Assembly: GCA_015059285.1 (NCBI GenBank)
Contig: SVAS01000001.1
Span: 68,217 to 132,216, forward strand
Reading direction: 5' to 3'
Origin: Bacillota bacterium
GTDB taxonomy: Bacteria > Bacillota_I > Bacilli_A > RF39 > UBA660
DNA length: 64,000 nt
Under the pieces are notes generated by a model, which ran no database searches, was not told where the DNA came from, and was given only the letters and a program-made list of their open reading frames with translations. Positions within the stretch are counted from its first letter, which is position 1, and every line of letters starts with the position of its first letter. Made by a program: the position numbers and the translations under genes. Of the stretch, positions 1 through 64,000 are shown one piece after another.

Positions 1-38
1 AATGTTTGGTATAATGCTAATAGATAAGTGGTGATTTT

Positions 39-395
39 ATGAAAGAAGAAGAATTAGAATATTTAGCAAACACATTATATGAACAAGAGCGTGAAAGAAT
101 TAATAATGCTCATTGGGCTGATTTAACGTTAGATGAAATGGAATTAATTGAAGATAAAAAGAAAAAGGTAGAGTATAAAAAAGAACAAAGAAAATTTCAT
201 ATTCATATTATTAATCCCTTAGCTAATTCAGTACCCCGAAAATTCAAATTTTCTGTACCCGATGAAAGTCTAACTTATCGTATTATGATGAATGATTATA
301 TGAAATTTTTCTATGGTAAGGGAATGACAAGAGACCAAATTATTGAAATGATGATTAAAAATAGAACTATTGTTAGTCGTAGAAAGAATAAATAG
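39..395 (+). CDS. hypothetical protein (118 aa, charged, Lys/Glu-rich)
   Basis: ORF with GGTGA RBS about 6 nt upstream and a TATAAT -10 box at positions 11-16; no recognisable motif. Confidence 0.4.
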   Translation: MKEEELEYLANTLYEQERERINNAHWADLTLDEMELIEDKKKKVEYKKEQRKFHIHIINPLANSVPRKFKFSVPDESLTYRIMMNDYMKFFYGKGMTRDQIIEMMIKNRTIVSRRKNK

Positions 396-1487
396 ATGAA
401 AAGTGCATATATTCATATACCTTTTTGCCATTCTATTTGCTCTTATTGTGATTTTTGTAAATTATATGACAATAAAGTGTGGATTAAAAAATATCTAGCT
501 TCTTTAGAATTAGAAATAAAAGAAAAATATCATAATGAAGCATTAGATACAATTTATATTGGCGGTGGAACGCCTAGCTGCTTAAGTATTGAATCTTTAA
601 AACAATTATTTTTAAGTTTAAATATTTTAAAGAAATCACCTCAAATTGAATTTACTTTTGAGTGTAATATTGAAGATATTAACTTAGAAAAAATAAAAAT
701 CCTTAAAAATAATGGGGTAAATCGTATTAGCATTGGTGTTCAAAGTTTTATACCTAAAAATATTAAATTATTAAATCGTCATCACACTAAAGAAGAAGTT
801 TTTGAAAAAATAAAATTATTAAAAGAAAACGGGTTTGAAAATATTAATATAGATTTAATATATGCTATTCCAGGAGAAACAATAGAGGATTTAGAATATG
901 ATTTAAATTGTTTTTTAGAACTTGATATTGCTCATATTTCCACATACTCTTTAATTATAGAAGAAAATACTAAATTATTTATTGATGGTTATACTGAAGT
1001 AGATGAGGAACTAGATTTAGAAATGTATAAATTAATTAATCAAAAACTATCTAATTATCATCACTATGAAATTAGTAACTTTGCAAAACCAAAGTATGAA
1101 TCAAAACATAACTTAACCTATTGGAATAATGACAGTTATTATGGATTTGGTCTTTCGGCTGTTGGTTATGATGGTATGTATAGATATTCAAATACTAGAA
1201 ATTTAAACAAGTATTTAGCTGGAAATTGGTTACAAGAAAAACGTGTAGTTGATGAAACTGAAAAAATAGAAAATGAGTTTATCTTAGGTTTTAGAAAGAT
1301 CGATGGTATAAATATAGAAAAGTTTAATCAAAAATATAATATAGATCTTGACACATTAAAAATGGTTAGTAAATTAATAAATGAAGGGAAGCTTATTAAA
1401 AATGGTAATTATATTAAAATAAGTGATGATTATATATATACATCTAATGATATTTTAGTTGAATTTATAGGAGGTAATTATGAATAA
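396..1487 (+). CDS. hemW: radical SAM heme chaperone HemW (HemN-like family)
   Basis: N-terminal radical SAM CxxxCxxC (IPFCHSICSYCDFC), GGGTPS motif, HemN-type C-terminal domain. Confidence 0.85.
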   Translation: MKSAYIHIPFCHSICSYCDFCKLYDNKVWIKKYLASLELEIKEKYHNEALDTIYIGGGTPSCLSIESLKQLFLSLNILKKSPQIEFTFECNIEDINLEKIKILKNNGVNRISIGVQSFIPKNIKLLNRHHTKEEVFEKIKLLKENGFENINIDLIYAIPGETIEDLEYDLNCFLELDIAHISTYSLIIEENTKLFIDGYTEVDEELDLEMYKLINQKLSNYHHYEISNFAKPKYESKHNLTYWNNDSYYGFGLSAVGYDGMYRYSNTRNLNKYLAGNWLQEKRVVDETEKIENEFILGFRKIDGINIEKFNQKYNIDLDTLKMVSKLINEGKLIKNGNYIKISDDYIYTSNDILVEFIGGNYE

Positions 1488-2058
1488 GCATGAAGAATTT
1501 AAAGTAGAAATAAACTACATAAAAGATGAAAATTATAAAAATAATATTAAAATATTATTAGATTTATTACCTGATTATTTTTATGAAGTAGCAGCTAGTT
1601 CTACTGGTAAATATCATCCTAAATATACTTTAGGTTTAGGAGGATTAGTAAGACATACTAAAGCTGCTGTAAAAGTAGCATATGATCTTTTAAATAATCA
1701 AATTATAGGTTCAAAATTTGCTCCAAGAGAGAAAGATTTAATGATAATGTCTTTACTAGTTCATGATGGATTAAAACATGGAATTACAAAATCTACTTAT
1801 GCTGTTTTTGATCATCCTTTAATTATGGCTAGTTTTATAAGAGAAAATAAAAATAAATTAACACTATCCAATGATGATATTGAATTTATGGCTAGTGTAA
1901 TAGAAACCCATATGGGTGAATGGAATACTAATCCATATTCTAACGTTATATTGCCACTTCCAAATAATAAATATCAAAAATTTGTTCATATGTGTGATTT
2001 CTTAGCAAGTAGAAAGTTTGTTAATATAAATTTTGAAAATAACAATATTGTTGAGTAA
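1480..2058 (+). CDS. HD-domain phosphohydrolase
   Basis: HD motif (SLLVHDGLKHG), GGAGG RBS, start overlaps hemW stop. Confidence 0.65.
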   Translation: MNKHEEFKVEINYIKDENYKNNIKILLDLLPDYFYEVAASSTGKYHPKYTLGLGGLVRHTKAAVKVAYDLLNNQIIGSKFAPREKDLMIMSLLVHDGLKHGITKSTYAVFDHPLIMASFIRENKNKLTLSNDDIEFMASVIETHMGEWNTNPYSNVILPLPNNKYQKFVHMCDFLASRKFVNINFENNNIVE

Positions 2059-2069
2059 GGAGATTTTTT

Positions 2070-2753
2070 ATGAGAGGAAAACTAATTGTAATTGAAGGAA
2101 CTGATTGTTCGGGTAAAGAAACTCAAACAGATTTACTTATGAGAATACTTGAAAATAATGATATTCCTGTTACTAAATTTTCTTTTCCTAACTATGATAG
2201 TCCTACTGGTAAAATAGTTGGAGGCCCTTATTTAGGAAAAAATTATATTGATAAAAGTTGGTTCTATGAAGGAGCAAGTAATGTTGATGCAAAAGTAGCT
2301 TCCTTATATTATGCAGCTGATCGTAAATATAATTTAAAAGAAATAGTTAAAGCTTTAGATTATGGAATTAATGTTGTTTTAGATAGATATTCGTACTCTA
2401 ATATGGCACATCAAGGTGGAAAACTAGAAACTAAATTAGAACGTGAAGAATTATACGATTGGATTGAAAAGTTAGAATTTGAACTTTTGGAACTTCCTAC
2501 ACCAGATATAAGAGTTTTTTTGCATATGCCGTATAAAGGAACTATGATTTTAAAAGGAAATCGTAGTGAAGATACTATAGATGAACATGAAAAAAATGAA
2601 GAGCATTTGAAAAGAGCAGAGATGGCTTATTTTGAAATAGCAGATCGCTTTGATTTTCATATTATTGAATGTATGGAAAATGATAAAATAAAACGCATTG
2701 ATGAAATTCAAGAGGAATTATCTGATTTCGTATTAAAAGAAATAAAAAAATAA
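2070..2753 (+). CDS. tmk: thymidylate (dTMP) kinase family protein
   Basis: P-loop IEGTDCSGKETQ and DRY motif (VLDRYSYS) typical of Tmk; AAGGAG RBS. Confidence 0.6.
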   Translation: MRGKLIVIEGTDCSGKETQTDLLMRILENNDIPVTKFSFPNYDSPTGKIVGGPYLGKNYIDKSWFYEGASNVDAKVASLYYAADRKYNLKEIVKALDYGINVVLDRYSYSNMAHQGGKLETKLEREELYDWIEKLEFELLELPTPDIRVFLHMPYKGTMILKGNRSEDTIDEHEKNEEHLKRAEMAYFEIADRFDFHIIECMENDKIKRIDEIQEELSDFVLKEIKK

Positions 2754-2771
2754 TAAATGTCAAAAATATGT

Positions 2772-2799
2772 AAAGAGTAAAAAATACTCTTTTTATTTT
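2772..2799 (+). terminator. rho-independent terminator
   Basis: hairpin aaagagtaaaaaatactcttt followed by T-run. Confidence 0.6.
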
Positions 2800-2876
2800 G
2801 TTAATATTTTTTAAAATCTTTTATTTTTCCTTTTAAAATAATAAGCTTAATGATATAATTAATAATAGGTGATAGT

Positions 2877-4292
2877 ATGAATAAGACTAAAATAATCGCA
2901 ACCATAGGTCCAGCTAGTAGTGATAAGAATATTTTGAAGAAAATGATACAAACTGGTATAGATGTTGTACGTATTAATTTAAAGCATACTAATTATAACT
3001 TTTGTAAAGATATAATTAAAAAAATAAATGAATTAAATGCTGAATTAAAAACTAGTGTAGCTGTTATGTTAGATACAAAAGGACCTGAAGTTAGAATAGG
3101 AAAATTTGCAAGCGGACATGCTTATTTAAAAAAAGATTCTAAAATTAGAGTTTATATGGAAGAATTAGTAGGTGATAGTACTAAATTTTCTGTTAATTAT
3201 TCTGGTCTTATTAATGATGTTAAATATGATACTATTTTAAAATTAGATGATGGTTTAATAGAATTAAAAGTTTTAGATAAAGGTGATGGATATTTATTAT
3301 GTCAAGTTTTAAACGATGGCATGATTAGCGACAACAAAGGAATGAACATTCCAGACATTCATTTAAATATTCCTTTTTTATCAGACAAAGATAGAGAAGA
3401 TATTAAATTTGCTTGTAAAAATAATGTTGACTTTTTAGCGCTTTCTTTTGTAGAGAATGCTGAAGATATATTAGAAGTTAACGATTTACTAATTGGTCAT
3501 GGTAATGATCATATAGGAATAATTGCTAAAGTAGAAAACAGTAGAGCTTTAGATGATATTGATGAAATTATTAGAGTTAGTGAAGGTGTAATGGTAGCTA
3601 GAGGGGATTTAGGAGTAGAACTTCCACTTGAACGAGTTCCAGGTATTCAAAAGGCTATTATTAATAAGTGTCATTTAGCTGGAAAAGTTAGTGTAGTCGC
3701 AACTGAGATGTTATCATCTATGGAAAATGTTGTAAGACCAACTAGAGCAGAAGTATCTGATGTTGCTAATGCAGTACTTGATGGTGCTGATGCTGTTATG
3801 TTAAGTGGTGAAACTACAATTGGTAAATATCCAATTGAAACATTAGAAACAATGGAAAGAATAATTAGAGCTGCTGAGGTAGATATAGATTATTTAGATT
3901 TATTAGAAAAAATGATTAAAGTTGAAAAGCAAGATGTTACAGGAATTCTTTCTTATAACGTAGCGGAAACGGCAACTAGACTTAATTGTAAAGCTATTAT
4001 AACTCCAACAGTAAGTGGTTATACTGCTAGAAAAATTAGTAGATTTAGACCAAAATGTCCAATTATTGCCTCAACTCCTAATTATGAAACCGCAAAATCA
4101 TTAATGCTTCATTTTGGGGTTTATCCAATAATTATAAGTGAACTTAAAAACTTTGATAAAATAATTGATCATTCAAGAAAAATTACTAGTGATTTACTTG
4201 ATATTAATAAAGGAGATAAAATCATTATTACAGGTGGTTATCCTTTTAAAGAAGTAAAACATACTAATTTTATGGAAATAGAAGAATTATAA
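2877..4292 (+). CDS. pyk: pyruvate kinase
   Basis: IIATIGPAS..., MLDTKGPEVR, full PK barrel and C-terminal domain (471 aa, lacks PEP-utiliser extension). Confidence 0.9.
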   Translation: MNKTKIIATIGPASSDKNILKKMIQTGIDVVRINLKHTNYNFCKDIIKKINELNAELKTSVAVMLDTKGPEVRIGKFASGHAYLKKDSKIRVYMEELVGDSTKFSVNYSGLINDVKYDTILKLDDGLIELKVLDKGDGYLLCQVLNDGMISDNKGMNIPDIHLNIPFLSDKDREDIKFACKNNVDFLALSFVENAEDILEVNDLLIGHGNDHIGIIAKVENSRALDDIDEIIRVSEGVMVARGDLGVELPLERVPGIQKAIINKCHLAGKVSVVATEMLSSMENVVRPTRAEVSDVANAVLDGADAVMLSGETTIGKYPIETLETMERIIRAAEVDIDYLDLLEKMIKVEKQDVTGILSYNVAETATRLNCKAIITPTVSGYTARKISRFRPKCPIIASTPNYETAKSLMLHFGVYPIIISELKNFDKIIDHSRKITSDLLDINKGDKIIITGGYPFKEVKHTNFMEIEEL

Positions 4293-4319
4293 AAGAATAA
4301 AAGAAAAGGGGTGAAGCTT

Positions 4320-6731
4320 ATGTACAATTTAGGTGAACAATTTAAGTTTGATTATGAAAAAGCTAAACCAAATAAAGATTGTGTTTTTCAAGGAAATAAA
4401 TATCGTATAACAGTTTTAACGGAAAGGTTAGTAAGACTAGAATATGATGAAAATGGTTTTTTTGAAGATAGACCAACAGAGTTAGTTTGGTATCGTAATT
4501 TACCTAAACCAGAGTTTAAAGTAAATGAAGATAATCGCTTTTTAGAAATTACTACTAAATACTTTACTCTGACGTATGCTAAAGGGAAAAACTTTTATGG
4601 TGGAAAAGCTAATCCTACAGGGTATTTAAAAATATCAGTAAATAATTCTGATCGTTATTGGTATTATAAACATCCTGAAGTTAGAAATTATGGTTCACCA
4701 TCTTTAACTTTAAGTGAAAATGGGAAAGTCAAATATCATAAAAGTTTATACTCTATAGATGGTTTTACTAGTATTGATGATAGCATGAGTAAAATTATGA
4801 CGCAGACTGGAGAAATAGTTGAAAGAGATAATAAAGAAATAGATACTTATGTTTTTATTTATTTAAAAGATTTTTATGAGTGTTTACAAGATTATTTTAA
4901 GATTACAGGTTCGCCTGCGTTAATTCCTAGATATGCTTTAGGAAATTGGTGGAGTAGAAATAATACCTATAATGATAAGCAGTTATATGATTTAATAGAC
5001 CAATTTGAAAAAAAGAAAATACCTTTATCAGTTTTAATGCTAGATAAGGATTGGCATATTAGAAATTTTAAAGATAAAAAGAAATTAAAAACAGGGTTTA
5101 CATTTAATAAGGAATTATTTGCATCGCCTTATGAAATGATTTCTTATCTTCATTCAAAAGGCATTCGTTTAGGACTTAATGTAAATCCAACTGAAGGAAT
5201 TTATCCGACAGAAGAATTATATAAAATTATTAAAGAATATTTGAATGCTTTAGAAGATGGAGTTATTCCATATAATATTTATAATCCTAGATTTATTGAT
5301 GCTTATTTAAAAATATTAATACATCCTTTGGATGCCTTAGGAGTAGATTTCTTTTGGATTGACTATTTTGATAAAGCTAAATTGGAAGAGATATTTTTAC
5401 TTAAACATTATCATTTTTATGATATGATGCGTAATTATAAAAGAAGACCGATGGTATTTGGATATAATACTAATATAGGAGCGCATCGTTACCCAGTTTT
5501 ATATTCTGGTAAAACAATTGTTAGTTGGGACACATTAAAATTAATTCCACTTCATAATTTAAATGCTAGTAATAGTGGTGTTACTTGGTGGAGTCATGAT
5601 ATTGGTGGGTATTTTAAAGGGATTGAAGATAATGAACTTTATATTCGTTTTGTTCAATTAGGTGTATTTTCACCAATATTAAAATTTGGTGCAGATGTTG
5701 GAAAATATTATAAAAGAGAACCTTGGAGATGGAGTATTAAAACATATAGTATTGTAAAAGACTATTTAACACTTCGTCATCGTTTAATACCTTATATTTA
5801 TACAGAGGCTTATAAATATCATAAAGAGGGAAAACCTTTAATAGAACCTGTATATTATCGTTTCCCTGAAATGTATGATGATCCTCTTTATAAAAATGAA
5901 TATTATTTTGGAAGTCAGCTTTTTGTCTCACCAATTGTTAAACAAAAAGATTATGTTATGAATCGTGTTATTCATAAATTCTTTATGCCAGATGGTATGT
6001 GGTATGATATTGTAACAGGTAAAAAATTTCCTGGTGGAAGAAATTATGTATCTTTCTTTAAAGATCAAGATTATCCTGTGTTTGCTAGAAGTGGTGCTAT
6101 CATTCCGTATGGGGATAATGAAAATATTAATGATACAACCCCACCAAAAGACTTAGAAATTCAAATTTTCCCAGGTAGAAGTAATACATACCATTTGTAT
6201 GAAGACGATGGTTTAAGTGATTTATATAAAAAAGGTTATTATTTACTAACTTCAATTGATTATAATTATTTACCTAATAACTATACAGTAATTATAAGAG
6301 CAATTGAAGGAAAAAGTGGTATTGTACCAGAAAAGCGTAATTATAAAATTACTTTTAGAAATACAAAACGTGCTAATGATGTTATTGCTTATTTTAATAA
6401 TGATAAAATTGAATATAACGCGTATGTAAATGGTCCTGATTTTATTGTTGAACTTAAAAATGTACCAACTATTGGGCAAGTAACTTTAAATTGTAAGGGA
6501 AAAGATATTGAAATAGATGCTGTAAGAATAATTAATGAAGATATTGAAACTATTATAAGTGATTTACAAATAACAACAGAATTAAAAGAAAAATTAGATA
6601 AAATATTATTTAATGCAGAACTATCTATTAAGAAAAAAAGAATAGAAGTTAGAAAACTTAAAAATGTTGGTTTAGAAAGTAAATTCGTAAAATTATTCTT
6701 AAAATTACTTGAATATATTAACCAAGTGTAA
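4320..6731 (+). CDS. glycoside hydrolase family 31 (alpha-glucosidase/alpha-xylosidase-like)
   Basis: GH31 catalytic signatures (DFFWIDYF, WWSHDIGGY); ATG at 4320 preferred over GTG at 4311 because of RBS spacing. Confidence 0.8.
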   Translation: MYNLGEQFKFDYEKAKPNKDCVFQGNKYRITVLTERLVRLEYDENGFFEDRPTELVWYRNLPKPEFKVNEDNRFLEITTKYFTLTYAKGKNFYGGKANPTGYLKISVNNSDRYWYYKHPEVRNYGSPSLTLSENGKVKYHKSLYSIDGFTSIDDSMSKIMTQTGEIVERDNKEIDTYVFIYLKDFYECLQDYFKITGSPALIPRYALGNWWSRNNTYNDKQLYDLIDQFEKKKIPLSVLMLDKDWHIRNFKDKKKLKTGFTFNKELFASPYEMISYLHSKGIRLGLNVNPTEGIYPTEELYKIIKEYLNALEDGVIPYNIYNPRFIDAYLKILIHPLDALGVDFFWIDYFDKAKLEEIFLLKHYHFYDMMRNYKRRPMVFGYNTNIGAHRYPVLYSGKTIVSWDTLKLIPLHNLNASNSGVTWWSHDIGGYFKGIEDNELYIRFVQLGVFSPILKFGADVGKYYKREPWRWSIKTYSIVKDYLTLRHRLIPYIYTEAYKYHKEGKPLIEPVYYRFPEMYDDPLYKNEYYFGSQLFVSPIVKQKDYVMNRVIHKFFMPDGMWYDIVTGKKFPGGRNYVSFFKDQDYPVFARSGAIIPYGDNENINDTTPPKDLEIQIFPGRSNTYHLYEDDGLSDLYKKGYYLLTSIDYNYLPNNYTVIIRAIEGKSGIVPEKRNYKITFRNTKRANDVIAYFNNDKIEYNAYVNGPDFIVELKNVPTIGQVTLNCKGKDIEIDAVRIINEDIETIISDLQITTELKEKLDKILFNAELSIKKKRIEVRKLKNVGLESKFVKLFLKLLEYINQV

Positions 6732-6789
6732 TATAATAATAAATAATTATTTAAAAACGAAGAAAAAGAGTAGTAATAAGTAACTTTAT

Positions 6790-6948
6790 TTAAAGAGAGA
6801 AAGTGGTTGGTGAAAACTTTCATTAAAGTCTTATGAACTTGCTTTGGAGTTTGATCCGCTTGTAGCGTTAAAACATTTGAGTGCATAAGTATTATGAAAT
6901 AAGGTGGTACCACGGGTAAAACTCGTCCTTATACATAATACTTTTTTG
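6790..6948 (+). promoter_or_regulatory. T-box riboswitch leader (Leu specifier CUU) upstream of leuS
   Basis: Stem I start agagagaaagtggttggtgaaaac, T-box motif aaggtggtaccacgg at 6901-6915, downstream U-run; candidate specifier context gaaCUUg/gtCUUa. Confidence 0.8.
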
Positions 6949-6964
6949 TATTTAAGGAGGATTT

Positions 6965-7306
6965 ATGGAAGAAGTTTTATTTAGTTTAGGTATATTTGTT
7001 TTATTATATTTATTTTATTTAATAACTGTAATTTGTAGAAAACAAAAATTAGATAAATTTATGGAAGGTGCTGAAGTAACTTATTTAAAAAGAAGATATA
7101 ATTTATCTTTAAAAAAAGTTAGTAAAAAACTTTTAGCAAACATTATAGCTTTAACTAATTCATTTGTTATTAGTTTAACTTGTTTATCTTTAGTTTTAAT
7201 TAAAAATTATATTTTAAAATTAATGGTAGCGTTTATAATATTAGTTCCTTTAATAATTATTTCTTATCATATAATTGGAACTATATTAAAAAGAAAGGAA
7301 AGATAG
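6965..7306 (+). CDS. small Leu/Ile-rich membrane protein (113 aa, about 3 TM helices) between T-box and leuS
   Basis: Starts in the same aggaggatttATG context that follows the pheS and alaS-operon T-boxes; hydrophobic helices; no homolog recognised. Confidence 0.5.
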
Positions 7307-7307
7307 T

Positions 7308-10127
7308 ATGTTTAATCATAGTGAAATAGAAAAAAAATGGAGAGAATATTGGGAAGAACACAATACTTTTAAAACTGATGTATGGGACTTTTCTAAACCA
7401 AAGTTTTATGCATTAGATATGTTTCCATATCCATCAGGAGTAGGTTTACATGCAGGACATCCTGAAGGATATACCGCAACTGATATTGTGTCTCGTATGA
7501 AAAGAATGCAAGGATATAATGTACTTCACCCAATGGGATTTGACTCTTTTGGTCTTCCTGCTGAACAATATGCAATAAGCACTGGAAATCATCCAGATGG
7601 ATTTACTAACGATAATATTAAAACTTTTAAAGAACAATTAAAATTATTGGGTTTATCTTATGATTGGGATAAAGAAGTATCAACTTGTGATCCAAATTAT
7701 TATAAATGGACACAATGGATATTTAAAAGGTTATATGAAGATGGACTTGCTAAATACGTTGATATGCCTGTAAACTGGTGTGAAGAATTAGGAACTGTAC
7801 TTGCTAATGATGAAATCATTGATGGTAAAAGTGAAAGAGGAGGATATCCTGTTGTTCGTAAAAATATGAAACAATGGGTTATAGATATACCTAAATATGC
7901 TGAAAAACTATTAGATGGTTTAAATGAAATTGATTGGCCAGAATCAACTAAAGAAATGCAAAGAAATTGGATTGGTAAAAGTATAGGAGCACATGTTAAA
8001 TTTAAAGTAAAAGATACTGATAAATCATTTACAGTATTTACTACTAGATGTGATACTTTATTTGGTGCTACTTACTGTGTTTTATCACCAGAACATGAAC
8101 TTGTAGATTTAATTACAACTAGTGATAAAAAAGAAGAAGTAGATGCTTATAAAAAGGTATGTGCTACTAAATCAGAAATGGAAAGAACAGAGCTCAATAA
8201 AGAAAAAACAGGTGTATTTATAGGAGCATATGCTATTAATCCTGTTAATAATAAAGAAATTCCTATTTGGATTTCAGATTACGTTCTAGCAACCTATGGA
8301 ACAGGAGCTATTATGGCAGTTCCTGCTCATGATGAAAGAGACTATGAATTTGCTAAAAAATTTAATATTGATATTATTCAAGTATTAGAAGAAGTTACAG
8401 GAACTCCTCATGAAAACGAATCTACAAAAAATAGTATCGTAGCTATTTTATATGATGAAAAAAACAATAATTATTTAACAATCAATTGGGGTAATTTAGG
8501 TGGTAGATTATTTATTGGGGGAAGCATTAAAGAAGGTGAAACACCTTTAGAATGCGCTATTAGAGAAGTAAAAGAAGAAACAGGCTATGTAAATATAGAA
8601 TTATTACAAGAATTACCTAAAATTAATCATCATTATTATGCTTATAATAAAGATAAATATTTTAATATTGAAAGTACTGGTTTTGTTTTCAAATTAGTTA
8701 ATGATGAAAAAATAGAACAAAACTTAGATGAAGATGAAAAATTCACTGTAGAATGGGTTTCAGAAGAAACAGTAAATAAAGAAATTACTGAACAATTACA
8801 TAAAAAGACTTATGAATATTATTTAAATAATGGTGCTATGTGTGGAGATGGTATTCACATTAATTCTGACTTTTTAAATGGTTTAAATAAAGAAGATGCT
8901 ATAAATAAAATGACTGAGTGGCTAGAAGAAAATAAGTTTGGTAATAAACAAATAAATTATCGTTTAAGGGAATGGATTTTTGCCCGTCAAAGATATTGGG
9001 GAGAACCAATACCAGTAGTTCATTTTGAAGATGGAACAAGTGCATCCATAGACGATTCTGAATTACCTTTAGTACTTCCAGAATTAGAAGATTATAGTCC
9101 AAGTAAAAGTGGAGCATCTCCACTTGAAAAAGCAACTGATTGGGTAAATGTAGAAATAGATGGTAAAAAAGCAAAAAGAGAAACTAGTACAATGCCTGGT
9201 TCAGCGGGTTCTAGTTGGTATTTCTTAAGATATATTGACCCACATAATGAAAATGCAATAGCAGATAAAAAACTATTAGAACATTGGTTACCAGTAGATC
9301 TTTATGTAGGTGGACCAGAACATGCAGTAGGTCATTTACTTTATTCTAGAATGTGGAATAACTATTTATATGATATAGGAGTTGTTCCAGTAAAAGAACC
9401 ATTTAAAAAATTAGTACATCAAGGAATGATATTAGGTGAAAATGGAATTAAAATGGGTAAAAGATATCCAGAATTTGCTGTTAACCCTAATGACATTGTA
9501 AAAGAATATGGTGCTGATACATTAAGGCTTTATGAAATGTTTATGGGACCTTTAGAAGCTGATAAACCATGGAGTAAAAAAGGTGTTGAAGGAGCTAGAA
9601 GATTTTTGGATCGTATATATAGACTATATACAGAAGAAAATAAAATTCAAGAAACACAAAATACAAATTTAGAAAAAATCTACAATCAAACAGTTAAAAA
9701 AGTAACAGAAGATTATGAAACATTAAACTTTAATACAGCAATTAGTAGTATGATGATATTCGTAAATGCAGTTTATAAAGAAGACATATTCCCAAAAGAA
9801 TATGCAGAAGGATTTGTTAAATTATTAAATCCAGTAGCCCCTTACTTAGCTGAAGAATTATGGAACTTATTAGGTCATAATGATACAATTGCATACGAAT
9901 CTTGGCCTACTTATGATGAAACTAAAATTGTAGATGAAACTTATACTATGATTGTACAAGTTAATGGTAAAGTACGTGGAAAAATAGAAGTTTCTACTGA
10001 TACAACAAATGACCAAATGGAAGAACTTGCTAAAACAAATGAAAATGTTATTAAAAATATTGAGGGAAAAGAAATTGTTAAAGTAATTGTTGTTCCTAAA
10101 AAATTAGTTAATATTGTAGTAAAATAA
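7308..10127 (+). CDS. leuS: leucyl-tRNA synthetase with inserted Nudix hydrolase domain
   Basis: Aligns end to end with B. subtilis LeuRS ([12 protein letters not shown] motif, KMGKR KMSKS motif), but about 145 extra residues lie between FEFAKKF and [14 protein letters not shown] and contain the Nudix box [23 protein letters not shown]. Confidence 0.95.
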
Positions 10128-10152
10128 ACACTAGAAAATCTAGTGTTTTTTA
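10128..10152 (+). terminator. leuS terminator
   Basis: hairpin acactagaaaatctagtgt followed by T-run. Confidence 0.7.
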
Positions 10153-10159
10153 AATTTTT

Positions 10160-10212
10160 ATTTATGTTGTACTTCTGTTCTAAATAATAAAAGTATGTAT
10201 AATAAAACTTGT
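10160..10212 (+). promoter_or_regulatory. conserved promoter of pilin-like paralog 1 (extended -10 TGTATAAT)
   Basis: tttatgttgtacttctgttc...gtatgTATAATaaaacttgttagaataggagtg is nearly identical to the region upstream of paralog 2. Confidence 0.6.
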
Positions 10213-10230
10213 TAGAATAGGAGTGAGTTT

Positions 10231-11307
10231 ATGAAGAGAAAAGGATTTACCTTAATTGAACTGTTAGCAGTAATAGTAATACTAGCAATTATAGCGCTTA
10301 TTGCAGTGCCAGTTATTATGAACATTATCAGCAGTGCAAGAAAGAGTGCATTTGAGGATACAGCATATGGATTAATAAGTGCAGGGGAAATGTACTATGC
10401 AAACAATATATTAAGTGGAGCCACTTCTGATGATGTAGAATTTACAATTACAAATGGAGAATTTGTAGGAGAAAACAAATTAGAAGTAAAAGGTTCATTA
10501 CCAGCAAGTGGGAAAGTAAAGGTTACAAAAGATGGAAAAGTTGCAATTGCTGTAAATAATGGAAATTATTGTATAACAAAAGCAACAAGTGAAAGCAAAA
10601 TACAAACAGAAGAACTTGCAGGAGAATGTACTTATAGAAAGGTATTAAATCCAATAGTCACATCAACTGAGGCATGTATTACAAATGTAAATGAAATATG
10701 TGGTGATGATGTAATAAAAGCAGGAATCGCTGTTCAAGTAAAAGTAAATGATAAAGAAGAAGCAAAAACATTCTATGTGGTAAAAGATAATGCTACAACA
10801 GGAACATTAACATTAATCATGGATAGAAACATAGATCAAACAACAGTAGCGTGGATAACAAAAGAGGAATATTTAAGTGCAGGGGGAACAGAAGCAGAAT
10901 GGAGTTATGATGCTTATGGTTTTGGCACAGAAGGAAACTCTAATAAAGGTCCAATCACAGCGTTAAATTATTTAGAAAGCAAAACAGCAAATTGGACAAA
11001 CATTCATACTAAAAATTATACAGTTTCTGATGAACACGGAAAGTATATAGTAGAAAGAACAAACGCAAGGGCAAGAATGCTTTCAAAAACAGAAACATTG
11101 AGTTTAGGTTGTGTAATGTATGATGCAGGATGTCCAGTTTGGTTATATAATGGAATTGGATACTGGTTAAGTACTTCTGATACAGATTTCCCTATAACTG
11201 ATGCTTTAAATATGCCTAGTAGTGGTTATGTATCTGGTCTACCAATCTATCGCGATGATTATAGAGGTGTACGCCCAGTAATAGAAATACCTAAAACTAT
11301 AATATAA
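10231..11307 (+). CDS. type IV pilin-like protein paralog 1 (358 aa): prepilin N-terminus plus conserved C-terminal domain
   Basis: MKRKGFTLIELLAVIVILAIIALIAVP class III signal (G/F cleavage site, Glu at +5); C-terminal motifs TLIMDRNI, GPITALNYLE, ARARML, CPVWLY, GVRPVIEI. Confidence 0.85.
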   Translation: MKRKGFTLIELLAVIVILAIIALIAVPVIMNIISSARKSAFEDTAYGLISAGEMYYANNILSGATSDDVEFTITNGEFVGENKLEVKGSLPASGKVKVTKDGKVAIAVNNGNYCITKATSESKIQTEELAGECTYRKVLNPIVTSTEACITNVNEICGDDVIKAGIAVQVKVNDKEEAKTFYVVKDNATTGTLTLIMDRNIDQTTVAWITKEEYLSAGGTEAEWSYDAYGFGTEGNSNKGPITALNYLESKTANWTNIHTKNYTVSDEHGKYIVERTNARARMLSKTETLSLGCVMYDAGCPVWLYNGIGYWLSTSDTDFPITDALNMPSSGYVSGLPIYRDDYRGVRPVIEIPKTII

Positions 11308-11315
11308 TAATATAA

Positions 11316-11343
11316 AGTCTCAATAATTATTGAGATTTTTTTA
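11316..11343 (+). terminator. terminator after pilin-like paralog 1
   Basis: tataaagtctcaataattattgagatttttttattt hairpin plus T-run; resembles the pheT terminator that precedes paralog 2. Confidence 0.7.
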
Positions 11344-11388
11344 TTTATTTATGATAAAATAAAATTGATGTAACAATGGAGGGTTTTT

Positions 11389-12777
11389 ATGTATGATGTA
11401 GTAATTGTTGGGGCAGGACCTGCTGGTATGTTTTCTGCTTATGAATTAATGGAAAATAATCCTAAATTAAAAGTATTATTAATAGATAAAGGTAAATTCG
11501 CATCTAATCGAGTTTGTCCTATGAAAAAAACAGGTAAATGTGTTAATTGTAATCCATGCGGAATATTATCTGGTTATGGTGGTGCTGGTACTTTTTCAGA
11601 TGGTAAATTAAATTTTATACCTAAATTAGGTAAATCAGATTTATTTAAATATATGAGTATTAGTGATGCTAATAAATTAATAGATGATACAGAAAAAATA
11701 TTTAATAAATTTAATATGGATAGTGATACTTATCCTACTAATATGGAAGAAGCAAGAAAAATAGGAGAAAAGATTGCTAAAGAAGGTGCTAATTTATTAA
11801 TTATAAAACAAAAACATTTAGGTTCGGATAAACTTCCTACTTATATTTCTGATTTTACTAATTATTTAAAAGAAAAAGGCGTAGAAGTTTTAGAAAATGC
11901 TGATGTGATTGATATTGAAGAAAATATTAATTATATCGTAAAATATAAAGAAAATGGTATTGATAAAGAAGTAAAAGCTAAATATGTTGTAGTAGCACCT
12001 GGTAGAACAGGAGCTAAGTGGGTACAAGAACTTGCTGATAAATATAAAATACCATATACTTCTCAAAGTATAGAAATAGGGGTTAGAGTAGAAGTTAGAA
12101 AAGAAGTTATGAAAGATTTATGTTCTATTATTTATGATCCTACAATATTTATTAAAACAGATACTTATAATGATCAAATAAGAACTTTTTGTACTAATCC
12201 AGAAGGTTTTGTGGCTAAAGAAAATTATTATGGATATATATGTGTGAATGGGCATGCTTTAAAAGATATTAAATCTAATAATTCTAATTTTGCATTTATT
12301 TCTAAAGTAGATTTAACTCATCCTGTAACTAATACTAGAGAATACGGTGAATCAATTGCTAAAATTGCCAATACACTTGGAGATGGAAAACCAATTGTTC
12401 AATCATTAAAAGATTTAAAAATGGGTAGACGTTCTACTATTGAAAGAATTAGTAGAGGTTTTATAGAACCTACTTTAAAAGATGTAGTAGCTGGAGATTT
12501 AGCATTAGTTTTACCTCATCGTATTATTAAAAATATTTTAGAGGGCTTAGAAACATTAGATAAAATTATTCCAGGTGTTAATAATGGAGAGACTTTATTA
12601 TATGGCCCTGAAATTAAATTCTTTAGTAATGAAATAACAACTGATAATAATATGAAATTAGAAGGTCATAATATTTATTTTATAGGTGATGGTGCTGGTA
12701 AAGCAGGAAATATTGTAGCTGCGGCCGCAACTGGACTTATTGCTTCTCGTGATATTTTAAGAAGGGAACAAATATGA
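11389..12777 (+). CDS. FAD-dependent oxidoreductase (COG2509-like)
   Basis: N-terminal Rossmann fold VVIVGAGPAGMFSA, Cys cluster CPMKKTGKCVNCNPCG, C-terminal GDGAG. Confidence 0.7.
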   Translation: MYDVVIVGAGPAGMFSAYELMENNPKLKVLLIDKGKFASNRVCPMKKTGKCVNCNPCGILSGYGGAGTFSDGKLNFIPKLGKSDLFKYMSISDANKLIDDTEKIFNKFNMDSDTYPTNMEEARKIGEKIAKEGANLLIIKQKHLGSDKLPTYISDFTNYLKEKGVEVLENADVIDIEENINYIVKYKENGIDKEVKAKYVVVAPGRTGAKWVQELADKYKIPYTSQSIEIGVRVEVRKEVMKDLCSIIYDPTIFIKTDTYNDQIRTFCTNPEGFVAKENYYGYICVNGHALKDIKSNNSNFAFISKVDLTHPVTNTREYGESIAKIANTLGDGKPIVQSLKDLKMGRRSTIERISRGFIEPTLKDVVAGDLALVLPHRIIKNILEGLETLDKIIPGVNNGETLLYGPEIKFFSNEITTDNNMKLEGHNIYFIGDGAGKAGNIVAAAATGLIASRDILRREQI

Positions 12778-13394
12778 TAGATTTATATGAGTATGAAAAT
12801 AATTTATATGCACAAAATATTAATTATATAGGTGGCGTTGATGAAGTAGGGAGAGGCCCTTTAATTGGTCCTGTTGTTGCATCTTGTGTAGTGCTTCCTA
12901 AAGATTTTATATTGGAAGGTTTAACTGATTCTAAAAAACTAAGTGAAAAGAAAAGAGATAAATTTTATTCTTATATTATAGAAAACGCTTTAGCTTATGG
13001 AATTGGTATTATAGGTCCTGAAATTATAGATCAAGTAAATATTTATCAAGCTTCTAAATTAGCAATGCTTGAAGCAATTAAACAGGTTAAGGAAAAGCTT
13101 CCTTTAGAACATGTATTAATAGACGCTATGCCTCTTGATTTAGATATTCCTTCAACTTCTATCATAAAAGGGGATAGTAAAAGTATTTCTATCGCTGCTG
13201 CAAGTGTAGTAGCAAAAGTCGTACGAGATAAAATGATGTATGATTTAGATTTAAAATATCCAGAATATGGATTTGCTAAACATAAAGGTTATCCTACTAA
13301 ATTACATTTAGAAAAAATAAAAGAATATGGACTTATTGATGGTTACCGTAAAACTTATGGTCCTATTAAAGAGTTAATGGAGGAGACAAAATGA
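12774..13394 (+). CDS. rnhB: ribonuclease HII
   Basis: GVDEVGRGPLIGPVV catalytic motif, correct size. Confidence 0.85.
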   Translation: MIDLYEYENNLYAQNINYIGGVDEVGRGPLIGPVVASCVVLPKDFILEGLTDSKKLSEKKRDKFYSYIIENALAYGIGIIGPEIIDQVNIYQASKLAMLEAIKQVKEKLPLEHVLIDAMPLDLDIPSTSIIKGDSKSISIAAASVVAKVVRDKMMYDLDLKYPEYGFAKHKGYPTKLHLEKIKEYGLIDGYRKTYGPIKELMEETK

Positions 13395-13633
13395 GTGATT
13401 TATTTTTTAGTAAAAATAAATTTGTAAATAATGAACCAGCAAAACTTGCTAAACCAATTGAACACGATCCTACTAAATTAGGTAGAAGAACAGTTGATGA
13501 TATTAAATTTGATATGCATATAATGAATAAACCTGAACTAAAAAAAGAACCTATTAAGGTTCAACCTACTAGAGCTAATCAAAATAATCAACTGGGTTCA
13601 TTAAAAGCATTTAAAGAGTGGAATAGAAAATGA
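13391..13633 (+). CDS. hypothetical protein (80 aa)
   Basis: translationally coupled ORF between rnhB and an MBL hydrolase; no motif. Confidence 0.4.
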   Translation: MSDLFFSKNKFVNNEPAKLAKPIEHDPTKLGRRTVDDIKFDMHIMNKPELKKEPIKVQPTRANQNNQLGSLKAFKEWNRK

Positions 13634-14151
13634 TTGTTGATACTTTTGTGCTAGGACCTTTACAAACAAATACTTATTTAATAAAAAAAGATAATAAGTG
13701 TTTAATAGTAGATCCGGCTTACGATTTTGAATTTATAAAAAGCCAAATAGGTAATTTAAATCTAGAAGCTATTTTAATTACTCATTATCACTTTGACCAT
13801 ATTGGAGCTTTAGACGTTTTAAAAAATTATTATAAAGTTCCTATTTATGATTATAGTACTAGCGAAAGTAACTCTAGTTTTAATTTCAAAATTATTCATA
13901 ATCCAGGACACACTTTAGATTCTGTTTCTTTTTATTTTGAAGAAGACAAGATGATGTTTGTAGGAGATTTTTTATTTAAAGGTTCTATTGGAAGAACTGA
14001 TTTAGATACTGGAAATGATTTTGATATGACAAATAGTTTAAAAAATATTATTAAGTATAATGATGATATTATTATTTATCCAGGACATGGTGAAAAAACA
14101 GTTTTAGGTTTTGAAAAAGAAAATAACCTATATTTAAAAAGACAAAAATAA
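13630..14151 (+). CDS. MBL-fold metallo-hydrolase
   Basis: HYHFDHIG (HxHxDH) metallo-beta-lactamase motif. Confidence 0.75.
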   Translation: MIVDTFVLGPLQTNTYLIKKDNKCLIVDPAYDFEFIKSQIGNLNLEAILITHYHFDHIGALDVLKNYYKVPIYDYSTSESNSSFNFKIIHNPGHTLDSVSFYFEEDKMMFVGDFLFKGSIGRTDLDTGNDFDMTNSLKNIIKYNDDIIIYPGHGEKTVLGFEKENNLYLKRQK

Positions 14152-14182
14152 TTGAGTACAGAATTAATTTATTAAACGTCAA

Positions 14183-14428
14183 TTACATTTTTGTCTTTTT
14201 GTTTTGTTCTTTATAGTTTTTAATATTAGTTCTTCCTACTATGTAATCTAAAGAAACATTATAGATATTTGATAAAGTAATAATATATTCTAATGGCATT
14301 TCTCTTTTACCAGATTCATATAAAGAATATTGTTGTTGAGTAATATGCAGAATTTTAGCTATGTCCGTTTGCGTCAAATCACGATCTTCCCTTAAATCTT
14401 TAATCCTTTGTAGATACATATTTATCAC
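14183..14428 (-). CDS. XRE-family helix-turn-helix transcriptional regulator
   Basis: LTQTDIAKILHITQQQYSLYESGKR HTH_3 pattern. Confidence 0.75.
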   Translation of the reverse strand: MINMYLQRIKDLREDRDLTQTDIAKILHITQQQYSLYESGKREMPLEYIITLSNIYNVSLDYIVGRTNIKNYKEQNKKTKM

Positions 14429-14633
14429 CCATAATTATTTTTTCATATGTTTGAGTTAATTTGGGTAATTTACATTTAAAAATGTGTATAAATGTGCCAA
14501 ACTTAGCTTCATATGTTTAAAAAAAAGCTTTTTATGCTTAAAAATATTATGGCTAATTTTTAGTAATTATATAGATATTCTTTATTTTTTATAAAATTAA
14601 TTGTATAATTATATTAGAATAGGGGCGAAAGTA

Positions 14634-15896
14634 ATGAGTGGCTTGAAAATTCCAAAATATAAAGAAATGTCAATGAAACATAAATTAAATGTTTATAGTA
14701 AACCTAAATATGTGTATATTCCTTTAATAAGTAGTAATGATGAAAATATCACAGTTTTAGTGAATATTGGTGATTATGTTTTTAAAGGTAGCCAAATAGG
14801 AAGAAGAAAAGGTAATTTTAAAACACCTATTTTTTCTAGTGTTAGTGGTAGTGTTATTGGTTTTGAAAAACGCACTATCTCTAGCGGAAAAAGTGTTAAA
14901 TGCGTTGTTATCGAAAATGACTTTAAAGAAAAAATAGAAAAAGGTTTTAAACAAGTTAAAAAATTAAATAATATAACAAAAGAAGAATTTGTTGAGACTA
15001 TAGAAAATTGTGGCATTGTTGGATTAGGTGGTGCTGGATTTCCTACATATGTAAAATATAGTACTCATCAAAAAATTCATACTTTAATTGTAAATGCGGT
15101 TGAATGTGAACCATATATTACAGCTGACTATTTTATTATTAAAGAAAAATGTGAAGAAATATTAGAAATGATAGATGCTATATTAGAAATCAACAATATT
15201 GATAACTGTATTATAGCTATTAAAACAACTAATAAATCTTTGATGACAATTTTTAACAAATATATAGGTACTTATTTAAAAATAAAAGTAGTACTAGTTC
15301 CAAACATTTATCCTATGGGATGGGAGAGAAAACTTATTAAAGAAGTAACTGGTATTACTTATGAAAAAATACCAAGTGAAAAAGGAATTATAGTAAATAA
15401 CGTTTCAACTATATATGCTATGTATCAAGCTTTAAAACTTAATAAACCAATGATTGAAAGAATTGTAACGTTTTCTGGATTTGGACTAAAAAAACCTCAA
15501 AATGTTTTAGTTAAAGTAGGAACTCCAGTAGATGAAGTAATTAATTATATTGGTGGTAGTTATAAAACTAAAAAATTGGTTATGATTGCTGGAGGACCCA
15601 TGATGGGTACTAAAGTAGATGATTTAGTTATTACTCCTGAGGTAAATTCTGTTTTAATTATGGAAGATGATTTTGAGTGTGACGTACAAGAATGTTTAAG
15701 ATGTGGAAAATGTATAAATGTATGTCCTGCTAATATATGTCCTGTTTTAATTAAAGATAATATAGATGATACTAGTGCTTTAAAGAGTATGAATGTAGAT
15801 AAATGTATTAGTTGTGGACTTTGTTCTTATATATGTCCTGCTAAAATAAATGTTAGAGAATATGTTAGTATAGCTAAAGAAAAGGTGGGTAAATAA
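14634..15896 (+). CDS. rnfC: Rnf complex subunit C
   Basis: GLGGAGFPT NADH-binding motif plus two CxxCxxCxxxCP ferredoxin motifs; ATG at 14634 preferred over 14601. Confidence 0.85.
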   Translation: MSGLKIPKYKEMSMKHKLNVYSKPKYVYIPLISSNDENITVLVNIGDYVFKGSQIGRRKGNFKTPIFSSVSGSVIGFEKRTISSGKSVKCVVIENDFKEKIEKGFKQVKKLNNITKEEFVETIENCGIVGLGGAGFPTYVKYSTHQKIHTLIVNAVECEPYITADYFIIKEKCEEILEMIDAILEINNIDNCIIAIKTTNKSLMTIFNKYIGTYLKIKVVLVPNIYPMGWERKLIKEVTGITYEKIPSEKGIIVNNVSTIYAMYQALKLNKPMIERIVTFSGFGLKKPQNVLVKVGTPVDEVINYIGGSYKTKKLVMIAGGPMMGTKVDDLVITPEVNSVLIMEDDFECDVQECLRCGKCINVCPANICPVLIKDNIDDTSALKSMNVDKCISCGLCSYICPAKINVREYVSIAKEKVGK

Positions 15897-15897
15897 C

Positions 15898-17322
15898 ATG
15901 GATAAAATAAAAGGTCCTTATATGAAATCTAAAAATACTACTAATAAAATGATGATGCATTTAGTTATTTCTTTAATTCCAATTATTTTATTTAGTTTTT
16001 ACAAAAATGGAATACTTCCATATTATCACAATAAAACAACTTTATTAGGTATGTATTATCCATTAATATTTATTTTAATTTCTACTTTCGCAACAACTTT
16101 ATTTGAAGGATTGTACGCCAAAATATTTTTAAAAGAAAAAAATTTAAAAAAATATTCAATTAACTCTTATAGTTTTATACCAGGTTTATTTTTAGGACTT
16201 ATTTTACCTATAAATACTCCAATATCTATTTTAATATTTGGTTCAATGGTTGCTAGTATATTAGGAAAAATGTTGTTTGGTGGATTTGGTAATAATATTT
16301 TTAATCCTGCTTTAATAGGTAGATTATTTATTATATCTACTTATGCGATAGTAATAACTAATAATGGAGGATATTTAAATAGTTATGAAGTAGATACAAT
16401 TAGTAAAGCAACACCTTTATCAAATGTTGCAACTGTTACTGGAATTGGATCTTATGAAACTTTAGTAGAACCATATGGAAGTTTAACTGATTTTTTCGTA
16501 GGTACTATTCCAGGCGCAGTAGGTGAAACTAGTGCATTATTATGTATTATTGCTTTTATTTATTTAACCATTACTAAAACAATTAAATGGCGAATTCCAC
16601 TCTTTTATATAAGTACAGTGTTTATAATGACTTTATTAATAGGATCTATTAATAAAGTAGGTATTTGGTATCCATTATTTCAAATATTTAGTGGAGGATT
16701 AATGTTTGGAGCTATATTTATGGCAACCGATCCGGTAACTAGTCCTACTACTAAAATGGGACAAATAATATATGGGTTATCTTTAGGTATTTTAACAGTT
16801 GTATTTAGATATTTAACCCCTTATCCAGAGGGTGTTTTAACAAGTATTTTAACCATGAATATGTTAGTATTCATTATTGATAAAATTGGTTTAAAGGCTA
16901 AAATGGATTATAAAAAAGCTATTTTACCACTTATATTCCTTGCTATTTTAATTATTGAATTACCAATTTCTATCTCTACTAGATATAAAGTAGAAGATGT
17001 AGGAGATCCTAATTTTAATATTATTAGTAGTAAAGAAGAAAATAATAATGTAATTTATGTAGTTACTCAAAAAGGATATGTAGGAGATATAAAAGCTCAA
17101 ATTACAATTAATAATTCTAAAATAACTTCTTTAGAGATTTTAGAACAAAATGAAAGTTTCTATCAAAAGATAGTGGACGCTAATTATATTAATAAGCTAT
17201 TAAATGAACAAAACAATATAGATAATGTTGATACTGTAAGTGGAGCAACTATTACTTCTTCTGCTATTAAAAAAATGGTTATAAATACTTTAGAAGATTA
17301 TGGTGAAAAATATGAAGGATAA
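15898..17322 (+). CDS. rnfD-rnfG: Rnf subunit D fused to Rnf subunit G (FMN-binding)
   Basis: RnfD core (FGGFGNNIFNPA, MATDPVTSP), then an extra TM helix and an FMN-binding domain with SGATITS. Confidence 0.8.
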   Translation: MDKIKGPYMKSKNTTNKMMMHLVISLIPIILFSFYKNGILPYYHNKTTLLGMYYPLIFILISTFATTLFEGLYAKIFLKEKNLKKYSINSYSFIPGLFLGLILPINTPISILIFGSMVASILGKMLFGGFGNNIFNPALIGRLFIISTYAIVITNNGGYLNSYEVDTISKATPLSNVATVTGIGSYETLVEPYGSLTDFFVGTIPGAVGETSALLCIIAFIYLTITKTIKWRIPLFYISTVFIMTLLIGSINKVGIWYPLFQIFSGGLMFGAIFMATDPVTSPTTKMGQIIYGLSLGILTVVFRYLTPYPEGVLTSILTMNMLVFIIDKIGLKAKMDYKKAILPLIFLAILIIELPISISTRYKVEDVGDPNFNIISSKEENNNVIYVVTQKGYVGDIKAQITINNSKITSLEILEQNESFYQKIVDANYINKLLNEQNNIDNVDTVSGATITSSAIKKMVINTLEDYGEKYEG

Positions 17323-17406
17323 AATAAAAGGTATAATTGTTTTAACTTTAACTGCTTTAATTTGTTCTAGTATACTTTATATAATTTTAAAAAGTGTAGG
17401 TGAAAT

Positions 17407-18051
17407 ATGAAAACAATAGTAAATGGAATAATAAAAGAAAATCCTACTTTTGTATTACTTTTAGGATTGTGTCCAGCATTAGCAGTTACTACAAAAGTAG
17501 AAAATGCTTATTTAATGGGATTATGTGTATTAATAGTTTTATTGATATCTTCATTAATTGTATCAATTATAAAAAAGTTAATACCAGAGAGTGTAAAATT
17601 ACCAGTATATATTTTAATAATTGGAACTATTGTTACAGTATTAGAAATAATTTTAAAAAACTATATTCCAGTATTACATCAAATACTAGGTATTTATTTA
17701 CCGTTAATTGTTGTTAATTGTATTGTTTTAGGTAGAATAATTTCCGTGTCATCTAAAGAAAAAATAGGTTATAGTTTAAAAGATGCATTAGGAATCGGAT
17801 TAGGTTTTACTCTAGCAATTACCGTAATAGCACTATTTAGAGAAGTGCTTGGAACTGGTTTAATTACTTTAATGGATGCGACAAGTTCAATAACAGGTTA
17901 TAGGGCAATTTACCAAATAATTCCTAGTAATAATCTTTTACCTATATCTATTTTAACTACTCCTGCAGGAGCATTCTTAATACTAGGTTTATTAATACCA
18001 CTATTTAATTATATAAAAGATAAAGGGGGTAAGAAAAGTGAACTTAATTAG
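17407..18051 (+). CDS. rnfE: Rnf subunit E
   Basis: NPTFVLLLGLCPALAVTT signature of the RnfE/NqrD family. Confidence 0.85.
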   Translation: MKTIVNGIIKENPTFVLLLGLCPALAVTTKVENAYLMGLCVLIVLLISSLIVSIIKKLIPESVKLPVYILIIGTIVTVLEIILKNYIPVLHQILGIYLPLIVVNCIVLGRIISVSSKEKIGYSLKDALGIGLGFTLAITVIALFREVLGTGLITLMDATSSITGYRAIYQIIPSNNLLPISILTTPAGAFLILGLLIPLFNYIKDKGGKKSELN

Positions 18052-18607
18052 TTTGTTTATTACCGGAATGCTCACTGAAAACGTTATTTTATCTAAGTTT
18101 TTAGGATTGTGTCCTTTCTTAGGAAGTTCTAATAAAGAAAAAACTGCTTTATATATGGGTAGTAGCGTAACTATTGTTGTAACTTTATCTAGTATTTTAA
18201 CATATTTAATTTATCATTATATATTAGTTCCAACTAACACCACTTATTTAAGAACTTTAATGTTTATTTTAATTATTGCATTTTTAGTTCAATTAGTAGA
18301 ACTTATATTAAAAAGATTTCTACCAAATATTCATAAAAGTTTAGGTATTTATCTACCGCTTATTACAACTAATTGTGCAGTACTTGGTATCACATTATTA
18401 AATATTAATAATAGTTTTACTTTCTGTGAAATGTTAGTATATAGTATAGCTTCATCTTTAGGGTTTACACTTGTTATTTATATTTTCGCAACTATTCGTG
18501 AAAGATTAGAAAAGTGTAAAGTGCCTAAATACTTTAAAGGTATTCCTATTGCTTTAATAACAGCTTTTATTATGTCGCTTTTATTTGGAAGGTATATACC
18601 AAGTTGA
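18038..18607 (+). CDS. rnfA: Rnf subunit A
   Basis: NVILSKFLGLCPFLG signature of the RnfA/NqrE family. Confidence 0.85.
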   Translation: MNLISLFITGMLTENVILSKFLGLCPFLGSSNKEKTALYMGSSVTIVVTLSSILTYLIYHYILVPTNTTYLRTLMFILIIAFLVQLVELILKRFLPNIHKSLGIYLPLITTNCAVLGITLLNINNSFTFCEMLVYSIASSLGFTLVIYIFATIRERLEKCKVPKYFKGIPIALITAFIMSLLFGRYIPS

Positions 18608-18704
18608 TAGCATTTATCTTACTTATCATTTTATTTAGTTTAACTTGCTTTTTATATACTAAAAATAAAAATCATAATTGTTTAAATTGCAAGGGGTGTA
18701 AAAA

Positions 18705-18956
18705 ATGATAGGAATATTAATATTAACAATCACGGCCTTCATTTTAAGTATTATTCTAGTGCTTTCAATTGAAGAAAGTAAACTAGATGATAAAGAAATA
18801 CTTAAAAATTTGCCAGGTTTAAACTGTGGAACATGTGGCTTTGGAAGTTGTAAAGGAATGGTAGAAGCTATAAAAGAAAATAAAGATAATTATTTAAAGT
18901 GTCGACCTTTAAGAGGAGAAAAGAAAGAAAACTTAGAAAGAATATTAAATAAATAG
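18705..18956 (+). CDS. rnfB: minimal RnfB (83 aa; TM helix plus N-terminal Fe-S domain only)
   Basis: LPGLNCGTCGFGSC-x16-C matches the RnfB N-terminal C-x2-C-x4-C-x16-C cluster; no ferredoxin domains follow. Confidence 0.65.
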   Translation: MIGILILTITAFILSIILVLSIEESKLDDKEILKNLPGLNCGTCGFGSCKGMVEAIKENKDNYLKCRPLRGEKKENLERILNK

Positions 18957-19003
18957 TGGACAAAATAAATTAATTTATAAAAATCATATTCTTAATTAGG
19001 AGT

Positions 19004-19708
19004 GTGATTTTTTTGTTTAAAAAAATATTGAAGTTATTATTTAAAGATTTTTATTTGTTTTCTGCGGCTTATTCTAATAATCTTTTTCCAGAACCTTTGA
19101 CAAAAGAAGAAGAGAATGAATGTGTTAAAAAAGCTAAATTAGGAGATAGTGAGGCTAGGAACAAACTTATTGAACACAATTTAAGATTAGTCGCTCATAT
19201 TGTAAAAAAATATGATCATAAAAAAGAAGAAATTGATGATTTGATTAGTATAGGAACTGTAGGTTTAATAAAGGGAGTTGATAGTTATTCTTATAAACAT
19301 GGAACCCGTATTACAACGTACTGTGCTAGGTGTATTGAAAATGAAATATTAATGTATTATCGTAGTGATAAAAAAAATAATAAAAATATAAGTATAAATG
19401 AATCTATTGGTTTTGATAAAGATGGTAATGAAATAACTTTTTTAGATATATTAAAAACACCAAAACCAGATTTCGCATTAGATATTCATAAGCAGAATAA
19501 TATAGAAGCTTTAAAAGAGTATTTTAATGTTTTAAATGAAAGAGAAAAAGAAATTATTATTAAAAGATATGGACTTAATAATGAAGATGAAAAAACACAA
19601 AAAGAAATAGCTTCAGATTTGGGTATTTCTAGAAGTTATGTATCGCGTATTGAAAAAAGAGCTTTAACTAAAATGCTTAAAGAATTTATAAAAAACAAAG
19701 ATAATTAA
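19004..19708 (+). CDS. sigK: sporulation-type sigma factor with pro-sequence (SigK-like, SigE/SigK family)
   Basis: LFPEPLTKEEE...NKLIEHNLRLVAHIVKKY...LISIGTVGLIKGVDSY...CIENEILMYYR closely matches B. subtilis pro-sigma K; the start may be TTG at 19013 rather than GTG at 19004. Confidence 0.75.
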   Translation: MIFLFKKILKLLFKDFYLFSAAYSNNLFPEPLTKEEENECVKKAKLGDSEARNKLIEHNLRLVAHIVKKYDHKKEEIDDLISIGTVGLIKGVDSYSYKHGTRITTYCARCIENEILMYYRSDKKNNKNISINESIGFDKDGNEITFLDILKTPKPDFALDIHKQNNIEALKEYFNVLNEREKEIIIKRYGLNNEDEKTQKEIASDLGISRSYVSRIEKRALTKMLKEFIKNKDN

Positions 19709-19753
19709 AAGTATAAATTTTTGTTAATTGTGAATAATAAAAATGGTGATAAT

Positions 19754-20302
19754 ATGTCAAGATGTTTAATTGTAGTAGGATCTAGAAGAGATGGTAACTC
19801 TTTAAAACTTGGTAAAAAAATAAAAGAAGAATTAAAAAAAGAAAGAATAATAAGCAATATAATTGTGCCTGGTAATCAAAAAATATATGTGTGTACTGGT
19901 TGTATGGATTGTGACCAAAATGGTGTTTGTGATTTTTATGATGATATGATTTCTAATATAGATAAAGTAAATAAAGCAGATACAATTATTTTTATAACTC
20001 CAACTAGATGGAATTTACTTTCAGGTGATATTAAAATATTTATGGATAGATTAAATCCATTATATGTTCCTAAAAAATTAGAAAATAAAAAAGCAATAGC
20101 AATTGCTATAGGAAGTTCATCTAAAGAAAATTTTAGTACAAATGGAGCTCTTAGTTCTATAGATAGTTTTTGTGAAAATGCTAAAATGAAATTAATATTA
20201 AAATATCAGTTTAATAATTGTTTAGATAGTGATGATATTTTAAGTAAAACAGAAGATATTAATAAAATGTTAAACGAAATAAAGAAAAAATTAAAAAACT
20301 AG
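19754..20302 (+). CDS. flavodoxin-like NADPH-dependent FMN reductase / iron-sulfur flavoprotein family
   Basis: MSRCLIVVGSRRDGNS flavodoxin-like fold N-terminus; GGTGA RBS; ATG at 19754 preferred. Confidence 0.55.
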   Translation: MSRCLIVVGSRRDGNSLKLGKKIKEELKKERIISNIIVPGNQKIYVCTGCMDCDQNGVCDFYDDMISNIDKVNKADTIIFITPTRWNLLSGDIKIFMDRLNPLYVPKKLENKKAIAIAIGSSSKENFSTNGALSSIDSFCENAKMKLILKYQFNNCLDSDDILSKTEDINKMLNEIKKKLKN

Positions 20303-20317
20303 ATATTTATTTTTTAA

Positions 20318-20343
20318 GAAAAGAAGATATCTTCTTTTTTTTG
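20318..20343 (+). terminator. rho-independent terminator
   Basis: aagaagatatcttctt hairpin plus T8. Confidence 0.7.
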
Positions 20344-20379
20344 TTACTAAAATATGGTAAAATATATTTGGTGATTTAA

Positions 20380-21156
20380 ATGGATAATATTCAAAAATTA
20401 ACAGAATCATTTCAAGCTAATACAAAGATTGATGAAAATACTAAAGGAAACTTAGAATACTTAATAAGTGTTTTTCAAAAACGTTTTCCAAGCGTATCTT
20501 TAGATAATTTTTGTGAAAGATTAAAAACATTGCAAGTTGTACGTGGTAGTAAATATGTATTTGAAGAAGCTACTCAATATAATCCTAAAGATAATACCAT
20601 CGTAATTAATCAAGGATTATTACAACAAGAAAAAGTTGATGCACGTCATAGTATGATGAAAACTTTATTATCAATTATAACTGCTAAAGATTTGAGTTAT
20701 GGTTTTGCAACTAATAGAAGTTTAGAAGCTTTAAATGTAGGTTTTTGTGAAATCGTTGCAAATAACTTAGTTGGTAATGAAGGTGAGAGTAGTTATGAAG
20801 ATGAACAAATACTTGTAAATTCTATAGGTAGTTCTATTGGTTTAGAACCATTTATTGATGCGTTTTTCACTAATAATTCAGATTTACTTATAACAAAATT
20901 ATTTGCAAGATGTGGATCTTCTGTAGCTTTAGATAAATTTTTAAGTCAAGCAAACCATAATATGCATACAAGAAAGCAAATGGGTACTAGTAGATTATTT
21001 GCTTTACAACAAGATGCTTATTTAATGTTTGGTTCAGGTTATGATTTTATAATGAATAAAAGAACAATGGAAGAAACAATAGGTTTAAAATATCCAGAAA
21101 GTGAAAAATTAGAACAATTATCCAAAACAGATTTAGTTGAAACAATGAAAAGGTGA
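20380..21156 (+). CDS. hypothetical protein (258 aa)
   Basis: ORF immediately upstream of gltX with 4-nt spacing; no motif recognised. Confidence 0.4.
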   Translation: MDNIQKLTESFQANTKIDENTKGNLEYLISVFQKRFPSVSLDNFCERLKTLQVVRGSKYVFEEATQYNPKDNTIVINQGLLQQEKVDARHSMMKTLLSIITAKDLSYGFATNRSLEALNVGFCEIVANNLVGNEGESSYEDEQILVNSIGSSIGLEPFIDAFFTNNSDLLITKLFARCGSSVALDKFLSQANHNMHTRKQMGTSRLFALQQDAYLMFGSGYDFIMNKRTMEETIGLKYPESEKLEQLSKTDLVETMKR

Positions 21157-21160
21157 TAAA

Positions 21161-22585
21161 ATGAAAGTAAGAACAAGATTTGCACCAAGTCCTACAGGAT
21201 TTATGCATATAGGTAATTTAAGAACAGCTATATTTGAATACTTAATTGCTAAAAAAAATGATGGTGACTTTATTTTGAGAATTGAAGATACTGATCAAAC
21301 TCGTAAAGTAGATGGCGCTATTGATTTTATTTATAAAACATTAGAATTATGTAATTTTAAAATAGATGAAGGACCTAATAATGAAGGTAGTGTTGGTCCT
21401 TATATTCAAAGTGAAAGAAAAGATTTATATCGTAAATATGCTATGGAATTAGTTGATAAAGGTGCAGCGTACTTCTGCTTCTGTACCGAAGAAGATTTAG
21501 ACCTCATGAGAAAAGAAGCAGACGAAAAGAAAATAGCATTTTTATATGATGGTAGATGTAGCCATTTAACAAAAGAAGAAATAGAACAAAAAATTAATAA
21601 TGGTGAAAAATATGTTATAAGACAAAAAATGCCAAAAGAAGGAACAACTACAGTAAATGATTTAGTTTATGGCAATGTAGTAATAGAAAATAAAATATTA
21701 GATGATCAAATTCTTCTTAAATCTGACGGTTATCCAACTTATAACTTTGCTAATGTAGTAGATGATCATTTAATGAAAATAACTCATGTTATAAGAGGTC
21801 ATGAATATTTAGATCAAACAGCTAAATATAATTTACTTTATGAAGCATTTGGTTGGGAAGCACCAACTTATATCCATGTTGCTATGGTACTTGGAGAAGA
21901 TGGTACTAAGCTTTCTAAGCGTAATGGGGATGCATCATTTATGGATTTATATAATGATGGATACTTGCCAGAAGCAATCGTTAATTATTTAGTATTATTA
22001 GGATGGAGTCCAAGTACTAATCAAGAATTATTTACAATGGAAGAACTAATTAAAGAATTTGATCCAAGTAGAATTAGTAAATCTTCTAGTCAATACGATG
22101 TTAAAAAATTAAATTGGATGAATTCACATTATATAAAAAAATTAGATATAGATGCTTTATTAAAAATAACATTACCTCATTTAAAAGAAACTTACGATTT
22201 ATCTAATAAATCAGATGAATGGATAAAACACTTAGTATCTATTTATAAAGACCATATTAGTTATGGTAAAGAAATAGTAGCATGTACTGAACTTTTCTTT
22301 AAAGATGAAATTGATATTACAGGAGAAGCTTTAGAATTTATGAATGATGAAACTATTCCAAATACATTAAAAGTATTTAAAGAAGAAATAGAAAATATTA
22401 ATGATTGGACTGTAGAGAATATAAGTAATGCAATTAATAGTACTAAAGAAAAAGCAAATGCTAAAGGTAAGATGTTGTATATGCCGATAAGAATTAAAGT
22501 TAGTGGTATTATGCATGGGCCAGAACTTCCAGATACTATTTATTTACTAGGTAAAGAAACAATTCTTAATCGCTTAAGTAAATAA
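21161..22585 (+). CDS. gltX: glutamyl-tRNA synthetase
   Basis: RFAPSPTGFMHIGNLRTA (HIGH motif), KLSKRNG (KMSKS motif). Confidence 0.95.
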   Translation: MKVRTRFAPSPTGFMHIGNLRTAIFEYLIAKKNDGDFILRIEDTDQTRKVDGAIDFIYKTLELCNFKIDEGPNNEGSVGPYIQSERKDLYRKYAMELVDKGAAYFCFCTEEDLDLMRKEADEKKIAFLYDGRCSHLTKEEIEQKINNGEKYVIRQKMPKEGTTTVNDLVYGNVVIENKILDDQILLKSDGYPTYNFANVVDDHLMKITHVIRGHEYLDQTAKYNLLYEAFGWEAPTYIHVAMVLGEDGTKLSKRNGDASFMDLYNDGYLPEAIVNYLVLLGWSPSTNQELFTMEELIKEFDPSRISKSSSQYDVKKLNWMNSHYIKKLDIDALLKITLPHLKETYDLSNKSDEWIKHLVSIYKDHISYGKEIVACTELFFKDEIDITGEALEFMNDETIPNTLKVFKEEIENINDWTVENISNAINSTKEKANAKGKMLYMPIRIKVSGIMHGPELPDTIYLLGKETILNRLSK

Positions 22586-22692
22586 TTTACAAAAATAAAA
22601 TAATGTGCTAAAATGTATATAGATGAAGTTATCTTCATAAAATAAAAAAGGAATACTTAACTTCGCTTGTTGGGTATCTACCTAAAATTGGT

Positions 22693-22735
22693 GAGACACT
22701 TTATTACGAAAGTAATTGGGTGTCTATTTCTTTAT
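22693..22735 (+). terminator. probable gltX terminator, overlapping the 3' end of a convergent small ORF
   Basis: gagacac...gtgtct stem with nested hairpin, followed by atttctttat. Confidence 0.45.
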
Positions 22736-22813
22736 AATTAAAACTAACAATGTAATAATTAGTAAAGTGATAATAAAAAGAAGTATGAATACAAGTAAGT
22801 CTTGTTTTCTCAT
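22724..22813 (-). CDS. 29-aa hydrophobic peptide, candidate type I toxin (MRKQDLLVFILLFIITLLIITLLVLIIKK)
   Basis: Strong AGGAGGT RBS 7 nt upstream of ATG; single TM helix with a terminal KK; extended -10 TGGTATAAT on the minus strand at 22878-22886; 14-bp inverted repeats at 22669-22682 and 22843-22856 pair the mRNA 5' and 3' ends. Confidence 0.45.
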   Translation of the reverse strand: MRKQDLLVFILLFIITLLIITLLVLIIKK

Positions 22814-23029
22814 TATTATTACCTCCTCTCTATAAGAGATTTGGTAGACACCCAACAGTTAAATATTTCTAACAACATTATACCACTTGTCTATGTTCAA
22901 GTGAATTAAAATAGTTAATTATTTGTGAAAATATTAAAATACAAATTGGTATTTCAATATTTGTAAAATTGTGTTATAATATAAGCAGTTTAAAGGCAAA
23001 GACGAAGAAGTAGTAATAAAATTAATTAT

Positions 23030-23212
23030 TTAAAGAGAGTTAGTGGTTGGTGAAAACTAATAATAATATTTTATGAATTCATCTTCAGAGCTTTATATAC
23101 TAAATATATAACGGTAACGCGTTACAGTTTTAAGGCAAGTTGATAGACTTGTAAATTAAGGTGGTACCACGTAAACACGTCCTTATTGGATTGTGTTTTT
23201 TTTAATAATTAG
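23030..23212 (+). promoter_or_regulatory. T-box riboswitch leader (Phe specifier UUC) upstream of pheST
   Basis: agagagttagtggttggtgaaaac stem I start, gaaUUCa specifier context, T-box aaggtggtaccacg at 23158-23171, T-run; extended -10 TGTTATAAT at about 22968-22976. Confidence 0.8.
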
Positions 23213-23220
23213 GAGGATTT

Positions 23221-24264
23221 ATGAAAGATTTAGAACAAATTTTAATTGAAGTAAAGGAAAAATTAGAAAGTATTACAGATTTAAATGAACTAAATAATTT
23301 AAAAGTAGAATACTTAGGTAAAAAGGGTAGTATTAGTTTACTTTCTTCTAAAATTGCTACTTTACCAGTAGAAGAAAAGAAAATTTTTGGAGCAGAAATG
23401 AATAAGCTAAAAACAGAAGTAACTACTTTAATAGATGATAAAAGATTATTTTTGGAAAATAAAAAATTAGAAGAAAAATTAAAAAATGAAAAAATAGATG
23501 TTACTTTACCAGCAACCAAAATTCAAGTTGGTTCACCTAATATTTTAGAAAAAATAATTGAAGAAGTAGAAGAAGTATTTATGAGTATGGGTTATGATGT
23601 TGTAGATGGTCCTGAAATAGAAGAAGATCGTTATAATTTTGAACTTTTAAATATCCCTAAGGGACATCCTGCTAGAGATGCACAAGATACTTTCTATATT
23701 AAAGATGAAGAAATTTTATTACGTAGTCAAACTAGTCCAGTACAAGTTAGAACAATGCTAGATGCTGGTGGTGAAGAACCAATCAGAATGATTTGTCCTG
23801 GTAAAACCTATAGAAGAGATGATGATGATGCAACTCATTCACATCAATTTATGCAAATAGAAGGTCTTTTAGTTGATAAAGATATTAGTTTATCTGATTT
23901 AAAAGGAACTTTTGATACGATTGCTAAAAGATTATTTGGTGAAGATTGTGTTACTCGTTTTAGACCAAGTTATTATCAATTTACAGAACCTTCAGTAGAA
24001 ACAGATATTTCATGCTTTAAATGTAAAGGTGAAGGATGTAGTTTATGTAAAAACACTGGATGGATAACTGTATCTGGAGCTGGTATGGTTCATCCTAATG
24101 TTTTAAAAAATTGTGGTTATGATCCAAATATTTGGACAGGGTTTGCCTTTGGTTTTGGTGCTGAAAGACTAGCTATGCTTAAATATGGCATTAATGACAT
24201 AAGAACATTTTATAATACAGACTTAAGAGAACTTAAAGAATTTGATAGAAAGGATTGTGAATAA
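23221..24264 (+). CDS. pheS: phenylalanyl-tRNA synthetase alpha subunit
   Basis: class II motifs, FRPSYYQFTEPS, GFAFGFGAERLAML. Confidence 0.95.
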   Translation: MKDLEQILIEVKEKLESITDLNELNNLKVEYLGKKGSISLLSSKIATLPVEEKKIFGAEMNKLKTEVTTLIDDKRLFLENKKLEEKLKNEKIDVTLPATKIQVGSPNILEKIIEEVEEVFMSMGYDVVDGPEIEEDRYNFELLNIPKGHPARDAQDTFYIKDEEILLRSQTSPVQVRTMLDAGGEEPIRMICPGKTYRRDDDDATHSHQFMQIEGLLVDKDISLSDLKGTFDTIAKRLFGEDCVTRFRPSYYQFTEPSVETDISCFKCKGEGCSLCKNTGWITVSGAGMVHPNVLKNCGYDPNIWTGFAFGFGAERLAMLKYGINDIRTFYNTDLRELKEFDRKDCE

Positions 24265-24265
24265 T

Positions 24266-26641
24266 ATGATTAGTTTAAATTGGGTAAAAGATTATATTGA
24301 TTTATCTGGTGAAGATTTAAAAGAATTAGCTGTTAAAGTAACTAAAGCAGGCGTTAATGTTGAAAAAGTTATTACTAATCATATTGACAATTTAGTAGTG
24401 GGACATGTACTTGAATGTAGACCACATCCAGATAGTGATCACTTAAATATATGTCAAGTTGATGTTGGAACTGACGTTCGTCAAATTGTTTGTGGAGCAT
24501 CAAACGTTAGAAAAGATTTAAAAGTAATAGTTGCACTTCCTGGTGCTATTCTTCCAGGAAACTTTGAAATTAAGGCAGGACGTATTCGTGGTGAAGAATC
24601 AAATGGTATGATTTGTGCTTTATTTGAATTAGGTTTAGAAGAAAAAACAGAAGAAAATTATAATAAAGGTATAACTGAATTAGAAGAAAATGCTCCAGTT
24701 GGCATAGATGCCTTAGACTATTTAGGATTAGATGACACATTATATGAACTAGATGTTCATAAACATCGTAATAATGATTGTTATTATCATATTGGTTTTG
24801 CTTATGAAATTGGTTCAATTATTGATAAACCAGTAACTTTACCTATTTCTGATTATAGTGAAATAGAAGATAATATTAATAATCATTTTAGTTTAGAAGT
24901 AAATACTGATAAGTGTCCTTACTATTTAGCTAAAATGGTAAAAGATATTAAAATAAAAGAATCTCCTGATTTTATTAAAAAAAGATTAATATCTGCTGGT
25001 ATGAGACCAATTAATAACGTAGTGGATATTTCTAATTATGTAATGTTAGAATATGGTCAACCTATGCATTTTTTTGACAAAGATAAATTAGGAAATAAAA
25101 TAGTTGTAAGAGATGCTTTAGAAAATGAAGAAATTATTACTTTAGATGGTAAAAATAGAGTTTTAAATACAAATGATATTGTTATAACAGATGGAATGAG
25201 GCCTGTTTGTATAGCTGGTGTTATGGGTGGAGAAAATACTGATGTAGATGAATCTACAAAAAATATTTTAATTGAAAGTGCTATTTTTGATGCTGTTAGT
25301 ATTAGATATACAGCTAGTAAACTAAATTTAAAAAGTGAAGCAAGTATTCGCTACGGTAAAGGTTTAAATTATGAATACACTTTAAAAGCTATTAATAGAG
25401 CTTGTCACTTACTTGAAAAATACGCAGATGCTAAAATATTAACTGGTATAGTTACTCATGATAAAGTTGATAAAACACCTAAAGTAGTAGAATTCAAAGC
25501 TAGTGAAGTTAATAAATTATTAGGTATTACTATAACTGATCAAGAGATGGAAAAAGAATTAGATAGATTAGGTTTTGAATATAAACTTGATAAAGATAAA
25601 TTTATAGTTACTATTCCAAATAGAAGATTAGATATGGACCCTAATATTGCTGATATAGCTGAAGAAATAGGAAGACTTTACGGATATCATAATCTAGTTT
25701 CTACACTACCACGTGTAAAAACTAGAAGAGGAGTATATGTAGGAGATGTATTATACCGTAAAGAAGTTTCAAAAAGACTTAGAACATTAGGTTTAAATGA
25801 AGTTAAAACATATACATTAACTTCACCTGAAATGTCTAAATTATTTAAGTATGGTAATTTAGAAAACATTGTTTTACCAAATCCTATGAGCGCTGATAAA
25901 TCAGTTATTAGAACATCTATCTTGCCATCACTTTTAAATGTTTATGACTATAATAAAGCAAGAAATATAAAAGATATTAATATTTATGAAATTAGTAAAG
26001 TATATGATATTAATTATAATGAAGAAATAAAAGTTTCTGCATTAATGAAAGGTAATTATATAACTAATAATTGGAATAATTCAACTATAAAAGTAGATTT
26101 CTATATTGTAAAAGGAATAATTGAAAATATTTTAAATTATTTAGGATTTAAAAATAGATATGAATTTGTAGTAAATGAATTAAATGATATGCATCCAGGC
26201 ATGAGTTCAGAAATATTAGTAGATAGAGAACCAATTGGATTTTTAGGAAGAATTCATCCAACATTAAAAAAAGATGAAATTTATGTATTTGAATTTAGTT
26301 TAACTAAATTAATAAATAAAAAAACAAAACCACTAAAATTCAAAGAAGTATCTAAATATCCAGAAGTTAATAAAGATTTAGCCTTTATTGTTAAAAAAGA
26401 AGTTACAGTAAAAGAAATAATGGATCAAATCAAAAAATCAGGAGGAAGATTACTAACAAATATTGATGTATTTGATGTTTATGTTGGAGAAAATGTAAAA
26501 GAAGATGAAAAATCAATAGCATTCTCACTTACATTCTCAGATCCAACTAAAACATTAAGTGATGAAGAAGTTACTCTTGTATTTGATAAAATTATTAAAG
26601 AAGTTGAAACCAAATTAAATGCTCAATTAAGAAGTAAATAA
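24266..26641 (+). CDS. pheT: phenylalanyl-tRNA synthetase beta subunit
   Basis: N-terminal tRNA-binding domain, B3/B4, B5 and FDX-ACB domains; ATG at 24266 directly after the pheS stop. Confidence 0.9.
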   Translation: MISLNWVKDYIDLSGEDLKELAVKVTKAGVNVEKVITNHIDNLVVGHVLECRPHPDSDHLNICQVDVGTDVRQIVCGASNVRKDLKVIVALPGAILPGNFEIKAGRIRGEESNGMICALFELGLEEKTEENYNKGITELEENAPVGIDALDYLGLDDTLYELDVHKHRNNDCYYHIGFAYEIGSIIDKPVTLPISDYSEIEDNINNHFSLEVNTDKCPYYLAKMVKDIKIKESPDFIKKRLISAGMRPINNVVDISNYVMLEYGQPMHFFDKDKLGNKIVVRDALENEEIITLDGKNRVLNTNDIVITDGMRPVCIAGVMGGENTDVDESTKNILIESAIFDAVSIRYTASKLNLKSEASIRYGKGLNYEYTLKAINRACHLLEKYADAKILTGIVTHDKVDKTPKVVEFKASEVNKLLGITITDQEMEKELDRLGFEYKLDKDKFIVTIPNRRLDMDPNIADIAEEIGRLYGYHNLVSTLPRVKTRRGVYVGDVLYRKEVSKRLRTLGLNEVKTYTLTSPEMSKLFKYGNLENIVLPNPMSADKSVIRTSILPSLLNVYDYNKARNIKDINIYEISKVYDINYNEEIKVSALMKGNYITNNWNNSTIKVDFYIVKGIIENILNYLGFKNRYEFVVNELNDMHPGMSSEILVDREPIGFLGRIHPTLKKDEIYVFEFSLTKLINKKTKPLKFKEVSKYPEVNKDLAFIVKKEVTVKEIMDQIKKSGGRLLTNIDVFDVYVGENVKEDEKSIAFSLTFSDPTKTLSDEEVTLVFDKIIKEVETKLNAQLRSK

Positions 26642-26649
26642 CATATATA

Positions 26650-26679
26650 AAGTCTCTAGATTTTCTAGAGATTTTTTTA
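26650..26679 (+). terminator. pheT terminator
   Basis: tataaagtctctagattttctagagattttttt hairpin plus T-run. Confidence 0.75.
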
Positions 26680-26740
26680 TTTGCAATTTATGTTGTACTT
26701 CTATTCTAAAAAGTAAAAGGATGTATAATAAAACTTGTTA
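26680..26740 (+). promoter_or_regulatory. conserved promoter of pilin-like paralog 2
   Basis: atttatgttgtacttctattctaaaaagtaaaaggaTGTATAATaaaacttgttagaataggagtg is nearly identical to the region upstream of paralog 1. Confidence 0.6.
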
Positions 26741-26756
26741 GAATAGGAGTGGGAAA

Positions 26757-27863
26757 ATGAAGAAAAAAGGTTTCACGTTAATTGAACTATTAGCAGTAAT
26801 AGTAATACTAGCAATAATAGCGCTTATAGCAGTACCAGTAATAATGAATATTATAAGTAGTGCAAGAAAGAGCTCGTTTGAGGATACTGCATATGGAATA
26901 ATTAGTGCCGGTGAATTATACTATGCTGAAAAGTTGCTTGAACCAAATGGAATGACTAGTGATGCAGAATTTACATTTACAAATGGAAGAGTTACTCCAA
27001 CAGGATTAAATGTAAAAGGTTCATTACCAAAAAGTGGTTCAATGGTAGTAACAAAAGAAGGAAAAATAGCAATCGCAATAACTAATGGAGAATTATGTAT
27101 AACAAAAGGATATGATGATAGCAAAATAGAAACATTAGAAGAATTTGAAAGTTGTGACTTACCAGCAAAAAAATTAAGTGAGCTTGTAAAAACAAATGAT
27201 TTTGCGGAAAGTGTAGATGCGTGTGCGACGAGCGGAACATGTTCATCAGGAACGCCATTTGCAATCGAAGTAGCCCCTGGAAATATTCAAAATTTCTATG
27301 TAATCAGTGATGTAAATAATGTAGTAACACTAATTATGGATAGAAACATTGGTAATACAGTGGCTTGGATTACTCAAGGTGATTATAATGACGATGATTC
27401 TTGGGAAGTTTGTTATGAAGAAGGTACTATAGAAGAGTGGTGTGAATATGGAAATAGTAATAAAGGACCAATAACAGCATTAAATTACTTAGAAATACAA
27501 ACATCAGGATGGACAAATATAGAGGCAAAGAATTACACATTAACAGATGATAATACAACACCAAAATACACAATTGAAAGAACAGGAGCTAGAGCAAGAA
27601 TGTTAACCAAAACAGAAGCGTTAGCAGTAGGATGTAGTGGATGGTATGACGGAGATGAAGCTACATGTCCAGACTGGTTATATGGTAATTTAGATGATAA
27701 TGCAGTTCCTTGGGGTTACTGGACAAGTTTTGCTGATGCGGACACTACTCACCTCGTTTGGTTTGTAGAAAATGATGGTTCTATGAACTTAACCGACCCG
27801 GAATATGGCTACTATGATGGCTACTACTATGGTGTGCGCCCAGTTATTGAAGTTTCAAAATAA
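26757..27863 (+). CDS. type IV pilin-like protein paralog 2 (368 aa)
   Basis: MKKKGFTLIELLAVIVILAIIALIAVP; C-terminal motifs TLIMDRNIGNTVAW, NSNKGPITALNYLE, GARARMLTKTE, CPDWLYGNL, YGVRPVIEVSK. Confidence 0.85.
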   Translation: MKKKGFTLIELLAVIVILAIIALIAVPVIMNIISSARKSSFEDTAYGIISAGELYYAEKLLEPNGMTSDAEFTFTNGRVTPTGLNVKGSLPKSGSMVVTKEGKIAIAITNGELCITKGYDDSKIETLEEFESCDLPAKKLSELVKTNDFAESVDACATSGTCSSGTPFAIEVAPGNIQNFYVISDVNNVVTLIMDRNIGNTVAWITQGDYNDDDSWEVCYEEGTIEEWCEYGNSNKGPITALNYLEIQTSGWTNIEAKNYTLTDDNTTPKYTIERTGARARMLTKTEALAVGCSGWYDGDEATCPDWLYGNLDDNAVPWGYWTSFADADTTHLVWFVENDGSMNLTDPEYGYYDGYYYGVRPVIEVSK

Positions 27864-27873
27864 TAAATTTATA

Positions 27874-27904
27874 AAGAATAGTAAAATTTACTATTCTTTT
27901 TTTA
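27874..27904 (+). terminator. terminator after paralog 2
   Basis: agaatagtaaaatttactattct hairpin plus T-run. Confidence 0.75.
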
Positions 27905-27989
27905 TTTAGAAGGAATTTATAAATAAAAGATGTATATTATTAGTAACATATTTTCACAACTCCCTTAATAAAATTATAGGGGTGAGACT

Positions 27990-28229
27990 ATGAAATTAAT
28001 TAATAGTTTTAGAAACTATATTTTAGATGAAGAATTTAAAATTAATATTTATAAAGATAAAGTAAATATAGTTAATTATACTGATATAGTTAATTTCACC
28101 TCTAAAGAAGTGGTTGTTAAATATGAAGATGGGCATGTCTTTGTGTTTGGCAAAAATTTATCTATTTCAAGATTATTAATTGATGAAGTATTAATTTCTG
28201 GAGTAATTGAAAAAATAGAGCTAAGGTGA
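27990..28229 (+). CDS. yqfC: YabP/YqfC-family sporulation protein
   Basis: 79-aa protein with YabP-like pattern, immediately upstream of a yqfD homolog as in B. subtilis. Confidence 0.6.
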   Translation: MKLINSFRNYILDEEFKINIYKDKVNIVNYTDIVNFTSKEVVVKYEDGHVFVFGKNLSISRLLIDEVLISGVIEKIELR

Positions 28230-28233
28230 TAAT

Positions 28234-29412
28234 GTGAATAATATAGAATACAAATTAAAAAGTAAAATTAGGATAAAGGTAACAGGAAGAAAAGTAGAAT
28301 ATTTTTTAAAAAGATTAATGTCTTATAAAATAGAATTATTAGATATTAAAGTTATTAATAGTAAAGAAGTTATTCTTTTAATTTATAAAAGAGATTATGA
28401 AAGATTGGAACAGCTAAAAAGTATTTATGAATTAGAAATAGTTAATTATGAAGGAATATTAAAGTTAAAGCAAATTATTAATATAAATAAATTTATTATC
28501 TTATTTAGTCTTTTAGGACTAGCCATATTAATATTTTTAAGTAATATAATTTTTAAAGTAGAAGTAGTTCATAATGATAAGAGTATTAGAACACTACTAA
28601 TTAAAGAACTAGCTAATTATGAAATAGAACCTAAAAAATTAAAAAAAAGTTTTAAAGAAATAGAAAAAATAAAAAAGAAGATACTTGAAAAACATCGTGA
28701 AAAAATAGAATGGTTAGAAATAGAAAATATAGGAACAAAATATATTGTTAAAGTAGAGGAAAGAAAAATTATTGATATAAAAAAGGACTATATTAAACAA
28801 AATGTAGTTGCGAAAAAATCCGCAATTATTAAAAAAGTTTTTGCTAAAAATGGAGTAATTGTTAAAAATGTTGATGATTATGTTAAAGCAGGAGATGTTA
28901 TTATAAGTGGCGAAATTTTACTTAATGAAACCATTAAAGATACAATAAAAGCAGAAGGGGAAATATTTGGCGAAGTTTGGTACAATATAAAAGTAGAGTA
29001 TCCATATATTTATAGTGAGAAAAAAATGACTGGTAAGAAAAATAATGTATTTGCTATTAAGTTTTTAAATAAAACACTAGAATTATTTAATTTTAATAAA
29101 TATAAAGATAAAATTATAGATGAGGAAATTCTTTTAAATCATATATTTTTACCTATATCTTTTGTTAAACAAAAACCAAAAGAAATTGAAATAATAGAAT
29201 ATGTAGCAACTGAAGAAGAAGCAATCAATAAAGCTTTAGAAAAAGGACGTATGCAAATAAAAAGTCAATTAAATGACAACGAATACATAATAAGTGAAAA
29301 ACAATTGAAAGTTGATATAAAGGAGAGTAAAATAGTATTAGATATATTTTATGCAGTATATGAAAATATAACAGATTATATGGAAATAAAAGAACAAGTA
29401 TTAGAAGAATAG
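28234..29412 (+). CDS. yqfD: YqfD-family stage IV sporulation protein
   Basis: N-terminal region (IRIKVTGRKVEYFLKRL...YKIELLDIKV) and single TM helix typical of YqfD; conserved synteny. Confidence 0.65.
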   Translation: MNNIEYKLKSKIRIKVTGRKVEYFLKRLMSYKIELLDIKVINSKEVILLIYKRDYERLEQLKSIYELEIVNYEGILKLKQIININKFIILFSLLGLAILIFLSNIIFKVEVVHNDKSIRTLLIKELANYEIEPKKLKKSFKEIEKIKKKILEKHREKIEWLEIENIGTKYIVKVEERKIIDIKKDYIKQNVVAKKSAIIKKVFAKNGVIVKNVDDYVKAGDVIISGEILLNETIKDTIKAEGEIFGEVWYNIKVEYPYIYSEKKMTGKKNNVFAIKFLNKTLELFNFNKYKDKIIDEEILLNHIFLPISFVKQKPKEIEIIEYVATEEEAINKALEKGRMQIKSQLNDNEYIISEKQLKVDIKESKIVLDIFYAVYENITDYMEIKEQVLEE

Positions 29413-29422
29413 GAGATGTAAT

Positions 29423-30034
29423 ATGTTTCGTAATAGTATTTTAGAAATTTTTTCACAAACGTGGCCTATGATTTTGATATGCACTGTAATAATTGTTTCA
29501 ATGCGCATTATATATATTATCAAAAACAAAAAAGAATTTATTTTTTATAAAGAGATGATGATGTTATTATTTATTATATATGTTATGTGTATGTTCTATG
29601 TGGTAACATTTCAAGATGTTAGTTGGTCTAGTTCTAACTATATTCCGTTTAAAGAAATGTTTAGATATGAATTTGGAAGTCGCTTATTTTTTAAAAATGT
29701 AATTGGTAATATGATTATGTTTTTACCATATGGATTTTTTGTAAGTTATTTTCTTAAAATAGATAAGAAAAAAATGATTTTAATTTTATCAGTAATTACT
29801 TCTTTTACAATTGAATTTACACAATTAAAAATAGGAAGGGTTTTTGATATTGATGATATTTTATTAAATGTATTAGGTGGTATGATAGGATATTTCCTTT
29901 ATATTTTCTTAACTAAAGTCCAAGATAGACTTCCTAAATTCTTGAAAAAGCCTATTTTTTATAATATAATGGTACTAGCAATATTGGTTATTTTTATACT
30001 TTATTTAACCAATTATTTAAAGTTAGGAGTATAG
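29423..30034 (+). CDS. VanZ-like membrane protein
   Basis: 4 TM helices, NVIGNMIMFLPYGFF and NVLGGMIGY motifs. Confidence 0.55.
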   Translation: MFRNSILEIFSQTWPMILICTVIIVSMRIIYIIKNKKEFIFYKEMMMLLFIIYVMCMFYVVTFQDVSWSSSNYIPFKEMFRYEFGSRLFFKNVIGNMIMFLPYGFFVSYFLKIDKKKMILILSVITSFTIEFTQLKIGRVFDIDDILLNVLGGMIGYFLYIFLTKVQDRLPKFLKKPIFYNIMVLAILVIFILYLTNYLKLGV

Positions 30035-30035
30035 A

Positions 30036-30482
30036 ATGAATAATATAGGTATATTTAATGAAACTAATAAGGAAATTAAAGAATTAAATAAGTTAAAAGA
30101 AGTTATTGATAAGGCTATAGAAATAGAAAAAGTAAATAATATTGAATTTAATATTATTATTGTGGGTAATGAAAAAATACATGAAATTAATAGAGAATAT
30201 CGTCATATAGATAGACCTACAGATGTAATTAGTTTTGCTTTAGAAGATGATGAAAGTTTTCCAGGAATGGAAGTAAGAGTCCTTGGAGATATTTATATTT
30301 CAATTGATAAAGTTTATGAACAAAGTGAAGCTTATGGACATTCATTTTTTAGAGAATTAGCATTTTTAACTGTTCATGGTTTTTTACACCTTTTAGGTTA
30401 TGATCATATAAAGTTAGAAGATGAAAAAGAGATGTTTAGTCGTCAGGAGTTGATTTTAAGTGAAGCCGGTATTAAGAAATAA
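30036..30482 (+). CDS. ybeY: rRNA maturation endoribonuclease YbeY
   Basis: HGFLHLLGYDH metal-binding motif. Confidence 0.9.
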   Translation: MNNIGIFNETNKEIKELNKLKEVIDKAIEIEKVNNIEFNIIIVGNEKIHEINREYRHIDRPTDVISFALEDDESFPGMEVRVLGDIYISIDKVYEQSEAYGHSFFRELAFLTVHGFLHLLGYDHIKLEDEKEMFSRQELILSEAGIKK

Positions 30483-30858
30483 AGATAAGGGGACTATTTT
30501 AGAAAGATACTTTAAAAGTTTTATTCATGCTTTAGAAGGAATTGTGTATGCTTTTAAGTATGAACATAATATGATTATAATAGGGCTTGCTGCAATTGTT
30601 GCTATACTAGCAGGATTTATTTTTGGAATATCTAGTGCAGAATGGTTTTTTGTATTAATTATCATTGGTTTAATTGCAGCAACAGAAATGATTAATACAG
30701 CAATAGAAGCTTTAGTTGATTTAGTTACAACTAAAACTCATCCACTTGCTAAAATAGCTAAAGATACAGCTTCTTCTGCAACTTTAATTTTATCAATGAC
30801 AGCATTCGTTGGAGCGCTTGTTGTATTTGTACCTAAAATAATAGAACTTTTAAAGTAG
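30460..30858 (+). CDS. dgkA: diacylglycerol/undecaprenol kinase family protein
   Basis: 3 TM helices, EMINTAIEALVD motif. Confidence 0.75.
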   Translation: MKPVLRNKDKGTILERYFKSFIHALEGIVYAFKYEHNMIIIGLAAIVAILAGFIFGISSAEWFFVLIIIGLIAATEMINTAIEALVDLVTTKTHPLAKIAKDTASSATLILSMTAFVGALVVFVPKIIELLK

Positions 30859-30867
30859 GAGGTTTTT

Positions 30868-31251
30868 ATGAAAGAAAAATTATTAAAACTTTTAGAAAAT
30901 TCATATTCTCCATATTCTAATTTTCCAGTATCTGCTATCGTAGTTATGAAAGATGGTAAAGAATTTAATGGAGTAAATGTGGAAAACGCTTCTTATGGAG
31001 CAGCTATATGTGCAGAAAGAAATGTTTTTACAACTGCTATTGCATATGGATATAAACCTAAAGATTTTGAAAAATTATATATAATGACTAAAGGTAATGT
31101 TAGTACACCTTGTTTTATTTGTCGTCAGTTCATTACAGAACTATTTGATAAAGATAAAGAAGTTGTTTGTATGAATGAATTAGGTGAAGAAAAAGTATAT
31201 AAAGTAAGTGATTTGTGTCCGTATCCATTTAATGAGGATGATTTAAAATGA
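30868..31251 (+). CDS. cdd: cytidine deaminase
   Basis: CAERNV and PCFICRQF zinc-binding motifs. Confidence 0.85.
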   Translation: MKEKLLKLLENSYSPYSNFPVSAIVVMKDGKEFNGVNVENASYGAAICAERNVFTTAIAYGYKPKDFEKLYIMTKGNVSTPCFICRQFITELFDKDKEVVCMNELGEEKVYKVSDLCPYPFNEDDLK

Positions 31252-32132
31252 GAAGTGGTTTTGTTAGTTTAATTGGAAGACCTAATGTAGGTAAATCCAC
31301 CTTATTAAATAGTATTGTTGGTAAAAAAGTAGCGATTACTTCAAATAAACCTCAAACAACAAGAAACATAATTCAAGGTATTTATAATGAAGAAGACACA
31401 CAAATTGTGTTTGTAGATACACCAGGTATACATAAACCTAATCATAAATTAGGTAAATATTTAAATAAACAAGCTTATTATTCAATTGATGATGTAGATG
31501 TTATTTTATTTTTAGTAGATGCTTCTTTAGGTTTAGGTGCAGGAGATAAATACATTATTGAAAAATTTAAAAAAGTTAATAAACCCGTTATTTTAATTAT
31601 TAATAAAATAGATAAATTAAGTAAAGAACAAATCCTACTTAAAATAAATGAATATAAAGATTTATATAACTTTAGTGAAATTATACCGGTTTCTGCTTTA
31701 AAAAAAGACAATGTTAAAACTGTTGTTAATGTACTTAAAAAATATTTACCTGATAGTGTTAGGTTTTATGGTGAAGAAGAAATTACTAATAAACCAATGC
31801 ATTTTTTAATAGCAGAAATGGTTAGAGAAAAAGTATTTAATTTAACAGAAGAAGAAGTTCCTCATTCTATTACTTGTTATGTTGAAAATATTGATAACAA
31901 AAAGAATAGCTGTAATATCAATGCCGTAATAGTAGTAGATAGAGAAGCTTTAAAAAAAATTATTATAGGGGCTAGAGGAAGTAAAATAAAAGAAATAGGA
32001 ACTCTTGCTAGAACTGATATAGAAAATTTATTAGGTAAAAAAGTATATTTAGAATTGTTTGTTAAAGTCATTAAAAAATGGCGTGATAAAGAAAAGTATT
32101 TATCAGAGTTTGGTTTTAATGAGTTTGAATAA
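31248..32132 (+). CDS. era: GTPase Era
   Basis: GRPNVGKST P-loop, DTPG, NKID, C-terminal KH domain. Confidence 0.95.
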   Translation: MRSGFVSLIGRPNVGKSTLLNSIVGKKVAITSNKPQTTRNIIQGIYNEEDTQIVFVDTPGIHKPNHKLGKYLNKQAYYSIDDVDVILFLVDASLGLGAGDKYIIEKFKKVNKPVILIINKIDKLSKEQILLKINEYKDLYNFSEIIPVSALKKDNVKTVVNVLKKYLPDSVRFYGEEEITNKPMHFLIAEMVREKVFNLTEEEVPHSITCYVENIDNKKNSCNINAVIVVDREALKKIIIGARGSKIKEIGTLARTDIENLLGKKVYLELFVKVIKKWRDKEKYLSEFGFNEFE

Positions 32133-32250
32133 AAATAAGTTATATTGACCACTATATAATTAGGTGATAATATGACTAGAAAAATGTTATGGGATTTATT
32201 TACTCATACTGGAAAAATTGAATACTATATAAAGTATAAGGAGTTAGAAA

Positions 32251-32493
32251 ATGAGGCAAATAGAAGTAGGAAAAAAGTATAGACATTTTAAAAATAAATT
32301 ATATGAAGTAATTGCTATTGCTTATTACCATGAATCTGCTAGTGATAATTTAAAAAAAGTAGTAGTATATAAAGCTTTATATGGTGACTGTGATATTTGG
32401 GTTAGAGATTATGATGATTTTGCTTCAAAAGTAGATAAAGAAAAATATCCAGAAGTAAACCAAGAGTATAGATTTGAATTAGTTGATGAATAA
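32251..32493 (+). CDS. DUF1653-like small protein
   Basis: YRHFKNKLYEV...VVVYKALYGD...WVRDY...EKYPEVNQEYRFEL pattern; located between era and recO. Confidence 0.5.
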   Translation: MRQIEVGKKYRHFKNKLYEVIAIAYYHESASDNLKKVVVYKALYGDCDIWVRDYDDFASKVDKEKYPEVNQEYRFELVDE

Positions 32494-33236
32494 TGATTGA
32501 AAAAATAGAAGGTATAGTAATTAATGAACGAGATTTTAGTGAAACAAGTAAAATTATAAATGTTTTAACTAAAGATCGTGGCATAATTGGTATTATGTGC
32601 AAAGGGGCTAAAACTTTGAAAAGTCCTTTTAGAAGTGTTACTGGGAAACTTACTTACGGAGTATTTAATGTTTACTATAAAAAAGATAAATTATCTACTT
32701 TAATTAGTGTTGATATAATTAATAATTTTAAAAACATAAAAAAAGATATTGAAAAAATTAGTTATGTTAGTTTTTTATTAGAACTATCTGAACAAGTTAC
32801 TAAACAAAGTTATAATAACGATATTTATAATTTACTTATAGATGGACTTGTAAAAATAGATGAAAATTTTGATCCTTTAATTATTACAAATATTATTGAA
32901 TTAAAATATTTAGATTATTTAGGAGTTATGCCTGTTATTGATAGATGTAGTATTTGTGGTAGTGTTAATTCTATCGCAACACTTTCTTCAACTAAAGGTG
33001 GATATGTTTGTAACAGATGTCTAACAACTGAAAAAATAGTTAATGAAAAAACAATTAAATTAATAAGAATGTTTTATTATGTAGATATTAGTAAAATTAC
33101 TAAAATGAATATAAATCCTTTATCTAAATTGGAAATAAATTCTTTTTTAGATGAATATTATGAACAATATACAGGATTATATTTAAAATCAAAATCATTT
33201 ATCAATGATTTAAAAAAAATAAGTATTAAGGAGTAG
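32493..33236 (+). CDS. recO: DNA repair protein RecO
   Basis: N-terminal OB fold, CxxC...CxxC zinc motif (CSICGS...CNRC). Confidence 0.85.
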   Translation: MIEKIEGIVINERDFSETSKIINVLTKDRGIIGIMCKGAKTLKSPFRSVTGKLTYGVFNVYYKKDKLSTLISVDIINNFKNIKKDIEKISYVSFLLELSEQVTKQSYNNDIYNLLIDGLVKIDENFDPLIITNIIELKYLDYLGVMPVIDRCSICGSVNSIATLSSTKGGYVCNRCLTTEKIVNEKTIKLIRMFYYVDISKITKMNINPLSKLEINSFLDEYYEQYTGLYLKSKSFINDLKKISIKE

Positions 33237-33239
33237 AAT

Positions 33240-33683
33240 ATGAAAGATTATGTATATTTATTAGTGCCATTTACATCACTTGTTTTAGCTCAAATAATTA
33301 AATTTACAATTGAATCAATAAAAGCAAAAAGATTAGTTTGGGAAAGACTTTTTAATGGAAGTGCTGGTATGCCAAGCAGTCACGCCTCATTTAGTTTTTC
33401 ATTAACAGTTATAATTTTATTTATTCATGGACTAACTTCTCCTTTATTTGCAATTTCACTTATTTTTTCTTTTATTGTAGCATATGACTCTATGGGAGTT
33501 AGAATGGAAAGTGGGAAACAAGCAGTAGCGATTAATACCATTGTTGGTGAAATGGTTGAAACAAATTCTAAAATTACTATAGCTAAACTCAAAGAAAAAC
33601 TAGGACATAAACCTTTAGAAGTACTTATGGGAATGTTACTTGGAACAATTGTTGGTCTTATTTACTTTTATATTTTATTTTAA
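33240..33683 (+). CDS. divergent PAP2 / DUF212-family membrane protein
   Basis: GMPSSHASFSF phosphatase-like motif, 3-4 TM helices. Confidence 0.5.
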   Translation: MKDYVYLLVPFTSLVLAQIIKFTIESIKAKRLVWERLFNGSAGMPSSHASFSFSLTVIILFIHGLTSPLFAISLIFSFIVAYDSMGVRMESGKQAVAINTIVGEMVETNSKITIAKLKEKLGHKPLEVLMGMLLGTIVGLIYFYILF

Positions 33684-33689
33684 AATATA

Positions 33690-33718
33690 TTGACTAATAA
33701 CTATTATTTATATATAAT
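33690..33718 (+). promoter_or_regulatory. sigma-A-type promoter of glyQS (TTGACT-17-TATAAT)
   Basis: perfect spacing, seen directly in sequence. Confidence 0.6.
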
Positions 33719-33724
33719 ACTAGT

Positions 33725-33838
33725 ATCAATGCGATGACGGATGTGGAAAATCCAGAGCAATATATATTAAAGCTGATCTTCTAGATAAGTAAGGTGGAAC
33801 CGCTCAAAAGAGTCCTTACATTTCTAGGAGATTTTTAT
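33725..33838 (+). promoter_or_regulatory. probable short T-box leader of glyQS
   Basis: aaggtggaaccgc T-box-like motif at 33791-33803, GA motif gcgatgac, possible GGA specifier, U-rich tail; shorter than the other four leaders. Confidence 0.45.
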
Positions 33839-33852
33839 TTAGGAGGAATAAT

Positions 33853-35223
33853 ATGGAAAAAATTACAATGGAAAAAATGGTTAATTTATGTAAACAATAT
33901 GGTTTTATATTTCAAGGTAGTGAAATATATGATGGACTTGCTAATACTTGGGATTATGGACCTCTAGGAACTCGTTTGAAAAATAACATTAAAGATGCTT
34001 GGAGAAAAAGATTTATTCAAGAAAGAAAAAATAGTTATGAAGTAGATGCTGATATTTTAATGCATCCTCGTGTTTGGGAAGCTAGTGGACATGTTTCTTC
34101 TTTTAGTGACCCATTACTTGATTGTAAAGAATGTAAAACAAGACATAGAGCAGATAACTTAATTGATGATTTTGATGAAAACGCTCATGCTGATGGTATG
34201 ACACAGGAAGAAATGCTAACTTTTATTAAGGAACATAAAATACCTTGTCCAAAATGTGGGAAATCAAATTTTACAGATATAAGACAATTTAATTTAATGT
34301 TTCAAACATTTAGAGGGGTAACTAATGATTCTAAAAGTATTATTTATTTAAGACCAGAAAATGCTCAAGGTGAATATGTTAACTTTTTAAATGTTCAAAG
34401 AAGTATGAGAGCAAAACTACCATTTAGTATTGGTCAAATTGGTAAAGCATTTAGAAATGAAATAACACCAGGTAACTTTACATTTAGAACAATAGAATTT
34501 GAACAAATGGAATTCCAAACATTCTGTAAAGAAGGGACTGATTCTGAACTTTATGCATATTTTAAAGAATATGGTAGAAAATTTTTTATGGATTTAGGTT
34601 TAAGTGAAGAACATTTAAGATTCCATGATCATGAAAAACTTGCTCATTATGCGAAAGAAGCTTGTGATATTGAATATAAATTCCCATTTGGTTGGGGAGA
34701 AATTAATGGTACTCATAACCGAACTGATTTTGACTTAACCAGACATCAAGAATATAGTGGAAAAAGTCAAGAATATTTAGATCCTGAAACAAATGAAAAA
34801 TTTATTCCATATATTATTGAATCAACTTATGGTTTAGATAGAACATTCTTAGCTGTAATGTTTGAAGCTTATGATTTAGAAACATTAGCTGATGGAACTA
34901 CTAGAGAAGTATTAAGATTAAGTCCTGCTTTAGCTCCTTATAAAGTAGCAATCTTACCACTTATGAAAAAATATCATAGTGAAAAAGCTTTAGAACTTTA
35001 TGAAACATTATCTAAACATTTCATGGTATCTTACGATGAAACAGGAAATATTGGTAAACGTTATAGACGACAAGATGTTATAGGAACACCTTTTTGTATA
35101 ACTATTGATGAAGAAACATTAAATAATAACACTGTTACAGTAAGAGATAGAGATACAATGGAACAAGTTGTAATTAAAGTAGAAGATATTGAAAAATATA
35201 TCTCTGAAAAGATAAAATTTTAA
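33853..35223 (+). CDS. glyQS: glycyl-tRNA synthetase (dimeric GlyQS type)
   Basis: class II motifs, GLANTWDYGPLG, FRNEITP; era-recO-glyQS synteny. Confidence 0.95.
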   Translation: MEKITMEKMVNLCKQYGFIFQGSEIYDGLANTWDYGPLGTRLKNNIKDAWRKRFIQERKNSYEVDADILMHPRVWEASGHVSSFSDPLLDCKECKTRHRADNLIDDFDENAHADGMTQEEMLTFIKEHKIPCPKCGKSNFTDIRQFNLMFQTFRGVTNDSKSIIYLRPENAQGEYVNFLNVQRSMRAKLPFSIGQIGKAFRNEITPGNFTFRTIEFEQMEFQTFCKEGTDSELYAYFKEYGRKFFMDLGLSEEHLRFHDHEKLAHYAKEACDIEYKFPFGWGEINGTHNRTDFDLTRHQEYSGKSQEYLDPETNEKFIPYIIESTYGLDRTFLAVMFEAYDLETLADGTTREVLRLSPALAPYKVAILPLMKKYHSEKALELYETLSKHFMVSYDETGNIGKRYRRQDVIGTPFCITIDEETLNNNTVTVRDRDTMEQVVIKVEDIEKYISEKIKF

Positions 35224-35237
35224 TAAATATATAAAAA

Positions 35238-35274
35238 AAGAAAACATTTAATAAAAATTGTTTTCTTTTTTTTT
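35238..35274 (+). terminator. glyQS terminator
   Basis: gaaaacatttaataaaaattgttttc hairpin plus T9. Confidence 0.7.
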
Positions 35275-35327
35275 CTTTTGTGATAGAATTATATATAGAG
35301 TGTAGACATAAAGGTAGGAGGATAACA

Positions 35328-35744
35328 ATGGGTTTAAATATTAAAAAATGGTTTAAAGAAGAAGATGAAGATGTTTTTGCAGCTAATAGTTTAACGGATC
35401 AATATTACAATATAGAAACAGAAGAAGCCTTAAAAGAAAATGATGGTAACAGTAAAATGATTTTGCTTGAGCCTCGTGCTTATTCTGAATCTCAACAAAT
35501 AGCAGATCATTTAAAAGCTCGTAATACAGTAGTAGTTAATTTAAAAAGAGTAACTTCTGATCAAGCTAAAAGAATAGTAGATTTTTTAAGTGGAACTATA
35601 TATGCAATCGGTGGAGATTTACAAAAAATTGGCGGTGGAATATTTTTATGTACACCAAATAATGTAAATATTCAAGGTAAAATAACTGATGAAAAAGAAG
35701 GTAAAGATATCCACGATAATAATGATATAAACATTGAATGGTAA
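35328..35744 (+). CDS. sepF: cell division protein SepF
   Basis: [19 protein letters not shown]...VVVNL...[23 protein letters not shown] matches SepF/DUF552; AGGAGG RBS. Confidence 0.85.
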
Positions 35745-35749
35745 AATAC

Positions 35750-35778
35750 TTGATAATATTAAAAAACTGTGCTACAAT
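35750..35778 (+). promoter_or_regulatory. sigma-A-type promoter (TTGATA-17-TACAAT) upstream of the divIVA-domain gene
   Basis: seen directly in sequence. Confidence 0.5.
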
Positions 35779-35800
35779 ATGTAGCGCCTAGAGGTGAGTT

Positions 35801-36259
35801 ATGGAGAAATTTAATCGAACACTTCGTGGCTATGATCCAGAAGAAGTAAATGCTTTTGTAGATCAAGTCATTGGCCAAGTTGAAAAGATGGTTAGTGAAG
35901 GTAAACTTAAAGATGCTAAAATAAAAGAACTAAAGTCTTTAGAAGTAGAAAATGTACGTTTAAAAGAAAAAATTGCACAATATGAACGTATGGAAGGAAC
36001 TTTAAATAAAGCTATATTAATGGCCCAAAAGACTTCTGATCAAATAAAGACTAATGCTCATAGAGAAAGTGAAATTATTTTAGAAGATGCTAAACGAAAT
36101 GCTAGTCGTATTGTTAATGAAGCTTTACTTAGAGCTGAAAAAACAGAGATGGAAGCAAATATGTTAAAACGTAATATTAATATATTTAAACGTCGTTTAA
36201 GAAGTATTATCGAACAACAACTTGAAATGGTTAATGATATTGAAAAAGTAGATTTTTAA
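35801..36259 (+). CDS. divIVA: DivIVA-domain protein
   Basis: FNRTLRGYDPEEVNAFVDQV N-terminal DivIVA motif, coiled coil. Confidence 0.8.
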   Translation: MEKFNRTLRGYDPEEVNAFVDQVIGQVEKMVSEGKLKDAKIKELKSLEVENVRLKEKIAQYERMEGTLNKAILMAQKTSDQIKTNAHRESEIILEDAKRNASRIVNEALLRAEKTEMEANMLKRNINIFKRRLRSIIEQQLEMVNDIEKVDF

Positions 36260-36294
36260 AACAGATGATAGAGACGATATACAAATTAGTCTTG

Positions 36295-36462
36295 CTAGAG
36301 AGTTAGTGGTTGGTGGAAACTAATGAAGAAGGTTGTATATAGATCACTCTAGATGTTTCTAATATAGAACGGTGACGCGTTATAGTTTTGAGTGTATAAT
36401 TTTTATAAAATAAGGTGGTACCGCGGGTAAAACTCGTCCTTAATTGGATGAGTTTTTTTGTT
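36295..36462 (+). promoter_or_regulatory. T-box riboswitch leader (Ile specifier AUC) upstream of ileS
   Basis: agagagttagtggttggtggaaac stem I start, tagAUCa specifier context, T-box aaggtggtaccgcgg, terminator actcgtcc/ggatgagt plus U7. Confidence 0.85.
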
Positions 36463-36493
36463 TTAAAAATATAATTATAATAGGAGGGTTAAT

Positions 36494-39400
36494 ATGAAAA
36501 AATTTGAAGAATTAGATAAAAGACAAGTGAGTGAAGTAGAAGACAGTATATCTCAATCTTGGGAAAGTATTAATGCAATGCATGATGCTCAAGTGAAAAA
36601 GAATGAAAATAATGAAACATTCGTTTTTTATGATGGACCAGCATTCGCTAATGGTTTTCCAGGATTACACCATATGGTTTCTAAAAATTTAAAAGACTGT
36701 GTAACTAAATATCATGTAATGAATGGTAAAAAAGTTATTAGAAAAATAGGATGGGATACACATGGATTACCAATTGAAAACCATGTTGAAAAGAAATTAG
36801 GAATTTCATCTAAAAAAGAAATTGAAGCTTTAGGTGTTGAAAAATTTAATGAAGAATGTCGCAAAAGCGTAAGAGCAAATGAAGATGCCTTTACAGACTT
36901 AACTAGTAAAATGGGACAATTCTTTGATGTTGAAGATCCATATTTAACATATAAAAATGAATATATTGAAACTGAATGGTGGATTTTAAAACAAATGTTT
37001 GAAAGAAATATGTTCTATGAAGGAACTAGAGTTGTACCATATTGTCCACATTGTGGTACTGGTCTTGCTACTCATGAAGTTGCGCAAAATTATCAAACTG
37101 ATACAGCTTTAACAGTTTATGTGCCATTTAAATTAAAAGATAAAGATGAGTATTTCTTAGTATGGACAACAACACCTTGGACATTAATTGCCAATGTTGC
37201 ATTATGTGTAAATCCAGATGAAGAATATATAAAAGTAGAAAGTCAAGGTTATAAATTTATACTAGCTTCTTCTTTAGCGCATAAAGTATTAGGTGAAGAA
37301 TATGAAGTTTTAGAAACTTATAAAGGAAAAGATTTAGAATACACTGAATATGAACAATTAATACCATCATTTGAAGTAGATAAAAAAGCATTCTTTGTAA
37401 CATGCGATACTTATGTAACTATGGAAGATGGAACAGGTATTGTACATATTGCTCCAGCGTTTGGTGAAGATGATGCTAATGTAGGTAAAAATTATGATTT
37501 ACCTTACTTAAATCCAGTTGGTAAAGATGGCTGCTATGTTGGTGGAATGTGGGATGGAAAATTTGTTCATGATGTAAATGAAGAAGTAGTAAATTATTTA
37601 AAAGAAAATGATAAATTATTCAAAAGACAAAAAGTTGCTCACGAATATCCACATTGTTGGAGATGTGATACTCCACTTTTATATTATTCAATGCCAAGTT
37701 ATTATATAAGAGTAAGTGAAATGACAGATAAGTTAGTAGAAGCCAACTCTAAAGTTAATTGGTATCCTGCTTATGTAGGTGAAAAAAGATTTGCTAACTG
37801 GTTAGCTAATGCTAGAGATTGGAATGTATCTCGTAGTAGATATTGGGGTAGTCCAATTCCTTATTGGAAATGTGATTGTGGACATAATCACATGGTTGGA
37901 TCAATAGCTGAATTAAAAGAAATGGCTATAGAAAAAATTGATGATGATTTTGATTTACATAAACCATATATTGATAATGTTCATTTAAGATGCGAAAAAT
38001 GTGGAAAAGAAATGACACGTATTCCAGATGTACTTGATTGCTGGTTTGACTCAGGTGCTATGCCATTTGCTCAATACCATTATCCATTTGAAAATCAAGA
38101 ATTATGGGATGAACAATTCCCAGCTGATTTTATTTGTGAAGGAATTGACCAAACTCGTGGATGGTTCTATACATTAATGGTAATTTCAACATTCGTAAAA
38201 GGTTGTTCACCATTTAAAAACGTATTAGTAAATGACTTATTATTAGATGCCGAAGGTAAAAAAATGAGTAAATCTCGTGGTAATATAGTTGAACCATTTA
38301 CAACTATAAAAGAATATGGAGCAGATACAGTAAGATTTTATTTACCATATGTATCTCCAGTATGGACACCACTTAAATTTGATATGGAAGGATTAAAAGA
38401 AGTTTATTCTAAATTCTTTAATCCACTAAAGAATACATATAGCTTCTTTGCTATGTATGCCAATATTGATAATATTGATACAAATGAATGTCAAGTAAAA
38501 TATGAAGATAGAGAAGAAATAGATTTATGGTTATTATCTAAATATAATAAATTAGTAAAAAATGTAAGAGACTCATTTGATGAATATGATTTAAATAAAG
38601 TAGTTCATTATTTATCTTCATTTGTTTCAGAAGATTTATCTAATTGGTATATTAGAAGAAATAGAAATAGGTTCTGGGGTAGTGAATTGAATACTTCTAA
38701 GAAAAGTGTTTATATAACAACTTATGAAGTATTAGTTGGTTTATCTAAATTAATAGCTCCAATTACACCATTTATATCTGAAGAACTATATCGTAAATTA
38801 ACTGGTGAAGAATCAGTACATTTATCTGATTATTCAACTTGTAATGATAGTTTAATTAATGAACACATTGAAGCAAAAATGGATTTAGTAAGAAATTTAA
38901 TTTCTATTGGTAGATATGTTCGTGAAGAAACTAAAATAAAGGTACGTCAACCAATAAGTGAAGCATTACTTGATGGTAAAAATAAAGAATTAATTTCTGA
39001 TTTAGTATCACTTATTGAAGAAGAATTAAATATCAAAAAAGTAATGTTTGTAGATGACTTAAATGAATATATGAACTTATCTGTTAAACCTAACTTTAAA
39101 GTAGTAGGTAAACTATTTGGTTCATTGATTAAAGAATTCCAAAGTAAATTAGAAAATTTAACAGAACAAGAAATAACTTCATTACAAAAAGGTGATAGTA
39201 TTACTATGAATATTGGTGATGAAACTAAAGAAATCACAAGTGACATGATAGAAATTAGAATATCTTCTAAAGAAGGCTTTAATGTTGGTATGGAAAATAA
39301 TAACTTCATTATTTTAAATACTGAACTTTCGGAAGAACTTATTATGGAAGGTATTGCTCGTGAAATGATTTCTAAAGTTCAACAACTTCGTAAAAATAAT

Positions 39401-39595
39401 GACTTTGATATTGTTGATCGTATAAACATTTACTATCAAGGAAATGAAGATTTTGAAAAAACACTAAATAAATACGTAGATTATATTAAAAATGAAACAT
39501 TAGCTATTGAAATCGTATCTAAAGAGGGATTAACTAATAAATTTGATTTAAATGGCTTAGAAGTTTACTTAGATGTTGAGAAAAATAATCAATAA
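36494..39595 (+). CDS. ileS: isoleucyl-tRNA synthetase, type 2 (eukaryote-like) form
   Basis: FANGFPGLHH HIGH region and KMSKS motif, 1033 aa; the N-terminal signature resembles type 2 IleRS rather than the Bacillus type 1 form. Confidence 0.9.
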   Translation: MKKFEELDKRQVSEVEDSISQSWESINAMHDAQVKKNENNETFVFYDGPAFANGFPGLHHMVSKNLKDCVTKYHVMNGKKVIRKIGWDTHGLPIENHVEKKLGISSKKEIEALGVEKFNEECRKSVRANEDAFTDLTSKMGQFFDVEDPYLTYKNEYIETEWWILKQMFERNMFYEGTRVVPYCPHCGTGLATHEVAQNYQTDTALTVYVPFKLKDKDEYFLVWTTTPWTLIANVALCVNPDEEYIKVESQGYKFILASSLAHKVLGEEYEVLETYKGKDLEYTEYEQLIPSFEVDKKAFFVTCDTYVTMEDGTGIVHIAPAFGEDDANVGKNYDLPYLNPVGKDGCYVGGMWDGKFVHDVNEEVVNYLKENDKLFKRQKVAHEYPHCWRCDTPLLYYSMPSYYIRVSEMTDKLVEANSKVNWYPAYVGEKRFANWLANARDWNVSRSRYWGSPIPYWKCDCGHNHMVGSIAELKEMAIEKIDDDFDLHKPYIDNVHLRCEKCGKEMTRIPDVLDCWFDSGAMPFAQYHYPFENQELWDEQFPADFICEGIDQTRGWFYTLMVISTFVKGCSPFKNVLVNDLLLDAEGKKMSKSRGNIVEPFTTIKEYGADTVRFYLPYVSPVWTPLKFDMEGLKEVYSKFFNPLKNTYSFFAMYANIDNIDTNECQVKYEDREEIDLWLLSKYNKLVKNVRDSFDEYDLNKVVHYLSSFVSEDLSNWYIRRNRNRFWGSELNTSKKSVYITTYEVLVGLSKLIAPITPFISEELYRKLTGEESVHLSDYSTCNDSLINEHIEAKMDLVRNLISIGRYVREETKIKVRQPISEALLDGKNKELISDLVSLIEEELNIKKVMFVDDLNEYMNLSVKPNFKVVGKLFGSLIKEFQSKLENLTEQEITSLQKGDSITMNIGDETKEITSDMIEIRISSKEGFNVGMENNNFIILNTELSEELIMEGIAREMISKVQQLRKNNDFDIVDRINIYYQGNEDFEKTLNKYVDYIKNETLAIEIVSKEGLTNKFDLNGLEVYLDVEKNNQ

Positions 39596-39597
39596 TT

Positions 39598-39628
39598 TAA
39601 AACGCTCTCATTTTAGAGCGTTTTTTGT
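39598..39628 (+). terminator. ileS terminator
   Basis: aaacgctctcattttagagcgtttttt. Confidence 0.8.
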
Positions 39629-39685
39629 TTGCTATTAACTACAAATAAATTAACTAATATCATATGATATTGTAGAGGTGATAAA

Positions 39686-40021
39686 GTGTTAGATATTAAT
39701 TTAATTAAAAATATATTAATTGTATCAATTGCTACAAGTATTATTACAACCGCATTTGTACAAAAAGTAAAAGAAACTATTAAATTTAAAAAAAGTAATC
39801 GTTTAGTATTTGTTTCTTTTATTGTTTCTATGATTTTAGGTCCATTATTTTCTCTTTCTTTTAGTAATGTCAGTATAATCAATTCTTTATGGGTTGGTTT
39901 GATTTCATTTTTAGGTGCTGATATGCTTTATAAAATGTTTGAAGAAAAAGTTTTTACTCCTTTCAGCAAGATCTATGAAGATGGTACCATTGAAATTCCT
40001 AAAGAAAATGAAATTAGGTGA
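39686..40021 (+). CDS. phage-type holin
   Basis: 111 aa, 2-3 TM helices, charged C-terminus, directly upstream of a peptidoglycan hydrolase. Confidence 0.6.
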   Translation: MLDINLIKNILIVSIATSIITTAFVQKVKETIKFKKSNRLVFVSFIVSMILGPLFSLSFSNVSIINSLWVGLISFLGADMLYKMFEEKVFTPFSKIYEDGTIEIPKENEIR

Positions 40022-40024
40022 TTT

Positions 40025-40867
40025 ATGGCAACAAAATGTAGAATTTTAAAAGGTGGTTATTGTGAAATCACACAATATTATGGTGGAGAAAATAATCATT
40101 TGGGAATTGATATAGTTGGGAAAAATTATACTATTGATACTGTACTTGCTCATACTTCTGGAACAGTAGTTTTAATTCAAACAGGTCAAGTAAATAATCA
40201 AGGCTCAACAGGGAATGCTAGTTATGGTAATTTTGTAAAAATAAATCATGGTAATGGATATTATACATTGTATGCCCATTTGAATAATGTAAGTGTAAAA
40301 ATAGGAGATAAAGTAAAAATTGGTCAAGAATTAGGTGAAATGGGTAATACTGGTAATAGTTATGGGTCGCACACTCATTTTGAAGTTTTTAAAAATAATG
40401 TTAGAGTAAATCCTTTGGAATATTTAGATAAAGATTTGTTTAATAGTGTTACTGAAAGTGTTACTAGAGATGAAAATAAAAACCAATTGAGAGTTAATGT
40501 TGATAATCTAAGAGTGAGAAAAGAAGCGTCTATTAATTCTGAAATTATTGGAGCTGCTAAACAAAATGCCATTTATAACTTTTATGAAAAAGTAAATAAA
40601 GATGGTTACACATGGTATCGTATTGATGATAACGAGTGGGTTGCTAATAAAGATAATTGGCTTACAATTTATGACATAAATAGTAATAGTGATAATAATG
40701 AAATCCAAATATTAAAAGATAAAATTACTTTATTAGAAAAAGAAAATCAACAATTAAAAGAAATGAATAATCAGTTCAATACTTTTGTAGCAAGTAAAAC
40801 AGATTTTTATTATATAAAACTGAGTGAGAATGAAAAATTAATATATAAAAGAATTTCTGAGGAATAA
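40025..40867 (+). CDS. M23 peptidase (lysostaphin-like) with SH3b-like domain; endolysin-type
   Basis: HLGIDI...HxH zinc motif (YGSHTHFEV), C-terminal GYTWYRIDDNEWVANKDNWL SH3b pattern, coiled-coil tail. Confidence 0.8.
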   Translation: MATKCRILKGGYCEITQYYGGENNHLGIDIVGKNYTIDTVLAHTSGTVVLIQTGQVNNQGSTGNASYGNFVKINHGNGYYTLYAHLNNVSVKIGDKVKIGQELGEMGNTGNSYGSHTHFEVFKNNVRVNPLEYLDKDLFNSVTESVTRDENKNQLRVNVDNLRVRKEASINSEIIGAAKQNAIYNFYEKVNKDGYTWYRIDDNEWVANKDNWLTIYDINSNSDNNEIQILKDKITLLEKENQQLKEMNNQFNTFVASKTDFYYIKLSENEKLIYKRISEE

Positions 40868-41006
40868 CAAATTTTATTGATTTGTTATTCCTTTTTTTAT
40901 AAAACCAAAAAATTGTAATAAATAAACTAAAAAAATAAATATATTTTAAGATCTGTTTTTAATATTTTGTCATTAGCTTTAATCTTTTACATTTGCTATA
41001 ATTCAT

Positions 41007-41902
41007 GTGATTTATATGAAAGGAGTATATATGAAAAATAAAATTACCATTAAGATTAATGTAAAAGATAATTTGATAGGTATTATGAGAATTAATAATA
41101 AGGATTATATTTCTTTAACAGATTTGGCTAGATACAAAAACAAGTTAAATCCAGGAGATGTTATAATTAAATGGATGAGCAATAAAAATTCTTTTGATTT
41201 CTATTGTTTATGGGAATAGTTATTTAATGAAGATTTTAAACTAGCGGAATCTCGCGAGTTTAAAAATGATTCCGCAAATCAGGCTTTTACAATGATCCCG
41301 TCAAGGTGGATTAATATGACAAATGCAAAAGGTTTTGTAAGTAAAAGAGAAAAATATGATGGGGGGTACTTTTGCACATCCGGATATTGCTCTTGAATTT
41401 GCTTCTTGGCTTGATCCTGCCTTTAAACTGTATTTGATACAAGAGTTTGAAAGACTAAAATACAATGAAAATTACCAGGAACAAATTGAATGGTCTGTAA
41501 GAAGAAGTTTATCTAAAACAAATTTATAAAATTCATGTAAATAGTATTAAAGAGAATATAGTACCAGAATTAACTGAAAGTCAAAAGAATTTTATTTACG
41601 CTAGTGAGGCAGATATTATAAATGTCGCACTTTTTGGTATGACAGCTAAAGAATGGAGAGAACATAATCCTAATTTGGAGGGTAATATTAGAGATTATAT
41701 TGACATATTACATTTAGTTGTACTTAGTAATTTGGAAGTTTTAAATGCTAGTATGATAGAAAATAATATAAGCCAAAAGGAAAGATTAGAAAAATTAAAT
41801 AGCACAGCAAAAAAACAATTGAAAATTCTTATTAATGATAAAAATATTATGGGAATAGAAAAATATTATAACAAACCAAATGTAATAGGGAATAAAAAGT
41901 AG
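41007..41902 (+). pseudogene. degraded phage antirepressor (KilA-N N-terminal plus Bro/KilAC C-terminal), split into about 4 frames
   Basis: ISLTDLARYKN...FYCLWE then TAG at 41217; GGTFAHPDIALEFASWLDPAFKLYL becomes readable only after a +1 shift at the G6 run at 41361-41366; the C-terminal part ...IYASEADIINVALFGMTAKEWREHNPNLEGNIRDY is again in another frame. Confidence 0.75.
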
Positions 41903-41904
41903 TA

Positions 41905-41935
41905 CAAGTATTATTTTCAAACAAAAAAACTGCTA
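41905..41935 (-). terminator. rpmB terminator
   Basis: minus-strand agctgcttaatagcag hairpin plus T-run. Confidence 0.55.
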
Positions 41936-42118
41936 TTAAGCAGCTATTTGATTTTGTTTTTTCATTGTTCTTAAATCTCTTGCAGTAACTACAACTTTAG
42001 TACCATCTACTAAAGTAACTTTTTGATAGTTTGGTTTTTGTGCATGTCTTGTAGCATTACAAGCATGACTTCTTCTATTTCCAAATAATGGAGTTTTATT
42101 TGTCATTTTTTTAGCCAT
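41936..42118 (-). CDS. rpmB: 50S ribosomal protein L28
   Basis: 60 aa, GNRRSHACNATRH motif. Confidence 0.85.
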   Translation of the reverse strand: MAKKMTNKTPLFGNRRSHACNATRHAQKPNYQKVTLVDGTKVVVTARDLRTMKKQNQIAA

Positions 42119-42248
42119 AATCCATTTCCTCCTTTAATACTAGTATATTTCCTTGCTTTATAACTTTATCATATTATTTAAAATAAGTCAATTTTTTTCT
42201 TTGAAAAACCATTATTTTATAGTAAAATTATATTAGGGAGGCGAAACT

Positions 42249-45161
42249 ATGTACACACCACTTTATATTAAAACGAATAATTCATTACTTACTAGTATGA
42301 TAAAAATAGATGAACTAGTTAGTTTCGCTAAAACAAATAATATTAAATCTTTAACTATAACTGATAATACGATGTATGGGGTTATGGAATTTTATAAAGT
42401 TTGTAAAAAAGAAAATATTAAACCAATTATTGGTTTAGAAGTAGAATTAGATACTACTATTGTATTATACGCTAAAGATTATGATGGTTATAAAAATTTA
42501 ATTAAACTATCTACACTACAATCTGAAAGAACTTTAACTTTAAATGATTTGAATAATTATAGCAGTAATTTAATTTGTATTGTCCCATATGATAGTTTGA
42601 GTCTATATAATGATTTAAATAAAATATATGTTGATATATTTAAAGGATATTCTAATAAAACAGAACGAAATAATTTAGATGGAGATAATTTAGTATACAT
42701 TAAACCAATTTATTATTTAGAACCATCTGAAGAAGAATATATTAGATATTTATTAGCAATTAAAAAAGGGGTTACTGTTGATAATATTATTATGAATGAA
42801 AATAATAACTTTTTAGTTTTAGAAAATGTTATTGACAAATACTTTCATGAAGATATGCAAAATAATAAAAAAATTACTGATATGTGTAATGTTGAAATAG
42901 TTTATCAGCCAGATTTACTTCCAATTTATGATACACCCAATAATATGGATAGTTATTCTTATTTAAAGGAACTTTGTAAAGAAGGATTAAGACGTTTATT
43001 TGGTAGTACAGTTCCTAGAGTTTATGTTGAACGTTTAAAATATGAATTAGAAATTATTAATAAGATGGGATTTTGTAATTATTTCTTAGTTGTTTCTGAT
43101 TTTGTAAGCTATGCTAAAGATAATAATATTTTAGTAGGTCCAGGAAGAGGCAGTGCGGCTGGCTCTCTAGTTTCATATCTTTTAAATATTACAACAATTG
43201 ATCCTATAAAATATAATTTATTATTTGAAAGGTTTTTAAATCCTGAACGTGTTACTATGCCAGATATTGATATAGATTTTGAAGATATATATCGTGATAA
43301 AGTTATTGATTATTGTATTAAGAAATATGGCATTAAAAAAGTTGTTCCGATTATTGCCTTTGGTACACTTGGTAGTAAGCAAGCTATTCGCGATGTTGGA
43401 AGAGCTATGGATATTGATTTAAAAACTGTTGATAATATATGTAAATTAATTGATTCTAAATTATCTTTAAGTGAAAACTATAATAATCCAAAATTAAAAC
43501 AATTATTAAATAGATCTGATGAGCTTAAAAAAATGTATGATATTGCTTTAAAATTTGAAGGATTAAAAAGACATACAACTATTCATGCTGCAGGTATTGT
43601 TATGTCTAATAAAGATATAGATGAAATTATTCCACTTGATAAAAATCATGATAATTTTTATACAACAGCTTATTCTATGGATTATTTAGAAGAATTGGGT
43701 CTTTTAAAAATGGACTTTTTGGCTATTCGTAATCTTACGATAATAAATAATATTCTTAAAGAAATAGATAGTGGAATTACTTTTGATAATATTCCTGAAA
43801 ATGATAAACTTGCACTTGATATATTTACAAATGTTGATACTTTGGGAATATTCCAATTTGAATCAGCTGGTATGATGAACTTTCTTTCTAAATTTAAACC
43901 TAATACTTTTGAAGATATATTTGCAGCTTTAGCGTTATTCCGTCCAGGACCTATGCAAAATATTGACTCTTATATAAAAAGAAAACAAGGAAAAGAAAAA
44001 ATAGATTATATAGATCCGTCGTTAATGAATATCTTAAAACCAACTTATGGTATTATTGTATATCAAGAACAAATTATGCAAATTGCGAATATTATGGCTT
44101 CTTATTCGTTAGGAGAAGCAGATATTTTAAGAAGAGCTATGAGTAAGAAAAAAGCAGATGTTTTGATTAAAGAAAAAGAAAAGTTTGTAAGTCGTAGTAT
44201 AAAAAATGGTTATAGCGAAGATGTGGCTATCAAAGTTTATGAATTGATTTTAAAATTTGCTTCATATGGCTTTAATAGATCTCACTCTGTAGCGTATGCT
44301 TTCGTTGCTTATAAAATGGCTTACTTAAAAGCACATTATCCTCTAATATTCATGAAAAATTTATTATCTAACTTTTTAAATAATGAAAGTAAAACTAGAG
44401 AGTATATATATGAATGTAAATTAAAAAATATTAATGTTTTAAAACCAGATATTAATTATAGTATGTCTTATTATAATATTGAAAATGATAGTATTAGATA
44501 TCCTTTAACAGGAATAAAAGGGATAGGAGAATCTTTAGTAAAACAAATAACAGAAGAAAGATTAAAAGGAAGTTTTAAAGATATATATGATTTCTTTGCT
44601 AGAACATATAAAATAGTTAATAAAAAAATAGTTGAAAACTTAGTATATGCTGGTTGTTTTGATAGCCTAAATATAAATAAAAAAACTATAATAGAGAACA
44701 TGGATGTTTTAATTAATTATGCTGAACTAGCATCTTTCTTAGATACAGAATATGCTTTGAAACCAGAATTAGTAAATTATCAAGAATATTCTAAAAAAGA
44801 ATTAATGGCACAAGAATTAAATGTTTTTGGTTTTTATTTAAGTAATCATCCAGTAACTGAATATAAATTAAAAAATAATAATATTATGCATTTAAATGAA
44901 ATAGACAAATACTTTGATAAATTTATGAATACTGTAATCTTAGTAGATAAAATAAGAGAAGTTAATACTAAAAATAATAGTAAAATGTTATTTATCAGTG
45001 GTAGTGATGAATTAACCACTATTGATTTAGTATTATTTCCAAAAGTTTACGAAAAATATAATAATATAGAAAAAGGTATGGTTTTATTAATTAATGGTAA
45101 AGTAGAAAAAAGATTTGATAAATATCAAATAGTTGTAAACGATATAAAAATATTGAATTAA
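42249..45161 (+). CDS. dnaE: DNA polymerase III alpha subunit (DnaE type, 970 aa)
   Basis: N-terminal PHP domain, palm motifs (GPGRGSAAGS, MPDIDIDF), OB fold. Confidence 0.9.
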   Translation: MYTPLYIKTNNSLLTSMIKIDELVSFAKTNNIKSLTITDNTMYGVMEFYKVCKKENIKPIIGLEVELDTTIVLYAKDYDGYKNLIKLSTLQSERTLTLNDLNNYSSNLICIVPYDSLSLYNDLNKIYVDIFKGYSNKTERNNLDGDNLVYIKPIYYLEPSEEEYIRYLLAIKKGVTVDNIIMNENNNFLVLENVIDKYFHEDMQNNKKITDMCNVEIVYQPDLLPIYDTPNNMDSYSYLKELCKEGLRRLFGSTVPRVYVERLKYELEIINKMGFCNYFLVVSDFVSYAKDNNILVGPGRGSAAGSLVSYLLNITTIDPIKYNLLFERFLNPERVTMPDIDIDFEDIYRDKVIDYCIKKYGIKKVVPIIAFGTLGSKQAIRDVGRAMDIDLKTVDNICKLIDSKLSLSENYNNPKLKQLLNRSDELKKMYDIALKFEGLKRHTTIHAAGIVMSNKDIDEIIPLDKNHDNFYTTAYSMDYLEELGLLKMDFLAIRNLTIINNILKEIDSGITFDNIPENDKLALDIFTNVDTLGIFQFESAGMMNFLSKFKPNTFEDIFAALALFRPGPMQNIDSYIKRKQGKEKIDYIDPSLMNILKPTYGIIVYQEQIMQIANIMASYSLGEADILRRAMSKKKADVLIKEKEKFVSRSIKNGYSEDVAIKVYELILKFASYGFNRSHSVAYAFVAYKMAYLKAHYPLIFMKNLLSNFLNNESKTREYIYECKLKNINVLKPDINYSMSYYNIENDSIRYPLTGIKGIGESLVKQITEERLKGSFKDIYDFFARTYKIVNKKIVENLVYAGCFDSLNINKKTIIENMDVLINYAELASFLDTEYALKPELVNYQEYSKKELMAQELNVFGFYLSNHPVTEYKLKNNNIMHLNEIDKYFDKFMNTVILVDKIREVNTKNNSKMLFISGSDELTTIDLVLFPKVYEKYNNIEKGMVLLINGKVEKRFDKYQIVVNDIKILN

Positions 45162-45175
45162 TAAAAGGAGAGTTT

Positions 45176-45805
45176 ATGGCATCAGCAATCATACATATAG
45201 CAGTCGCAAATGAAGTTAATAAAAAATTAAAAAGAGATAGTTCTAAATTACTTATCGGTTCTATCGCACCTGATTTATCTAAATTAGTAGGTCAAAATAA
45301 AATAGCTTCTCACTTTTTAGATAATGAAACAGATATTCCTAATATAGATTTATTTTTAAATAAGTATAAAAACTATTTAGATGATGATTTTGTTTTGGGA
45401 TATTATATTCACTTGTACACAGATTATTTATGGTTTAAATATTTTGTAACAGAAATAATAAATAATGATTATATTACTAAAAAAGATGGTACTATAGTTA
45501 AATTAAATGGAAATATGAAATGTCTTTATATTTATAATGATTATACTAATTTAAATATTCAGTTAATTGATAAATATAATTTAAATTTAAAAATATTTTA
45601 TAATGAAATTCCAACTTTAGAATATATTATTGAAGAAATACCAATGGAAAAATTAAATTTATTAATTAATCAAGCAGGTGTTATTATAGAAAATTCTAAA
45701 GAAAACAAAAACTTTATTTTTGATATTAAAAATGTAAGTAAATTTATTGAAACTTCTACAAAACTAATTTTAGCTGAAATAGAGAAAATTAATTCAAATA
45801 ATTGA
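45176..45805 (+). CDS. hypothetical protein (209 aa)
   Basis: ORF with GGAG RBS; no confident motif. Confidence 0.35.
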   Translation: MASAIIHIAVANEVNKKLKRDSSKLLIGSIAPDLSKLVGQNKIASHFLDNETDIPNIDLFLNKYKNYLDDDFVLGYYIHLYTDYLWFKYFVTEIINNDYITKKDGTIVKLNGNMKCLYIYNDYTNLNIQLIDKYNLNLKIFYNEIPTLEYIIEEIPMEKLNLLINQAGVIIENSKENKNFIFDIKNVSKFIETSTKLILAEIEKINSNN

Positions 45806-45867
45806 TAACTAAAAACTTGCACACAAATTTAGAATATATTATAATAAATGTATGAAAGGATGAATTT

Positions 45868-46410
45868 ATGGAAAATATATTAATGGAAGCAGAAATGAAG
45901 ATGGAAGCATCTATAGAAAATATGGAAAAAAGATTACTTAATATTAGAGCTGGTAGAGCAAATCCAGCTATATTAGATAGTGTAATGGTTACTTATTATG
46001 GAGCACCAACACCACTTAAACAACTTGCTACTATTTCTGTTCCTGAAGCACGTCAACTATCTATTAAACCTTTTGATCGTTCAACAATCAATGATATTGA
46101 AAAAGCTATTTTTGAAGCCAATATTGGTTTAACTCCAAATAATAATGGGGAAGTAATTATATTAAATATTCCTGCTCTTACTGAAGAAACAAGAAGAGAA
46201 TATGTTAAACAAGCAAAAGGAATTGCTGAAGAATGTAAAATAGCTTTAAGAAACATTCGTCAAGACAGTAATAACGATATTAAAAAACTTGAAGTTCCAG
46301 AAGATAACATTAAAAGTGGAATGGATGAAGTTCAAGAATTAATTAATAAATATAATAAAATAGTTGATGAAAAATTAAAAGTTAAAGAACAAGAATTAAT
46401 GACAGTATAA
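45868..46410 (+). CDS. frr: ribosome recycling factor
   Basis: RAGRANPAILD...VTYYGAPTPLKQLA matches Frr. Confidence 0.9.
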   Translation: MENILMEAEMKMEASIENMEKRLLNIRAGRANPAILDSVMVTYYGAPTPLKQLATISVPEARQLSIKPFDRSTINDIEKAIFEANIGLTPNNNGEVIILNIPALTEETRREYVKQAKGIAEECKIALRNIRQDSNNDIKKLEVPEDNIKSGMDEVQELINKYNKIVDEKLKVKEQELMTV

Positions 46411-46444
46411 GGGAGTAATCCCTTTTTTATGTAGGAGAGATTTT

Positions 46445-47101
46445 ATGAATAAATTAAAAATATGTTTATTTAGTATAGTTGCACTAATTATATGCATAAT
46501 AACTAGTATGTTTATTATAAATTTTTATGTAAAAGAAAGTACTAAAGATCAAATTAAAAATATTAATGAATTAAAAGATATTGAAGCTATTGTAGTACTG
46601 GGTGCTAGTATTAGAGAAGATGGTAGTTTAAGCCCTATGCTTAAAGATAGGCTAGTAACTTCAGTAGAAGCCTATAATTCTTCAATTTCTTCTAAAATTA
46701 TTATGAGTGGAGATCATACAACTAAGAATTATGATGAAGTAACAGCTATGAAAAATTATGCAATAGATAATGGTGTTTCTTCAGAAATTATTTATTTAGA
46801 CCATGCAGGAATTTCTACTTATGATAGTATATATCGTATGAAACATATTTTTAAATTAAAGAAAATTGCTATTGTAACTCAAGAATATCATTTGTATAGA
46901 GCTTTATATATAGCTAATAAATTAGGAATAGAGGCATATGGAATAGATGCTACTAAAGCTATATATAGCGGTCAAGGTTATCGTGATATTAGAGAAATTC
47001 TTGCTAGAAATAAAGATTTCATTAAAGTTTTATTTAAACCAAAATCCAAGTATTTAGGAGATCCTATTGATATAAATGCAAGCGGTGATTTAACTAATTA
47101 A
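46445..47101 (+). CDS. DUF218 (SanA/YdcF/ElyC-family) protein
   Basis: N-terminal TM helix, AIVVLGASIREDGSLSP...IIMSGDH DUF218 core. Confidence 0.7.
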   Translation: MNKLKICLFSIVALIICIITSMFIINFYVKESTKDQIKNINELKDIEAIVVLGASIREDGSLSPMLKDRLVTSVEAYNSSISSKIIMSGDHTTKNYDEVTAMKNYAIDNGVSSEIIYLDHAGISTYDSIYRMKHIFKLKKIAIVTQEYHLYRALYIANKLGIEAYGIDATKAIYSGQGYRDIREILARNKDFIKVLFKPKSKYLGDPIDINASGDLTN

Positions 47102-47133
47102 ATATATAATAGCGTAAGTTAGATATAAGTACT

Positions 47134-47165
47134 AAAAAACTTCTAGAATTTCTAGAAGTTTTTAT
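47134..47165. terminator. bidirectional terminator between convergent genes
   Basis: near-perfect palindrome aaaacttctagaatttctagaagtttt. Confidence 0.7.
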
Positions 47166-47178
47166 CTATTTAAAATAT

Positions 47179-48045
47179 TTAAGCCCTCTTTTTATTTTTT
47201 ACTTTTTCAAATACTACTATTAATATACATCCTATTATAAACATTAAAGTAGAAGATAATGTGTTTATTAAAGAGTAACCATTAGTAGGTAAGATAATAA
47301 TAGAACTCATTATTATTAAACCAATAATAAAACTCATAGTATTTTGTTTGAAATTTTTTAGTAAGTAGCTAGTTATTTTAGCACTTAATATAATTCCAAG
47401 GCCAACTCCAATTGCAATGAATACAAGTGGAATAAGAATATTTAATTCAAAAGTTGTTAAATTAGCTACATATCCTTTAAATAAATGATATTTACCTATA
47501 ACTAGTAAAACCATTGAACCAGAAATACCTGGAAAAATCATAGTAGCACCACTAATAGCTCCAATTCCAATTAATGATAAAAGATAAGTTAATCCTAATT
47601 TTGTATTAAGTAAAGTTTCTAATTTTACAATATTACCGCTTTCACCAGGATTTAAAAAAGCAATAATTCCAATTAGTAATATACCAAGTATAAAATAAAT
47701 TGGTTTAATTTTACTATTATCCATTTCCTGTTTTTTTAACATAGGTACACTAGCAATTATTAATCCTGCAAAGAAAAATAGTGTTTGCATTTCAAATTTA
47801 ACAAATAAGAATTCTAAAACTTTTGCAAATCCAACTAATCCAATCACTAGACCAATTCCTATTTGCATTAAAAATGTCAAACATTTTAATCTTTCTTTAA
47901 AACTAACTTTAATTTTAAATAAAGTTGAAATAGAGTTCATAACTTTATCAAATAAACCTAAAATGACAATAATAGTACCACCTGAAACCCCAGGAATTAT
48001 ATTTGCAATACCTATTAATATACCGCCTATTAAATTTTTAATCAT
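47179..48045 (-). CDS. polytopic membrane protein with duplicated PGxSGxxxxV motif (DUF368/UppP-like)
   Basis: 8 or more TM helices; internal repeat IPGVSGGTIIV / FPGISGSMVLLV. Confidence 0.5.
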   Translation of the reverse strand: MIKNLIGGILIGIANIIPGVSGGTIIVILGLFDKVMNSISTLFKIKVSFKERLKCLTFLMQIGIGLVIGLVGFAKVLEFLFVKFEMQTLFFFAGLIIASVPMLKKQEMDNSKIKPIYFILGILLIGIIAFLNPGESGNIVKLETLLNTKLGLTYLLSLIGIGAISGATMIFPGISGSMVLLVIGKYHLFKGYVANLTTFELNILIPLVFIAIGVGLGIILSAKITSYLLKNFKQNTMSFIIGLIIMSSIIILPTNGYSLINTLSSTLMFIIGCILIVVFEKVKNKKRA

Positions 48046-48193
48046 GATATCACCAATAAAATTATATCACATTTTAAACTAGTATTGTAAATTAAAATTA
48101 GATTATACAAATTGTTTACGGATAATAAAAGCGCATTCAAAAAAATATTTACTTTAAAAGGGGTAAATGCTATAATGAAACTAGAGGTGACTT

Positions 48194-49336
48194 ATGAAAA
48201 TACTTAAAAAAGATAATCAAGAACTTGACGTAAAAAAAATTAATGAAGTTGTTGGAGTGTCTAAAAGGATTCTTAAAATAGCTTATATTTTGTTTATTGT
48301 TTTAGCTATCTATGTTTTTATTAAGGTAAGCAAAGAACTAAATATAATGAATTTTTTAATAACACTTTTGAAAATAGTTTCACCACTATTTATTGGTATT
48401 GTTATAGCATGGCTATTTAATCCGATTGTTACATATTTACAAAAAAAAGGTATGAGAAGAGGTTTAGGAGCAACACTTTCATATTTTGCATTAGTTGGTT
48501 TATTAACTATTGTAATTTGGTCTATAGTGCCAACCTTATCTGAACAAATAAATGATTTTGCTGGTATGATACCACAATTATTCGATACTATAAAGGAGTG
48601 GATTGATACTATTTTTGAAGGATTAAATAATATTGAAAGTTTTGATGCTCTTGCTATCAAATCCGATTTATTTAAAGCCATTGAAGAATTTGGGGTTAAT
48701 TTAACTAATTCACTTCCAACGATGGTAGTTAATATTATTAGTTCATTGTTTTCAGGACTTGGTACAATTTTAATTGGGTTAGTGATAGGATTTTATTTAT
48801 TAATTAGTGTTGATGGAACTGATAATCTAATTAATTTATTACCTAAGAAGATGCAAGAGACAACTCGTGATTTATTAACTGAAATAGATGGTTCTTTTAG
48901 AAGTTTTGTTCAAGGGGCGCTTTTAGATTCAACATTCGTATTTATTATTACATCTATTGGATTTTCTTTAATAGGATTAAAAGCACCACTATTCTTTGGA
49001 CTTTTCTGTGGAATTACTAATGTTATTCCATATGCAGGACCTTATATAGGTGGGGCACCTGCTGTTATAGTAGGTTTTTCACAAGGAATTCCAACAGGAA
49101 TATTAACTTTAGTGGTAATTGTTTTAATTCAATTTTTAGAAGGTAATTTCTTACAACCTTTAATAATGAGTAAAACAACTAAATTACATCCTGTTACAAT
49201 CATGTTAGGTCTTTTAGTCTTTGGTTATTTCTGGGGAATTATTGGTATGGTTATTTCAACTCCAATAATTGCTGCTTCTAAAGCAATTTTGATGTTTTTA
49301 GACGAAAAATATGATATACTATCATTTAGTGATTAA
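48194..49336 (+). CDS. AI-2E family transporter (UPF0118/PerM)
   Basis: 8 TM topology and conserved Gly-rich C-terminal half typical of AI-2E. Confidence 0.7.
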   Translation: MKILKKDNQELDVKKINEVVGVSKRILKIAYILFIVLAIYVFIKVSKELNIMNFLITLLKIVSPLFIGIVIAWLFNPIVTYLQKKGMRRGLGATLSYFALVGLLTIVIWSIVPTLSEQINDFAGMIPQLFDTIKEWIDTIFEGLNNIESFDALAIKSDLFKAIEEFGVNLTNSLPTMVVNIISSLFSGLGTILIGLVIGFYLLISVDGTDNLINLLPKKMQETTRDLLTEIDGSFRSFVQGALLDSTFVFIITSIGFSLIGLKAPLFFGLFCGITNVIPYAGPYIGGAPAVIVGFSQGIPTGILTLVVIVLIQFLEGNFLQPLIMSKTTKLHPVTIMLGLLVFGYFWGIIGMVISTPIIAASKAILMFLDEKYDILSFSD

Positions 49337-49371
49337 AGCGATGAAGAAAGAAAGTAGAATAATTTGTTTTT

Positions 49372-49530
49372 AAAGAGAGTTAGTGGTTGGTGGAAACTAA
49401 TAAATAAATTATTTGAAAGCTACTTTCTGAGTATAGTAAAAACTATCGGAAAAATCCGTTATCAAAATTAAGAACAAATTAGGATGGTACCACGGTTTTT
49501 TCGTTCCTAGAAAATAACCGTGGTTTTTTT
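49372..49530 (+). promoter_or_regulatory. T-box riboswitch leader (Ala specifier GCU) upstream of the dNMP-kinase-like/cmk/alaS operon
   Basis: agagagttagtggttggtggaaac, gaaaGCUa specifier context at 49429-49431, T-box ggatggtaccacgg, terminator ccacggtt...aaccgtgg plus U7. Confidence 0.85.
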
Positions 49531-49542
49531 ATAGGAGGATTT

Positions 49543-50094
49543 ATGGAGTTTAATAAAAGAAATACTAAAATTTACATCTTATCTGGTAAAGCTAAAAGCG
49601 GTAAGGATTTAGTAAGTAAAATTATCACTAATTATTATCGTGATAAAAAATGTATATGTCTTTCATATTCATATTATCTTAAAGATTATATAAAAAGAAT
49701 TACTGGATGGGATGGTAGTGAAGAGAATAAACCTAGAGAAATGTTACAAAAGGTTGGTATTGAACTTATAAAAAATAAAATAAATAATAAGCTGTTTATA
49801 AATAGATTATTAGAAGATATTGATGTTTTTTCTTATTTTTATGATATTATAGTAGTCACCGATGCAAGGTTAATAGAAGAAGTTGAAATACCAAAAGAAA
49901 AGTTAGATAATGTTATAACAATTAGAATTAATAGAGATAATATTGATAATAATTTGACAAATGAACAAAAGAGTCATTTAACAGAAATAGCTTTAGATAA
50001 TTATTCTAATTTTGACTATATTATTGATAATAATAAAGATTATAGTTATTTAGAAAATAAAGTAAATAAGATATTGGAGGGTAATTATGAGTAA
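49543..50094 (+). CDS. phage T4-type deoxynucleoside monophosphate kinase-like P-loop protein
   Basis: Walker A LSGKAKSGKD with Asp after GK, as in T4 gp1 dNMP kinase (LSGVKRSGKD); 183 aa. Confidence 0.55.
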   Translation: MEFNKRNTKIYILSGKAKSGKDLVSKIITNYYRDKKCICLSYSYYLKDYIKRITGWDGSEENKPREMLQKVGIELIKNKINNKLFINRLLEDIDVFSYFYDIIVVTDARLIEEVEIPKEKLDNVITIRINRDNIDNNLTNEQKSHLTEIALDNYSNFDYIIDNNKDYSYLENKVNKILEGNYE

Positions 50095-50737
50095 AATAGT
50101 TGCGATAGATGGTCCTGCTGGAAGTGGTAAAGGAACAGTTGCTGAAATACTTTCAGAAAAATGTAATTTAATCAATATTGATACAGGAGCTACTTATAGA
50201 TGTGTAGCACTAGCCGCCTTAAATAATAATTTAACTTTAGATAATGTAGATGAAATAGTAGAATTATCTGGTAAAATCAAAATAGAATTTACACCTGATA
50301 AACGTGTTTTATTAGATAATAAAGATGTAACTGATGCAATTAGAAGTAAAGAAGTAACTAGTATAGTGTCTCCTATTTCTAGTATTTTAAAAGTTAGAGA
50401 AAACATGGTTAAACTTCAAAGAGAAATGGCAAAAAACTATGATGTTGTAATGGAGGGAAGAGATATTACAACAGTAGTTTTACCAAATGCTAATTATAAA
50501 TTTTATTTAGATGCCACATTAGAAGAAAGAGCAAATAGAAGATATAAACAATATCAAGAAAAAGGAATTGATATGACTTTAGAAGAAATAAAAGAAAATA
50601 TATCAAAAAGAGATTATAATGATATGCATAAAGAAGTGGGTTCACTAATTAGAACAGATGAACAAGTATATATAGATTCTACTAATATGACGATTGAAGA
50701 AGTAGTAAATAAAATGATAGAAGTAATTGAGGAGTGA
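50087..50737 (+). CDS. cmk: cytidylate kinase
   Basis: IAIDGPAGSGKGT, full Cmk fold. Confidence 0.9.
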   Translation: MSKIVAIDGPAGSGKGTVAEILSEKCNLINIDTGATYRCVALAALNNNLTLDNVDEIVELSGKIKIEFTPDKRVLLDNKDVTDAIRSKEVTSIVSPISSILKVRENMVKLQREMAKNYDVVMEGRDITTVVLPNANYKFYLDATLEERANRRYKQYQEKGIDMTLEEIKENISKRDYNDMHKEVGSLIRTDEQVYIDSTNMTIEEVVNKMIEVIEE

Positions 50738-50741
50738 TATA

Positions 50742-52490
50742 ATGAATTTAAAAGATTTATATATTGATTTTTTTGTTAGTAAAGGGCATAAACAAATACC
50801 TTCTGCGCCTGTAATACCTGAAAATGACCCTTCAGTGCTATTTAATACAGCAGGTATGCAACCTTTAATTCCATATTTAATGGGTCAAGCTCATCCATAT
50901 GGAAAAAGATTAGTTGATTATCAAAAATGCATTAGAACTAATGATTTAGATAGTATTGGAGATACAACTCATCATACTTTTTTTGAAATGTTAGGTAATT
51001 GGAGTTTAGGCGATTATTTTAAAAAGGAAAGTATTTCTTGGAGTTTTGAATTTTTAACAAGTGTTTTAAAAATACCTGTTGAAAAACTAGCTGTAACAGT
51101 ATTTGCAGGTAATAATGATATCCCTGAGGATACTGAATCTATTGAAATTTGGAAAAGTTTAGGAATAAAAGAAGGAAGGATTGCTAAAACAGTAGAAGAT
51201 AATTTTTGGATTGCAGGTGAAACAGGACCTTGTGGACCAGATACTGAAATATTTTATTTCCGTAGTGAAGATGAAATTCCTGAAATATTTGATCCAGAAG
51301 ATAATCGTTGGGTAGAAATTTGGAATAATGTTTTTATGCAATATAATAAAAGTTTAGATGGAAGTATTTCTGAACTTCCAAATAAAAATGTTGATACAGG
51401 AATGGGTGTTGAAAGAGTTGTAGCAATATTAGAAGGTGTTAATGATAACTATACAACTTCTATTTGGAAAGATGTTATAAATAAAATTGAAGAATTATCA
51501 AATATTAAATATGAAGAAAATAAAGAAAGTATGCGTATTATAGCGGATCATTTAAGAACAGCTGTATTTATCTCTGCTGACCCAACTGGTATAAAACCTT
51601 CTAATACTGACCAAGGCTATATTTTAAGAAGATTAATTCGTAGAGCTATTAGACATGCTAAAAAATTAAATATAGATATGAATAGTGATTGGGAACAAGA
51701 GATAGCTTTAATTATTTTAGATAAATATTCAAAATATTACAGTGAATTAGAAGCTAATAAACAAGTAGTATTAGAAGTATTAAAAAATGAAAGAATTAAA
51801 TTTAATCGTACTTTAGAAAAAGGTTTAAGAGAATTTGAAAAAATAGCTAGTAATATTACAGATGGAAAACTAAATAAAGATTTAGCTTTTAAACTTTATG
51901 ATACTTATGGTTTTCCAATTGAACTTACAGTAGAACTAGCAAGTGAATTAAATTTATTAGTAGATGTAGATGGATTTAAAGAAAAATTTAAAGCACATCA
52001 AGAACTTTCAAGAGCAGGAGCTAGTGCTAAATTTAAAGGTGGTCTAGCTGGAGATGGAGAGGCTGAAACTAAATATCATACAGCAACACATTTACTTAAT
52101 GCTGCTTTAAAAGTTGTTGTAAATGAAGATGTTCATCAAAAAGGAAGTAATATTACATCTGAAAGGATGCGTTTTGACTTTTCTTGTGACCATAAATTAA
52201 CAGCTGAAGAAAAACAAAAAGTAGAAGAGTTAGTAAATAAGTGGATTAAAGAAGAAATTCCTATAACTAAGGAAGAAATGAATAAAGAAGAAGCTTTAAA
52301 ATCAGGTGCTGAGTGTATGTTCATAGAAAAATATCCAGATGTTGTAACAGTATATAGTATTGGTAATATTTCTAAAGAATTATGTGGTGGACCACATGTA
52401 GAAAATACTAAAGAATTAGGTGTTTTTGAAATTAAAAAAGAAGAAGCTAGTAGTGCTGGTGTAAGAAGAATAAAAGCTATTTTAAAATAA
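50742..52490 (+). CDS. alaS: minimal alanyl-tRNA synthetase (583 aa: catalytic, tRNA-recognition and editing core; no beta-barrel, no C-Ala)
   Basis: FNTAGM, FEMLGNWSLGDYFK, GVERV class II motifs; the editing HTATHLL ... CGGPHVENT ... AGVRRIKA follows directly after AKFKGG. Confidence 0.85.
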   Translation: MNLKDLYIDFFVSKGHKQIPSAPVIPENDPSVLFNTAGMQPLIPYLMGQAHPYGKRLVDYQKCIRTNDLDSIGDTTHHTFFEMLGNWSLGDYFKKESISWSFEFLTSVLKIPVEKLAVTVFAGNNDIPEDTESIEIWKSLGIKEGRIAKTVEDNFWIAGETGPCGPDTEIFYFRSEDEIPEIFDPEDNRWVEIWNNVFMQYNKSLDGSISELPNKNVDTGMGVERVVAILEGVNDNYTTSIWKDVINKIEELSNIKYEENKESMRIIADHLRTAVFISADPTGIKPSNTDQGYILRRLIRRAIRHAKKLNIDMNSDWEQEIALIILDKYSKYYSELEANKQVVLEVLKNERIKFNRTLEKGLREFEKIASNITDGKLNKDLAFKLYDTYGFPIELTVELASELNLLVDVDGFKEKFKAHQELSRAGASAKFKGGLAGDGEAETKYHTATHLLNAALKVVVNEDVHQKGSNITSERMRFDFSCDHKLTAEEKQKVEELVNKWIKEEIPITKEEMNKEEALKSGAECMFIEKYPDVVTVYSIGNISKELCGGPHVENTKELGVFEIKKEEASSAGVRRIKAILK

Positions 52491-52491
52491 C

Positions 52492-52513
52492 AGATTTTAT
52501 ATCTGTTTTTTTT
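52492..52513 (+). terminator. alaS terminator
   Basis: cagattttatatctg hairpin plus T8. Confidence 0.7.
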
Positions 52514-52519
52514 GTTTGT

Positions 52520-52640
52520 GATTTATGTTATAGAAACCACTTTAATTATAGTTTTATGTATAATAAAAATGTCAACGATAGCAAAATAAAACATAATGTT
52601 ATTGACAACAAAATATTTATGTTATAAAATTATTTTAGAA
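52520..52640 (+). promoter_or_regulatory. conserved dual promoter and long leader of pilin-like paralog 3
   Basis: extended -10 TGTATAAT at 52557-52564; TTGACA-16-TATAAA at 52602-52629; repeated tTATGTTATA motifs; about 85% identical to the region upstream of paralog 4. Confidence 0.6.
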
Positions 52641-52718
52641 CAATATGTTATACAAGGTAAATAAATGTATAAAAGGATAAAAGGTTGTTCAAAATAAGAA
52701 AGAAGGAGTGGAAAGAAA

Positions 52719-53711
52719 ATGAGACAAAACAAAAAAGGATTTACTTTAATTGAATTACTAGCAGTAATAGTGATACTAGCAATAATAGCACTAATAGCAG
52801 TACCAGTTATAATGAATATAATAAGTAGTGCAAGAGAAAGTGCATTTAAAGATACTGCTTATGGACTTGTGAAAGCTGGAGAGTTATACTACGCAAATCA
52901 ATTACTGACAACAGGTGGGATGATAGAAGATAAAGTTTTTACTTTTGATGATGGAAATGTTGAACCAACAGGTTTAGATATCAAAGGAAATTTGCCAACA
53001 ACTGGTTCAATGACAATTACCAAAGATGGAAGTGTGATTTTAAACGTTTCAGATGGTCAATTTCTTGCAACTAAAAACGAGCATCAAACTGATGTTGTTG
53101 TTATAAAAGGGAATGTTAGCAAACCTATTCCAAATTCAAATATAATCTCAGACAATAAGTGTGCAGTAGATGAAACTCAAATCTGTGCGGAAGGTACTTT
53201 AATAACTTACAAAGTAAATGATAGTCAAACTTATGACTTTTATGTAATAAAAGATACAGGTAGATTATTAACTTTGATTATGAATAGTAATTTAGGATTA
53301 AATGATGTTTCTTGGAATACTTCTGGTTTTGCTAGTGATGGTCCTACTGGGGTACTGAAAGCTTTAGAAGAACGCACGAATAATTGGACAAATGTAAATA
53401 TAATTTCTGAATATACTTATGTAGATACAAATGGAAATAACCAATATTCAGCCTTTACTAAAACTAATGTTAGATCTAGATTATTATCAAGTACAGAATA
53501 TGATATCAGTAAAACTTGGTTAACTTCAAATTTAGTAAATTATGATGCTTGTGGCTGGACTGAAAATGACGCTTGTGGTTATTGGACTGGAGAATCTATT
53601 TCTAATACTCCTGAAGGTTTTGGTTTATGCCTTACTTCTTATGGACCATATACATGTTCTGGAATGTATGGTATACGTCCAGTAATTGAAGTATCTAAAT
53701 TAGCAAATTAA
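52719..53711 (+). CDS. type IV pilin-like protein paralog 3 (330 aa)
   Basis: MRQNKKGFTLIELLAVIVILAIIALIAVP; C-terminal TLIMNSNLG, WTNVNI, CGYWTG, YGIRPVIEVSK. Confidence 0.85.
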   Translation: MRQNKKGFTLIELLAVIVILAIIALIAVPVIMNIISSARESAFKDTAYGLVKAGELYYANQLLTTGGMIEDKVFTFDDGNVEPTGLDIKGNLPTTGSMTITKDGSVILNVSDGQFLATKNEHQTDVVVIKGNVSKPIPNSNIISDNKCAVDETQICAEGTLITYKVNDSQTYDFYVIKDTGRLLTLIMNSNLGLNDVSWNTSGFASDGPTGVLKALEERTNNWTNVNIISEYTYVDTNGNNQYSAFTKTNVRSRLLSSTEYDISKTWLTSNLVNYDACGWTENDACGYWTGESISNTPEGFGLCLTSYGPYTCSGMYGIRPVIEVSKLAN

Positions 53712-53766
53712 GATGTTTATCAAATAGTGTTAGTGAACAATGATTTGATATGGATAACTGTATAAG

Positions 53767-53796
53767 AAAGGATGATAAAAATCATCCTTTTATAAT
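53767..53796 (+). terminator. terminator after paralog 3
   Basis: aaaggatgataaaaatcatccttttat; the same hairpin core follows the dacF-like gene upstream of paralog 4. Confidence 0.65.
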
Positions 53797-53804
53797 GCCT
53801 TTAA

Positions 53805-54030
53805 TCAAGAAAATTCGTGCGATAAAGTAATCATACTTTCTATAACAAAAGGTAATTCTTTTAAGTATTTTAACTTTACAAATTTTTTAACCCCCCATTT
53901 AATAATATTGTTATCAGAATCATTAACAGAACCACAATGTGGACAAAATTTGTGTTTATAGGTTAAAATTGTTTCAATTACCTTATAATTTTTAATAACT
54001 TTTTCTTCAATGTTATTTAAAATAAATAGA
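53805..54030 (-). pseudogene. probable ISL3-family transposase N-terminal remnant (zinc-finger region only)
   Basis: The minus-strand frame gives NIEEKVIKNYKVIETILTYKHKFCPHCGSVNDSDNNIIKWGVKKFVKLKYLKELPFVIE, which resembles the ISL3 transposase N-terminal zinc-finger region; it has no start codon and no catalytic part. Confidence 0.35.
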
Positions 54031-54498
54031 TTAAGATATTTAATATTTAGTAAATTTTATATATAATTATTATTAGATATGTTTCAGTGTTTGTTTTGTT
54101 GCTTACATTGTATCAGACTAAACATCTTTTTTAACAAAAAATAGTTGAGCGAGATTTTCTAACCAACACTATTTATAATACAACCCAAACAAAACTTCAA
54201 GGCTTGTTTTGTTATAATATGAAGAAAGTACTTCTATAGAAAACCTATTATTCACTTAGTAGTAAGTGAATTTAAAGTTACATAAACTAAAGGTTGATGC
54301 AGTGAGTTTAATTTAGGTGAGTTTATATTGAAAGATGAACCAAATAATGATAAGATTTTTTAAAATAGTAAAGGTCAATTAATTATAATAGATTTAAACT
54401 AGGTACATAATAATGTTTTTTTAATAAATACAAATACTAATTGAAAAAAGTTATTATTCGTGATAAAATGTAGGTGTATTCATAAAGTAGGTGAAATT

Positions 54499-54738
54499 AT
54501 GGGTGAAACAAAAATATATAGTGCTGATGAAATTCAAAATGCTTTAATTGCTGATGTTATTAAAGAAGTTGCAAGTATTTTAGAAGAGAAAGGTTATAAT
54601 CCTATAAATCAAATAGTTGGTTATTTGATGAGTGGAGATCCTGGTTATATTTCTAGTTATAAAGATGCTAGAAAAAAAATTTCTAAATTAGATAGAACTA
54701 AAATACTAAATGTATTAGTAAGTGATTTTGTTAAATAA
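54499..54738 (+). CDS. ireB: IreB-family regulatory phosphoprotein (UPF0297, YrzL)
   Basis: KGYNPINQIVGYLMSGDPGYISSYKDARK matches UPF0297; synteny with ruvX-yrzB-mltG. Confidence 0.85.
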   Translation: MGETKIYSADEIQNALIADVIKEVASILEEKGYNPINQIVGYLMSGDPGYISSYKDARKKISKLDRTKILNVLVSDFVK

Positions 54739-55166
54739 TGCGTTATATAGGTTTAGATTTAGGCACAAAAACTTTAGGGATTTCTATTAGTGATGAAACT
54801 AAAACAATAGCTTCACCATTCAAAACAATTAGGTTTTCTGAAAATAATAATGATGAAGTTTTAGATGAATTAAAAGAAATTGTTAAAGAGTTTCATGTGG
54901 AAAAAATAATATTAGGTCTACCTAAAAATATGAATAATACAATTGGAGATCGTGCTTTAGAAACTATGGATTTCCAAAAAAAACTTAATGATTTATTAAA
55001 AATTGATGTTGTTTTGCAAGATGAAAGATTATCTACTGTTTCTGCGCACAACTACTTATTAGAAGCTAATGTTTCTCGTAAAAAAAGAAAAGGTGTTGTA
55101 GATAAGATGGCAGCAAATATCATCTTACAAACATATTTAGATAAAGAGAAAGGAATGTTAAAATGA
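54738..55166 (+). CDS. ruvX: YqgF/RuvX putative Holliday junction resolvase / pre-16S rRNA nuclease
   Basis: MRYIGLDLGTKTLGISISD RNase H-like N-terminus. Confidence 0.85.
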   Translation: MRYIGLDLGTKTLGISISDETKTIASPFKTIRFSENNNDEVLDELKEIVKEFHVEKIILGLPKNMNNTIGDRALETMDFQKKLNDLLKIDVVLQDERLSTVSAHNYLLEANVSRKKRKGVVDKMAANIILQTYLDKEKGMLK

Positions 55167-55453
55167 ACGAAGAAATGACTTTTAAAATGGTTGATGAAAA
55201 TGGTAAAGAAAAAGAATGTGAAGTTTTATTTACATTTGAATCAGATGAAACACATAAAAATTATATAGTATATACTGATAATACTACTGATGAATCAGGA
55301 AATACTAGAGTATATGCTTCAATCTTTGATCCAAAGGATCCTAATTCAAAACTACTTCCAATTGATACTGAAAAAGAATGGTCAATTATTAAAACAATTT
55401 TAGCAGAAATTCAAAACGAAGTTAGAGAAAGTTACGCTAGCGAGCAAGAATAA
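55163..55453 (+). CDS. DUF1292 (YrzB-family) protein
   Basis: 96 aa, acidic, conserved position after ruvX. Confidence 0.6.
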   Translation: MNEEMTFKMVDENGKEKECEVLFTFESDETHKNYIVYTDNTTDESGNTRVYASIFDPKDPNSKLLPIDTEKEWSIIKTILAEIQNEVRESYASEQE

Positions 55454-55467
55454 GCTCGCTTTTCCTT

Positions 55468-56538
55468 ATGAAAAAGTTAATTAAAATAATTATTGCATGC
55501 GTTTTGTTTTTTGTTTTAGTGGTTGGTAGTTTAGTGATATGGTATTTTTCTAGTTTAGGTAGAGTAAATAGTGGTAAAGAAAAAATAGAATTTATTGTGG
55601 ATAAAAATGCAACATTTTCAACACTCGGTCAAAAATTAGAAGAAAGTAAATTAATTAAATCTGAGCTTGCTTATAAGATTTATATTAAGTTATCAAAACC
55701 TGGTAATTTAAAAGCGGGCACTTATGAATTAGATGGTAGTATGGGCGTTAAAAAGATAGTAGAAATATTATCAGAGGGAAATAGTTATAATCCTAATATT
55801 GTTTCTGTTACTTTTAGAGAAGGTTTAAACATGCGTGCTATTGCAGAAATAATAGAAAGTAATACAGAAAACACTTATGAAGACGTTTTTAGACTTTTAA
55901 AAGATGAAGCATATTTAAATGAAGTTATAAATAATTATTGGTTTGTAACTGAAGAAGTAAAAAATAAAAACTTATATTATTCATTAGAAGGATATTTATT
56001 TCCTGATACTTATCAAATAGATAAAACTTGGTCTATTAAGGGTATTTTTAAACTTATGCTTGATCGTATGGAACAAGAACTAGATGTTTATAAAAAAGAT
56101 ATTGAAAAAAGTAATTATAATGTTCATGAACTTTTAACTTTAGCATCTATCATTGAATTAGAAGCAGGAACTAGTAATGAACGAAGTGGAGTGGCAGGAG
56201 TATTTTATAATCGTTTAAGGGATGGTTGGACTTTAGGTAGTGATGTTACAACTTATTACGCAGCTAAAAAATCATTTAAAGAAGATTTGACGTATGCTGA
56301 ACTTAACGATTGTAATTATTATAATACACGTGGAACTTGTTTTACAGGGCTTCCAGTAGGACCTATATCTAATCCTGGTAGTGAATCTATTAAAGGAGTA
56401 ATGAATCCTACAAGTCATAATTATTATTATTTTGTAGCTGATAAAAATGGTAAAACATATTTTAATACTAATAGTTATGGACATAGTGCTACAATAGCTG
56501 AATTAAAGAGTAACAATTTATGGTACGTTTACGAATAA
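55468..56538 (+). CDS. mltG: endolytic murein transglycosylase MltG (YceG-like)
   Basis: N-terminal TM helix, YceG-like domain, conserved position. Confidence 0.8.
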   Translation: MKKLIKIIIACVLFFVLVVGSLVIWYFSSLGRVNSGKEKIEFIVDKNATFSTLGQKLEESKLIKSELAYKIYIKLSKPGNLKAGTYELDGSMGVKKIVEILSEGNSYNPNIVSVTFREGLNMRAIAEIIESNTENTYEDVFRLLKDEAYLNEVINNYWFVTEEVKNKNLYYSLEGYLFPDTYQIDKTWSIKGIFKLMLDRMEQELDVYKKDIEKSNYNVHELLTLASIIELEAGTSNERSGVAGVFYNRLRDGWTLGSDVTTYYAAKKSFKEDLTYAELNDCNYYNTRGTCFTGLPVGPISNPGSESIKGVMNPTSHNYYYFVADKNGKTYFNTNSYGHSATIAELKSNNLWYVYE

Positions 56539-57098
56539 TTGAAGATTATGCTTATGAAAATAATATTCCTATTATGGAAAAAGAAGGAATAGATTTTCTA
56601 ACTAATTACATAAAAGAACATAATATTAAGCATATTTTAGAAATTGGTTCAGCGATTGGTTATTCCGCAATCAAAATGGCTTTAGTAGATAGTAATATTA
56701 AAATTACAACTATTGAAAGAGATGAAAAAAGATATAAAGAAGCTTTAAAAAATATAAAAGACTTTAATTTAGAAGATAGGATTAATATTATTTTAGAAGA
56801 TGCTTTTAATGTAGATTTAGAAGAGTCTTTTGATTTAATATTTATAGATGCTGCTAAAAGTCAATATATTAAATTCTTTGAAAAGTTTAAAAAGAACTTA
56901 AATTTAAATGGTGTAATTATTTCTGATAATTTAGATTTTCATGGACTTGTTAATGGTGATTATGAAACTTATAGTAGAAATGTTAAAGGAATTGTTAGAA
57001 AACTAAAAAACTATATTAACTTTTTAAAAGAAAACGAAGAATTTAAAACGGAGTTTATTAATATTGGCGATGGAATTGCTATAACAAAGAGAAAGTAA
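56520..57098 (+). CDS. class I SAM-dependent O-methyltransferase (YrrM-like)
   Basis: LEIGSAIGYSAIKMA SAM-binding motif. Confidence 0.7.
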   Translation: MVRLRIIEDYAYENNIPIMEKEGIDFLTNYIKEHNIKHILEIGSAIGYSAIKMALVDSNIKITTIERDEKRYKEALKNIKDFNLEDRINIILEDAFNVDLEESFDLIFIDAAKSQYIKFFEKFKKNLNLNGVIISDNLDFHGLVNGDYETYSRNVKGIVRKLKNYINFLKENEEFKTEFINIGDGIAITKRK

Positions 57099-57158
57099 GT
57101 GCTTTCTCTTTTAATATAAAAATGGTATAATATATATTAATTTTAAAGGAAATGTGGG

Positions 57159-58034
57159 ATGTATATGAAATTAATGATAATGCCTAATAGTTTAGATATG
57201 GTAAAAAACATGATTGATAAATATGATGCAGTTATGATAGGTATTGAAAATTTAAGTATCAATATGCCTAAATATTATTCTTATGAAGAATTTAAAGAAA
57301 TGTATGATATCTGTAAACAAAATGGTAAAGAAGTGTTTGTTGCATTAAATAAAAATATGCATAATAAAGACTTAGATTATTTAAAAGAAATAATGTTTAA
57401 ATTAGAATATTTAGATGTTTCTGGAATTATGTATTATGATGTAGCTTTAGTTAATATAAAATTAGAAAACAATTTAAAAACATCTTTAGTTTGGGGACAA
57501 GAACATTTAACAACAAATGCTATAACAAGTAATTTTTGGAATTCTTATGGAGCTGATTATACACTTGTTTCAAGCGAAATCACATCAGATGAAGTACTAG
57601 AAATGCAAAAAGAAAGTAAGTCTAAATTAATAGTAACGGTATTTGGACATTTACCAATGTTTGTATCCGAACGTCATTTAGTTAAAAATTATCTAAAAAC
57701 ATTTGATTTAAAAGATAATTCTGAAATTAATTATATAGAAAACAGTGGTAATATATATCCTATTATTGATAATGATTTAGGTACTATCTCTTATTCTTCT
57801 CATGTTTTAAATGGTATAAATGAAGTTTTAAAATTTAGGGAAATTGGTATTAATTATATTCTTTTAAATCCTTTTTTAATAAGTGATAATGATTTTAAAA
57901 TAGTATTAGATTTATTTAATAGTGTTAATGGTGATAATATAGAAAATTATTCTAAACAAATAGAGGAAATGTTTAATACAGATTATGGGTTCTTTAATAA
58001 AGAAACTATATATAAGGTGAAGAAAAATGATTAA
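57159..58034 (+). CDS. peptidase U32 family protein (YrrN-like)
   Basis: conserved position and size relative to B. subtilis yrrN. Confidence 0.55.
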   Translation: MYMKLMIMPNSLDMVKNMIDKYDAVMIGIENLSINMPKYYSYEEFKEMYDICKQNGKEVFVALNKNMHNKDLDYLKEIMFKLEYLDVSGIMYYDVALVNIKLENNLKTSLVWGQEHLTTNAITSNFWNSYGADYTLVSSEITSDEVLEMQKESKSKLIVTVFGHLPMFVSERHLVKNYLKTFDLKDNSEINYIENSGNIYPIIDNDLGTISYSSHVLNGINEVLKFREIGINYILLNPFLISDNDFKIVLDLFNSVNGDNIENYSKQIEEMFNTDYGFFNKETIYKVKKND

Positions 58035-59259
58035 TGGAATAAATGAATTAAAAAAGAATATAATAAAAAAACCAGAGTTATTAGCGCCGGCTGGTGATAT
58101 AGAAAGATTAAAAATAGCTTTCCATTATGGAGCTGATGCAGTTTATTTAGGTGGCAGTTTATTTGGTCTTAGAGCAAATGCTATTAACTTTAGTTTAGAT
58201 GATATTAAACAAAGTGTAGAGTATGCTCACTCTTTAGGTAAAAAAATATATGTTACTGTTAATATTGCTTTACATAGTAAAGAATTACAAGATTTAGAAA
58301 ACTATTTGAAAGAACTTGATAAGATAAAAGTAGATGCTATTATTGTAAGCGATCCTGCTGTAATTGAAATGGCTAAAAAACATACATCTTTAGAAATTCA
58401 TCTTTCAACTCAAGCTTCAACTTTAAATATTGAAGCCGTTAAGTTTTTTAAAAAACAAGGAGTAACAAGAATTGTTTTAGGTCGCGAAGCAAATAGGGAA
58501 GAAATAAAAAATATTATTGATGAAACAGGAATTGAAATAGAAACTTTTATTCATGGTGCTATGTGTTCTTCAATTAGTGGTAGATGTGTATTATCTAATT
58601 TCTTCACATTAAGAGATTCTAACCGTGGTGGATGTAGTCAAATATGTCGTTGGGATTTTAATTTATTAAATGAAAAAAAGGAAAAATTAGAAGGAGAAAA
58701 ACCATTTACTTTCTGTACTAAAGATTTGTCTCAATTAAAATACATTAAAGACATGATTAATAGTGGTATCGCATCTTTTAAAATAGAAGGAAGAATGCGT
58801 TCAATTTATTATATCGCAACTATAGTTGGAGTTTATAGAAAAGTAATTGATAATTATTGTAACCAAACTATTAACTATGAATATAATTTAAAAGATGAAC
58901 AAATACTTAGAAGTTGTGCTAATAGGGATGCAGTAAGTCAATTTTATGATGGTACTAATGATCATACTTGTCAATACTATAATGGTCGTGAAGAAGTTTC
59001 TAATCAAGACTTTTTAGGTGTCATTTTAGAATATAAAAAAAGTACTAAACTAGCTAAAGTAGAACAACGTAATTATTTTAAAATAGACGATAAAATAGAA
59101 ATATTTGGACCCAATATTGAAGATATTAGTTTTTCTTTAAAAGAAATTTTTGATGAAGATATGAACCCTATAGAAATAGTAAGACATCCAAAACAAATTG
59201 TTTATTTTAAAGTGGATAAAGAAGTATATCCTAACGATTTAATTAGAATTAAAAAATAG
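58027..59259 (+). CDS. peptidase U32 family protein (YrrO-like)
   Basis: LLAPAGDIERLKIAFHYGADAVYLGG, Cys-rich U32 signature, C-terminal DUF3656-like tail. Confidence 0.75.
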   Translation: MINGINELKKNIIKKPELLAPAGDIERLKIAFHYGADAVYLGGSLFGLRANAINFSLDDIKQSVEYAHSLGKKIYVTVNIALHSKELQDLENYLKELDKIKVDAIIVSDPAVIEMAKKHTSLEIHLSTQASTLNIEAVKFFKKQGVTRIVLGREANREEIKNIIDETGIEIETFIHGAMCSSISGRCVLSNFFTLRDSNRGGCSQICRWDFNLLNEKKEKLEGEKPFTFCTKDLSQLKYIKDMINSGIASFKIEGRMRSIYYIATIVGVYRKVIDNYCNQTINYEYNLKDEQILRSCANRDAVSQFYDGTNDHTCQYYNGREEVSNQDFLGVILEYKKSTKLAKVEQRNYFKIDDKIEIFGPNIEDISFSLKEIFDEDMNPIEIVRHPKQIVYFKVDKEVYPNDLIRIKK

Positions 59260-59325
59260 TTGACAAAATAGTAAAAGTGTAGTATTATTTTGTAGATTTG
59301 AAAATTAATAAACGAGGTGGAATAT

Positions 59326-59796
59326 ATGTCAAATACAAAAGAAATTTATTTAACAAATGAAGGTTTAGAAAATTTAAAATCAGAGTTAGATGAACTTAAA
59401 AATGTTCGCCGTCCAGAAGTAATTGAAGCTTTAAAAGAAGCTCGTGCTTTAGGTGATTTAAGTGAAAATGCAGAGTATGATGCAGCGCGTAATGAACAAG
59501 CTGTAATTGAAAATAGAATTAAAGAAATTGAAGTTATGTTAGAAAATGCAACTGTTATTACAGATGTAAAAACTGATAAAGTTGGTATTGGAAATAAAGT
59601 AACGATTGAATATGTAGATGATAATGAAAAAGAAGAATATTTTATTGTTGGAAGTAAAGAAGCTGATCCTTTTGCTAATAAAATTTCTAATGAATCTCCA
59701 ATCGCTAAAGCCATTTTAGGATTTAAAGTAGGAGACGTTAGATCTGTAGATAGTCCTAATGGAAGTTACGATGTAAAAATCGTTGAAATTTGTTAA
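59326..59796 (+). CDS. greA: transcription elongation factor GreA
   Basis: N-terminal coiled coil YLTNEGLENLKSELDELK and C-terminal FKBP-like domain; ATG at 59326 with GAGGTGG RBS. Confidence 0.9.
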   Translation: MSNTKEIYLTNEGLENLKSELDELKNVRRPEVIEALKEARALGDLSENAEYDAARNEQAVIENRIKEIEVMLENATVITDVKTDKVGIGNKVTIEYVDDNEKEEYFIVGSKEADPFANKISNESPIAKAILGFKVGDVRSVDSPNGSYDVKIVEIC

Positions 59797-59816
59797 GCAC
59801 TTATGTGCTTTTTTTG
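59795..59816 (+). terminator. greA terminator
   Basis: aagcacttatgtgctt hairpin plus T-run. Confidence 0.7.
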
Positions 59817-59882
59817 CTATAAAGCTTGTAAAAAAACTTAAAATATTATATACTATATAAGAACTTTGGAAGGAGAATACTT

Positions 59883-61136
59883 ATGGAAAATAAGAATGAA
59901 AGAAAAATAAATATTAAAATTGAAGGAGAAAAATGGCAAGATGCTTTAGATAAAGCTTTTGAAAAAGCAAATAAAAAAGCTAAAATAGATGGTTTTAGAC
60001 CTGGAAAAGCTCCAAAAGATGTATTTTTAAAAAAATATGGAATCGAATCATTATTTATGGATGCAGGAGATTTAGTATTAGAAGATGCATATAAACAAAT
60101 GTTAGAAGAAAATAAGGATGCTTTAATAGTAGCGCAACCAGATATTGAACTTAAATCAATCGATGAAAAAGGTGTTGAATTTACTTTTACACTAACTTTA
60201 AAACCAGAAGTTAAATTAGGTAAATATAAAGGATTAAAAGTTAAAAAAGATGCTGTTAAAGTATCTAAAGAAGAAATTGATAATACTATTTTAGAAATGC
60301 GTAATAGATATGCAGAAAATGTTGTTAAAGAAGATGCTATTGAAAATGGTGATATAGCTATTATTGATTTTGAAGGATTTAAAGATGGTGTTGCTTTTGA
60401 GGGAGGAAAAGGTGAAAACTATTCTTTAACTATTGGTAGTGGAACATTTATTCCAGGATTTGAAGAACAATTAATTGGTCTTAAAAAAGATGAAGAAAAA
60501 GAAATAGAAGTAACATTCCCAGAAGATTATCATAGTGAAGATTTAAAAGGAGCAAAAGCTACATTCAAAGTAAAAATCAATGAAGTAAAACAAATTAGTA
60601 TTCCAGAATTAAATGAAGATTTCTTTGCTGATTTAGGTTTAGAAGGAATTAATGATGAAGAAAGTTTACGTAACCAAGTAGAAGAAACTATTAAAGTACG
60701 TAAAGAAACAGAAAGTGATAATAAATATATTGATGATTTATTAGAAGCGGCTTCAAAAGAAGTAGAAGTTGAAATTCCTCATGCTATGATTCATGATGAA
60801 ATTCATCGCATGATGCATCAATATGAAGAACATTTAAAAATGCAAGGTTTAACTTTAGAACAATTCTATCAATTTACTAATTCTGATAGAAATGCTTTAG
60901 AAGCTCAAATGCATGACGAAGCAGAAAAAAGAGTTAAATATAGATTAATGCTTGAAGAAATTGCTAAAGTAGAAAAAGTAGAAATTTCTGAAGAAAAAGC
61001 TTTAGAAGAAGCTTCAACTTTAGCTGAAAAATATGGAATGGATAAAGATGAATTCTTAAAAGCATTTGGTGGCATTGATATGATTAAATATGATTTAACA
61101 ATGCGTGCTGTAATTGATATCTTAAAAGGCGAATAA
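59883..61136 (+). CDS. tig: trigger factor
   Basis: N-terminal ribosome-binding motif GFRPGKAP, PPIase and C-terminal domains. Confidence 0.9.
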   Translation: MENKNERKINIKIEGEKWQDALDKAFEKANKKAKIDGFRPGKAPKDVFLKKYGIESLFMDAGDLVLEDAYKQMLEENKDALIVAQPDIELKSIDEKGVEFTFTLTLKPEVKLGKYKGLKVKKDAVKVSKEEIDNTILEMRNRYAENVVKEDAIENGDIAIIDFEGFKDGVAFEGGKGENYSLTIGSGTFIPGFEEQLIGLKKDEEKEIEVTFPEDYHSEDLKGAKATFKVKINEVKQISIPELNEDFFADLGLEGINDEESLRNQVEETIKVRKETESDNKYIDDLLEAASKEVEVEIPHAMIHDEIHRMMHQYEEHLKMQGLTLEQFYQFTNSDRNALEAQMHDEAEKRVKYRLMLEEIAKVEKVEISEEKALEEASTLAEKYGMDKDEFLKAFGGIDMIKYDLTMRAVIDILKGE

Positions 61137-61194
61137 TCGTCTTTTTTTGTGCTTTTTTTTATAATCATTTCATAAAGTTTATTAGAGGTGAATT

Positions 61195-62346
61195 ATGAAA
61201 AAGATATTAGTTTTATTACTCATTAGTTTTATGTTTATTCCAAATATAAAAGCAGAGGAGGCAAGTACACTTGCTGAAAATAGCAAAAGTGCTATTTTAT
61301 TAGAACCAACAACAGGTGAAATTATATATGAAAAAAATATTCATGAAAAATTACCTCCTGCTTCTATGACTAAATTAATGTCAATGTTACTCATTATGGA
61401 AAGTATTGATAAAGGAGTTATTAAATGGGATGAAATGGTTACCGTATCCTCAAATGCATCAGGAATGGGAGGAAGTCAAATACTACTTGAAACTGGAGAA
61501 CAAATGACAGTAGAAGATTTATTTAAAGGAGTAGCAATCGCAAGTGGTAATGATGCTGTAGTCGCTCTAGCTGAAAAAATTGCTGGTACTGAAGAAATGT
61601 TTGTTAAAATGATGAATGATAAAGTAAAAGAATTAGGATTAAAAAACACTAATTTTAAAAATCCTCATGGATTAGATGCGGCTAACCATTATTCTACTGC
61701 TTATGACATGGCTATGATTGCTAAAGAACTTATTAAACATGAAAAAGTATTAGAATATACATCTATATATGAAACATATTTAAGACAAAACTTACCAACT
61801 AAAATATGGCTTGTTAATACCAATAGATTAGTACGTTTTTATAGTGGTTTAGATGGACTTAAAACAGGGTATACTGGAGAGGCTGGTTATTGTTTAACTT
61901 TTACAGCTAAAAATGGTAATATGAGATTACTTGGTGTTGTTATGGGAGAACCAACTAGTGATACAAGAAATGAAGAAGTAAAAGAAATGCTTGATTATGG
62001 ATTTGCACAATATGAAGTAGAAACAATGTTATCAACTAAAAGTATTTTAGATACTAAAGAAGTAGATAAAGGTAAAAAAAGATATGTTAATTTAGTACCA
62101 AAAGAAGATATTAATTTTTTAAATAAAAAAACAGATGGCAAAAGAAATGCTAGTTATGAGGTTAAAATAGATAATTTAAAAGCTCCTTTAAAAGTAGGCG
62201 ATAAAGTAGGTACATTAATTATTAAAGAAAATAATAACACTAGGAAAGTAGATATAACTGTATCAGAAAACATAGAAAAAGCTAATATATTAGAATTATT
62301 TATAAGACATTTGGAGGATATAATAACTGGTAATATTAAGTTTTAA
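61195..62346 (+). CDS. D-alanyl-D-alanine carboxypeptidase (PBP5/DacF-like, S11 family)
   Basis: signal peptide, SMTKLM (SxxK), SGN, KTG motifs. Confidence 0.85.
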   Translation: MKKILVLLLISFMFIPNIKAEEASTLAENSKSAILLEPTTGEIIYEKNIHEKLPPASMTKLMSMLLIMESIDKGVIKWDEMVTVSSNASGMGGSQILLETGEQMTVEDLFKGVAIASGNDAVVALAEKIAGTEEMFVKMMNDKVKELGLKNTNFKNPHGLDAANHYSTAYDMAMIAKELIKHEKVLEYTSIYETYLRQNLPTKIWLVNTNRLVRFYSGLDGLKTGYTGEAGYCLTFTAKNGNMRLLGVVMGEPTSDTRNEEVKEMLDYGFAQYEVETMLSTKSILDTKEVDKGKKRYVNLVPKEDINFLNKKTDGKRNASYEVKIDNLKAPLKVGDKVGTLIIKENNNTRKVDITVSENIEKANILELFIRHLEDIITGNIKF

Positions 62347-62372
62347 AGGATGATTAAATTCATCCTTTTATT
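62345..62372 (+). terminator. terminator after the carboxypeptidase gene
   Basis: aaaggatgattaaattcatcctttt hairpin. Confidence 0.65.
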
Positions 62373-62377
62373 TATGT

Positions 62378-62500
62378 TATAGAAACCACTTCAAATAAAG
62401 TTTATGTATAATAAATATGTCAATGATAGTAAAGTAAAACAATATATTATTGACACCGAAATGTTTATGTTATAAAATTAATCTAGAACAATATGTTATA
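62378..62500 (+). promoter_or_regulatory. conserved dual promoter and long leader of pilin-like paralog 4
   Basis: about 85% identical to the region upstream of paralog 3, including TGTATAAT, TTGACA...TATAAA and repeated TTATGTTATA motifs. Confidence 0.6.
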
Positions 62501-62565
62501 CAAACTAAACAAATGCATAAAAGAATAAAAAGTTGTTCAAGATAAGAAAGAAGGAGTGGAATAGT

Positions 62566-63621
62566 ATGAAGAAAAAAGGATTTACATTAATAGAATTACT
62601 AGCAGTGATAGTAATACTAGCAATAATAGCATTAATAGCAGTACCAGTTATAATGAATATCATAAGTAGTGCAAGAGAAAGTGCATTTGAAGATACTGCA
62701 TATGGACTTATTGATGCAGGAGAGATGTATTATGCAAGTTCATTATTAGAAAATGGAATGACTAGTGATGTAGAGTTCACAATTGAAGATGGAAAGTTTG
62801 TAGGAGAAAACAAACTAGAAGTAAAAGGAGCACTTCCAACAAATGGAAAAATAACAGTAACAAAAGATGGAAAAGTTGCTATTGCTGTAAATAATGGAGC
62901 ACATTGCGTAACAAAAGCAACAAGCGAAAGTGCAATCACAACAGTTAAATATGAAGGAAGTTGTGAATATAAAAAAGCAGCAAATCCAATCATCACATCA
63001 ACTGAGGCATGTATCACAAATGCAAACGAAACATGTAGTGAAGACGCAATAAAAGCAGGAATTGCAGTAAATGTTAAAGTAAACGAAAAAGAAGAAGCAA
63101 AAACATTCTATGTAGTAAAAGACGATGCTACAACTAACACATTAACATTAATCATGGATAGAAATATTGGAGAAACAGTAGCTTGGATTAGTGAAAAAGA
63201 CTATGGATGTGGAGAAGCCGGAGATTATTGTTCAACAAACGAAAAAGGGCCACTAACAGCCTTAACTTACTTAGAAAGTAAAACAAGTAGTTGGACAAAC
63301 ATCCCAGCAAAAACATATACATTAGCAGACGATCAAGGACAATACACAATAGAAAGAACAAATGCAAGAGCTCGAATGTTAACACATGATGAAGCAATAG
63401 ATTTGTTAGGATGTGTAGAAAATGACACAGGATGTCCAGCATGGTTGTATGGGAATTTAGGAACTAGTAACCCACCATTTGGCTTCTGGCTAAGCTCTGC
63501 TCCTGCGGACGATGCTTACTTCGCTTGGTTCGTGGGCAGCGGCGGTGGCGTTGACGACGGCGTCATCACTGGCTTCTCCGGTGTGCGCCCAGTTATCGAA
63601 ATCTCAAAATCTATCATCTAG
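62566..63621 (+). CDS. type IV pilin-like protein paralog 4 (351 aa)
   Basis: MKKKGFTLIELLAVIVILAIIALIAVP; about 65% identical to paralog 1; C-terminal SGVRPVIEISKSII; ATG at 62566 with GGAGTGG RBS. Confidence 0.85.
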   Translation: MKKKGFTLIELLAVIVILAIIALIAVPVIMNIISSARESAFEDTAYGLIDAGEMYYASSLLENGMTSDVEFTIEDGKFVGENKLEVKGALPTNGKITVTKDGKVAIAVNNGAHCVTKATSESAITTVKYEGSCEYKKAANPIITSTEACITNANETCSEDAIKAGIAVNVKVNEKEEAKTFYVVKDDATTNTLTLIMDRNIGETVAWISEKDYGCGEAGDYCSTNEKGPLTALTYLESKTSSWTNIPAKTYTLADDQGQYTIERTNARARMLTHDEAIDLLGCVENDTGCPAWLYGNLGTSNPPFGFWLSSAPADDAYFAWFVGSGGGVDDGVITGFSGVRPVIEISKSII

Positions 63622-63715
63622 ACTTAAGTATTTGTAGTAATGTAATACGAAGTTAGAAATAAGGTTTTGAAAAGAATGATAATAAGAGCACGTATGTAAG
63701 CATTCTCTGATTTCT

Positions 63716-63748
63716 TGATAAAAAATACGCTTCGCGTATTTTTTTTGC
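63716..63748. terminator. bidirectional rho-independent terminator
   Basis: aaaaaatacgcttcgcgtatttttttt. Confidence 0.75.
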
Positions 63749-63837
63749 ACTTTTGACATTACACATCAAAAGTAAAGTGTAACTTCAAAAACATTTGAAA
63801 TTTTAATTGATGTATGTTTTTTTGTGAAAAAATATCA

Positions 63838-63867
63838 TTGACCTGACAAGTTGTCAGTGGTATACTT
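63838..63867 (+). promoter_or_regulatory. promoter with palindromic operator for the downstream TetR-family gene
   Basis: TTGACC -35, palindrome tgacaagttgtca, TATACT -10. Confidence 0.5.
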
Positions 63868-63894
63868 AAATAGTGCAACATAGGAAGTGATATT

Positions 63895-64000
63895 ATGCCA
63901 ACAAAAGCTTTTTATAATTTAGAAATTAAGAAGCAAAAACAATTATTAGATGCAGCAAGAAAAGAATTTAGCATTCATTTATTTGAAGAAGCTTCAATTA
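63895..64000 (+). CDS. TetR-family transcriptional regulator (N-terminal fragment, runs off the window)
   Basis: LEIKKQKQLLDAARKEFSIHLFEEASI TetR_N HTH pattern. Confidence 0.6.
   Translation, partial: MPTKAFYNLEIKKQKQLLDAARKEFSIHLFEEASI

Follow-up and report, generated by a model that had tools for sequence, protein, structure and literature searches.

The four pilin-like genes in the 64,000-nucleotide stretch analysed here (the window) raise the question of why the hairpin downstream of one gene should resemble the hairpin upstream of another, and whether such resemblance records the past duplication of the genes or marks sites at which they are still exchanged. The source is the MAG of an uncultured gut Bacillota with a GC content of 26%, in which a count over about 250 kb of genome gave at least 20 pilin-like paralogs (324-368 aa), dispersed among housekeeping genes (flanks checked in the window and in eight 21-kb loci). 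Each paralog forms a one-gene unit, in which the terminator of the preceding gene is followed by a promoter block starting with ATTTATGTTRTA, the gene and the gene's own terminator. The T-tract of the upstream terminator runs into the conserved promoter block (ATTTATGTTRTA) in all 18 full-length paralogs examined, and every one of these copies has a promoter block, a ribosome-binding site and a start codon.

The proteins carry a prepilin motif (MKKKG/FTLIELLAVIVILAIIALIAVP, the slash marking the cleavage site) with a short basic leader, a G/F cleavage site, Glu5 and a hydrophobic alpha-1 helix. All four paralogs in the window matched the N_methyl motif PF07963 (E = 5e-9 to 7e-8), and a PDB profile search gave matches to the N-terminal helices of MshA, PilE1 and PilA. 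In the AlphaFold2 model of paralog 2 (mean pLDDT 88), a helix at residues 8-60 and a beta head at residues 70-127 are followed by further structured elements over residues 140-367, constituting an extra module; 9qa6 was the only significant Foldseek match of this model. The C-terminal module gave a faint Lcl_C/DUF1566 signal (E = 0.055), and some family members have been named DUF1566 by NCBI. In addition, short 139-aa pilins with the same N-terminus are present in the genome, and genes for T2SSF (PilC-like) and Peptidase_A24 (prepilin peptidase) proteins were seen on a contig of the same species (L101). Because a type IV pilin N-terminal helix is combined with a variable C-terminal module, each protein is likely to be a modular pilin, as predicted from its sequence and from the structural model. 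Third-codon positions of the invariant N-terminus share only 68% identity between paralogs, and recent gene conversion was therefore rejected as the cause of this invariance; as the silent-site divergence shows, the paralogs are old. Two further proteins of this MAG, MBE6144877.1 and MBE6144819.1, belong to one protein cluster at 90% identity and represent its latest duplicates. A contig search with the paralog alignment found distant relatives only (44% identity or less, mostly N-terminal).

The four units, all on the + strand, are of two promoter classes. Paralog 1 (W1; 10231..11307), encoding a 358-aa prepilin-type protein identical to P0055, is preceded by the leuS terminator hairpin (10126..10148; core CTAGAnnnTCTAG, -10.3 kcal/mol, U-tract after it), which adjoins a short-class promoter and 5' UTR block (10155..10230; ATTTATGTTGTAC ... 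TGTATAAT ... AGGAGTG; nhmmer E = 4e-19) with 87% identity to the block of paralog 2; its own terminator lies at 11311..11352 (TATAAAGTCTC...GAGATTTTTTTATTT, then ATTTATG; -9.5 kcal/mol). Paralog 2 (W2; 26757..27863; 368 aa, identical to P0001, MBE6144034.1) follows the pheT terminator, which is its upstream hairpin (26646..26682; -12.7 kcal/mol), and a block of the same short class (26683..26756; nhmmer E = 1e-19), and has a downstream terminator at 27873..27910. Paralog 3 (W3; 52719..53711; 330 aa) is preceded by the alaS terminator (52484..52512) and a long-class promoter block (52513..52718; nhmmer E = 2e-52) containing a second promoter-like site, TTGACA-17-TAAAAT, and is followed by the terminator AAAGGATGATAAAAATCATCCTTTTAT (53767..53793; -13 kcal/mol). 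Paralog 4 (W4; 62566..63621; 351 aa) follows the terminator of a D-Ala-D-Ala carboxypeptidase gene (62345..62371; -11 kcal/mol), which is overlapped by the stop codon of that gene, and a long-class block (62368..62565; nhmmer E = 2e-53); its 3' UTR and terminator extend over 63622..63752, with the hairpin at 63720-63744. Searches against Rfam revealed four T-box leaders only, and no known RNA family in the promoter blocks.

The hairpins on either side of the four paralogs, eight in total, are predicted to be ordinary Rho-independent terminators, since each forms a stable stem-loop (-7.2 to -13 kcal/mol, z = -3.2 to -5.8) with a U-tract after it. Relative to the stop codon of the gene concerned (leuS, pheT, alaS, the carboxypeptidase gene or a paralog), they are placed from about 20 nt upstream to 100 nt downstream, and they share with intrinsic terminators a G/C-containing stem of 8-12 pairs, a following U-tract and a position right after stop codons. 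Nothing structural sets them apart, the only oddity being that a few share sequence across loci of one gene family. Several have an upstream A-tract and therefore could act in both directions.

The four hairpin sequences quoted in the initial annotation were all found where it had placed them, and both of the resemblances it described are real. Specifically, an 11-mer, TATAAAGTCTC, and a 15-mer, GAGATTTTTTTATTT, are present without change both in the hairpin downstream of paralog 1 (11311-11346) and in that upstream of paralog 2 (26646-26682), so that the outer stem and flanks are the same, whereas the inner stem and loop differ (AATAATTATT versus TAGATTTTCTA); the inner CTAGA core of the paralog 2 hairpin instead resembles the hairpin upstream of paralog 1. 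One of the two hairpins adjoins ATTTATG and the other is separated from it by a 3-nt indel; the similarity does end at ATTTATG as had been claimed, with nothing significant beyond (shuffle p = 0.13); by the same test, a relic promoter after paralog 1, which would have continued past ATTTATG into a decayed block, was rejected. In the second pair, the hairpins downstream of paralog 3 (53767-53793) and upstream of paralog 4 (62345-62371) are identical at 25/27 positions, with both differences in the loop. A frame of the form ATAAAG...TTTTTTTATTT links a third hairpin to the first pair: among 118 predicted terminators it occurs only downstream of paralog 1, upstream of paralog 2 and downstream of paralog 2, the last (ATAAAG...TTTTTTTATTTA) having the same frame as those at 11311 and 26646 with a different stem.

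Could such likeness arise by chance or convergence? Intrinsic terminators in a genome of 26% GC have one form, an A-tract, a short purine-rich stem and a T-tract, so that a few close look-alikes are expected, and the initial annotation may simply have happened on those flanking paralogs. Short seeds alone are indeed not rare (with one mismatch, 3 matches versus 3.0 expected and 12 versus 12.1 expected), self-BLAST of the two pairs gave E values of only 0.002 and 0.37, and because a hairpin is a palindrome, a match between two of them contains only half the independent positions that its length would imply. In addition, a scan of a metagenome collection that evidently lacks the relevant contigs yielded 23 unrelated DNA stretches with TAAAGTCTC...GAGATTTTTTTAT, none from this species, a demonstration that such terminators can originate convergently. 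We compared the resemblance with an empirical background, the 118 terminators predicted in about 250 kb of the same genome. The two window pairs scored 47 and 44, and one pair outside the window, the hairpin downstream of D10 with that upstream of G13, scored 48; scores of at least 44 were thus reached by 3/324 downstream/upstream pairs versus 2/6,273 control pairs (Fisher p = 0.001; 0.0005-0.004 with trimmed windows), an enrichment of about 29-fold that is robust to the choice of window and by which the resemblance exceeds chance, even though the hypothesis was drawn from two of these three pairs, so that D10/G13 is the only independent strong one. Some control pairs score 38-41, but the control look-alikes are of low complexity; in the three top pairs, by contrast, the stems are complex and the loops match too. 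Of the two control pairs at 44 or above, one comprises T-box terminators that are homologous to each other, and the match in the other is of low complexity. The three-way frame is unique among the 118 terminators, and six of the seven AAAGATR stems flank paralogs. Both window pairs, moreover, join the downstream hairpin of one paralog to the upstream hairpin of the next along the chromosome, in the right order; such matches were seen in 2/9 consecutive pairs versus 1/315 others, D10 and G13 not being neighbours. Together with the homology between upstream hairpins and between downstream hairpins described below, which shows that hairpins travel with the genes, these observations make chance an unlikely explanation. 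Compensatory changes between look-alike hairpins were set aside as uninformative, because any two perfect hairpins differ in this way by construction.

That the repeated unit runs from hairpin through promoter and gene to hairpin, as first proposed, is supported by its layout in 18/18 copies and by the hairpins common to some paralog pairs. For example, D9 and H15 have nearly identical upstream hairpins behind unrelated genes, and the upstream hairpin of A6 resembles that of D10; about 110 nt of 3' UTR and terminator are common to W4 and H16, and the downstream terminator of W3 resembles that of A5. Within one unit, the upstream and downstream hairpins score 11-24 against each other, which is background, and terminal repeats within a unit were rejected. 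These data may be best explained by a family that grew by copying of segments whose ends lay in or beside terminators, so that each gene would have taken its flanking hairpins with it. Read-through would be ended by the terminator of the housekeeping gene in front, whose T-tract abuts the promoter block, and the gene's own terminator would close the unit. In units arranged head to tail, or in a segment copied through such a junction, a single hairpin would serve two units at once, terminating the first and lying upstream of the second, and its descendants would now be found downstream of one paralog and upstream of another. The former tandem arrangement suggested initially is plausible, given the next-paralog order of both window pairs, the three-way frame and the tandem pilin genes that exist today, both in this genome (H16-H17-H18 on L097; A6 followed by a 554-aa pilin-like gene on L083) and in relatives (L001 and L008).

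We consider this explanation, in which terminators were copied with the pilin units and their resemblance is a relic, somewhat more probable than all others together. The route of duplication would have been a tandem or circular intermediate followed by dispersal, and the resemblance a passive relic without present function, most likely a record of the duplication of the copies and not a device that still shuffles them. Some observations count against this explanation. Silent third-codon positions of the invariant N-terminus are only 68% identical between paralogs, yet the hairpins are 92-100% identical; an old neutral relic should be less well preserved, so that constraint, a more recent event or some luck would be needed. 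The closest paralogs, W4 and A5 (89.7% identity over 1,166 nt), do not have their hairpins in common, their homology beginning after the upstream hairpin and ending about 90 nt before the stop codon, and the outer stem of the first pair is also found in unrelated organisms.

Constraint of this kind could arise if the upstream terminator and its T-tract were part of the promoter architecture, as an insulator and an UP-element-like A/T tract, and selection or a common binding factor kept particular hairpins similar. The T-tract does abut ATTTATG in 18/18 copies, conservation of the promoter blocks remains at 85-90% despite the divergence of silent sites, and one distant relative (L002) keeps the arrangement terminator-TTTTTTTGTG-AATTTATATTATAA ahead of its homologue. 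However, stem sequences vary widely among the 18 upstream hairpins, with no conserved motif beyond a loose AAAGAT start, and constraint on the upstream side leaves unexplained why a downstream terminator should match the upstream one of another gene; we regard it as a doubtful explanation.

The initial annotation had gone further, proposing that the hairpins are recombination substrates and an engine of copy-number or antigenic variation. In such a scheme pilin cassettes would be excised, inserted or swapped at the hairpins; recombination targeted to hairpins and template switching at palindromes are examples of how this might occur. The unit boundaries coincide with hairpins in 18/18 copies, the hairpin upstream of paralog 2 looks chimeric (outer stem as downstream of paralog 1, inner core as upstream of it), several proteins are mosaics, and mosaic alleles occur in other assemblies: in L086, 73/74 differences over 17 kb are within the W4 coding sequence, and in L101 the 5' part of B7 is fused to the 3' end of a different paralog, with the neighbourhood of the latter. 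The breakpoints of these mosaics, however, lie within coding sequence and not at hairpins, both alleles are at assembly-sensitive repeats or contig ends, and the D hairpin of the chimeric L101 allele had no notable match. No integrase, transposase, invertase or other recombinase gene was called beside any copy in the window and the eight 21-kb loci, where the neighbours are housekeeping genes. The hairpins have no family-wide consensus or core site, their matched parts are 34 nt or less, and the census of 118 terminators contained no large hairpin family; the type shared by paralogs 1 and 2 was nowhere else in the loci compared, its pattern AAAGTCTC..GAGATTTT being found only at the two window sites and in copies of the paralog 2 site from other samples. 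All 18 nhmmer matches to the promoter block precede paralogs, with no solo blocks or empty sites among them, and since all copies are complete with promoters, there is no division into expression site and silent copies. A preceding stop codon inside the upstream hairpin was rejected as a sign of cassette insertion, being equally common at other terminators (18/44 versus 9/16). Gene order was the same between the assemblies compared and sequences were 99.6-100% identical (about 20 contigs per paralog collapsed into the same neighbourhoods); a strain comparison at D10 (L100 versus L091), with 2 differences in 12.6 kb, was uninformative. An engine of variation is thus unsupported, and active cassette exchange at the hairpins is the most improbable of the explanations considered.

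A weaker version, hardly more probable, is that the terminator hairpins are break and join points of recombinase-independent copying that still operates at low frequency and causes strain-to-strain differences in pilin repertoire. Such copying, by template switching or through a circular intermediate that is resolved at palindromes or T-tracts, would then move a complete promoter-pilin-terminator unit to a site directly after the terminator of a highly expressed housekeeping gene. The preferred reading, duplication with the terminators carried along, amounts to a modest evolutionary footprint and reveals no new mechanism. If it is true, the hairpins trace how a large surface-protein family spread within a small gut-bacterial genome, each self-contained unit running from terminator to terminator and settling behind a housekeeping gene; this would help in the annotation of such families, and it points to terminators as the boundaries of duplicated segments.

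Several known systems resemble this family in part. In the pilE/pilS system of Neisseria, pilin undergoes antigenic variation and a conserved Sma/Cla repeat lies 3' of the pil loci. Here, too, there are many pilin-related copies with conserved 5' and variable 3' parts, a conserved non-coding element downstream of some copies, and mosaic alleles (L086 and L101, at assembly-sensitive positions) that hint at exchange. Unlike pilE/pilS, however, all copies are full length with a promoter, ribosome-binding site and start codon, no promoterless truncated silent copy being found among the 18 examined; there is no single expression locus and no downstream repeat common to all, and silent-site divergence is old. 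Between assemblies, most loci are 99.6-100% identical. Integrons carry promoterless gene cassettes with attC hairpin sites (R''/L''-L'/R' boxes), a tyrosine integrase (IntI) and attI. The pilin units are similarly bounded by imperfect palindromes, with the element after one unit preceding the next, but they have their own promoters, form no array and are scattered among housekeeping genes; their hairpins are heterogeneous, without conserved R/L boxes and each with a T-tract after it, and no integrase was found in the window or the eight 21-kb loci. REP, MITE and Correia-type elements are repeated palindromes that can double as terminators and, like the hairpins here, are short and intergenic and recur at several loci, whereas each hairpin type here occurs 2-3 times only, has no genome-wide consensus and is tied to one gene family.

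Workers on type IV pili may find the gene family itself of more interest than the hairpins, comprising as it does at least 20 predicted modular pilins in which an invariant N-terminus is combined with variable heads, each gene having a conserved promoter of its own. PilB and PilC of Streptococcus sanguinis are modular type IV pilins (PMC8179133); like them, the predicted proteins have a prepilin motif and an alpha-1 helix at the N-terminus, then a small pilin head and, at the C-terminal end, an extra module. They differ in that at least 20 paralogs are dispersed here, each with its own promoter, in place of one or two genes within a pil operon.

We found the four hairpin sequences quoted in the initial annotation exactly as written, flanking the four prepilin-type paralogs P1 (10231-11307), P2 (26757-27863), P3 (52719-53711) and P4 (62566-63621). 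The hairpin downstream of P1 (11311-11346) and that upstream of P2 (26646-26682) agree without mismatch over an 11-mer, TATAAAGTCTC, and a 15-mer, GAGATTTTTTTATTT, which enclose inner stems and loops that are not alike; ATTTATG follows both hairpins, and the homology break described at this point was confirmed, no similarity being detectable beyond it (shuffle p = 0.13). The hairpins downstream of P3 (53767-53793) and upstream of P4 (62345-62371) are identical at 25 of 27 positions, with both differences in the loop. On folding, all eight hairpins flanking P1 to P4 formed single stem-loops (-7.2 to -13 kcal/mol), each with a U-tract after it, and most were also detected by a terminator scan; by predicted fold and U-tract, they are standard intrinsic terminators. 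Since P1 to P4 come directly after leuS, pheT, a short alaS and a D-Ala-D-Ala carboxypeptidase gene, respectively, the upstream hairpins double as terminators of housekeeping genes. The palindromic core CTAGAnnnTCTAG is common to three terminators (10126-10148, 26649-26675 and 47135-47163), of which two flank the sister paralogs P1 and P2 on the upstream side and one has no connection to the family. In the leuS product (939 aa, 7308-10127), the editing domain is immediately followed by a NUDIX hydrolase domain (residues 377-503; PF00293, E = 1.9e-15), an insertion that is unusual in LeuRS enzymes.

In a protein search, the best matches came mostly from one set of long contigs belonging to an uncultured 'Firmicutes/Bacillota bacterium' MAG, and about 190 kb more of this genome was gathered by exact-protein look-up, bringing the total surveyed to about 250 kb. 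These contain 20 pilin-like genes with a common N-terminus, 18 full-length paralogs (324-368 aa) and two short pilins, each encoded on the strand of its neighbouring genes, and dispersed among housekeeping genes. The proposed hairpin-promoter-gene-hairpin unit is real: in 18 of 18 full-length copies, the preceding gene's terminator hairpin is followed by a T-tract, 0-10 bases and a conserved block beginning ATTTATGTTRTA, and several paralog pairs have hairpins in common. The block occurs in a short form (about 75 nt, 10 copies) and a long form (about 200 nt, 8 copies) with an additional TTGACA-17-TAAAAT promoter-like site; no block without a gene was found in the approximately 250 kb, where nhmmer profiles of both forms matched the 18 paralog sites only. 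The preceding gene's stop codon inside the hairpin was considered as a sign of insertion and rejected, being equally common at unrelated terminators. Four of the 20 genes stand directly behind aminoacyl-tRNA synthetase genes, namely leuS, pheT, alaS and another class I enzyme (paralogs at 10231, 26757 and 52719 of the window and at L097:18930), and others are located behind ftsZ, efp, rpsP-khpA and a thioredoxin gene; positions after highly expressed housekeeping genes appear to be preferred. The two short pilins, which carry the common N-terminus too, form a tandem immediately 3' of the paralog H16, about 2.8 kb ahead of the window start (L097:20204-20623 and 20650-21017), one of 139 aa and the other cut at the locus end, and are probably the major pilins. 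In several distantly related MAGs (L003, L012, L015, L023 and L061), a short ATG-started stretch about 100-200 nt 5' of a pilin-like gene ends in a run of 7-11 G, which could be a slippage-prone tract.

Short seeds by themselves were not unusual and BLAST E-values were weak, and we therefore ran the census against all predicted terminators that the initial annotation had suggested, bearing on the main rival explanation, chance resemblance among constrained terminators. Terminators predicted over the 250 kb were cleaned to 118 (18 paralog-upstream, 17 paralog-downstream, one both and 82 others), and every pair was scored from a local alignment of its 52-nt windows, each with the loop at its centre, a control pair being one with at least one non-paralog terminator. 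Scores of at least 44 were reached by 3 of 324 downstream/upstream pairs, two of which had prompted the hypothesis itself, versus 2 of 6,273 control pairs (Fisher p 0.001), and scores of at least 32 by 8 of 324 versus 32 of 6,273 (Fisher p 0.0006); the hairpin likeness thus exceeds the background of terminators in this genome, the opposite of the outcome that the initial annotation had named as a refutation. With windows trimmed to drop the promoter block, p was still 0.0005-0.004. The top three pairs, given as downstream/upstream hairpins and including pilin-like genes beyond the window, were D10/G13 (48), P1/P2 (47) and P3/P4 (44), so that independent data contribute one strong pair and several weaker ones (P2/F12, I20/P3 and A5/P4). 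These three have complex stems with loops matching too; the control pairs that look most alike are of the AAAGAGAAAA...TTTTCTCTTTT type, and the two control pairs scoring at least 44 comprise homologous T-box terminators and a low-complexity match. Four T-box leaders (6751-6933, 22990-23187, 36256-36444 and 49332-49511) precede the leuS, pheST, probable ileS and alaS operons, and their terminators are the only homologous look-alikes within the control set. The enrichment makes chance unlikely for the hairpin set as a whole, but any single pair may be fortuitous; in a scan of a large metagenome collection, the P1/P2 outer stem occurred in 23 unrelated DNA stretches, indicating that such terminators arise independently.

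Several hairpins appear to have been copied along with their genes. For example, the genes ahead of D9 and H15 have no relation to each other (an AI-2E-family transporter gene and a DHH-family gene), yet the upstream hairpins of these two paralogs are nearly identical. The upstream hairpins of A6 and D10 match apart from a few changes, P4 and H16 have the terminator in common together with about 110 nt of 3' UTR, and P3 and A5 match in the downstream hairpin and in the TTTTATAAT that comes after it. Six of seven hairpins starting with AAAGATR flank paralogs. The frame ATAAAG-stem-TTTTTTTATTT is present in only 3 of the 118 terminators, those downstream of P1, upstream of P2 and downstream of P2, as would be expected if a unit once behind P1 had been copied with the hairpin ahead of it. 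In both window pairs, the downstream hairpin of one paralog matches the upstream hairpin of the chromosomally next, and such matches occur in 2 of 9 consecutive pairs versus 1 of 315 others. Tandem pilin genes with an intervening terminator exist today both in this genome (H16-H17-H18, and A6 with a 554-aa pilin-like gene 3' of it, L083:14046-15710) and in distant relatives (L001 and L008). From the consecutive-pair matches and these tandems we infer a former head-to-tail arrangement, which is plausible.

The further suggestion of the initial annotation, an engine for copy-number or antigenic variation, was not supported. No recombinase genes were found near the copies in the neighbourhoods of the window and fetched loci, the paralog hairpins have no common core, and the P1/P2 hairpin type, sought elsewhere in the genome, was absent from the rest of the fetched loci. 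About 20 contigs per paralog fell into the same neighbourhoods in look-ups, and loci compared between samples were 99.6-100% identical. Within the invariant stretch of 30 N-terminal codons, identity between paralogs at third positions is only 68%, so that the copies are old and held by purifying selection; recent conversion as the keeper of the invariant N-terminus was rejected on the same value. The closest pair, P4 (L083:3626-4785, window 62370-63529) and A5, the next paralog about 6 kb downstream (L083:9806-10961), is 89.7% identical over 1,166 nt, a stretch that runs from ATTTATG through the promoter and most of the coding sequence and ends about 90 nt short of the stop codon; neither hairpin is in common and the last 90 nt or so of coding sequence differ, a pattern resembling a conversion tract or a partial duplication.

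Signs of recombination were observed within genes. In another sample's assembly of the P4 locus, of 74 differences along 17 kb, 73 lie within the first 780 nt of P4 (L086:117-905, corresponding to 62566-63350), and the upstream region is unrelated, representing either a recombinant allele or a contig-end artefact. In a second assembly (L101:10001-11032 and downstream), the first 831 nt of the paralog B7 continue into the 3' end and downstream neighbourhood (dnaG, rpoD, a 900-aa PilC-like T2SSF gene and a prepilin peptidase gene) of a different paralog, by either rearrangement between paralogs or assembly chimerism. Because both cases lie at contig ends or repeats, where short-read assembly is unreliable, we treat them as leads only. 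Several database proteins are also mosaics of known paralogs. The breakpoints lie within coding sequence and not at hairpins. Two paralogs of one NCBI MAG, MBE6144877.1 and MBE6144819.1, fall in one 90%-identity cluster and are thus recent duplicates.

The look-alike hairpins are best explained as passive relics of the multiplication of a terminator-bounded pilin gene unit. However, matching hairpins are 92-100% identical, better kept than silent sites in the genes, which fits poorly with a relic that is purely old; the underlying events may have been later than the gene divergence would indicate, or constraint may act on the hairpins.

The P1 to P4 products (330-368 aa) carry the prepilin N-terminal methylation motif (PF07963), with about 50 near-invariant N-terminal residues and variable C-terminal halves. 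The sole significant Foldseek match in the PDB to the AlphaFold2 model of P2 was the IgA peptidase of Thomasclavelia ramosa (9qa6; E = 7.6e-4, 15% identity over 269 aligned columns). That model (mean pLDDT 88) comprises the long helix and a small beta head together with an extra module, whose sequence is faintly similar to Lcl_C/DUF1566 (E = 0.055), and some family members carry a DUF1566-type name at NCBI. A PDB search with the four-paralog profile matched pilin N-terminal helices only. Based on the motif, the helix matches and the modelled architecture, these proteins appear to be modular type IV pilins, as that term is used in PMC8179133.

Follow-up and report, generated by a model that had tools for sequence, protein, structure and literature searches.

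The 64-kb stretch of DNA analysed here (the window) carries four complete members, P1 to P4, of a large, scattered family of pilin-like genes with a lectin-like head (Table 1). These are the four full-length paralogs that had been claimed for the region in the original prediction, all of them open reading frames on the + strand, and the P2 protein matches P0001 at 100%. The source MAG is that of an uncultured Bacillota bacterium, with a GC content of approximately 26% and sporulation genes. It contains at least 21 members of the family. Paralog DNA was obtained via exact-protein look-ups, and none of the 13 sequenced copies was truncated; in each the start codon, the ribosome-binding site, a conserved upstream element and a promoter-like region of its own were present. 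The copies sit singly between housekeeping operons; the gene units have neither terminal inverted repeats nor target-site duplications at their borders, and hence nothing suggests a mobile cassette. A scan of genome contigs gave no match above 47% identity when only those spanning the bulk of the first ~130 residues were counted; identities above this were confined to the N-terminal helix, and a scan of metagenome contigs returned distant relatives only. The best non-identical match, P0002, does not lie at a syntenic locus; it adjoins IS110 transposases. Literature searches found no description of this lectin-headed pilin family.

The four genes are preceded by upstream elements of two classes. 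The class A element of P2 is conserved with those of P1, Q53, Q342, Q06 and Q32 and is enriched for a family motif; the upstream sequence ATTTATGTTRTA may be the target of a binding factor. Rfam searches identified no RNA family near the paralog genes, the only matches in the window being four T-box leaders elsewhere, and the conserved upstream leaders gave no convincing RNA structure (z-scores of 0.03, -2.3, -0.03 and -1.5). A simple sigma-70 promoter scan performed no better than on shuffled sequence, and searches for simple-sequence repeats and invertible-promoter repeats found none. Terminator-like hairpins were examined at P2 only, upstream and downstream, and the one listed in Table 1 lies directly 3' of its stop codon.

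Table 1. Features of the four window paralogs. Identities are medians of amino-acid identity among 13 same-genome paralogs; residues follow P2 numbering.
Feature	Position (nt)	Strand	Length (aa)	Median identity	Details
P1 with class A upstream element	10150-11307	+			motif at 10160-10171
P1	10231-11307	+	358		MBE6144017.1
Class A upstream element of P2	26676-26756	+			motif ATTTATGTTGTA 26686-26697; TGTATAAT 26722-26729; ribosome-binding site AGGAGTG
P2	26757-27863	+	368		MBE6144034.1; open reading frame and translation
P2 residues 1-60, class III signal peptide (MKKKG/FTLIE) and alpha-1 helix	26757-26936	+		0.88	constant 5' block; pN 0.07, pS 0.48
P2 residues 61-127, small beta-sheet pilin head	26937-27137	+		0.53	model strands 70-127
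P2 residues 128-166, variable cysteine-stapled linker	27138-27254	+		0.24	positionally conserved Cys pairs; 44% gap columns
P2 residues 167-368, C-type-lectin-like domain	27255-27860	+			distant kin of DUF6273 and Lcl_C (DUF1566)
P2 residues 167-205, domain core				0.47	
P2 residues 206-236, variable loop 1	27372-27464	+		0.21	indel-rich (90% indel columns); optional Cys pair; pLDDT 54-62
P2 residues 237-292, domain core				0.55	
P2 residues 293-358, variable loop region 2	27633-27830	+		0.27	58% gap columns; includes optional disulfide loop GC...CP.WLY
P2 residues 359-368, C-terminal strand				0.80	
Terminator-like hairpin and T-run	27864-27908	+			inverted repeat I1; 22-nt arms, 86% complementary
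P3 with class B upstream element (~200 nt)	52521-53711	+			motif copies at 52521 and 52615
P3	52719-53711	+	330		
P4 with class B upstream element (~196 nt)	62370-63621	+			TTGACA-17-TAAAAT; repeated TATGTTATA boxes
P4	62566-63621	+	351		

Each paralog is a predicted modular type IV pilin that begins with a prepilin leader and alpha-1 helix; a linker stapled by cysteines then joins a small beta head to a C-type-lectin-like domain of ~200 amino acids. The sequence MKKKG/FTLIELLAVIVILAIIALIAVPVIM, comprising a short basic leader, a glycine, a glutamate at +5 and ~20 hydrophobic residues, was found in 4/4 window proteins, and we infer that cleavage after the glycine is carried out by an A24 prepilin peptidase. 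All four proteins were matched by Pfam N_methyl (32-36 bits against a cut-off of 21.2; E=6.6e-8 for P2) and by TIGR02532 (33 bits against 16.3); a profile of the alignment searched against the PDB matched the alpha-1 helices of solved pilins (MshA, 1.4e-9; PilE1, 2.3e-7). An AlphaFold2 model of full-length P2 had a mean pLDDT of 89.4, with a helix over residues 8-60 and strands over residues 70-127 (pLDDT >90 in both), and predicted a pilin module at residues 1-127, a linker at 128-166 and a C-domain at 167-368. Two sequence types of the pilin head, FVGENKLEV and V.P.GL, occur family-wide. The proteins are large relative to classical pilins.

When the C-domain of P2 was modelled in isolation (pLDDT 85, pTM 0.86) it was predicted to fold independently. 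A Foldseek search with this model gave the IgAse of T. ramosa (Thomasclavelia ramosa; 9qa6) as the best and only significant match (E=1.7e-4), followed by weak matches to C-type lectins; the full-length model was uninformative except for IgAse. The N-terminal domain of this IgAse has been described as C-type-lectin-like and as resembling the C-terminal domain of Lcl (PMC12237041). The Pfam models Lcl_C (PF07603) and DUF6273 (PF19789) had no match even at E<=10 in the four window proteins or their isolated C-domains. Relatives scored below threshold (P0097 with Lcl_C, 25.3 bits against 34.9; P0045 with DUF6273, 14.8 bits against 23.5), and more distant ones from a domain-profile search passed DUF6273 (28.0, 31.4 and 25.5 bits against 23.5). 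The domain thus escapes current Pfam models, which calls for caution among annotators. Some of its relatives are attached to non-pilin N-termini or belong to multi-copy proteins. The lectin-like module would bind ligands, probably glycans. Cysteine patterns differ between the paralogs, as had been proposed, with the cysteines invariably paired; two pairs are conserved in position, even within the supposed variable middle of the protein, and the additional pairs are located in the variable loops, those at columns 327 and 338 of loop 2 being present in 6/13 paralogs.

An A24 prepilin peptidase (A24_N_bact and Peptidase_A24) and a T2SSF (PilC-like) platform protein are encoded together outside the window, at loci L172-L174. 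Identity between the strains bearing them and the paralog-bearing loci L165 and L172 is 98.9-99.7%; exact protein look-up and one MAG in common connect these two loci with the organism of the window. A T2SSE assembly ATPase was not seen in the ~200 kb examined.

The class III signal peptide could alternatively serve for export and membrane anchoring only, in which case the proteins would form a surface lectin layer and would not be pilus subunits, with their recombination history unchanged. Archaeal sugar-binding 'bindosome' proteins use a class III signal peptide for export and anchoring, and the size of the proteins, the existence of at least 21 paralogs with a nearly invariant alpha-1 helix, the assembly ATPase not being seen in the sequence examined and the occurrence of C-domain relatives on non-pilin N-termini and in multi-copy proteins are all consistent with such a layer. 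However, the invariant Glu5 and alpha-1 helix are needed for packing into filaments, and the platform protein and prepilin peptidase are encoded together; in addition, modular pilins about as large have been proven to be part of the filament in Streptococcus sanguinis (PMC8179133). We consider a lectin layer without pili unlikely.

Conservation along the gene was described in the original prediction as conserved ends flanking a variable middle. Residues 1-60 and the last 10 residues are indeed strongly conserved; however, the last ~150 residues are highly divergent in places, and the variable segments of P2 (residues 128-166, 206-236 and 293-358) are interleaved with semi-conserved cores. The conserved blocks of the family include alpha-1, TLIMDRN, KGPITALNYLE, ARARMLT and GVRPVIE. 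The P2 peptide quoted as an example of the variation is present at residues 133-172 (nt 27153-27272), just outside the interval 27280-27863 to which it had been assigned; this interval corresponds to residues 175-368 and lies within the region of the C-terminal domain. A second quoted peptide, attributed to both P1 and P4, matches P1 exactly, whereas in P4 only 27/38 residues agree.

Median pS lay between 0.48 and 0.61 in all regions of the gene while pN ranged from 0.07 to 0.45, and these codon comparisons show the conserved and variable pattern to be one of selective constraint, with synonymous divergence broadly flat and non-synonymous divergence low in the scaffold and near-neutral in the linker and loops. 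A proposed region-wise analysis of dN/dS gave a result in keeping with constraint in the scaffold, but values never exceeded ~1 in the variable regions, so positive selection is not demonstrable at such divergence. Over 150 nt from the GFTLIE codon the four window genes are 79-90% identical (mean ~83%), slightly lower than the 85-90% previously claimed; the first 105 nt are 82-94% identical. This conserved 5' end had been put forward as a homogenised substrate for recombination, yet its synonymous sites have diverged as much as those elsewhere (median pS of 0.48 against 0.48-0.61) and the longest exact 5' matches among the window four are just 13-28 nt. For the N-terminal region, dN was ~0.02-0.03 and dS 0.7-1.2 for every window pair except P3-P4, the dS values being simple Nei-Gojobori estimates that are near saturation in a strongly AT-biased genome. 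The equal synonymous divergence points to constraint that acts on the protein sequence of the prepilin leader and alpha-1 helix; as judged from these substitution patterns, the 5' nucleotide identity of 79-90% reflects purifying selection and not homogenisation. By itself, a conserved 5' end in families of this kind is no evidence for gene conversion.

Divergence along the genes was non-uniform and breakpoint signals were found. The PHI test gave z = -13.7 for the 13 paralogs and z = -5.2 for the window four; in neither case did any of 2000 permutations reach so low a value. Sawyer-type fragments were significant in 37/78 pairs. The favoured split of P1-P4 shifted along the gene from 12/34 to 14/23 and then to 13/24 (chi-square 37.6, p = 4.5e-5). 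Synonymous divergence jumped 2-4 fold at breakpoints, for example 0.26 against 0.73 for P4-Q45 and 0.44 against 1.38/1.58 for P1-P4, and the youngest shared tracts had a dS of 0.18-0.34. All four combinations were present for 13/21 module pairs; both upstream classes were incongruent with the coding modules.

Individual alleles showed the same pattern at the strain level. P0123 is P1 with 11 substitutions, all of them in residues 59-74, and this patch is identical to paralog P0030 of the same MAG; P0266 consists of the 5' part of P0051 and the 3' part of Q45 with zero mismatches on either side. In a hybrid gene at L172, made up of the Q45 5' part and the P0009 3' part, the crossover falls within 30 nt of identity and the flanks switch too; this is possibly a reciprocal crossover which also swapped the flanks; the reciprocal product was not found among 120 homologues. 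These strain-level chimeras come from metagenome assemblies, in which mis-joins between paralogs are conceivable, above all at L172. Recombination among family members is strongly supported by the tests and the patch alleles together, which bear out the proposal of a mosaic arising between paralogs. At the level of sequence comparison, the mosaic is shown to be one of homologous segment exchange between paralogs at different chromosomal loci, overlying the pattern of constraint.

Mosaic structure with a strong recombination signal, strain alleles that carry patches copied from paralogs and surface proteins with a constant 5' region would all be expected of programmed antigenic or phase variation of the pilE/pilS type, in which frequent unidirectional conversion draws on an archive of cassettes with the conserved 5' end as anchor. 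The Neisseria system likewise has a pilin with a constant 5' and variable 3' part and mosaics from exchange between copies, but there conversion is unidirectional and very frequent, and a single expressed gene is accompanied by silent cassettes that lack a promoter and are truncated at the 5' end. By comparison, the copies described here are complete (13/13 of those sequenced) with a promoter-like upstream element, and a tblastn search of the 64-kb window identified no truncated, promoterless or silent copies (best stray match E=0.28). They are also stable across samples: P1-P4 were each found as an identical protein on 20-23 metagenome contigs from different samples, the P2 and P4 loci were 100% identical in DNA where compared across samples, clusters at 90% identity held 1-4 variants each, and the 5' part of Q45 was the same, with 0 mismatches, in strains that differ by 0.29% in the flanks. 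Further, the youngest shared tracts have already diverged at synonymous sites, the 5' synonymous sites are not homogenised, with exact matches there of <=28 nt, and neither simple-sequence nor invertible-promoter repeats were found when looked for. The likeness to variable surface protein families driven by gene conversion, as originally suggested, is not upheld by these observations and we regard a programmed switch as very unlikely; change in this family looks like a slow reshuffling of an adhesin repertoire and not a rapid antigenic-variation switch.

It could also be argued that the mosaic is only apparent, the paralogs having arisen by old duplication and diverged independently under heterogeneous constraint, without exchange. 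The broadly flat synonymous divergence, non-synonymous divergence that follows the structural elements and the coincidence of the variable segments with low-confidence loops of the model fit this account. However, the PHI statistic, which measures site compatibility and not rate, was far below every permutation; the best-supported quartet topology shifts along the gene, the 2-4 fold steps in dS are specific to particular pairs, the grouping by promoter class conflicts with that of the coding modules, and for some alleles the sole difference from the parent is a patch that another paralog has in identical form. Divergence without exchange is strongly disfavoured on these grounds and we give it very little credence. 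Variation of the paralogs by a diversity-generating retroelement (DGR) is barely credible, for although PMC6642488 and PMC11661182 describe DUF1566 and CLec domains as recurrent, typical DGR targets and variability within the domain peaks near the C-terminus, there was no template-like extra copy of any paralog 3' end in the window and the overlapping loci L170 and L171, the genes in ~200 kb of surrounding sequence include no reverse transcriptase by Pfam annotation, and the variation has many indels and whole-module swaps, which are not DGR products.

We consider it probable that the family is a dispersed repertoire of at least 21 complete modular type IV pilin genes that evolves by occasional segment exchange. 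Through its pilin part each protein would be built into a type IV filament or sit at the filament tip, or would at least be anchored at the cell surface, and paralogs with different surface loops would have different binding specificities. Exchange would take three forms, namely short non-reciprocal patches as in P0123, 5'/3' chimeras as in P0266 and possibly reciprocal crossovers as at L172, and would re-assort promoter class, head type, linker type and lectin-loop types. Its tempo would be occasional, on a population or evolutionary timescale, with no programmed high-frequency switch.

More tentatively, these elements can be joined into a wider reading, possible but on the whole doubtful, in which a gut or rumen Bacillota bacterium would maintain a genome-wide archive of at least 21 separately promoted, lectin-tipped pilins for one filament, with continual block-wise re-assortment generating a combinatorial adhesin repertoire on type IV pili. 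The alpha-1 helix is invariant, so all paralogs would fit one filament; there would be two dedicated promoter/leader classes with a common family-specific motif, and homologous crossovers would occur at short conserved blocks, some of them reciprocal and rearranging the chromosome. If true, pili would here be diversified in a way that differs from pilE/pilS conversion and from DGRs alike.

That type IV pili can gain new functions through modular pilins has been recognised only recently, and to our knowledge such pilins have so far been described as one or two minor pilins in a pilus operon. The presence of at least 21 recombining, lectin-headed versions in a small AT-rich genome suggests that gut or rumen bacteria may use their pili to display a repertoire of binding specificities, and the family offers a concrete system for the generation of an adhesin repertoire without dedicated hypermutation machinery. 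The closest parallel in architecture is with the modular type IV pilins of S. sanguinis, PilB with a vWA module and PilC with a lectin module (Raynaud et al., 2021; PMC8179133). In these, too, a class III signal peptide is followed by a small pilin module, which a linker connects to a grafted ligand-binding module; they are likewise well above classical pilins in size and belong to a monoderm host. The grafted module differs, being DUF6273/DUF1566-like and C-type-lectin-like here, whereas it is vWA or ConA-like lectin in S. sanguinis; the genes here are scattered singly between housekeeping operons outside any pil locus, and there are at least 21 mutually recombining paralogs in place of one or two.

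In genomic organisation the family is similar to Neisseria opa and Helicobacter pylori babA/babB, which are dispersed families of complete adhesin genes that recombine. They have in common many complete, separately promoted and scattered genes, a conserved framework with hypervariable segments, and mosaics between loci. However, opa and babA/babB encode outer-membrane beta-barrel or Hop proteins and are often phase-variable via simple repeats, whereas the carrier here is a pilin, without repeat tracts and with two promoter/leader classes. The paralogs may also be hotspots of chromosomal rearrangement or of metagenome mis-assembly.

The lectin-like domain apparently has a C-type-lectin-like core in common with the C-terminal domain of Legionella Lcl (DUF1566; PDB 8Q4E) and the N-terminal domain of the T. 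ramosa IgAse, although sequence similarity is marginal. Lcl binds glycosaminoglycans. The domain described here is fused to a pilin and not to a collagen stalk or a protease, and contains disulfide pairs, of which the Lcl C-terminal domain has none. The variable proteins of DGRs (CLec/DUF1566 fold) use the same general fold, which tolerates massive loop variation near the C-terminus, but diversification in the pilin family would proceed via paralog expansion and recombination, with abundant indels.

A six-frame search of the 64-kb window for the prepilin motif returned exactly four genes, P1 to P4, all on the + strand (see table) and each solitary amid housekeeping operons: P1 lies downstream of leuS, P2 has pheT on one side and yabP/yqfD on the other, P3 is downstream of alaS and P4 is downstream of a PBP5-type carboxypeptidase gene. 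All four products match Pfam N_methyl and TIGR02532 (the prepilin N-terminal methylation motif) with no other domain match above threshold, and a profile of 74 homologues matched solved structures via the type IV pilin alpha-1 helix alone (for example MshA, PilE1 and GspG). The AlphaFold2 model of P2 (mean pLDDT 89.4) has four parts, with low-confidence stretches at about residues 210-230 and 340-360. This combination of a pilin part, a linker and a separate C-terminal domain (C-domain) fits the 'modular pilin' concept of Raynaud et al. (PMC8179133) and, for the features testable here, the proteins are modular pilins in design. Cysteines are always paired in the paralogs, which fits an extracellular, disulfide-stabilised protein; the paralog-specific patterns described in the original prediction apply to the optional pairs within variable loops, but two further pairs are positionally conserved.

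Location of features (window coordinates unless a locus or P2 residues are named; identities are median amino acid identities over 13 paralogs)
Feature	Location	Strand	Detail
P1	10231-11307	+	358 aa
P2	26757-27863	+	368 aa
P3	52719-53711	+	330 aa
P4	62566-63621	+	351 aa
ATTTATGTTRTA	10160-10171, 26686-26697, 52521-52532, 52615-52626, 62370-62381	+	
Class B element, P3	52521-52718		
Class B element, P4	62370-62565		
Stretch without called gene	53712-54498		
Inverted family motif	53837-53850		TTTCTATAACAAAA
T-box leaders	6751-6933, 22990-23187, 36256-36444, 49332-49511		
Leucyl-tRNA synthetase	7308-10127		939 aa
Alpha-1 helix	P2 residues 8-60		AlphaFold2
Small beta head	P2 residues 70-127		AlphaFold2
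Linker	P2 residues 128-166		AlphaFold2
Separate C-terminal domain	P2 residues 167-368		AlphaFold2
Region	P2 residues 1-60		identity 0.88
Region	P2 residues 61-127		identity 0.53
Region	P2 residues 128-166		identity 0.24
Region	P2 residues 167-205		identity 0.47
Region	P2 residues 206-236		identity 0.21; indels in 90% of columns
Region	P2 residues 237-292		identity 0.55
Region	P2 residues 293-358		identity 0.27
Region	P2 residues 359-368		identity 0.80
Hybrid paralog P0047	L172 10001-11032		97.6-kb contig, ENA ERZ27248370
T2SSF-A24 pair	L172 17571-21032; L174 8484-11091		
Shorter pilin-like protein	L168 14241-14867		208 aa

Modelled by itself, the C-domain of P2 (pLDDT 85, pTM 0.86) had the Thomasclavelia ramosa IgA peptidase 9qa6 as its sole significant Foldseek match (E=1.7e-4, TM 0.46), followed by a series of non-significant C-type lectin matches including CD23, MGL, MBP-C and Ly49C. 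The N-terminal domain of this peptidase has been described as C-type-lectin-like, with similarity to the C-terminal domain of Legionella Lcl, which contains DUF1566 (PMC12237041; PMC11162425). P1 to P4 have no Pfam lectin-domain match; their relatives show Lcl_C and DUF6273 matches below threshold, relatives retrieved with a C-domain profile pass the DUF6273 cut-off, and NCBI names several paralogs 'DUF1566 domain-containing protein'. The domain is probably a divergent DUF6273/DUF1566-type C-type-lectin-like domain that works much as one does; formal family membership was not assigned, as P1 to P4 fail the Pfam thresholds. At E<=1e-3 the C-domain profile found 2563 cluster representatives, most of them in proteins that share this layout and measure about 350 aa. 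In some relatives the domain is repeated two to five times in tandem, Big_2 domains separate the copies, or the N-terminus is not a pilin one (P0063, P0073, P0080, P0092, P0127, P0129, P0131), which indicates that the lectin-like module is itself a mobile building block.

The 64-kb window contains no pilus machinery genes. In strains of the same species, an A24 prepilin peptidase and a PilC-like T2SSF platform protein are encoded by adjacent genes; the T2SSF gene is directly upstream and the pair lies 3' of dnaG-sigA, about 6.5-9 kb from a paralog. The platform protein is 900 aa long in locus L172 and 609 aa in L173 and L174, where the shorter gene follows an uncalled gap of about 1 kb that could come from a frameshift or a variant N-terminus. 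No T2SSE assembly ATPase was seen in the accessible sequence (about 200 kb of neighbourhoods). We propose that the A24 peptidase would cleave the paralogs for display along a type IV filament or at its tip, and the alpha-1 helix, invariant across paralogs, suggests that one common filament or platform must accommodate them all. The lectin-like module would bind glycans or other surface ligands, with the paralogs as alternative specificities. It is unlikely that the class III signal peptide serves export and anchoring only, giving a bindosome-like surface layer and not a pilus, and the evolutionary conclusions would be unaffected if it did. A distinct, shorter pilin-like protein, with an N_methyl motif, a divergent alpha-1 helix and a Bact_surface_Ig-like domain, is encoded between two family paralogs in L168.

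P2 has thousands of database relatives, and exact-sequence look-ups placed many paralogs on one 575,737-bp contig of one NCBI MAG (protein accessions MBE6144017 to MBE6144905). Neighbourhood retrieval gave DNA for 13 distinct paralogs: P1 to P4 in the window, Q46 and Q39 (L164), Q45 (L165), Q53 and Q342 (L166), Q06 (L167), Q21 and Q358 (L168) and Q32 (L169). The P2 and P4 loci of other samples have 100% DNA identity to the window, so the paralog loci were handled as one genome. With eight more proteins (P0035 and P0064 on the same long contig; P0007, P0023, P0030 and P0033 on a 105-kb contig; P0019 and P0124) there are at least 21 paralogs. The family consists of complete, dispersed genes, all 13 with DNA being intact and solitary with unrelated housekeeping genes on both sides.

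Upstream regions of the paralogs fall into two unrelated classes, A (about 85 nt; P1, P2, Q53, Q342, Q06, Q32) and B (about 200-235 nt; P3, P4, Q46, Q39, Q45, Q358, Q21), which cut across the coding similarities. The 12-mer ATTTATGTTRTA has five copies in the window versus 0.29 expected by chance, all upstream of pilin-like genes; copies in class A lie at -71 relative to the ATG, those in class B at about -197 and -104. The 12-mer probably marks a family-specific site for a regulator or sigma factor. Related boxes TATGTTATA and ATGTATAA are repeated inside class B. The class B element (about 200 nt; outside the window in L164, L165 and L168) has 80-95% identity among its seven paralogs and is thus conserved better than the synonymous sites of the genes; it contains TTGACA-17-TAAAAT, a TGTCAAT/ATTGACA palindrome and a conserved GAACAA...TTGTTC pairing, with no significant RNA fold or Rfam match. 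Two promoter classes could allow differential expression. An inverted copy of the upstream family motif lies in a stretch of about 790 nt 3' of P3 that has no called gene and in which tblastn found no pilin fragment.

Conserved ends and a variable middle had been proposed for these proteins. Both ends are conserved, but three variable segments alternate with scaffold between them; very divergent loops fall inside the last 150 or so residues, said to align well, and the variable segments map to loops that the models give at low pLDDT. The interval singled out, 27280-27863, lies within P2 but spans its C-terminal half (residues 175-368), and the P2 peptide quoted as variable middle (residues 133-172, 27153-27272) is just upstream; the peptide ascribed to both P1 and P4 is correct for P1, with only 27/38 residues identical in P4. 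For the leader and alpha-1 helix the median pS (78 pairs) is 0.48, with all other regions at 0.48-0.61, and median pN varies by region from 0.07 to 0.45; the pattern therefore reflects amino acid constraint and not age. The scaffold (leader and alpha-1, head strands, domain core and terminal strand) is under strong purifying selection, and the linker and two loop regions show near-neutral non-synonymous evolution. The 5' 150 nt, put at 85-90% identity, measured 79-90% (from the GFTLIE codon). This end, proposed as a recombination substrate, is not a homogenised one: over codons 1-42, dN is 0.02-0.03 and dS 0.7-1.2 for all window pairs but P3-P4 (dS 0.25), and the longest exact nucleotide matches among P1 to P4 are 13-28 nt (whole family: maximum 89 nt, median 26 nt).

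The mosaic structure itself was borne out, with clear breakpoint signal and non-uniform divergence along the gene. In our own implementation of PHI (gap-free informative sites, 2000 permutations), z was -13.7 for the 13 paralogs (473 sites), -12.7 without two close relatives and -5.2 for the four window genes, with 0/2000 permutations as low in each case; a Sawyer-type test found a shared fragment at p<0.001 in 37/78 pairs. The favoured P1-P4 quartet changed along the gene, from 12|34 in codon columns 1-62 (10 informative sites versus 0 and 2) to 14|23 in columns 63-220 (35 versus 14 and 10) and 13|24 in columns 321-416 (11 versus 3 and 5), a heterogeneity (chi-square 37.6, 10 d.f., p = 4.5e-5) reached in 0/5000 permutations. 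Synonymous divergence also changed in steps: dS was 0.26 in columns 1-223 and 0.73 in the rest of the gene for P4-Q45, 0.34 (columns 1-329) and 0.74 for P4-Q46, 0.51 (columns 1-83) and 1.66 for P3-P4, and 0.44 in columns 70-215 with 1.38 and 1.58 in the flanks for P1-P4. When promoter class, head type, linker type, beta-core type, mid motif, disulfide loop and C-tail were scored as modules, 13 of the 21 pairs showed all four combinations. These tests agree with the incongruent upstream classes that segments have moved repeatedly between loci; crossovers would take place in short conserved blocks. Unlike most module pairs, which re-assort freely, linker type 1 (C-E/T-Y-K/R-K...NPII) and a C-terminal tail extension (K-T/S-I-I) about 200 residues off show perfect linkage, in P1, P4, Q46, Q45 and Q53 versus the rest of the paralog alignment, which hints at physical contact or co-adaptation of the linker with the C-terminal strand.

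Three candidate exchanges between strains, all based on metagenome assemblies and needing long-read confirmation, were found. P0123, in the 90%-identity cluster of P1, has 11 substitutions relative to P1, all in residues 59-74, and this patch of 18 residues matches paralog P0030 (MBE6144905.1) of the same MAG exactly, as expected of a short non-reciprocal conversion tract. In P0266, residues up to about 131 match P0051 without a difference, and the remainder matches Q45 (P0045) just as exactly. P0047 is 100% Q45 over nt 1-744 and 100% P0009 from nt 774 on, switching inside a 30-nt identity that encodes KGPITALNYLE; its flanks switch as well, with 10 kb of the Q45 locus upstream (99.7% to L165) and 10 kb of the P0009 locus downstream (98.9% to L173), close to dnaG-sigA and to the genes for PilC and PilD. 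This hybrid could be a reciprocal crossover with chromosomal rearrangement, of which no reciprocal product was found among 120 homologues, or a metagenome mis-join, yet the shared identity is just 30 nt and the contig was assembled at k=141. If copies on opposite replichores recombined by inversion, gene orientation would be kept. In the window, nearly all ORFs >=100 aa read along the + strand and the GC skew stays positive over the whole length, placing it on one leading-strand replichore; the orientation of P1 to P4 agrees with this bias and bears on the chromosomal outcome of inter-paralog crossovers.

A gene-conversion-driven family of the antigenic-variation kind had been suggested, but programmed pilE/pilS-type variation is very unlikely, its defining features having been tested and found absent. 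The window contains no copy that is truncated or lacks a promoter (best stray tblastn match E=0.28), and no simple-sequence or flanking inverted repeats at the paralogs; none of the 13 lacks a conserved upstream element, a ribosome-binding site or a start codon of its own, and P2 also has its own terminator-like hairpin. The sequences are also stable: the P1 to P4 proteins are each identical on 20-23 contigs, there are just 1-4 variants per 90%-identity cluster, two strains with flanks 0.29% apart show 0 differences in the shared part of Q45, and even the youngest shared tracts are at dS 0.18-0.34. Diversification by a diversity-generating retroelement is also very unlikely, for although the C-domain resembles DUF1566/CLec domains, classic targets of such elements according to PMC6642488 and PMC11661182, no paralog 3' end has an additional, template-like copy in the window and overlapping L170/L171, there is no reverse transcriptase in about 200 kb of annotated neighbourhood, and the variation is rich in indels. 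In its population genetics, this recombining family of complete genes resembles the dispersed adhesin families Neisseria opa and H. pylori bab more than Neisseria pilE/pilS. The literature searched did not yield a description of a lectin-tipped pilin family that is large, dispersed and recombining.

The Rfam scan of the window gave no RNA family matches beyond four T-box leaders, which precede aminoacyl-tRNA synthetase or related operons. The leucyl-tRNA synthetase has a precomputed Pfam NUDIX (PF00293) match inside its synthetase domains, an insertion that, if real, is unusual.

Follow-up and report, generated by a model that had tools for sequence, protein, structure and literature searches.

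Between alaS and ireB, the genome of an uncultured gut member of the Bacilli carries about 1.9 kb of lineage-specific DNA. This interval lies within the window, i.e. the whole 64-kb (64,000-nucleotide) stretch of DNA that was analysed, and its features, together with the two flanking genes, are as follows (coordinates are those of the window):

50727-52490, plus strand: alaS (Pfam tRNA-synt_2c and tRNA_SAD)
52491-52513, plus strand: intrinsic terminator of alaS, hairpin CAGATTTTATATCTG with 8 consecutive T after it (read from the sequence)
52514-52718, plus strand: promoter and leader of the pilin cassette, TTGACA-17-TAAAAT at 52602-52630 (promoter scan, 11/12 positions) and GGAG at 52705-52708
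52719-53711, plus strand: paralog 3, a type IV pilin-like protein of 330 aa (Pfam N_methyl PF07963, E 5e-9; TIGR02532, E 2e-8)
53704-53711, no strand: left copy of a candidate 8-bp target-site duplication, CAAATTAA, containing the pilin stop codon
53711-53736, plus strand: right inverted repeat (IRR), partly decayed, 21/26 against the consensus GGTTCTTTGTCAAATAGTGTTGGTGA
53711/53712-54185, minus strand: dead, internally deleted ISL3-family insertion sequence (IS) of 474 bp (blastn against the full-length L164 copy)
53767-53790, no strand: hairpin with a 10-bp stem, AAAGGATGAT-AAAA-ATCATCCTTT (hairpin scan)
53805-54080, minus strand: transposase pseudogene (translation; BLASTP to the L164 transposase)
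54160-54185, minus strand: left inverted repeat (IRL), GGTTGTATTATAAATAGTGTTGGT..., 24/24 match to the consensus
54186-54193, no strand: right copy of the candidate duplication, CAAACAAA, 6/8 match to the left copy
54186-54438, no strand: orphan non-coding DNA of 253 bp, with homologues, among the loci searched, only in the same species
54188-54213, no strand: hairpin with an 8-bp stem (hairpin scan)
54251-54270, no strand: hairpin noted by an earlier reader, its stem extendable to 9 bp (54250-54271)
54439-54498, plus strand: ireB promoter and 5' UTR, TTGAAA-17-TAAAAT with TG at 54441-54469 (promoter scan)
54499-54738, plus strand: ireB, 79 aa, ATG at 54499 (Pfam IreB PF06135, E 2e-28; gene calls on L081)

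In the Bacillus-type order, alaS is followed by ireB (yrzL), ruvX (yrrK), yrzB, mltG, yrrM, two U32 genes and greA. The genes found here 3' of ireB are ruvX, DUF1292/yrzB, YceG/mltG, a methyltransferase gene, two U32 peptidase genes and greA, and their Pfam domains (IreB, RuvX, DUF1292, YceG, Methyltransf_3, U32, U32 and GreA, successively) reproduce the Bacillus-type order and orientation downstream of alaS. A reading made earlier from the letters of the window (the sequence-only reading) had described this series from 54499 onward, as well as some 2 kb between the end of alaS at 52490 and the start of ireB at 54499 that hold pilin-like paralog 3; domains and coordinates agree with it on both points. 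Rfam searches (gathering threshold for the whole window, E-value mode for 52400-54600) and tRNA scans gave no matches in the interval. The repeat TGTTTTTTT is present at both edges of the 1.9-kb segment; it is not trusted as a duplication in a genome of 26% G+C.

Paralog 3 possesses the class III signal peptide of type IV pilins, MRQNKKG/FTLIE (the N-terminus reads MRQNKKG/FTLIELLAVIVILAIIALIAVPV), in which F8, T9, L10 and E12 are invariant among 66 homologues. The AlphaFold model (mean pLDDT 86) contains a helix at residues 10-62 and strands at 72-130, and thus predicts the lollipop fold, a long N-terminal helix on a beta-sheet pilin body, with an additional C-terminal module beyond that body. 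No significant whole-chain match to the model was returned by Foldseek against the PDB, and the sequence-profile search of the PDB matched only the N-terminal part of the MshA, PilE1 and PilA pilins, so that neither search yielded a solved relative of the C-terminal module. Faint likeness of this module to Lcl_C/DUF1566 (PF07603) and DUF6273 is seen in a minority of the family: PF07603 is matched at E <=0.01 in 4 of the 66 members and DUF6273 in 6, and no match of PF07603 to the module of paralog 3 itself was found at E <= 1. Several paralogs are named Lcl_C / DUF1566 domain proteins by NCBI. More than 5000 homologues of paralog 3 have been found, the nearest of which, apart from its own 98% variant, is 46% identical, with the paralogs of the same genome next at 38-45%.

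The window contains four prepilin-type ORFs, paralog 3 included. Pilus assembly genes (prepilin peptidase, assembly ATPase/platform) were absent beside all seven pilin copies inspected in this work; near paralog 2, the search for pilus machinery yielded only housekeeping and sporulation genes. The interpretation of the window paralogs as DGR targets has been rejected, as no RT/Avd homologue is encoded in the window and the protein is identical in 23/23 contigs. It had been considered on account of locus L008, where Avd and RT genes lie beside a different pilin-like gene; no TR/VR pair was found there.

The seven inspected copies are all solitary. Each starts a few nucleotides after an upstream terminator, with the motif ATTTATGTT(A/G)TA placed a few bases past the T-run of a housekeeping operon terminator. 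The upstream region of paralog 3 is of a "long" type common to paralog 4 and two further paralogs of the same genome; positions 52521-53031 share 80% identity with 62370-62872, a stretch that runs from upstream into paralog 4. No IS adjoins any of the other six copies, as judged from the single IRL match in the whole window and, for L212 and L213, from their gene lists, the element search having preceded those two loci. Comparison of the window with strain L209 revealed that paralog 3 differs by up to 11% in its promoter and 5' third, with one tract of about 150 bp switched to paralog-4 sequence, whereas the IS relic and orphan DNA directly downstream are almost identical in the two strains. 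That the cassettes (promoter, leader and ORF) are themselves the dispersing unit is a speculative and rather doubtful proposal; if true, it would imply a terminator-proximal, recombination-driven multiplication and shuffling of surface adhesin genes, without a recognisable transposase.

The state of the gap in related genomes bears directly on how this copy was acquired. In L083, the closest relative found (AlaS 88% identical), alaS and ireB are only 120 bp apart, and on this ground 52512-54438 is lineage-specific. The pilin gene is absent there, and the two conserved edges of the gap are retained: on the left the alaS terminator, whose hairpin is kept in L083 and L084 and at which the alignment block stops (52511), and on the right the ireB promoter and 5' UTR, identical to L083 at 67/72 positions and kept also in L084 and L210. 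The distance from terminator to promoter in L083 is 38 bp. The expectation that pilin-less relatives would lack the 2-kb gap if the segment had been inserted thus agrees with the 120 bp of L083, in favour of insertion. The same gap is occupied by an unrelated 321-aa gene in L084 and by three unrelated genes in L210, which marks the site as a hot spot. Hence four close species with the same core flanks carry nothing, one gene, three genes, or the pilin gene with the IS.

The sequence-only reading took alaS and ireB to be normally contiguous. This holds for L083, but adjacency is lost in every inspected relative with AlaS identity <=84%, and the "ancestral contiguous" state consequently rests on one empty-site genome and on the Bacillus-type order. 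It could be supposed instead that the ancestor of the clade already possessed a pilin gene after alaS, and that the states of L083, L084 and L210 arose by deletion and replacement. Prepilin-type genes indeed lie directly after alaS in L005 and L008 (AlaS 76-77% identical) and two genes downstream in L003. However, these genes belong to other subfamilies, align only over the N-terminal ~100 aa and are not followed by ireB; the nearest relative of paralog 3 beyond its own variant is the distant homologue given above, with the same-genome paralogs next. Moreover, the three closest relatives are in three different states, and the empty one keeps the terminator-to-promoter spacing. An ancestral pilin gene is, in consequence, regarded as distinctly unlikely. 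The alaS-ireB pilin copy is a species-specific gain, and the locus is an instance of ordinary gene gain at a variable spot.

The pilin gene is followed by the remains of an insertion sequence. In the blastn comparison with the full-length L164 copy, window 54185-53865 corresponds to IS 1-343 (71%) and 53873-53717 to IS 1298-1452 (74%); both ends align, and IS positions 344-1297 are missing. The pseudogene frame, read from 54080 down to 53805, gives ISNNNYI-stop-NLLNIKYLNLFILNN...; the ATG has become ATA at 54080-54078 and a TAA stands in frame at codon 8. From the N-terminal part some 75 codons survive, the first CxxC of the zinc ribbon among them, and at a deletion junction (~53865-53873) they run into approximately the last 20 codons, so that residues ~76-394 of 423 are deleted. 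The fragment had been described as lacking a start codon and a catalytic domain, which these changes bear out. The translation quoted for 53805-54030 is also accurate; the extent is not, as the frame reaches 54080.

When the 75-aa fragment was scanned with Pfam and NCBIfam, no ISL3 model matched, and all that was returned was zinc-ribbon noise of a generic kind. PF14690 (Zn_ribbon_ISL3) has no match in the fragment at E <= 1, only the first CxxC surviving, and is found at residues ~43-97 of P0169, P0184, P0191 and P0218 from the profile search. A word-indexed protein search with the fragment gave a single 54-aa homologue, and the link to ISL3 was reached only via the contig of this homologue, the terminal repeat and an exhaustive profile search. 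BLASTP of the fragment against the 423-aa L164 transposase, which carries PF01610 (DDE_Tnp_ISL3, E 1e-41), shows 57% identity over 58 aa (E 5e-18), in agreement with the proposed transposase similarity. Among the 163 matches of the profile search, the six full-length proteins scanned were all ISL3 transposases (PF01610, E 1e-42 to 1e-53), and homologue P0001 has an intact N-terminus. The family assignment made from the letters is thereby upheld, whereas the view that only an N-terminal piece persists is replaced by that of an element with its 3' end and both inverted repeats preserved.

These repeats are the terminal inverted repeats of the ISL3 family (IRL 24/24; IRR 21/26, against a consensus drawn from ~45 full-length copies). 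The IRL is matched exactly once in the window and never in shuffled sequence; its 21-mer is present in over 120 metagenome contigs, frequently at their ends, and in L164 forms inverted pairs 1459 bp apart. The end of the IRR shares one ambiguous base with the pilin stop codon. Target-site duplications had been named as a feature to look for, and the flanking 8-mers agree at 6/8 positions (empirical P ~0.014 per register, two registers considered); perfect 8-bp duplications surround at least nine other copies of the element. Sequences spanning the deletion junction match only same-species contigs at the same locus, a distribution unlike that of a MITE. Other short derivatives of the element measure 196 bp (L099) and 700 bp (L162).

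Metagenome assemblies are commonly broken or wrongly joined at IS ends, and many of the matches lie at contig ends; a chimeric join at a repeated IS, arising in assembly or binning, therefore has to be weighed. The arrangement is the same, however, in 23/23 contigs that were read for an identical pilin protein, as in 23/23 for an identical AlaS protein, two sets which probably overlap and which come from different samples and assemblers. It is present as well in the 3%-diverged strain L209 (97% identical over the interval), and the relic is ~25-30% diverged from every other copy and therefore not a collapsible repeat. An artefact of this kind is extremely improbable.

The IS thus attests a mobility event at the locus, as had been claimed, but not the manner in which the pilin gene, located outside the IS ends, arrived there. 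The ISL3 element could have served as the vehicle of that gene, either within a composite transposon or through transposition of the one-ended or read-through kind, given that it abuts the pilin stop codon, that gene and IS are both missing from the empty site of L083, and that related gut metagenomes contain abundant, active ISL3 copies. The inverted repeats, though, enclose only IS sequence, a single pair of IS ends exists in the window, and the flanks of the IS resemble a duplication of its own. In addition, the 5' edge of the cassette, directly after the alaS terminator, is common to the paralogs, six of which have the same cassette boundaries and no IS. Transport by the ISL3 element is accordingly very unlikely and, as the pilin gene is located outside its ends, the IS most likely came later, as a passenger. 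The evidence for an IS later than the pilin is modest, because the target duplication is imperfect.

The sequence downstream of the pilin ORF also has to be reassigned. Paralog 3 had been credited with its own promoter and terminator; the promoter is confirmed, whereas the hairpin at 53767-53790, 55 nt after the pilin stop codon, lies inside the region aligning to IS 1298-1452 and belongs to the IS. A homologous hairpin is situated at the transposase stop codon in L164 (1722-1745). Between 53712 and 54498, three distinct hairpins have stems of 8 bp or more and give six nested matches at separate start positions, against 0.69 start positions expected from shuffles, of which 2/300 reached the observed count. 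All three were missed by the terminator scan because they contain few G-C pairs. The hairpin at 54188-54213 is probably the original pilin terminator. Another, placed at about 54253-54272 from the letters, exists with its position shifted by 2 nt. The "about 400 bp" of non-coding DNA proposed for this part resolve into the 5' end of the IS (54081-54185) and the 253-bp orphan.

The orphan DNA is identical in strain L209 and contains no long ORF; among 208 loci, blastn and tblastx found no homologue of it outside its own species. Folding of 255 nt (54186-54440) is not unusual (z = 0.13). The resemblance of 54413-54436 to the interior of the IS (24 nt, 87-92%) has been dismissed as a chance effect of low complexity; it is not accompanied by an IS end, whose expected place would be within the conserved ireB promoter.

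Direct observation covers the anatomy of the segment, the assignment of its IS to ISL3, the site that is empty in a relative, and the presence of the arrangement in every same-species contig read. The whole account built on them, a pilin cassette followed by ISL3 insertion and decay and by an orphan 3' flank, is considered likely. According to it, the self-contained pilin cassette would be one of many solitary copies placed just past housekeeping operon terminators; its route into the site was likely paralog duplication by recombination rather than transposition by the ISL3 relic. The pilin would have come first and the IS second: with a duplication of 8 bp, the ISL3 element probably landed at the stop codon of the pilin gene, and it then lost ~950 internal bp, its start codon and its reading frame, leaving an immobile relic of 474 bp. 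Before this insertion, the flanks would have joined as ...GCAAATTAA-ACTTCAAGG..., with an expected junction ...AAATTAGCAAATTAA-ACTTCAAGGCTTGTTTTGTT. The 253-bp orphan is probably what was once the 3' flank of the cassette, with its terminator; the first terminator-like structure after the pilin ORF is now the IS hairpin, a putative terminator. No donor locus for the cassette or the orphan was found among the loci searched, nor was a strain with the pilin gene and without the IS.

The locus offers a clean, dated example of the expansion of a large pilin-like surface protein family in a small-genome lineage of uncultured gut Bacilli: the site is empty in a sister species and filled here, and the decayed IS marks the age of the event. 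The analysis also defines a previously unnamed ISL3 lineage by its consensus ends, 8-bp duplication and size of ~1.45 kb, one that is widespread in metagenomes of gut and rumen, where it interrupts many assemblies. For annotation, it matters that the relic is missed by Pfam and NCBIfam and that what looks like the pilin terminator derives from the IS; the general understanding of insertion sequences and pilins is altered by neither.

Chromosomal integration hot spots between conserved core genes, a concept of comparative genomics, show the same core flanks with contents that differ across species, as seen here. In contrast to them, the alaS-ireB spot is small, has no integrase or tRNA, and receives single genes rather than an island as cargo. 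With the modular Gram-positive type IV pilins and ComGC-type pseudopilins, paralog 3 has in common the G/FTLIE signal with Glu5, the hydrophobic N-terminal helix and the beta-sheet body, and, probably in the manner of modular type IV pilins such as PilB and PilC of Streptococcus sanguinis, an extra C-terminal module grafted on. The family of the window differs in being highly multicopy, with scattered solitary genes and no adjoining assembly genes at the seven copies.

The full-length relatives of the relic, like the ISL3 family (IS1181 and ISSau8 of Staphylococcus, ISL3 elements of Enterococcus plasmids), encode one transposase of ~423 aa in ~1.45 kb, in which a CxxC zinc ribbon at the N-terminus is combined with a DDE_Tnp_ISL3 domain, and end in inverted repeats of ~25 bp starting with GG, with 8-bp target duplications. 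The relic itself has lost the HTH and DDE domains, the start codon and ~950 bp. Identity of its lineage to annotated plasmid-borne ISL3 transposases is only 35-37%, which indicates an unnamed, distant ISL3 lineage from uncultured gut and rumen Bacilli. As in internal-deletion derivatives and MITEs, both terminal repeats are kept without a working transposase; in contrast to MITEs, the relic is confined to one locus of one species and is a solo remnant, not an amplified family.

The interval between alaS and ireB spans 2008 bp in the window, whose G+C content is 26%, whose matches are gut-metagenome contigs labelled uncultured Firmicutes or Bacilli, and nearly all of whose genes lie on the + strand. 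The following features have been identified:

50727-52490, + strand: alaS (Pfam tRNA-synt_2c and tRNA_SAD)
52602-52630: promoter-like site of paralog 3, TTGACA-17-TAAAAT, from a promoter scan
52719-53711, + strand: paralog 3, a 330-aa ORF with the prepilin N-terminal methylation motif MRQNKKG/FTLIE (PF07963, E 5e-9; TIGR02532)
53711-53736: right IS inverted repeat (IRR), 21/26 match to consensus GGTTCTTTGTCAAATAGTGTTGGTGA
54185-54160: left IS inverted repeat (IRL), 24/24 match to consensus GGTTGTATTATAAATAGTGTTGGTGA
ATG at 54499, + strand: ireB (PF06135, E 2e-28)

The sequence-only reading had described this interval as a normally contiguous junction interrupted by a pilin-like gene, with promoter and terminator, and by an IS remnant. 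The pilin-like ORF and its promoter are present, as is the Bacillus-type gene order downstream of alaS (ireB, ruvX, DUF1292 (yrzB), YceG (mltG), methyltransferase, two U32 peptidases, greA). The minus-strand frame of the remnant gives the same translation, and the quoted hairpin exists, but 2 nt from its reported position, at 54251-54270. An assembly artefact is rejected, since the neighbours are the same in all contigs read for each of two identical proteins, the pilin (23 of 23) and AlaS (23 of 23), and in a strain 97% identical over the interval. The observation is thus confirmed and its interpretation supported, with four refinements; (i) the IS relic has both ends; (ii) the terminator is IS-borne; (iii) the IS is not the vehicle; (iv) the site is a hot spot.

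Relatives at 84-88% identity have been found through AlaS homologues. In L083 (AlaS 88%), alaS is followed by ireB with 120 bp between them, not about 2 kb. In the alignment to this locus, conservation extends through the alaS terminator as far as window position 52511 and resumes at 54439 with the ireB promoter and 5' UTR (67/72 positions). Only 38 bp separate these blocks in L083, and therefore 52512-54438 (1927 bp) is extra in the window. L084 (AlaS 87%) has the same gap filled by an unrelated 321-aa gene for which Pfam has no match, and L210 (AlaS 88%; gap 7536-12543) by three unrelated genes of 160, 1002 and 285 aa, of which the 285-aa one matches Bro-N weakly; in L086 (AlaS 84%) the adjacency is lost. 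The states of these four loci therefore indicate that the premise of contiguity holds in the nearest relatives, but it fails in L086 and among species representatives at 70-79% AlaS identity. In none of the latter does ireB directly follow alaS; their upstream genes (AI-2E transporter, 183-aa kinase-like gene, cmk) are kept, and the genes downstream of alaS vary by genome. The alaS-ireB gap is a small hot spot, with cargo differing from species to species.

An 18/19 match to the alaS terminator is located in L210 at about 11448-11466, some 3.9 kb downstream of alaS, and therefore the 160-aa and 1002-aa genes may represent an insertion between alaS and its terminator. The 1.9-kb lineage-specific segment of the window has TGTTTTTTT at each of its two edges (52504-52513 and 54414-54422), the right-hand copy resembling the T-run and spacer after the terminator in L083; the pair could be a duplication footprint, or merely a T-run in an AT-rich genome. 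In the distant relative L008 (AlaS 77%; 9849-13478), alaS precedes a 563-aa prepilin-type gene with a Gly/Ser/Tyr-rich C-terminus ending ...FRVVF, followed by a 125-aa ORF, bAvd (PF22296, E 3e-21) and a reverse transcriptase (RVT_1, E 3e-17). This cluster looks like a diversity-generating retroelement aimed at the pilin-like protein; no TR/VR pair was found within the 13.6 kb searched.

The window AlaRS is a short form (582-587 aa) with the catalytic domain and tRNA_SAD, lacking the C-terminal C-Ala/DHHA1; homologues of the same length (50-56% identity) occur in DPANN archaea, CPR bacteria, Spirochaetes and Lentisphaeria. Its gene ends a three-gene unit (49543-52490: 183-aa P-mevalo_kinase/DNMK-like gene, cmk, alaS) preceded by a T-box leader at 49332-49511 (102.9 bits), and three further T-boxes precede the operons of leuS, of pheS/pheT and of a 1033-aa class I synthetase. 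The LeuRS (7308-10127, 939 aa) carries a NUDIX domain at residues 377-503 (PF00293, E 1.9e-15, above the gathering score), directly behind the CP1 editing domain (219-372), an insertion or fusion that is unusual in a leucyl-tRNA synthetase.

The minus-strand fragment has no ISL3 match in Pfam and NCBIfam scans, and a word-indexed search of 5.8 billion proteins returned one homologue, the 54-aa P0001. On the 511-bp contig of P0001 (L082), DNA homology to the window minus strand starts exactly at GGTTGTATTATAAATAGTGTTGG, which has a single occurrence in the window (54185-54163) and none in shuffles; a 21-mer taken from it matches over 120 metagenome contigs, frequently at about 30-50 nt from the contig end. 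In L164 this repeat is present twice, inverted and 1459 bp apart, enclosing a single 423-aa ORF (PF01610 DDE_Tnp_ISL3, E 1e-41), to residues 17-74 of which the fragment is 57% identical (E 5e-18). An exhaustive profile search with the fragment and P0001 as query gave 163 hits. Of these, the six full-length ones that were scanned all prove to be ISL3 transposases, and five also match Zn_ribbon_ISL3 (two above the curated cut-off) at the fragment's alignment position. The closest annotated plasmid elements likewise belong to the ISL3 family (ISSau8, IS1181), at only 35-37% identity. Taken together, these homologies show that the proposed ISL3 assignment is correct, the fragment representing an unnamed distant lineage.

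Window 54185-53865 aligns to positions 1-343 of the L164 IS (71%), and 53873-53717 to positions 1298-1452 (74%); thus the window copy is complete-ended and lacks about 950 internal bp, which encoded transposase residues about 76-394 with the HTH and DDE domains. The consensus ends have been derived from about 45 full-length copies. The remnant had been regarded as the N-terminal part only; the start codon and catalytic domain are indeed missing, but both IS ends and the last ~20 codons remain. Read from 54080, the frame gives ISNNNYI-stop-NLLNIKYLNLFILNN..., the start having changed from ATG to ATA and codon 8 being TAA (Leu in P0001 and L164), and it crosses the deletion junction in frame into those last codons. 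The 10-bp-stem hairpin at 53767-53790, earlier taken for the pilin terminator, is IS-borne, the counterpart of the one that full-length copies have at the stop codon of the transposase gene. A hairpin that follows the dacA-like gene and closely precedes paralog 4 (62345-62371) agrees with 53767-53793 at 25/27 positions, which could be chance terminator similarity or another IS trace.

The relic's deletion is found only in contigs of this species, so a MITE family is rejected in favour of a solo relic; other short derivatives of this IS occur in L099 (196 bp) and L162 (700 bp). The relic diverges by 17-34% from every sampled copy, and its sequences in the window strain and in L209, the strain of this species that is 97% identical over the interval, are the same except at 2 positions; insertion and decay therefore predate the strain split.

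Duplications of 8 bp are expected for ISL3 elements, and perfect ones flank at least nine other copies of this IS. Here, the 8 bp outside IRR (53704-53711, CAAATTAA), which include the pilin stop codon, match those outside IRL (54186-54193, CAAACAAA) at 6/8 positions (empirical P = 0.014 per register), a candidate, imperfect target-site duplication. The match gives modest support to a former contiguity of the two flanks. The IS would have inserted into the 3' end of a pre-existing pilin gene, whose original terminator would be the 8-bp-stem hairpin at 54188-54213, directly after the right 8-mer. The pilin gene lies entirely outside the IS ends, a single IS end-pair exists in the 64-kb window, and no IS accompanies the cassettes of the other six paralogs inspected, whose layout is the same. 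Together with the flank match, these features lead to the IS being read as a later passenger. The IS documents mobility at the locus, not the route of the pilin gene, for which it is not read as the vehicle.

The remaining 253 bp (54186-54438) contain no long ORF, and no homologue of them turned up in the loci retrieved from other species; their folding is not unusual (z = 0.13). Between 53712 and 54498 there are three hairpins with 8-bp or longer stems, against 0.69 start positions expected from shuffles, so terminator-like elements are enriched.

Four prepilin-type ORFs are present in the window, after leuS, pheT, alaS and the dacA-like gene, and at least nine paralogs lie together on one 575-kb contig. 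The family of paralog 3 comprises more than 5000 hits, the closest, besides its own 98% variant, being 46% identical. Members are named "prepilin-type" or "DUF1566 domain-containing" by NCBI; Pfam support for Lcl_C/DUF1566 is weak (4/66 members, paralog 3 not among them). The AlphaFold model (66 homologues, mean pLDDT 86) shows a long helix (10-62), a beta-sheet body (72-130) and, from residue ~145 to 330, an additional module. A PDB sequence profile matched only the N-terminal part of major pilins (MshA, PilE1, PilA), a Foldseek search of the model against PDB gave nothing significant, and no pilus assembly genes adjoin any copy seen. The product is best described as a predicted modular type IV pilin-like surface protein. 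In L213 a 126-aa ORF (3526-3906) directly upstream of another paralog ends like the pilin body (...LKIQGNLPKEGYIKIYNN...KGYCVTKK) and is possibly a truncated or otherwise short family member.

In all seven paralogs examined, a conserved upstream region opens with ATTTATGTT(A/G)TA a few nt past the terminator T-run of the preceding operon:

Window: 10160-10230, 26690-26756, 52514-52718 and 62372-62565
L212, a further locus with pilin paralogs: about 840-1042 and 3800-4000
L213: about 3925-4000

This region, which may be a shared regulatory leader, exists in a long form of about 200 nt with two promoter-like sites (paralogs 3 and 4, both L212 copies) and a short form of about 75 nt (paralogs 1 and 2, L213). 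Over 52521-53031, which takes in the promoter, the leader and the first third of the gene, paralog 3 shares 80% identity with paralog 4 and the region upstream of it. Differences between the window strain and L209 are concentrated in 52533-53189 (L209 4815-5470), covering the promoter and 5' third of the pilin gene; divergence reaches 11% in the promoter region, compared with 0.4% in the IS relic, 0% in the 253-bp orphan DNA and 0 to 6% in other flanking genes. Over a tract of ~150 bp (52612-52761), which includes a 7-nt indel that changes the N-terminus from MRQNKK to MKKK, the L209 allele is closer to paralog 4 (84-98% identical) than to the window allele (72-92%). This pattern suggests recombination or gene conversion among paralogs, and the pilin cassette was accordingly most likely gained through duplication by recombination; no donor locus or junction signature for this gain was found. 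All components of the interval are of known kinds, namely the ISL3 family, IS deletion derivatives, type IV pilin-like modular proteins and integration hot spots.

Follow-up and report, generated by a model that had tools for sequence, protein, structure and literature searches.

A probable transcription and translation initiation cassette shared by a dispersed prepilin-type gene family of a ruminant-gut Bacilli lineage

We analyzed a window of 64,000 nucleotides (the whole stretch of DNA studied here, G+C content 26%), in which positions 52520-52718 likely represent the transcription and translation-initiation cassette of a dispersed prepilin-type gene family that appears to be evolving in concert. 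In the arrangement that we propose, each paralog would be a single-gene unit located behind a terminated housekeeping gene and would bring its own promoter, in one of two forms (S or L). The cassette and the first ~50 codons, which encode the signal peptide and the alpha-1 helix, would be kept alike over at least 17 genes, with purifying selection acting on discrete elements and gene conversion acting over the whole 5′ block, and with C-terminal domains that diverge freely. The cassette is a fairly ordinary expression module, and no new kind of mechanism is required. The source genome belongs to a ruminant-gut lineage and is peppered with stand-alone pilin-like genes; for this uncultured lineage of Bacilli, the cassette provides concrete, testable promoter elements (box A, two −10 elements, a consensus −35 and conserved leader blocks).

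The prepilin-type genes and their cassettes

Four pilin-like paralogs had been predicted in the window, and all four (P1–P4) are indeed prepilin-type genes, each on the + strand (Table 1). The four proteins score above the cut-offs of PF07963 (Pfam) and TIGR02532, and Pfam and NCBIfam recognize solely their N-terminal methylation motif. They possess the features of type IV pilins and prepilin-type proteins, namely a class III signal peptide with Gly at −1, Phe at +1 and Glu at +5 (motif KKG↓FTLIELL) and a hydrophobic alpha-1 helix. The ~45 residues after the leader peptide, KKG↓FTLIELLAVIVILAIIALIAVPVIMNIISSAR..., are near-identical across P1–P4, and the identity beyond these N-terminal ~45 residues is 45–67%. 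The AlphaFold2 model of P3 (pLDDT 90.7) consists of a 53-residue alpha-1 helix (residues 10–62) followed by two beta-rich modules; neither the model nor the fold of its modules has a significant match in the PDB. A literature search on this pilin family returned nothing specific. The proteins of the family are probably modular-pilin surface proteins.

Each paralog is a solitary gene that follows a housekeeping gene (leuS for P1, pheT for P2, an alaS-like gene for P3 and a D-Ala-D-Ala carboxypeptidase gene for P4), and the window contains no genes for pilus assembly machinery. The region 52520-52718 is the exact gap from the terminator of the alaS-like gene to the start codon of P3. This terminator would insulate P3 from read-through, and the terminators ahead of P1, P2 and P4 are equivalent, each consisting of a hairpin and a T-run (−9.7 to −11.4 kcal/mol). 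As an intrinsic terminator lies behind each upstream housekeeping gene, read-through alone is unlikely to drive the pilin genes. The proposal that each paralog has a conserved promoter and leader of its own is borne out; both are found, as predicted elements, behind the intrinsic terminator of each upstream gene.

Table 1. Genes and predicted elements of the window, numbered from its first nucleotide.
Feature	Position	Strand	Description
P1 prepilin-type gene	10231-11307	+	358 aa; database protein P0073 is identical
P2 prepilin-type gene	26757-27863	+	368 aa; database protein P0053 is identical
P3 prepilin-type gene	52719-53711	+	330 aa; class III signal peptide MRQNKKG↓FTLIE, alpha-1 helix, two beta-rich modules
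P4 prepilin-type gene	62566-63621	+	351 aa
P1 S-type cassette	10160-10230	+	box A 10160-10171, 26-nt spacer, TATAAT 10198-10203, ~20-nt leader, GGAGTG 10220-10225
P2 S-type cassette	26686-26756	+	box A 26686-26697, 26-nt spacer, TATAAT 26724-26729, GGAGTG 26746-26751
Intrinsic terminator of the alaS-like gene	52489-52513	+	hairpin 52489-52507 and T-run; fold −6.0 kcal/mol, z −3.5
Box A1 ATTTATGTTATA	52521-52532	+	5′ edge of the paralog homology; identity 0.92 vs 0.38 in the flank just upstream
Distal −10 region TATGTATAATAAA	52555-52567	+	hexamer TATAAT 52559-52564; identity 0.90-0.96; degenerate in P0003
Proximal sigma-A-type promoter (predicted)	52602-52630	+	TTGACA 52602-52607, 17 nt, TAAAAT 52625-52630
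Box A2 ATTTATGTTATA	52615-52626	+	overlaps the −10 of the proximal promoter
L-type leader of P3, ~82 nt (predicted)	52637-52718	+	from the proximal promoter; start site predicted
Box A3 ATATGTTATAC	52643-52653	+	inside the predicted P3 leader
ATGTATAAAA	52665-52674	+	inside the predicted P3 leader
Shine-Dalgarno GGAGTG of P3	52705-52710	+	
P4 L-type cassette	62370-62565	+	box A1 62370-62381, TATAAT 62407-62412, TTGACA 62450-62455, TAAAAT 62473-62478, box A3 62491-62500, GGAGTG 62553-62558

The four cassettes are of two types. The S-type cassette (P1 and P2) follows the terminator with ATTTATGTTRTA, 26 nt, TATAAT, a ~20-nt leader and GGAGTG. The L-type cassette (P3 and P4) contains the two boxes of the S-type, followed by an invariant TTGACA-17-TAAAAT and a leader of ~82 nt. 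Most of the architecture put forward in the original prediction stands. The element ATTTATGTT(A/G)TA is common to all four genes, with TATAAT located 25–26 nt further on within (T/G)ATGTATAATAAA; P1 and P2 share the short leader CTTGTTAGAATAGGAGTG of ~20 nt; and the ~200-bp region common to P3 and P4 is 85% identical. The second promoter and long leader of the L-type also exist, but the 16-nt spacing assigned to that promoter does not hold, since TAAAAT follows after a spacer of 17 nt or, in the alternative reading, TATAAA after one of 15 nt.

In the S-type, the box ATTTATGTTRTA would be centred at about −45 of a promoter with a perfect TATAAT and no −35, followed by the ~20-nt leader and the strong Shine-Dalgarno sequence GGAGTG. 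If transcription starts where the distal −10 predicts, box A1 of P3 spans approximately −50 to −39. No −35 hexamer is recognizable 16–18 nt upstream of the distal TATAAT in the P3 cassette, and the hexamers at this distance in the S-type and distal modules (CTGTTC, CTATTC and CCACTT) share at most 2 of 6 positions with TTGACA, so that these modules do not conform to the sigma-A pattern. The L-type would use the box and TATAAT module as a distal promoter, with the near-consensus housekeeping-sigma promoter TTGACA-17-TAAAAT downstream. The latter does conform to the sigma-70/sigma-A pattern, matching it at 11 of 12 consensus positions, and is the best match in the region. Only 6 such sites are present on the + strand of the 64-kb window, and the proximal −35 and −10 hexamers are invariant in 10/10 L-type copies.

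The word ATGTATAAT most simply reads as the distal −10. The related TGTATAAT had been described as an extended −10; however, the TG of ATGTATAAT immediately adjoins TATAAT, without the spacer base of TGnTATAAT, and the element is thus not a canonical one. In the proximal promoter of the L-type, TGtTATAAA fits solely in the alternative register with a 15-nt spacer. As the S-type/distal module has neither a −35 nor a canonical TGn, its use may depend on an activator or on an UP-like contact with box A, a variant of the idea in the original prediction. Such a contact is a live possibility, given the absence of a −35 and the fixed distance of box A across a non-conserved spacer.

Comparison with 13 further paralog or ortholog loci of the same species, taken from ruminant-gut metagenomes, identified an S- or L-type cassette in 17/17 paralog/ortholog copies examined. 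The S-type members are P1, P2, P0029, P0032, P0066, L211a and L212b; the L-type members are P3 and its ortholog P0001, P4, P0003, P0074 and its ortholog L212a, P0080, P0113, L211b, L212c and L213. The database proteins identical to P1 and P2 come from a “Firmicutes bacterium” MAG contig (up to 576 kb) rich in further paralogs. Homology between the copies sets in sharply at box A and extends to the stop codon, beyond which the 3′ flanks are unrelated. We rejected a mobile cassette on the grounds of these unrelated flanks and the end of homology at the stop codon.

The box is family-specific and no common AT-rich word. In 179 kb of DNA from the species, we counted 26 exact copies of the 12-mer ATTTATGTTRTA, compared to a chance expectation of ~1 estimated from base composition. 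Each copy precedes a prepilin gene of the same orientation by <260 nt; no non-pilin gene in these 179 kb has the box ahead of it. With 26/26 copies preceding pilin genes, the motif is not simply frequent in the DNA scanned, contrary to the refuting case named in the original prediction. A relaxed bipartite scan (box A with at most 2 mismatches and TATAAT at 24–28 nt) recovered the four paralogs and one chance-level site inside dnaE. The metagenome-wide pattern ATTTATGTTRTA-N24-27-ATRTATAAT proved too degenerate and was discarded: it gave at least 120 chance matches in unrelated AT-rich DNA, and none among the metagenome matches listed had a prepilin gene beside it. The cassette is absent from the distant relatives analyzed (L001–L080), whose pilin genes are preceded by ordinary promoters that differ in sequence. 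The pilin paralogs of other species also have common upstream DNA, with a sequence different from that of the present cassettes. Since the upstream sequences of distant relatives differ, phylogenetic footprinting does not extend beyond the species.

Because the box A and TATAAT module is common to the paralogs, co-regulation of the family is plausible, and high or coordinated expression may be expected from the predicted promoters. Metatranscriptome reads that can be assigned to S- or L-type paralogs would distinguish coordinated from differential expression.

Repeated words around the promoters

The motif described earlier as recurring within 52520-52718 does recur, as TATGTTATA three times (52524, 52618 and 52644) and as ATGTATAA twice (52556 and 52665). 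The copies are not all direct repeats, however, as TTATACA (52648-52654) and TGTATAA (52666-52672), two of the supposed direct-repeat variants, are reverse complements of each other. Over the window, the decamer with one mismatch is not enriched (34 observed vs 37.7 expected).

The original prediction considered this arrangement typical of response-regulator or DNA-binding-protein arrays. In this case, a dedicated DNA-binding protein would recognize TTATGTTATA and ATGTATAA and switch the whole family, as an activator bound to box A or as a repressor bound at positions that flank and overlap the proximal promoter. Box A is invariant, keeps a distance of 25–26 nt from TATAAT although the spacer itself is not conserved, and is positioned near −45, a site of contact for activators or the alpha-CTD; S-type promoters have no −35. 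Furthermore, the block from +1 to +17 is highly conserved (0.99), two AACA-N3-TGTT dyads (52589-52599 and 52640-52650) flank the proximal promoter, and a LytTR response-regulator gene is located directly downstream of paralog P0074 in two strains. Known response-regulator arrays of the LytTR type consist of at least two imperfect direct repeats of 9–10 bp, with a regular spacing of ~21–22 bp or helical-turn multiples. The spacing between the present copies (31, 63, 26 and 20 nt) is irregular and does not match this periodicity. Nor do the copies lie upstream of the core promoter, as in such an array; instead, they overlap the tandem −10 elements and the transcribed leader. The likeness to an array therefore does not hold. 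The upstream dyad (52589-52599) is not conserved in L211b or L213, the lack of the box at non-pilin genes in the 179 kb speaks against a wider regulon, and the upstream sequences of distant relatives differ. The window contains no candidate regulator, and no binding protein can be named. On balance, we regard control by a dedicated regulator as somewhat unlikely.

An initiation cassette with an internal duplication, our preferred reading, accounts for the words differently. The proximal half of the L-type (box A2, ..TCTAGAA.., ATGTATAAAAG, ..TTGTT.., GGAGTG) is collinear with the whole S-type cassette, and the distal half again has box A, a 26-nt spacer and TATAAT. The collinear order of the copies suggests a partial duplication; with the proximal half collinear and the distal half repeating, the simplest history would be a partial tandem duplication of an S-like cassette that gained TTGACA. 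The TTATGTTATA and ATGTATAA words would then be the −10-like cores of promoter modules, probably left by this duplication. The derivation of the S-type from the L-type by simple deletion was rejected, as the 26-nt spacers are non-homologous and it is the proximal L-type half with which the S-type is collinear. The predicted leader contains both box A3 and the proximal ATGTATAA, which are complementary to each other, and the two decamer words would thus be able to pair in the leader RNA.

Conservation, leader RNA and gene conversion

Conservation of the L-type is concentrated in discrete elements. The mean pairwise identity is 0.92 for box A1, 0.90 for the distal −10, 0.93 for GTTATTGACA, 0.97 for box A2 and the −10, 0.99 for +1..+17 (AGAACAATATGTTATAC) and 0.95 for the TTGTTCAAGATAAG block, compared to 0.72–0.80 for the spacers. 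Four hexamers picked in advance (the −35, both −10s and the Shine-Dalgarno sequence) have a mean pairwise identity of 0.98 vs 0.76 for the remainder (block-permutation P∼0.002). The identity of the upstream DNA (0.69–0.95) is generally higher than that of third codon positions in the adjacent conserved N-terminal coding block (0.53–0.91). This pattern is suggestive of purifying selection on promoter and ribosome-binding elements, although gene conversion can also raise identity.

A purely historical account would ascribe the likeness of the cassettes to recent duplication and ongoing conversion of the 5′ block, with the repeated words being functionless beyond some ordinary promoter. The conversion signature is strong (see below), the P1 and L211a cassettes are identical despite their diverged genes, and the paralogs of other species likewise have common upstream DNA of different sequence. 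Shared ancestry by itself is nevertheless quite unlikely, as conservation is much higher in the hexamers and boxes than in the intervening spacers, and the upstream DNA generally exceeds the adjacent synonymous positions in identity, although both are in the same conversion-prone block.

Core-promoter function alone fails to explain the near-invariance of +1..+17. The L-type leader of ~82 nt, in which variation is nearly absent from nucleotides 1–17 and from the TTGTTCAAGATAAG block, could work as an RNA, either as a 5′ hairpin against decay or as a protein- or ligand-responsive translation element. A two-stem hairpin predicted by RNAalifold and RNAfold begins at +2, within 1–2 nt of the predicted start site. 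In P3, the predicted outer stem pairs 52638-52644 with 52684-52690 (GAACAAU/GUUGUUC) and the predicted inner stem pairs 52648-52654 with 52666-52672 (UUAUACA/UGUAUAA). The two arms of the outer stem are the most conserved blocks of the leader, 95.8% of cells are paired vs 31–45% with slid partners, and the wobble pairs favour the sense strand. However, the fold is weak (−3 to −8 kcal/mol) and inconsistent between paralogs: in P3 it reaches −8.3 kcal/mol (z −3.6), whereas P4 (z −0.4) and P0003 (z +0.9) do not surpass their shuffles. P4, P0003, P0113 and L211b have an interrupted inner stem. Compensation in the stems amounts to one C-G to U-A double change, unique to P3, and the covariation is non-significant in a shuffle control (138/500 shuffles).

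The covariance model of the leader matches solely L-type pilin leaders of this species and nothing in distant relatives, and S-type paralogs manage without such a leader. Rfam at gathering thresholds identified four T-boxes in the window, all elsewhere, and no family for the cassette; a permissive Rfam scan of 52480-52760 gave chance-level matches only. A riboswitch or known cis-regulatory RNA was rejected as there is no Rfam covariance-model match. In Bacilli, 5′ stem-loops and strong Shine-Dalgarno sequences stabilize mRNAs, and a 5′ stem-loop does so for papA in E. coli (PMC3997798). By analogy with the aprE, ermC and papA leaders, an mRNA-stabilizing 5′ structure in the L-type leader is possible (PMC3997798). 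As a general explanation of the cassette, we consider a cis-acting RNA leader unlikely. An upstream ORF of 11 codons, MLYK(V/L/I)NK(C/S)IK(E/G), is present in the leader of most L-type copies, without a Shine-Dalgarno sequence; it is frameshifted in P0080 and its ATG is changed to ACG in L211b, and it was rejected as a conserved coding feature.

An initiation cassette evolving in concert is also consistent with differences between strains. The window and the strain locus L081 are 98–100% identical over 7 kb, but only 84–92% identical across 52516-52815, which spans the promoter, the leader and the first ~100 nt of P3. In ~17 of the 29 columns that differ between window and L081, both alleles are found among other paralogs. 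L211a and P1 have 74-nt cassettes without a single difference, while identity is 90% in the N-terminal 150 nt and only 53% in the C-terminal parts of the proteins. Whether a copy has an S or an L cassette does not follow the similarity of its N-terminal or its C-terminal part. Upstream of PRC-GT-ApbE, the allele of one strain has an S cassette, whereas that of a second strain has an L cassette. The dip in identity, the alleles common to the paralogs, the identity of the L211a and P1 cassettes and the uncoupling of the types together imply that the 5′ block has been exchanged between paralogs by recombination. Judged from these alignments, the low-identity tract 52516-52815 indicates gene conversion of the 5′ block between paralogs. 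Concerted evolution confined to this block bears on how C-terminal modules may diversify with export and expression signals kept.

An invertible (fimS-like) promoter was rejected: the inverted-repeat arms are at most 18 nt and 73–91% complementary, and no pair of arms conserved between copies encloses the promoter. We noted no recombinase gene in the neighbouring ORFs that were read or scanned.

In a further reading, the 5′ block (promoter, leader and alpha-1 coding region) would be a portable expression module, moved by gene conversion among at least 17 dispersed modular-pilin genes, in which exchange of the S form (weak or activator-dependent) and the L form (with the additional consensus promoter and long leader) determines anew which adhesin-like pilin paralogs a given strain expresses strongly. 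We consider this distinctly improbable; if true, the displayed pilin repertoire would vary by conversion, not by inversion or slippage.

Comparison with known systems

The vlp, vsp and vsa families of Mycoplasma have a conserved 5′ non-coding and signal-peptide region and a variable remainder, and their members recombine. The present pilin family has the same layout. In contrast, the aligned promoters contain no homopolymer tract, flanking inverted repeats are absent and the annotated ORFs showed no invertase or recombinase; all genes have one orientation and are scattered between essential genes, and every copy looks expression-competent.

In the pilE/pilS system of Neisseria, silent copies are without promoter and N-terminus, and conversion alters the variable part. 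The conserved pilin N-terminus, variable C-terminus and conversion between copies are common to both systems. Here, however, each copy has a promoter and an N-terminus, and the detected conversion tract is the conserved 5′ block. There are no silent cassettes of the pilS kind among the copies examined, as 17/17 retain full length, promoter and Shine-Dalgarno sequence, and their N-terminus is intact.

The pilA1 gene of Clostridioides difficile has a c-di-GMP riboswitch leader. Although it likewise represents a long leader upstream of a Firmicute pilin gene, the present leader is too short and too weakly structured, and no Rfam riboswitch was detected in it at gathering or permissive thresholds.

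PilB and PilC of Streptococcus sanguinis are modular type IV pilins of a monoderm bacterium (PMC8179133, PMC9934059). They resemble the present proteins in having a class III signal peptide and an alpha-1 pilin module followed by an extra C-terminal module, in a monoderm host. Their genes are located in a pil operon with the assembly machinery, whereas the present family consists of many stand-alone paralogs with private promoters.

The slpA genes of Lactobacillus brevis and L. acidophilus, which encode an abundant surface protein, have tandem promoters and long leaders (PMC3666127). The L-type cassette is similar in that a monocistronic surface-protein gene is preceded by two tandem promoters, a long leader with a pairing 5′ end and a strong Shine-Dalgarno sequence. 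It differs from slpA, which is one gene, in that the cassette is common to many dispersed paralogs and that its promoters are predicted and its predicted hairpin is weak.

In Bacilli, 5′ leaders and strong Shine-Dalgarno sequences stabilize mRNAs; the aprE leader stem-loop, ermC and the cryIIIA STAB-SD are 5′ stabilizers of Firmicutes, and a 5′ stem-loop prolongs the life of the papA pilin mRNA in E. coli (PMC3997798). The L-type leader resembles these in its predicted hairpin at the very 5′ end, its purine-rich tract and its strong Shine-Dalgarno sequence, upstream of a pilin-type gene. In contrast to the known stabilizers, its 5′ end is predicted, its stability does not exceed that of shuffles in some paralogs and its covariation is non-significant. 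Judged by these likenesses, the closest analogues of the cassette would be the tandem-promoter/long-leader signals, the 5′ mRNA stabilizers and the multigene surface families with conserved 5′ regions.

Divergence between strains at the 5′ end of P3

When the window was compared over 7 kb with the same-species locus L081, identity dropped to 84–92% in a tract that spans the promoter and leader of the prepilin-type gene P3 together with its first codons, while it was 98–100% in the rest of the comparison apart from a weaker fall, to 91–93%, in the 3′ part of the upstream alaS-like gene. In this comparison, the N-terminus of P3 changes from MKKKGF to MRQNKKGF. The pattern of identity across the P3 tract is that expected of gene conversion from another paralog.

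The alaS-like gene encodes a product of only ~582–587 residues that contains PF01411 and the tRNA_SAD domain, and it therefore lacks the C-terminal third normally present in bacterial AlaRS. On the other side of P3 lies a gap of ~750 bp, in which no ORF of at least 50 residues and no Rfam match was found. Despite this, the gap is 98–100% identical in the two strains compared, and an unannotated small RNA or a decayed gene may lie within it.

Locations of the features discussed
Feature	Location	Source
P3 (+)	window 52719–53711	
Low-identity tract at P3	window 52516–52815	
Weaker fall in identity	window 52016–52315	
alaS-like gene	window 50742–52490	
Gap 3′ of P3	window 53712–54459	
Upstream ORF in L-type leader	window 52645–52680	
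T-box leader 1	window 6751–6933	Rfam
T-box leader 2	window 22990–23187	Rfam
T-box leader 3	window 36256–36444	Rfam
T-box leader 4	window 49332–49511	Rfam
YqfC/YqfD-like ORFs	window 27990–29412	
LytTR-type response-regulator gene	L088 3128–3835	
LytTR-type response-regulator gene	L212 6689–7396	
554-residue gene	L082 3088–4752	
Pilin allele, first strain	L085 2001–3020	
Pilin allele, second strain	L212 15776–16819	

Leader ORF, candidate regulator and other window features

Most leaders of the L-type cassette, one of the two promoter-plus-leader types of the pilin paralogs, contain at the same place an 11-codon upstream ORF, MLYK(V/L/I)NK(C/S)IK(E/G)*, and some of the changes between copies are synonymous. 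This ORF has no Shine-Dalgarno sequence, and it is lost in the paralogs P0080 (frameshift) and L211b (ATG to ACG). Two strains carry a LytTR-type response-regulator gene (Response_reg and LytTR domains) directly 3′ of the L-type paralog P0074, and the product of this gene is a candidate regulator; the spacing of the cassette repeats does not match that of LytTR sites.

Elsewhere in the window, four T-box leaders pass the Rfam gathering threshold, and the second and third of them lie upstream of the pheS/pheT genes and a 1033-residue ORF. Sporulation-type genes are represented in the window by YqfC/YqfD-like ORFs and in same-species loci (L090, L211 and L213) by CotE, SpoIVA and SpoVA. Thus, this small, 26% GC lineage of gut Bacilli is probably a spore-former.

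Pilin loci in other strains and species

Directly 3′ of the paralog P0003 is a larger gene encoding 554 residues. Its product begins with a prepilin-like N-terminus (MKKKGFTLAELVG...) and no Pfam match is recorded for it; the upstream region of the gene is unlike the S-type and L-type cassettes. The pilin alleles of two strains at L085 and L212 are only 77% identical, one with an S-type and the other with an L-type cassette, and they have different upstream neighbours. Their downstream gene order is the same (PRC, glycosyltransferase and ApbE; 94% identical). These differences suggest recombination or rearrangement at the pilin paralogs.

In distantly related species (L001, L008, L040, L053, L055, L070 and L078), the pilin paralogs within each genome also have common upstream sequences, which differ from those of the S-type and L-type cassettes. 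In these Bacilli, it thus seems to be general for pilin paralogs to share promoters.
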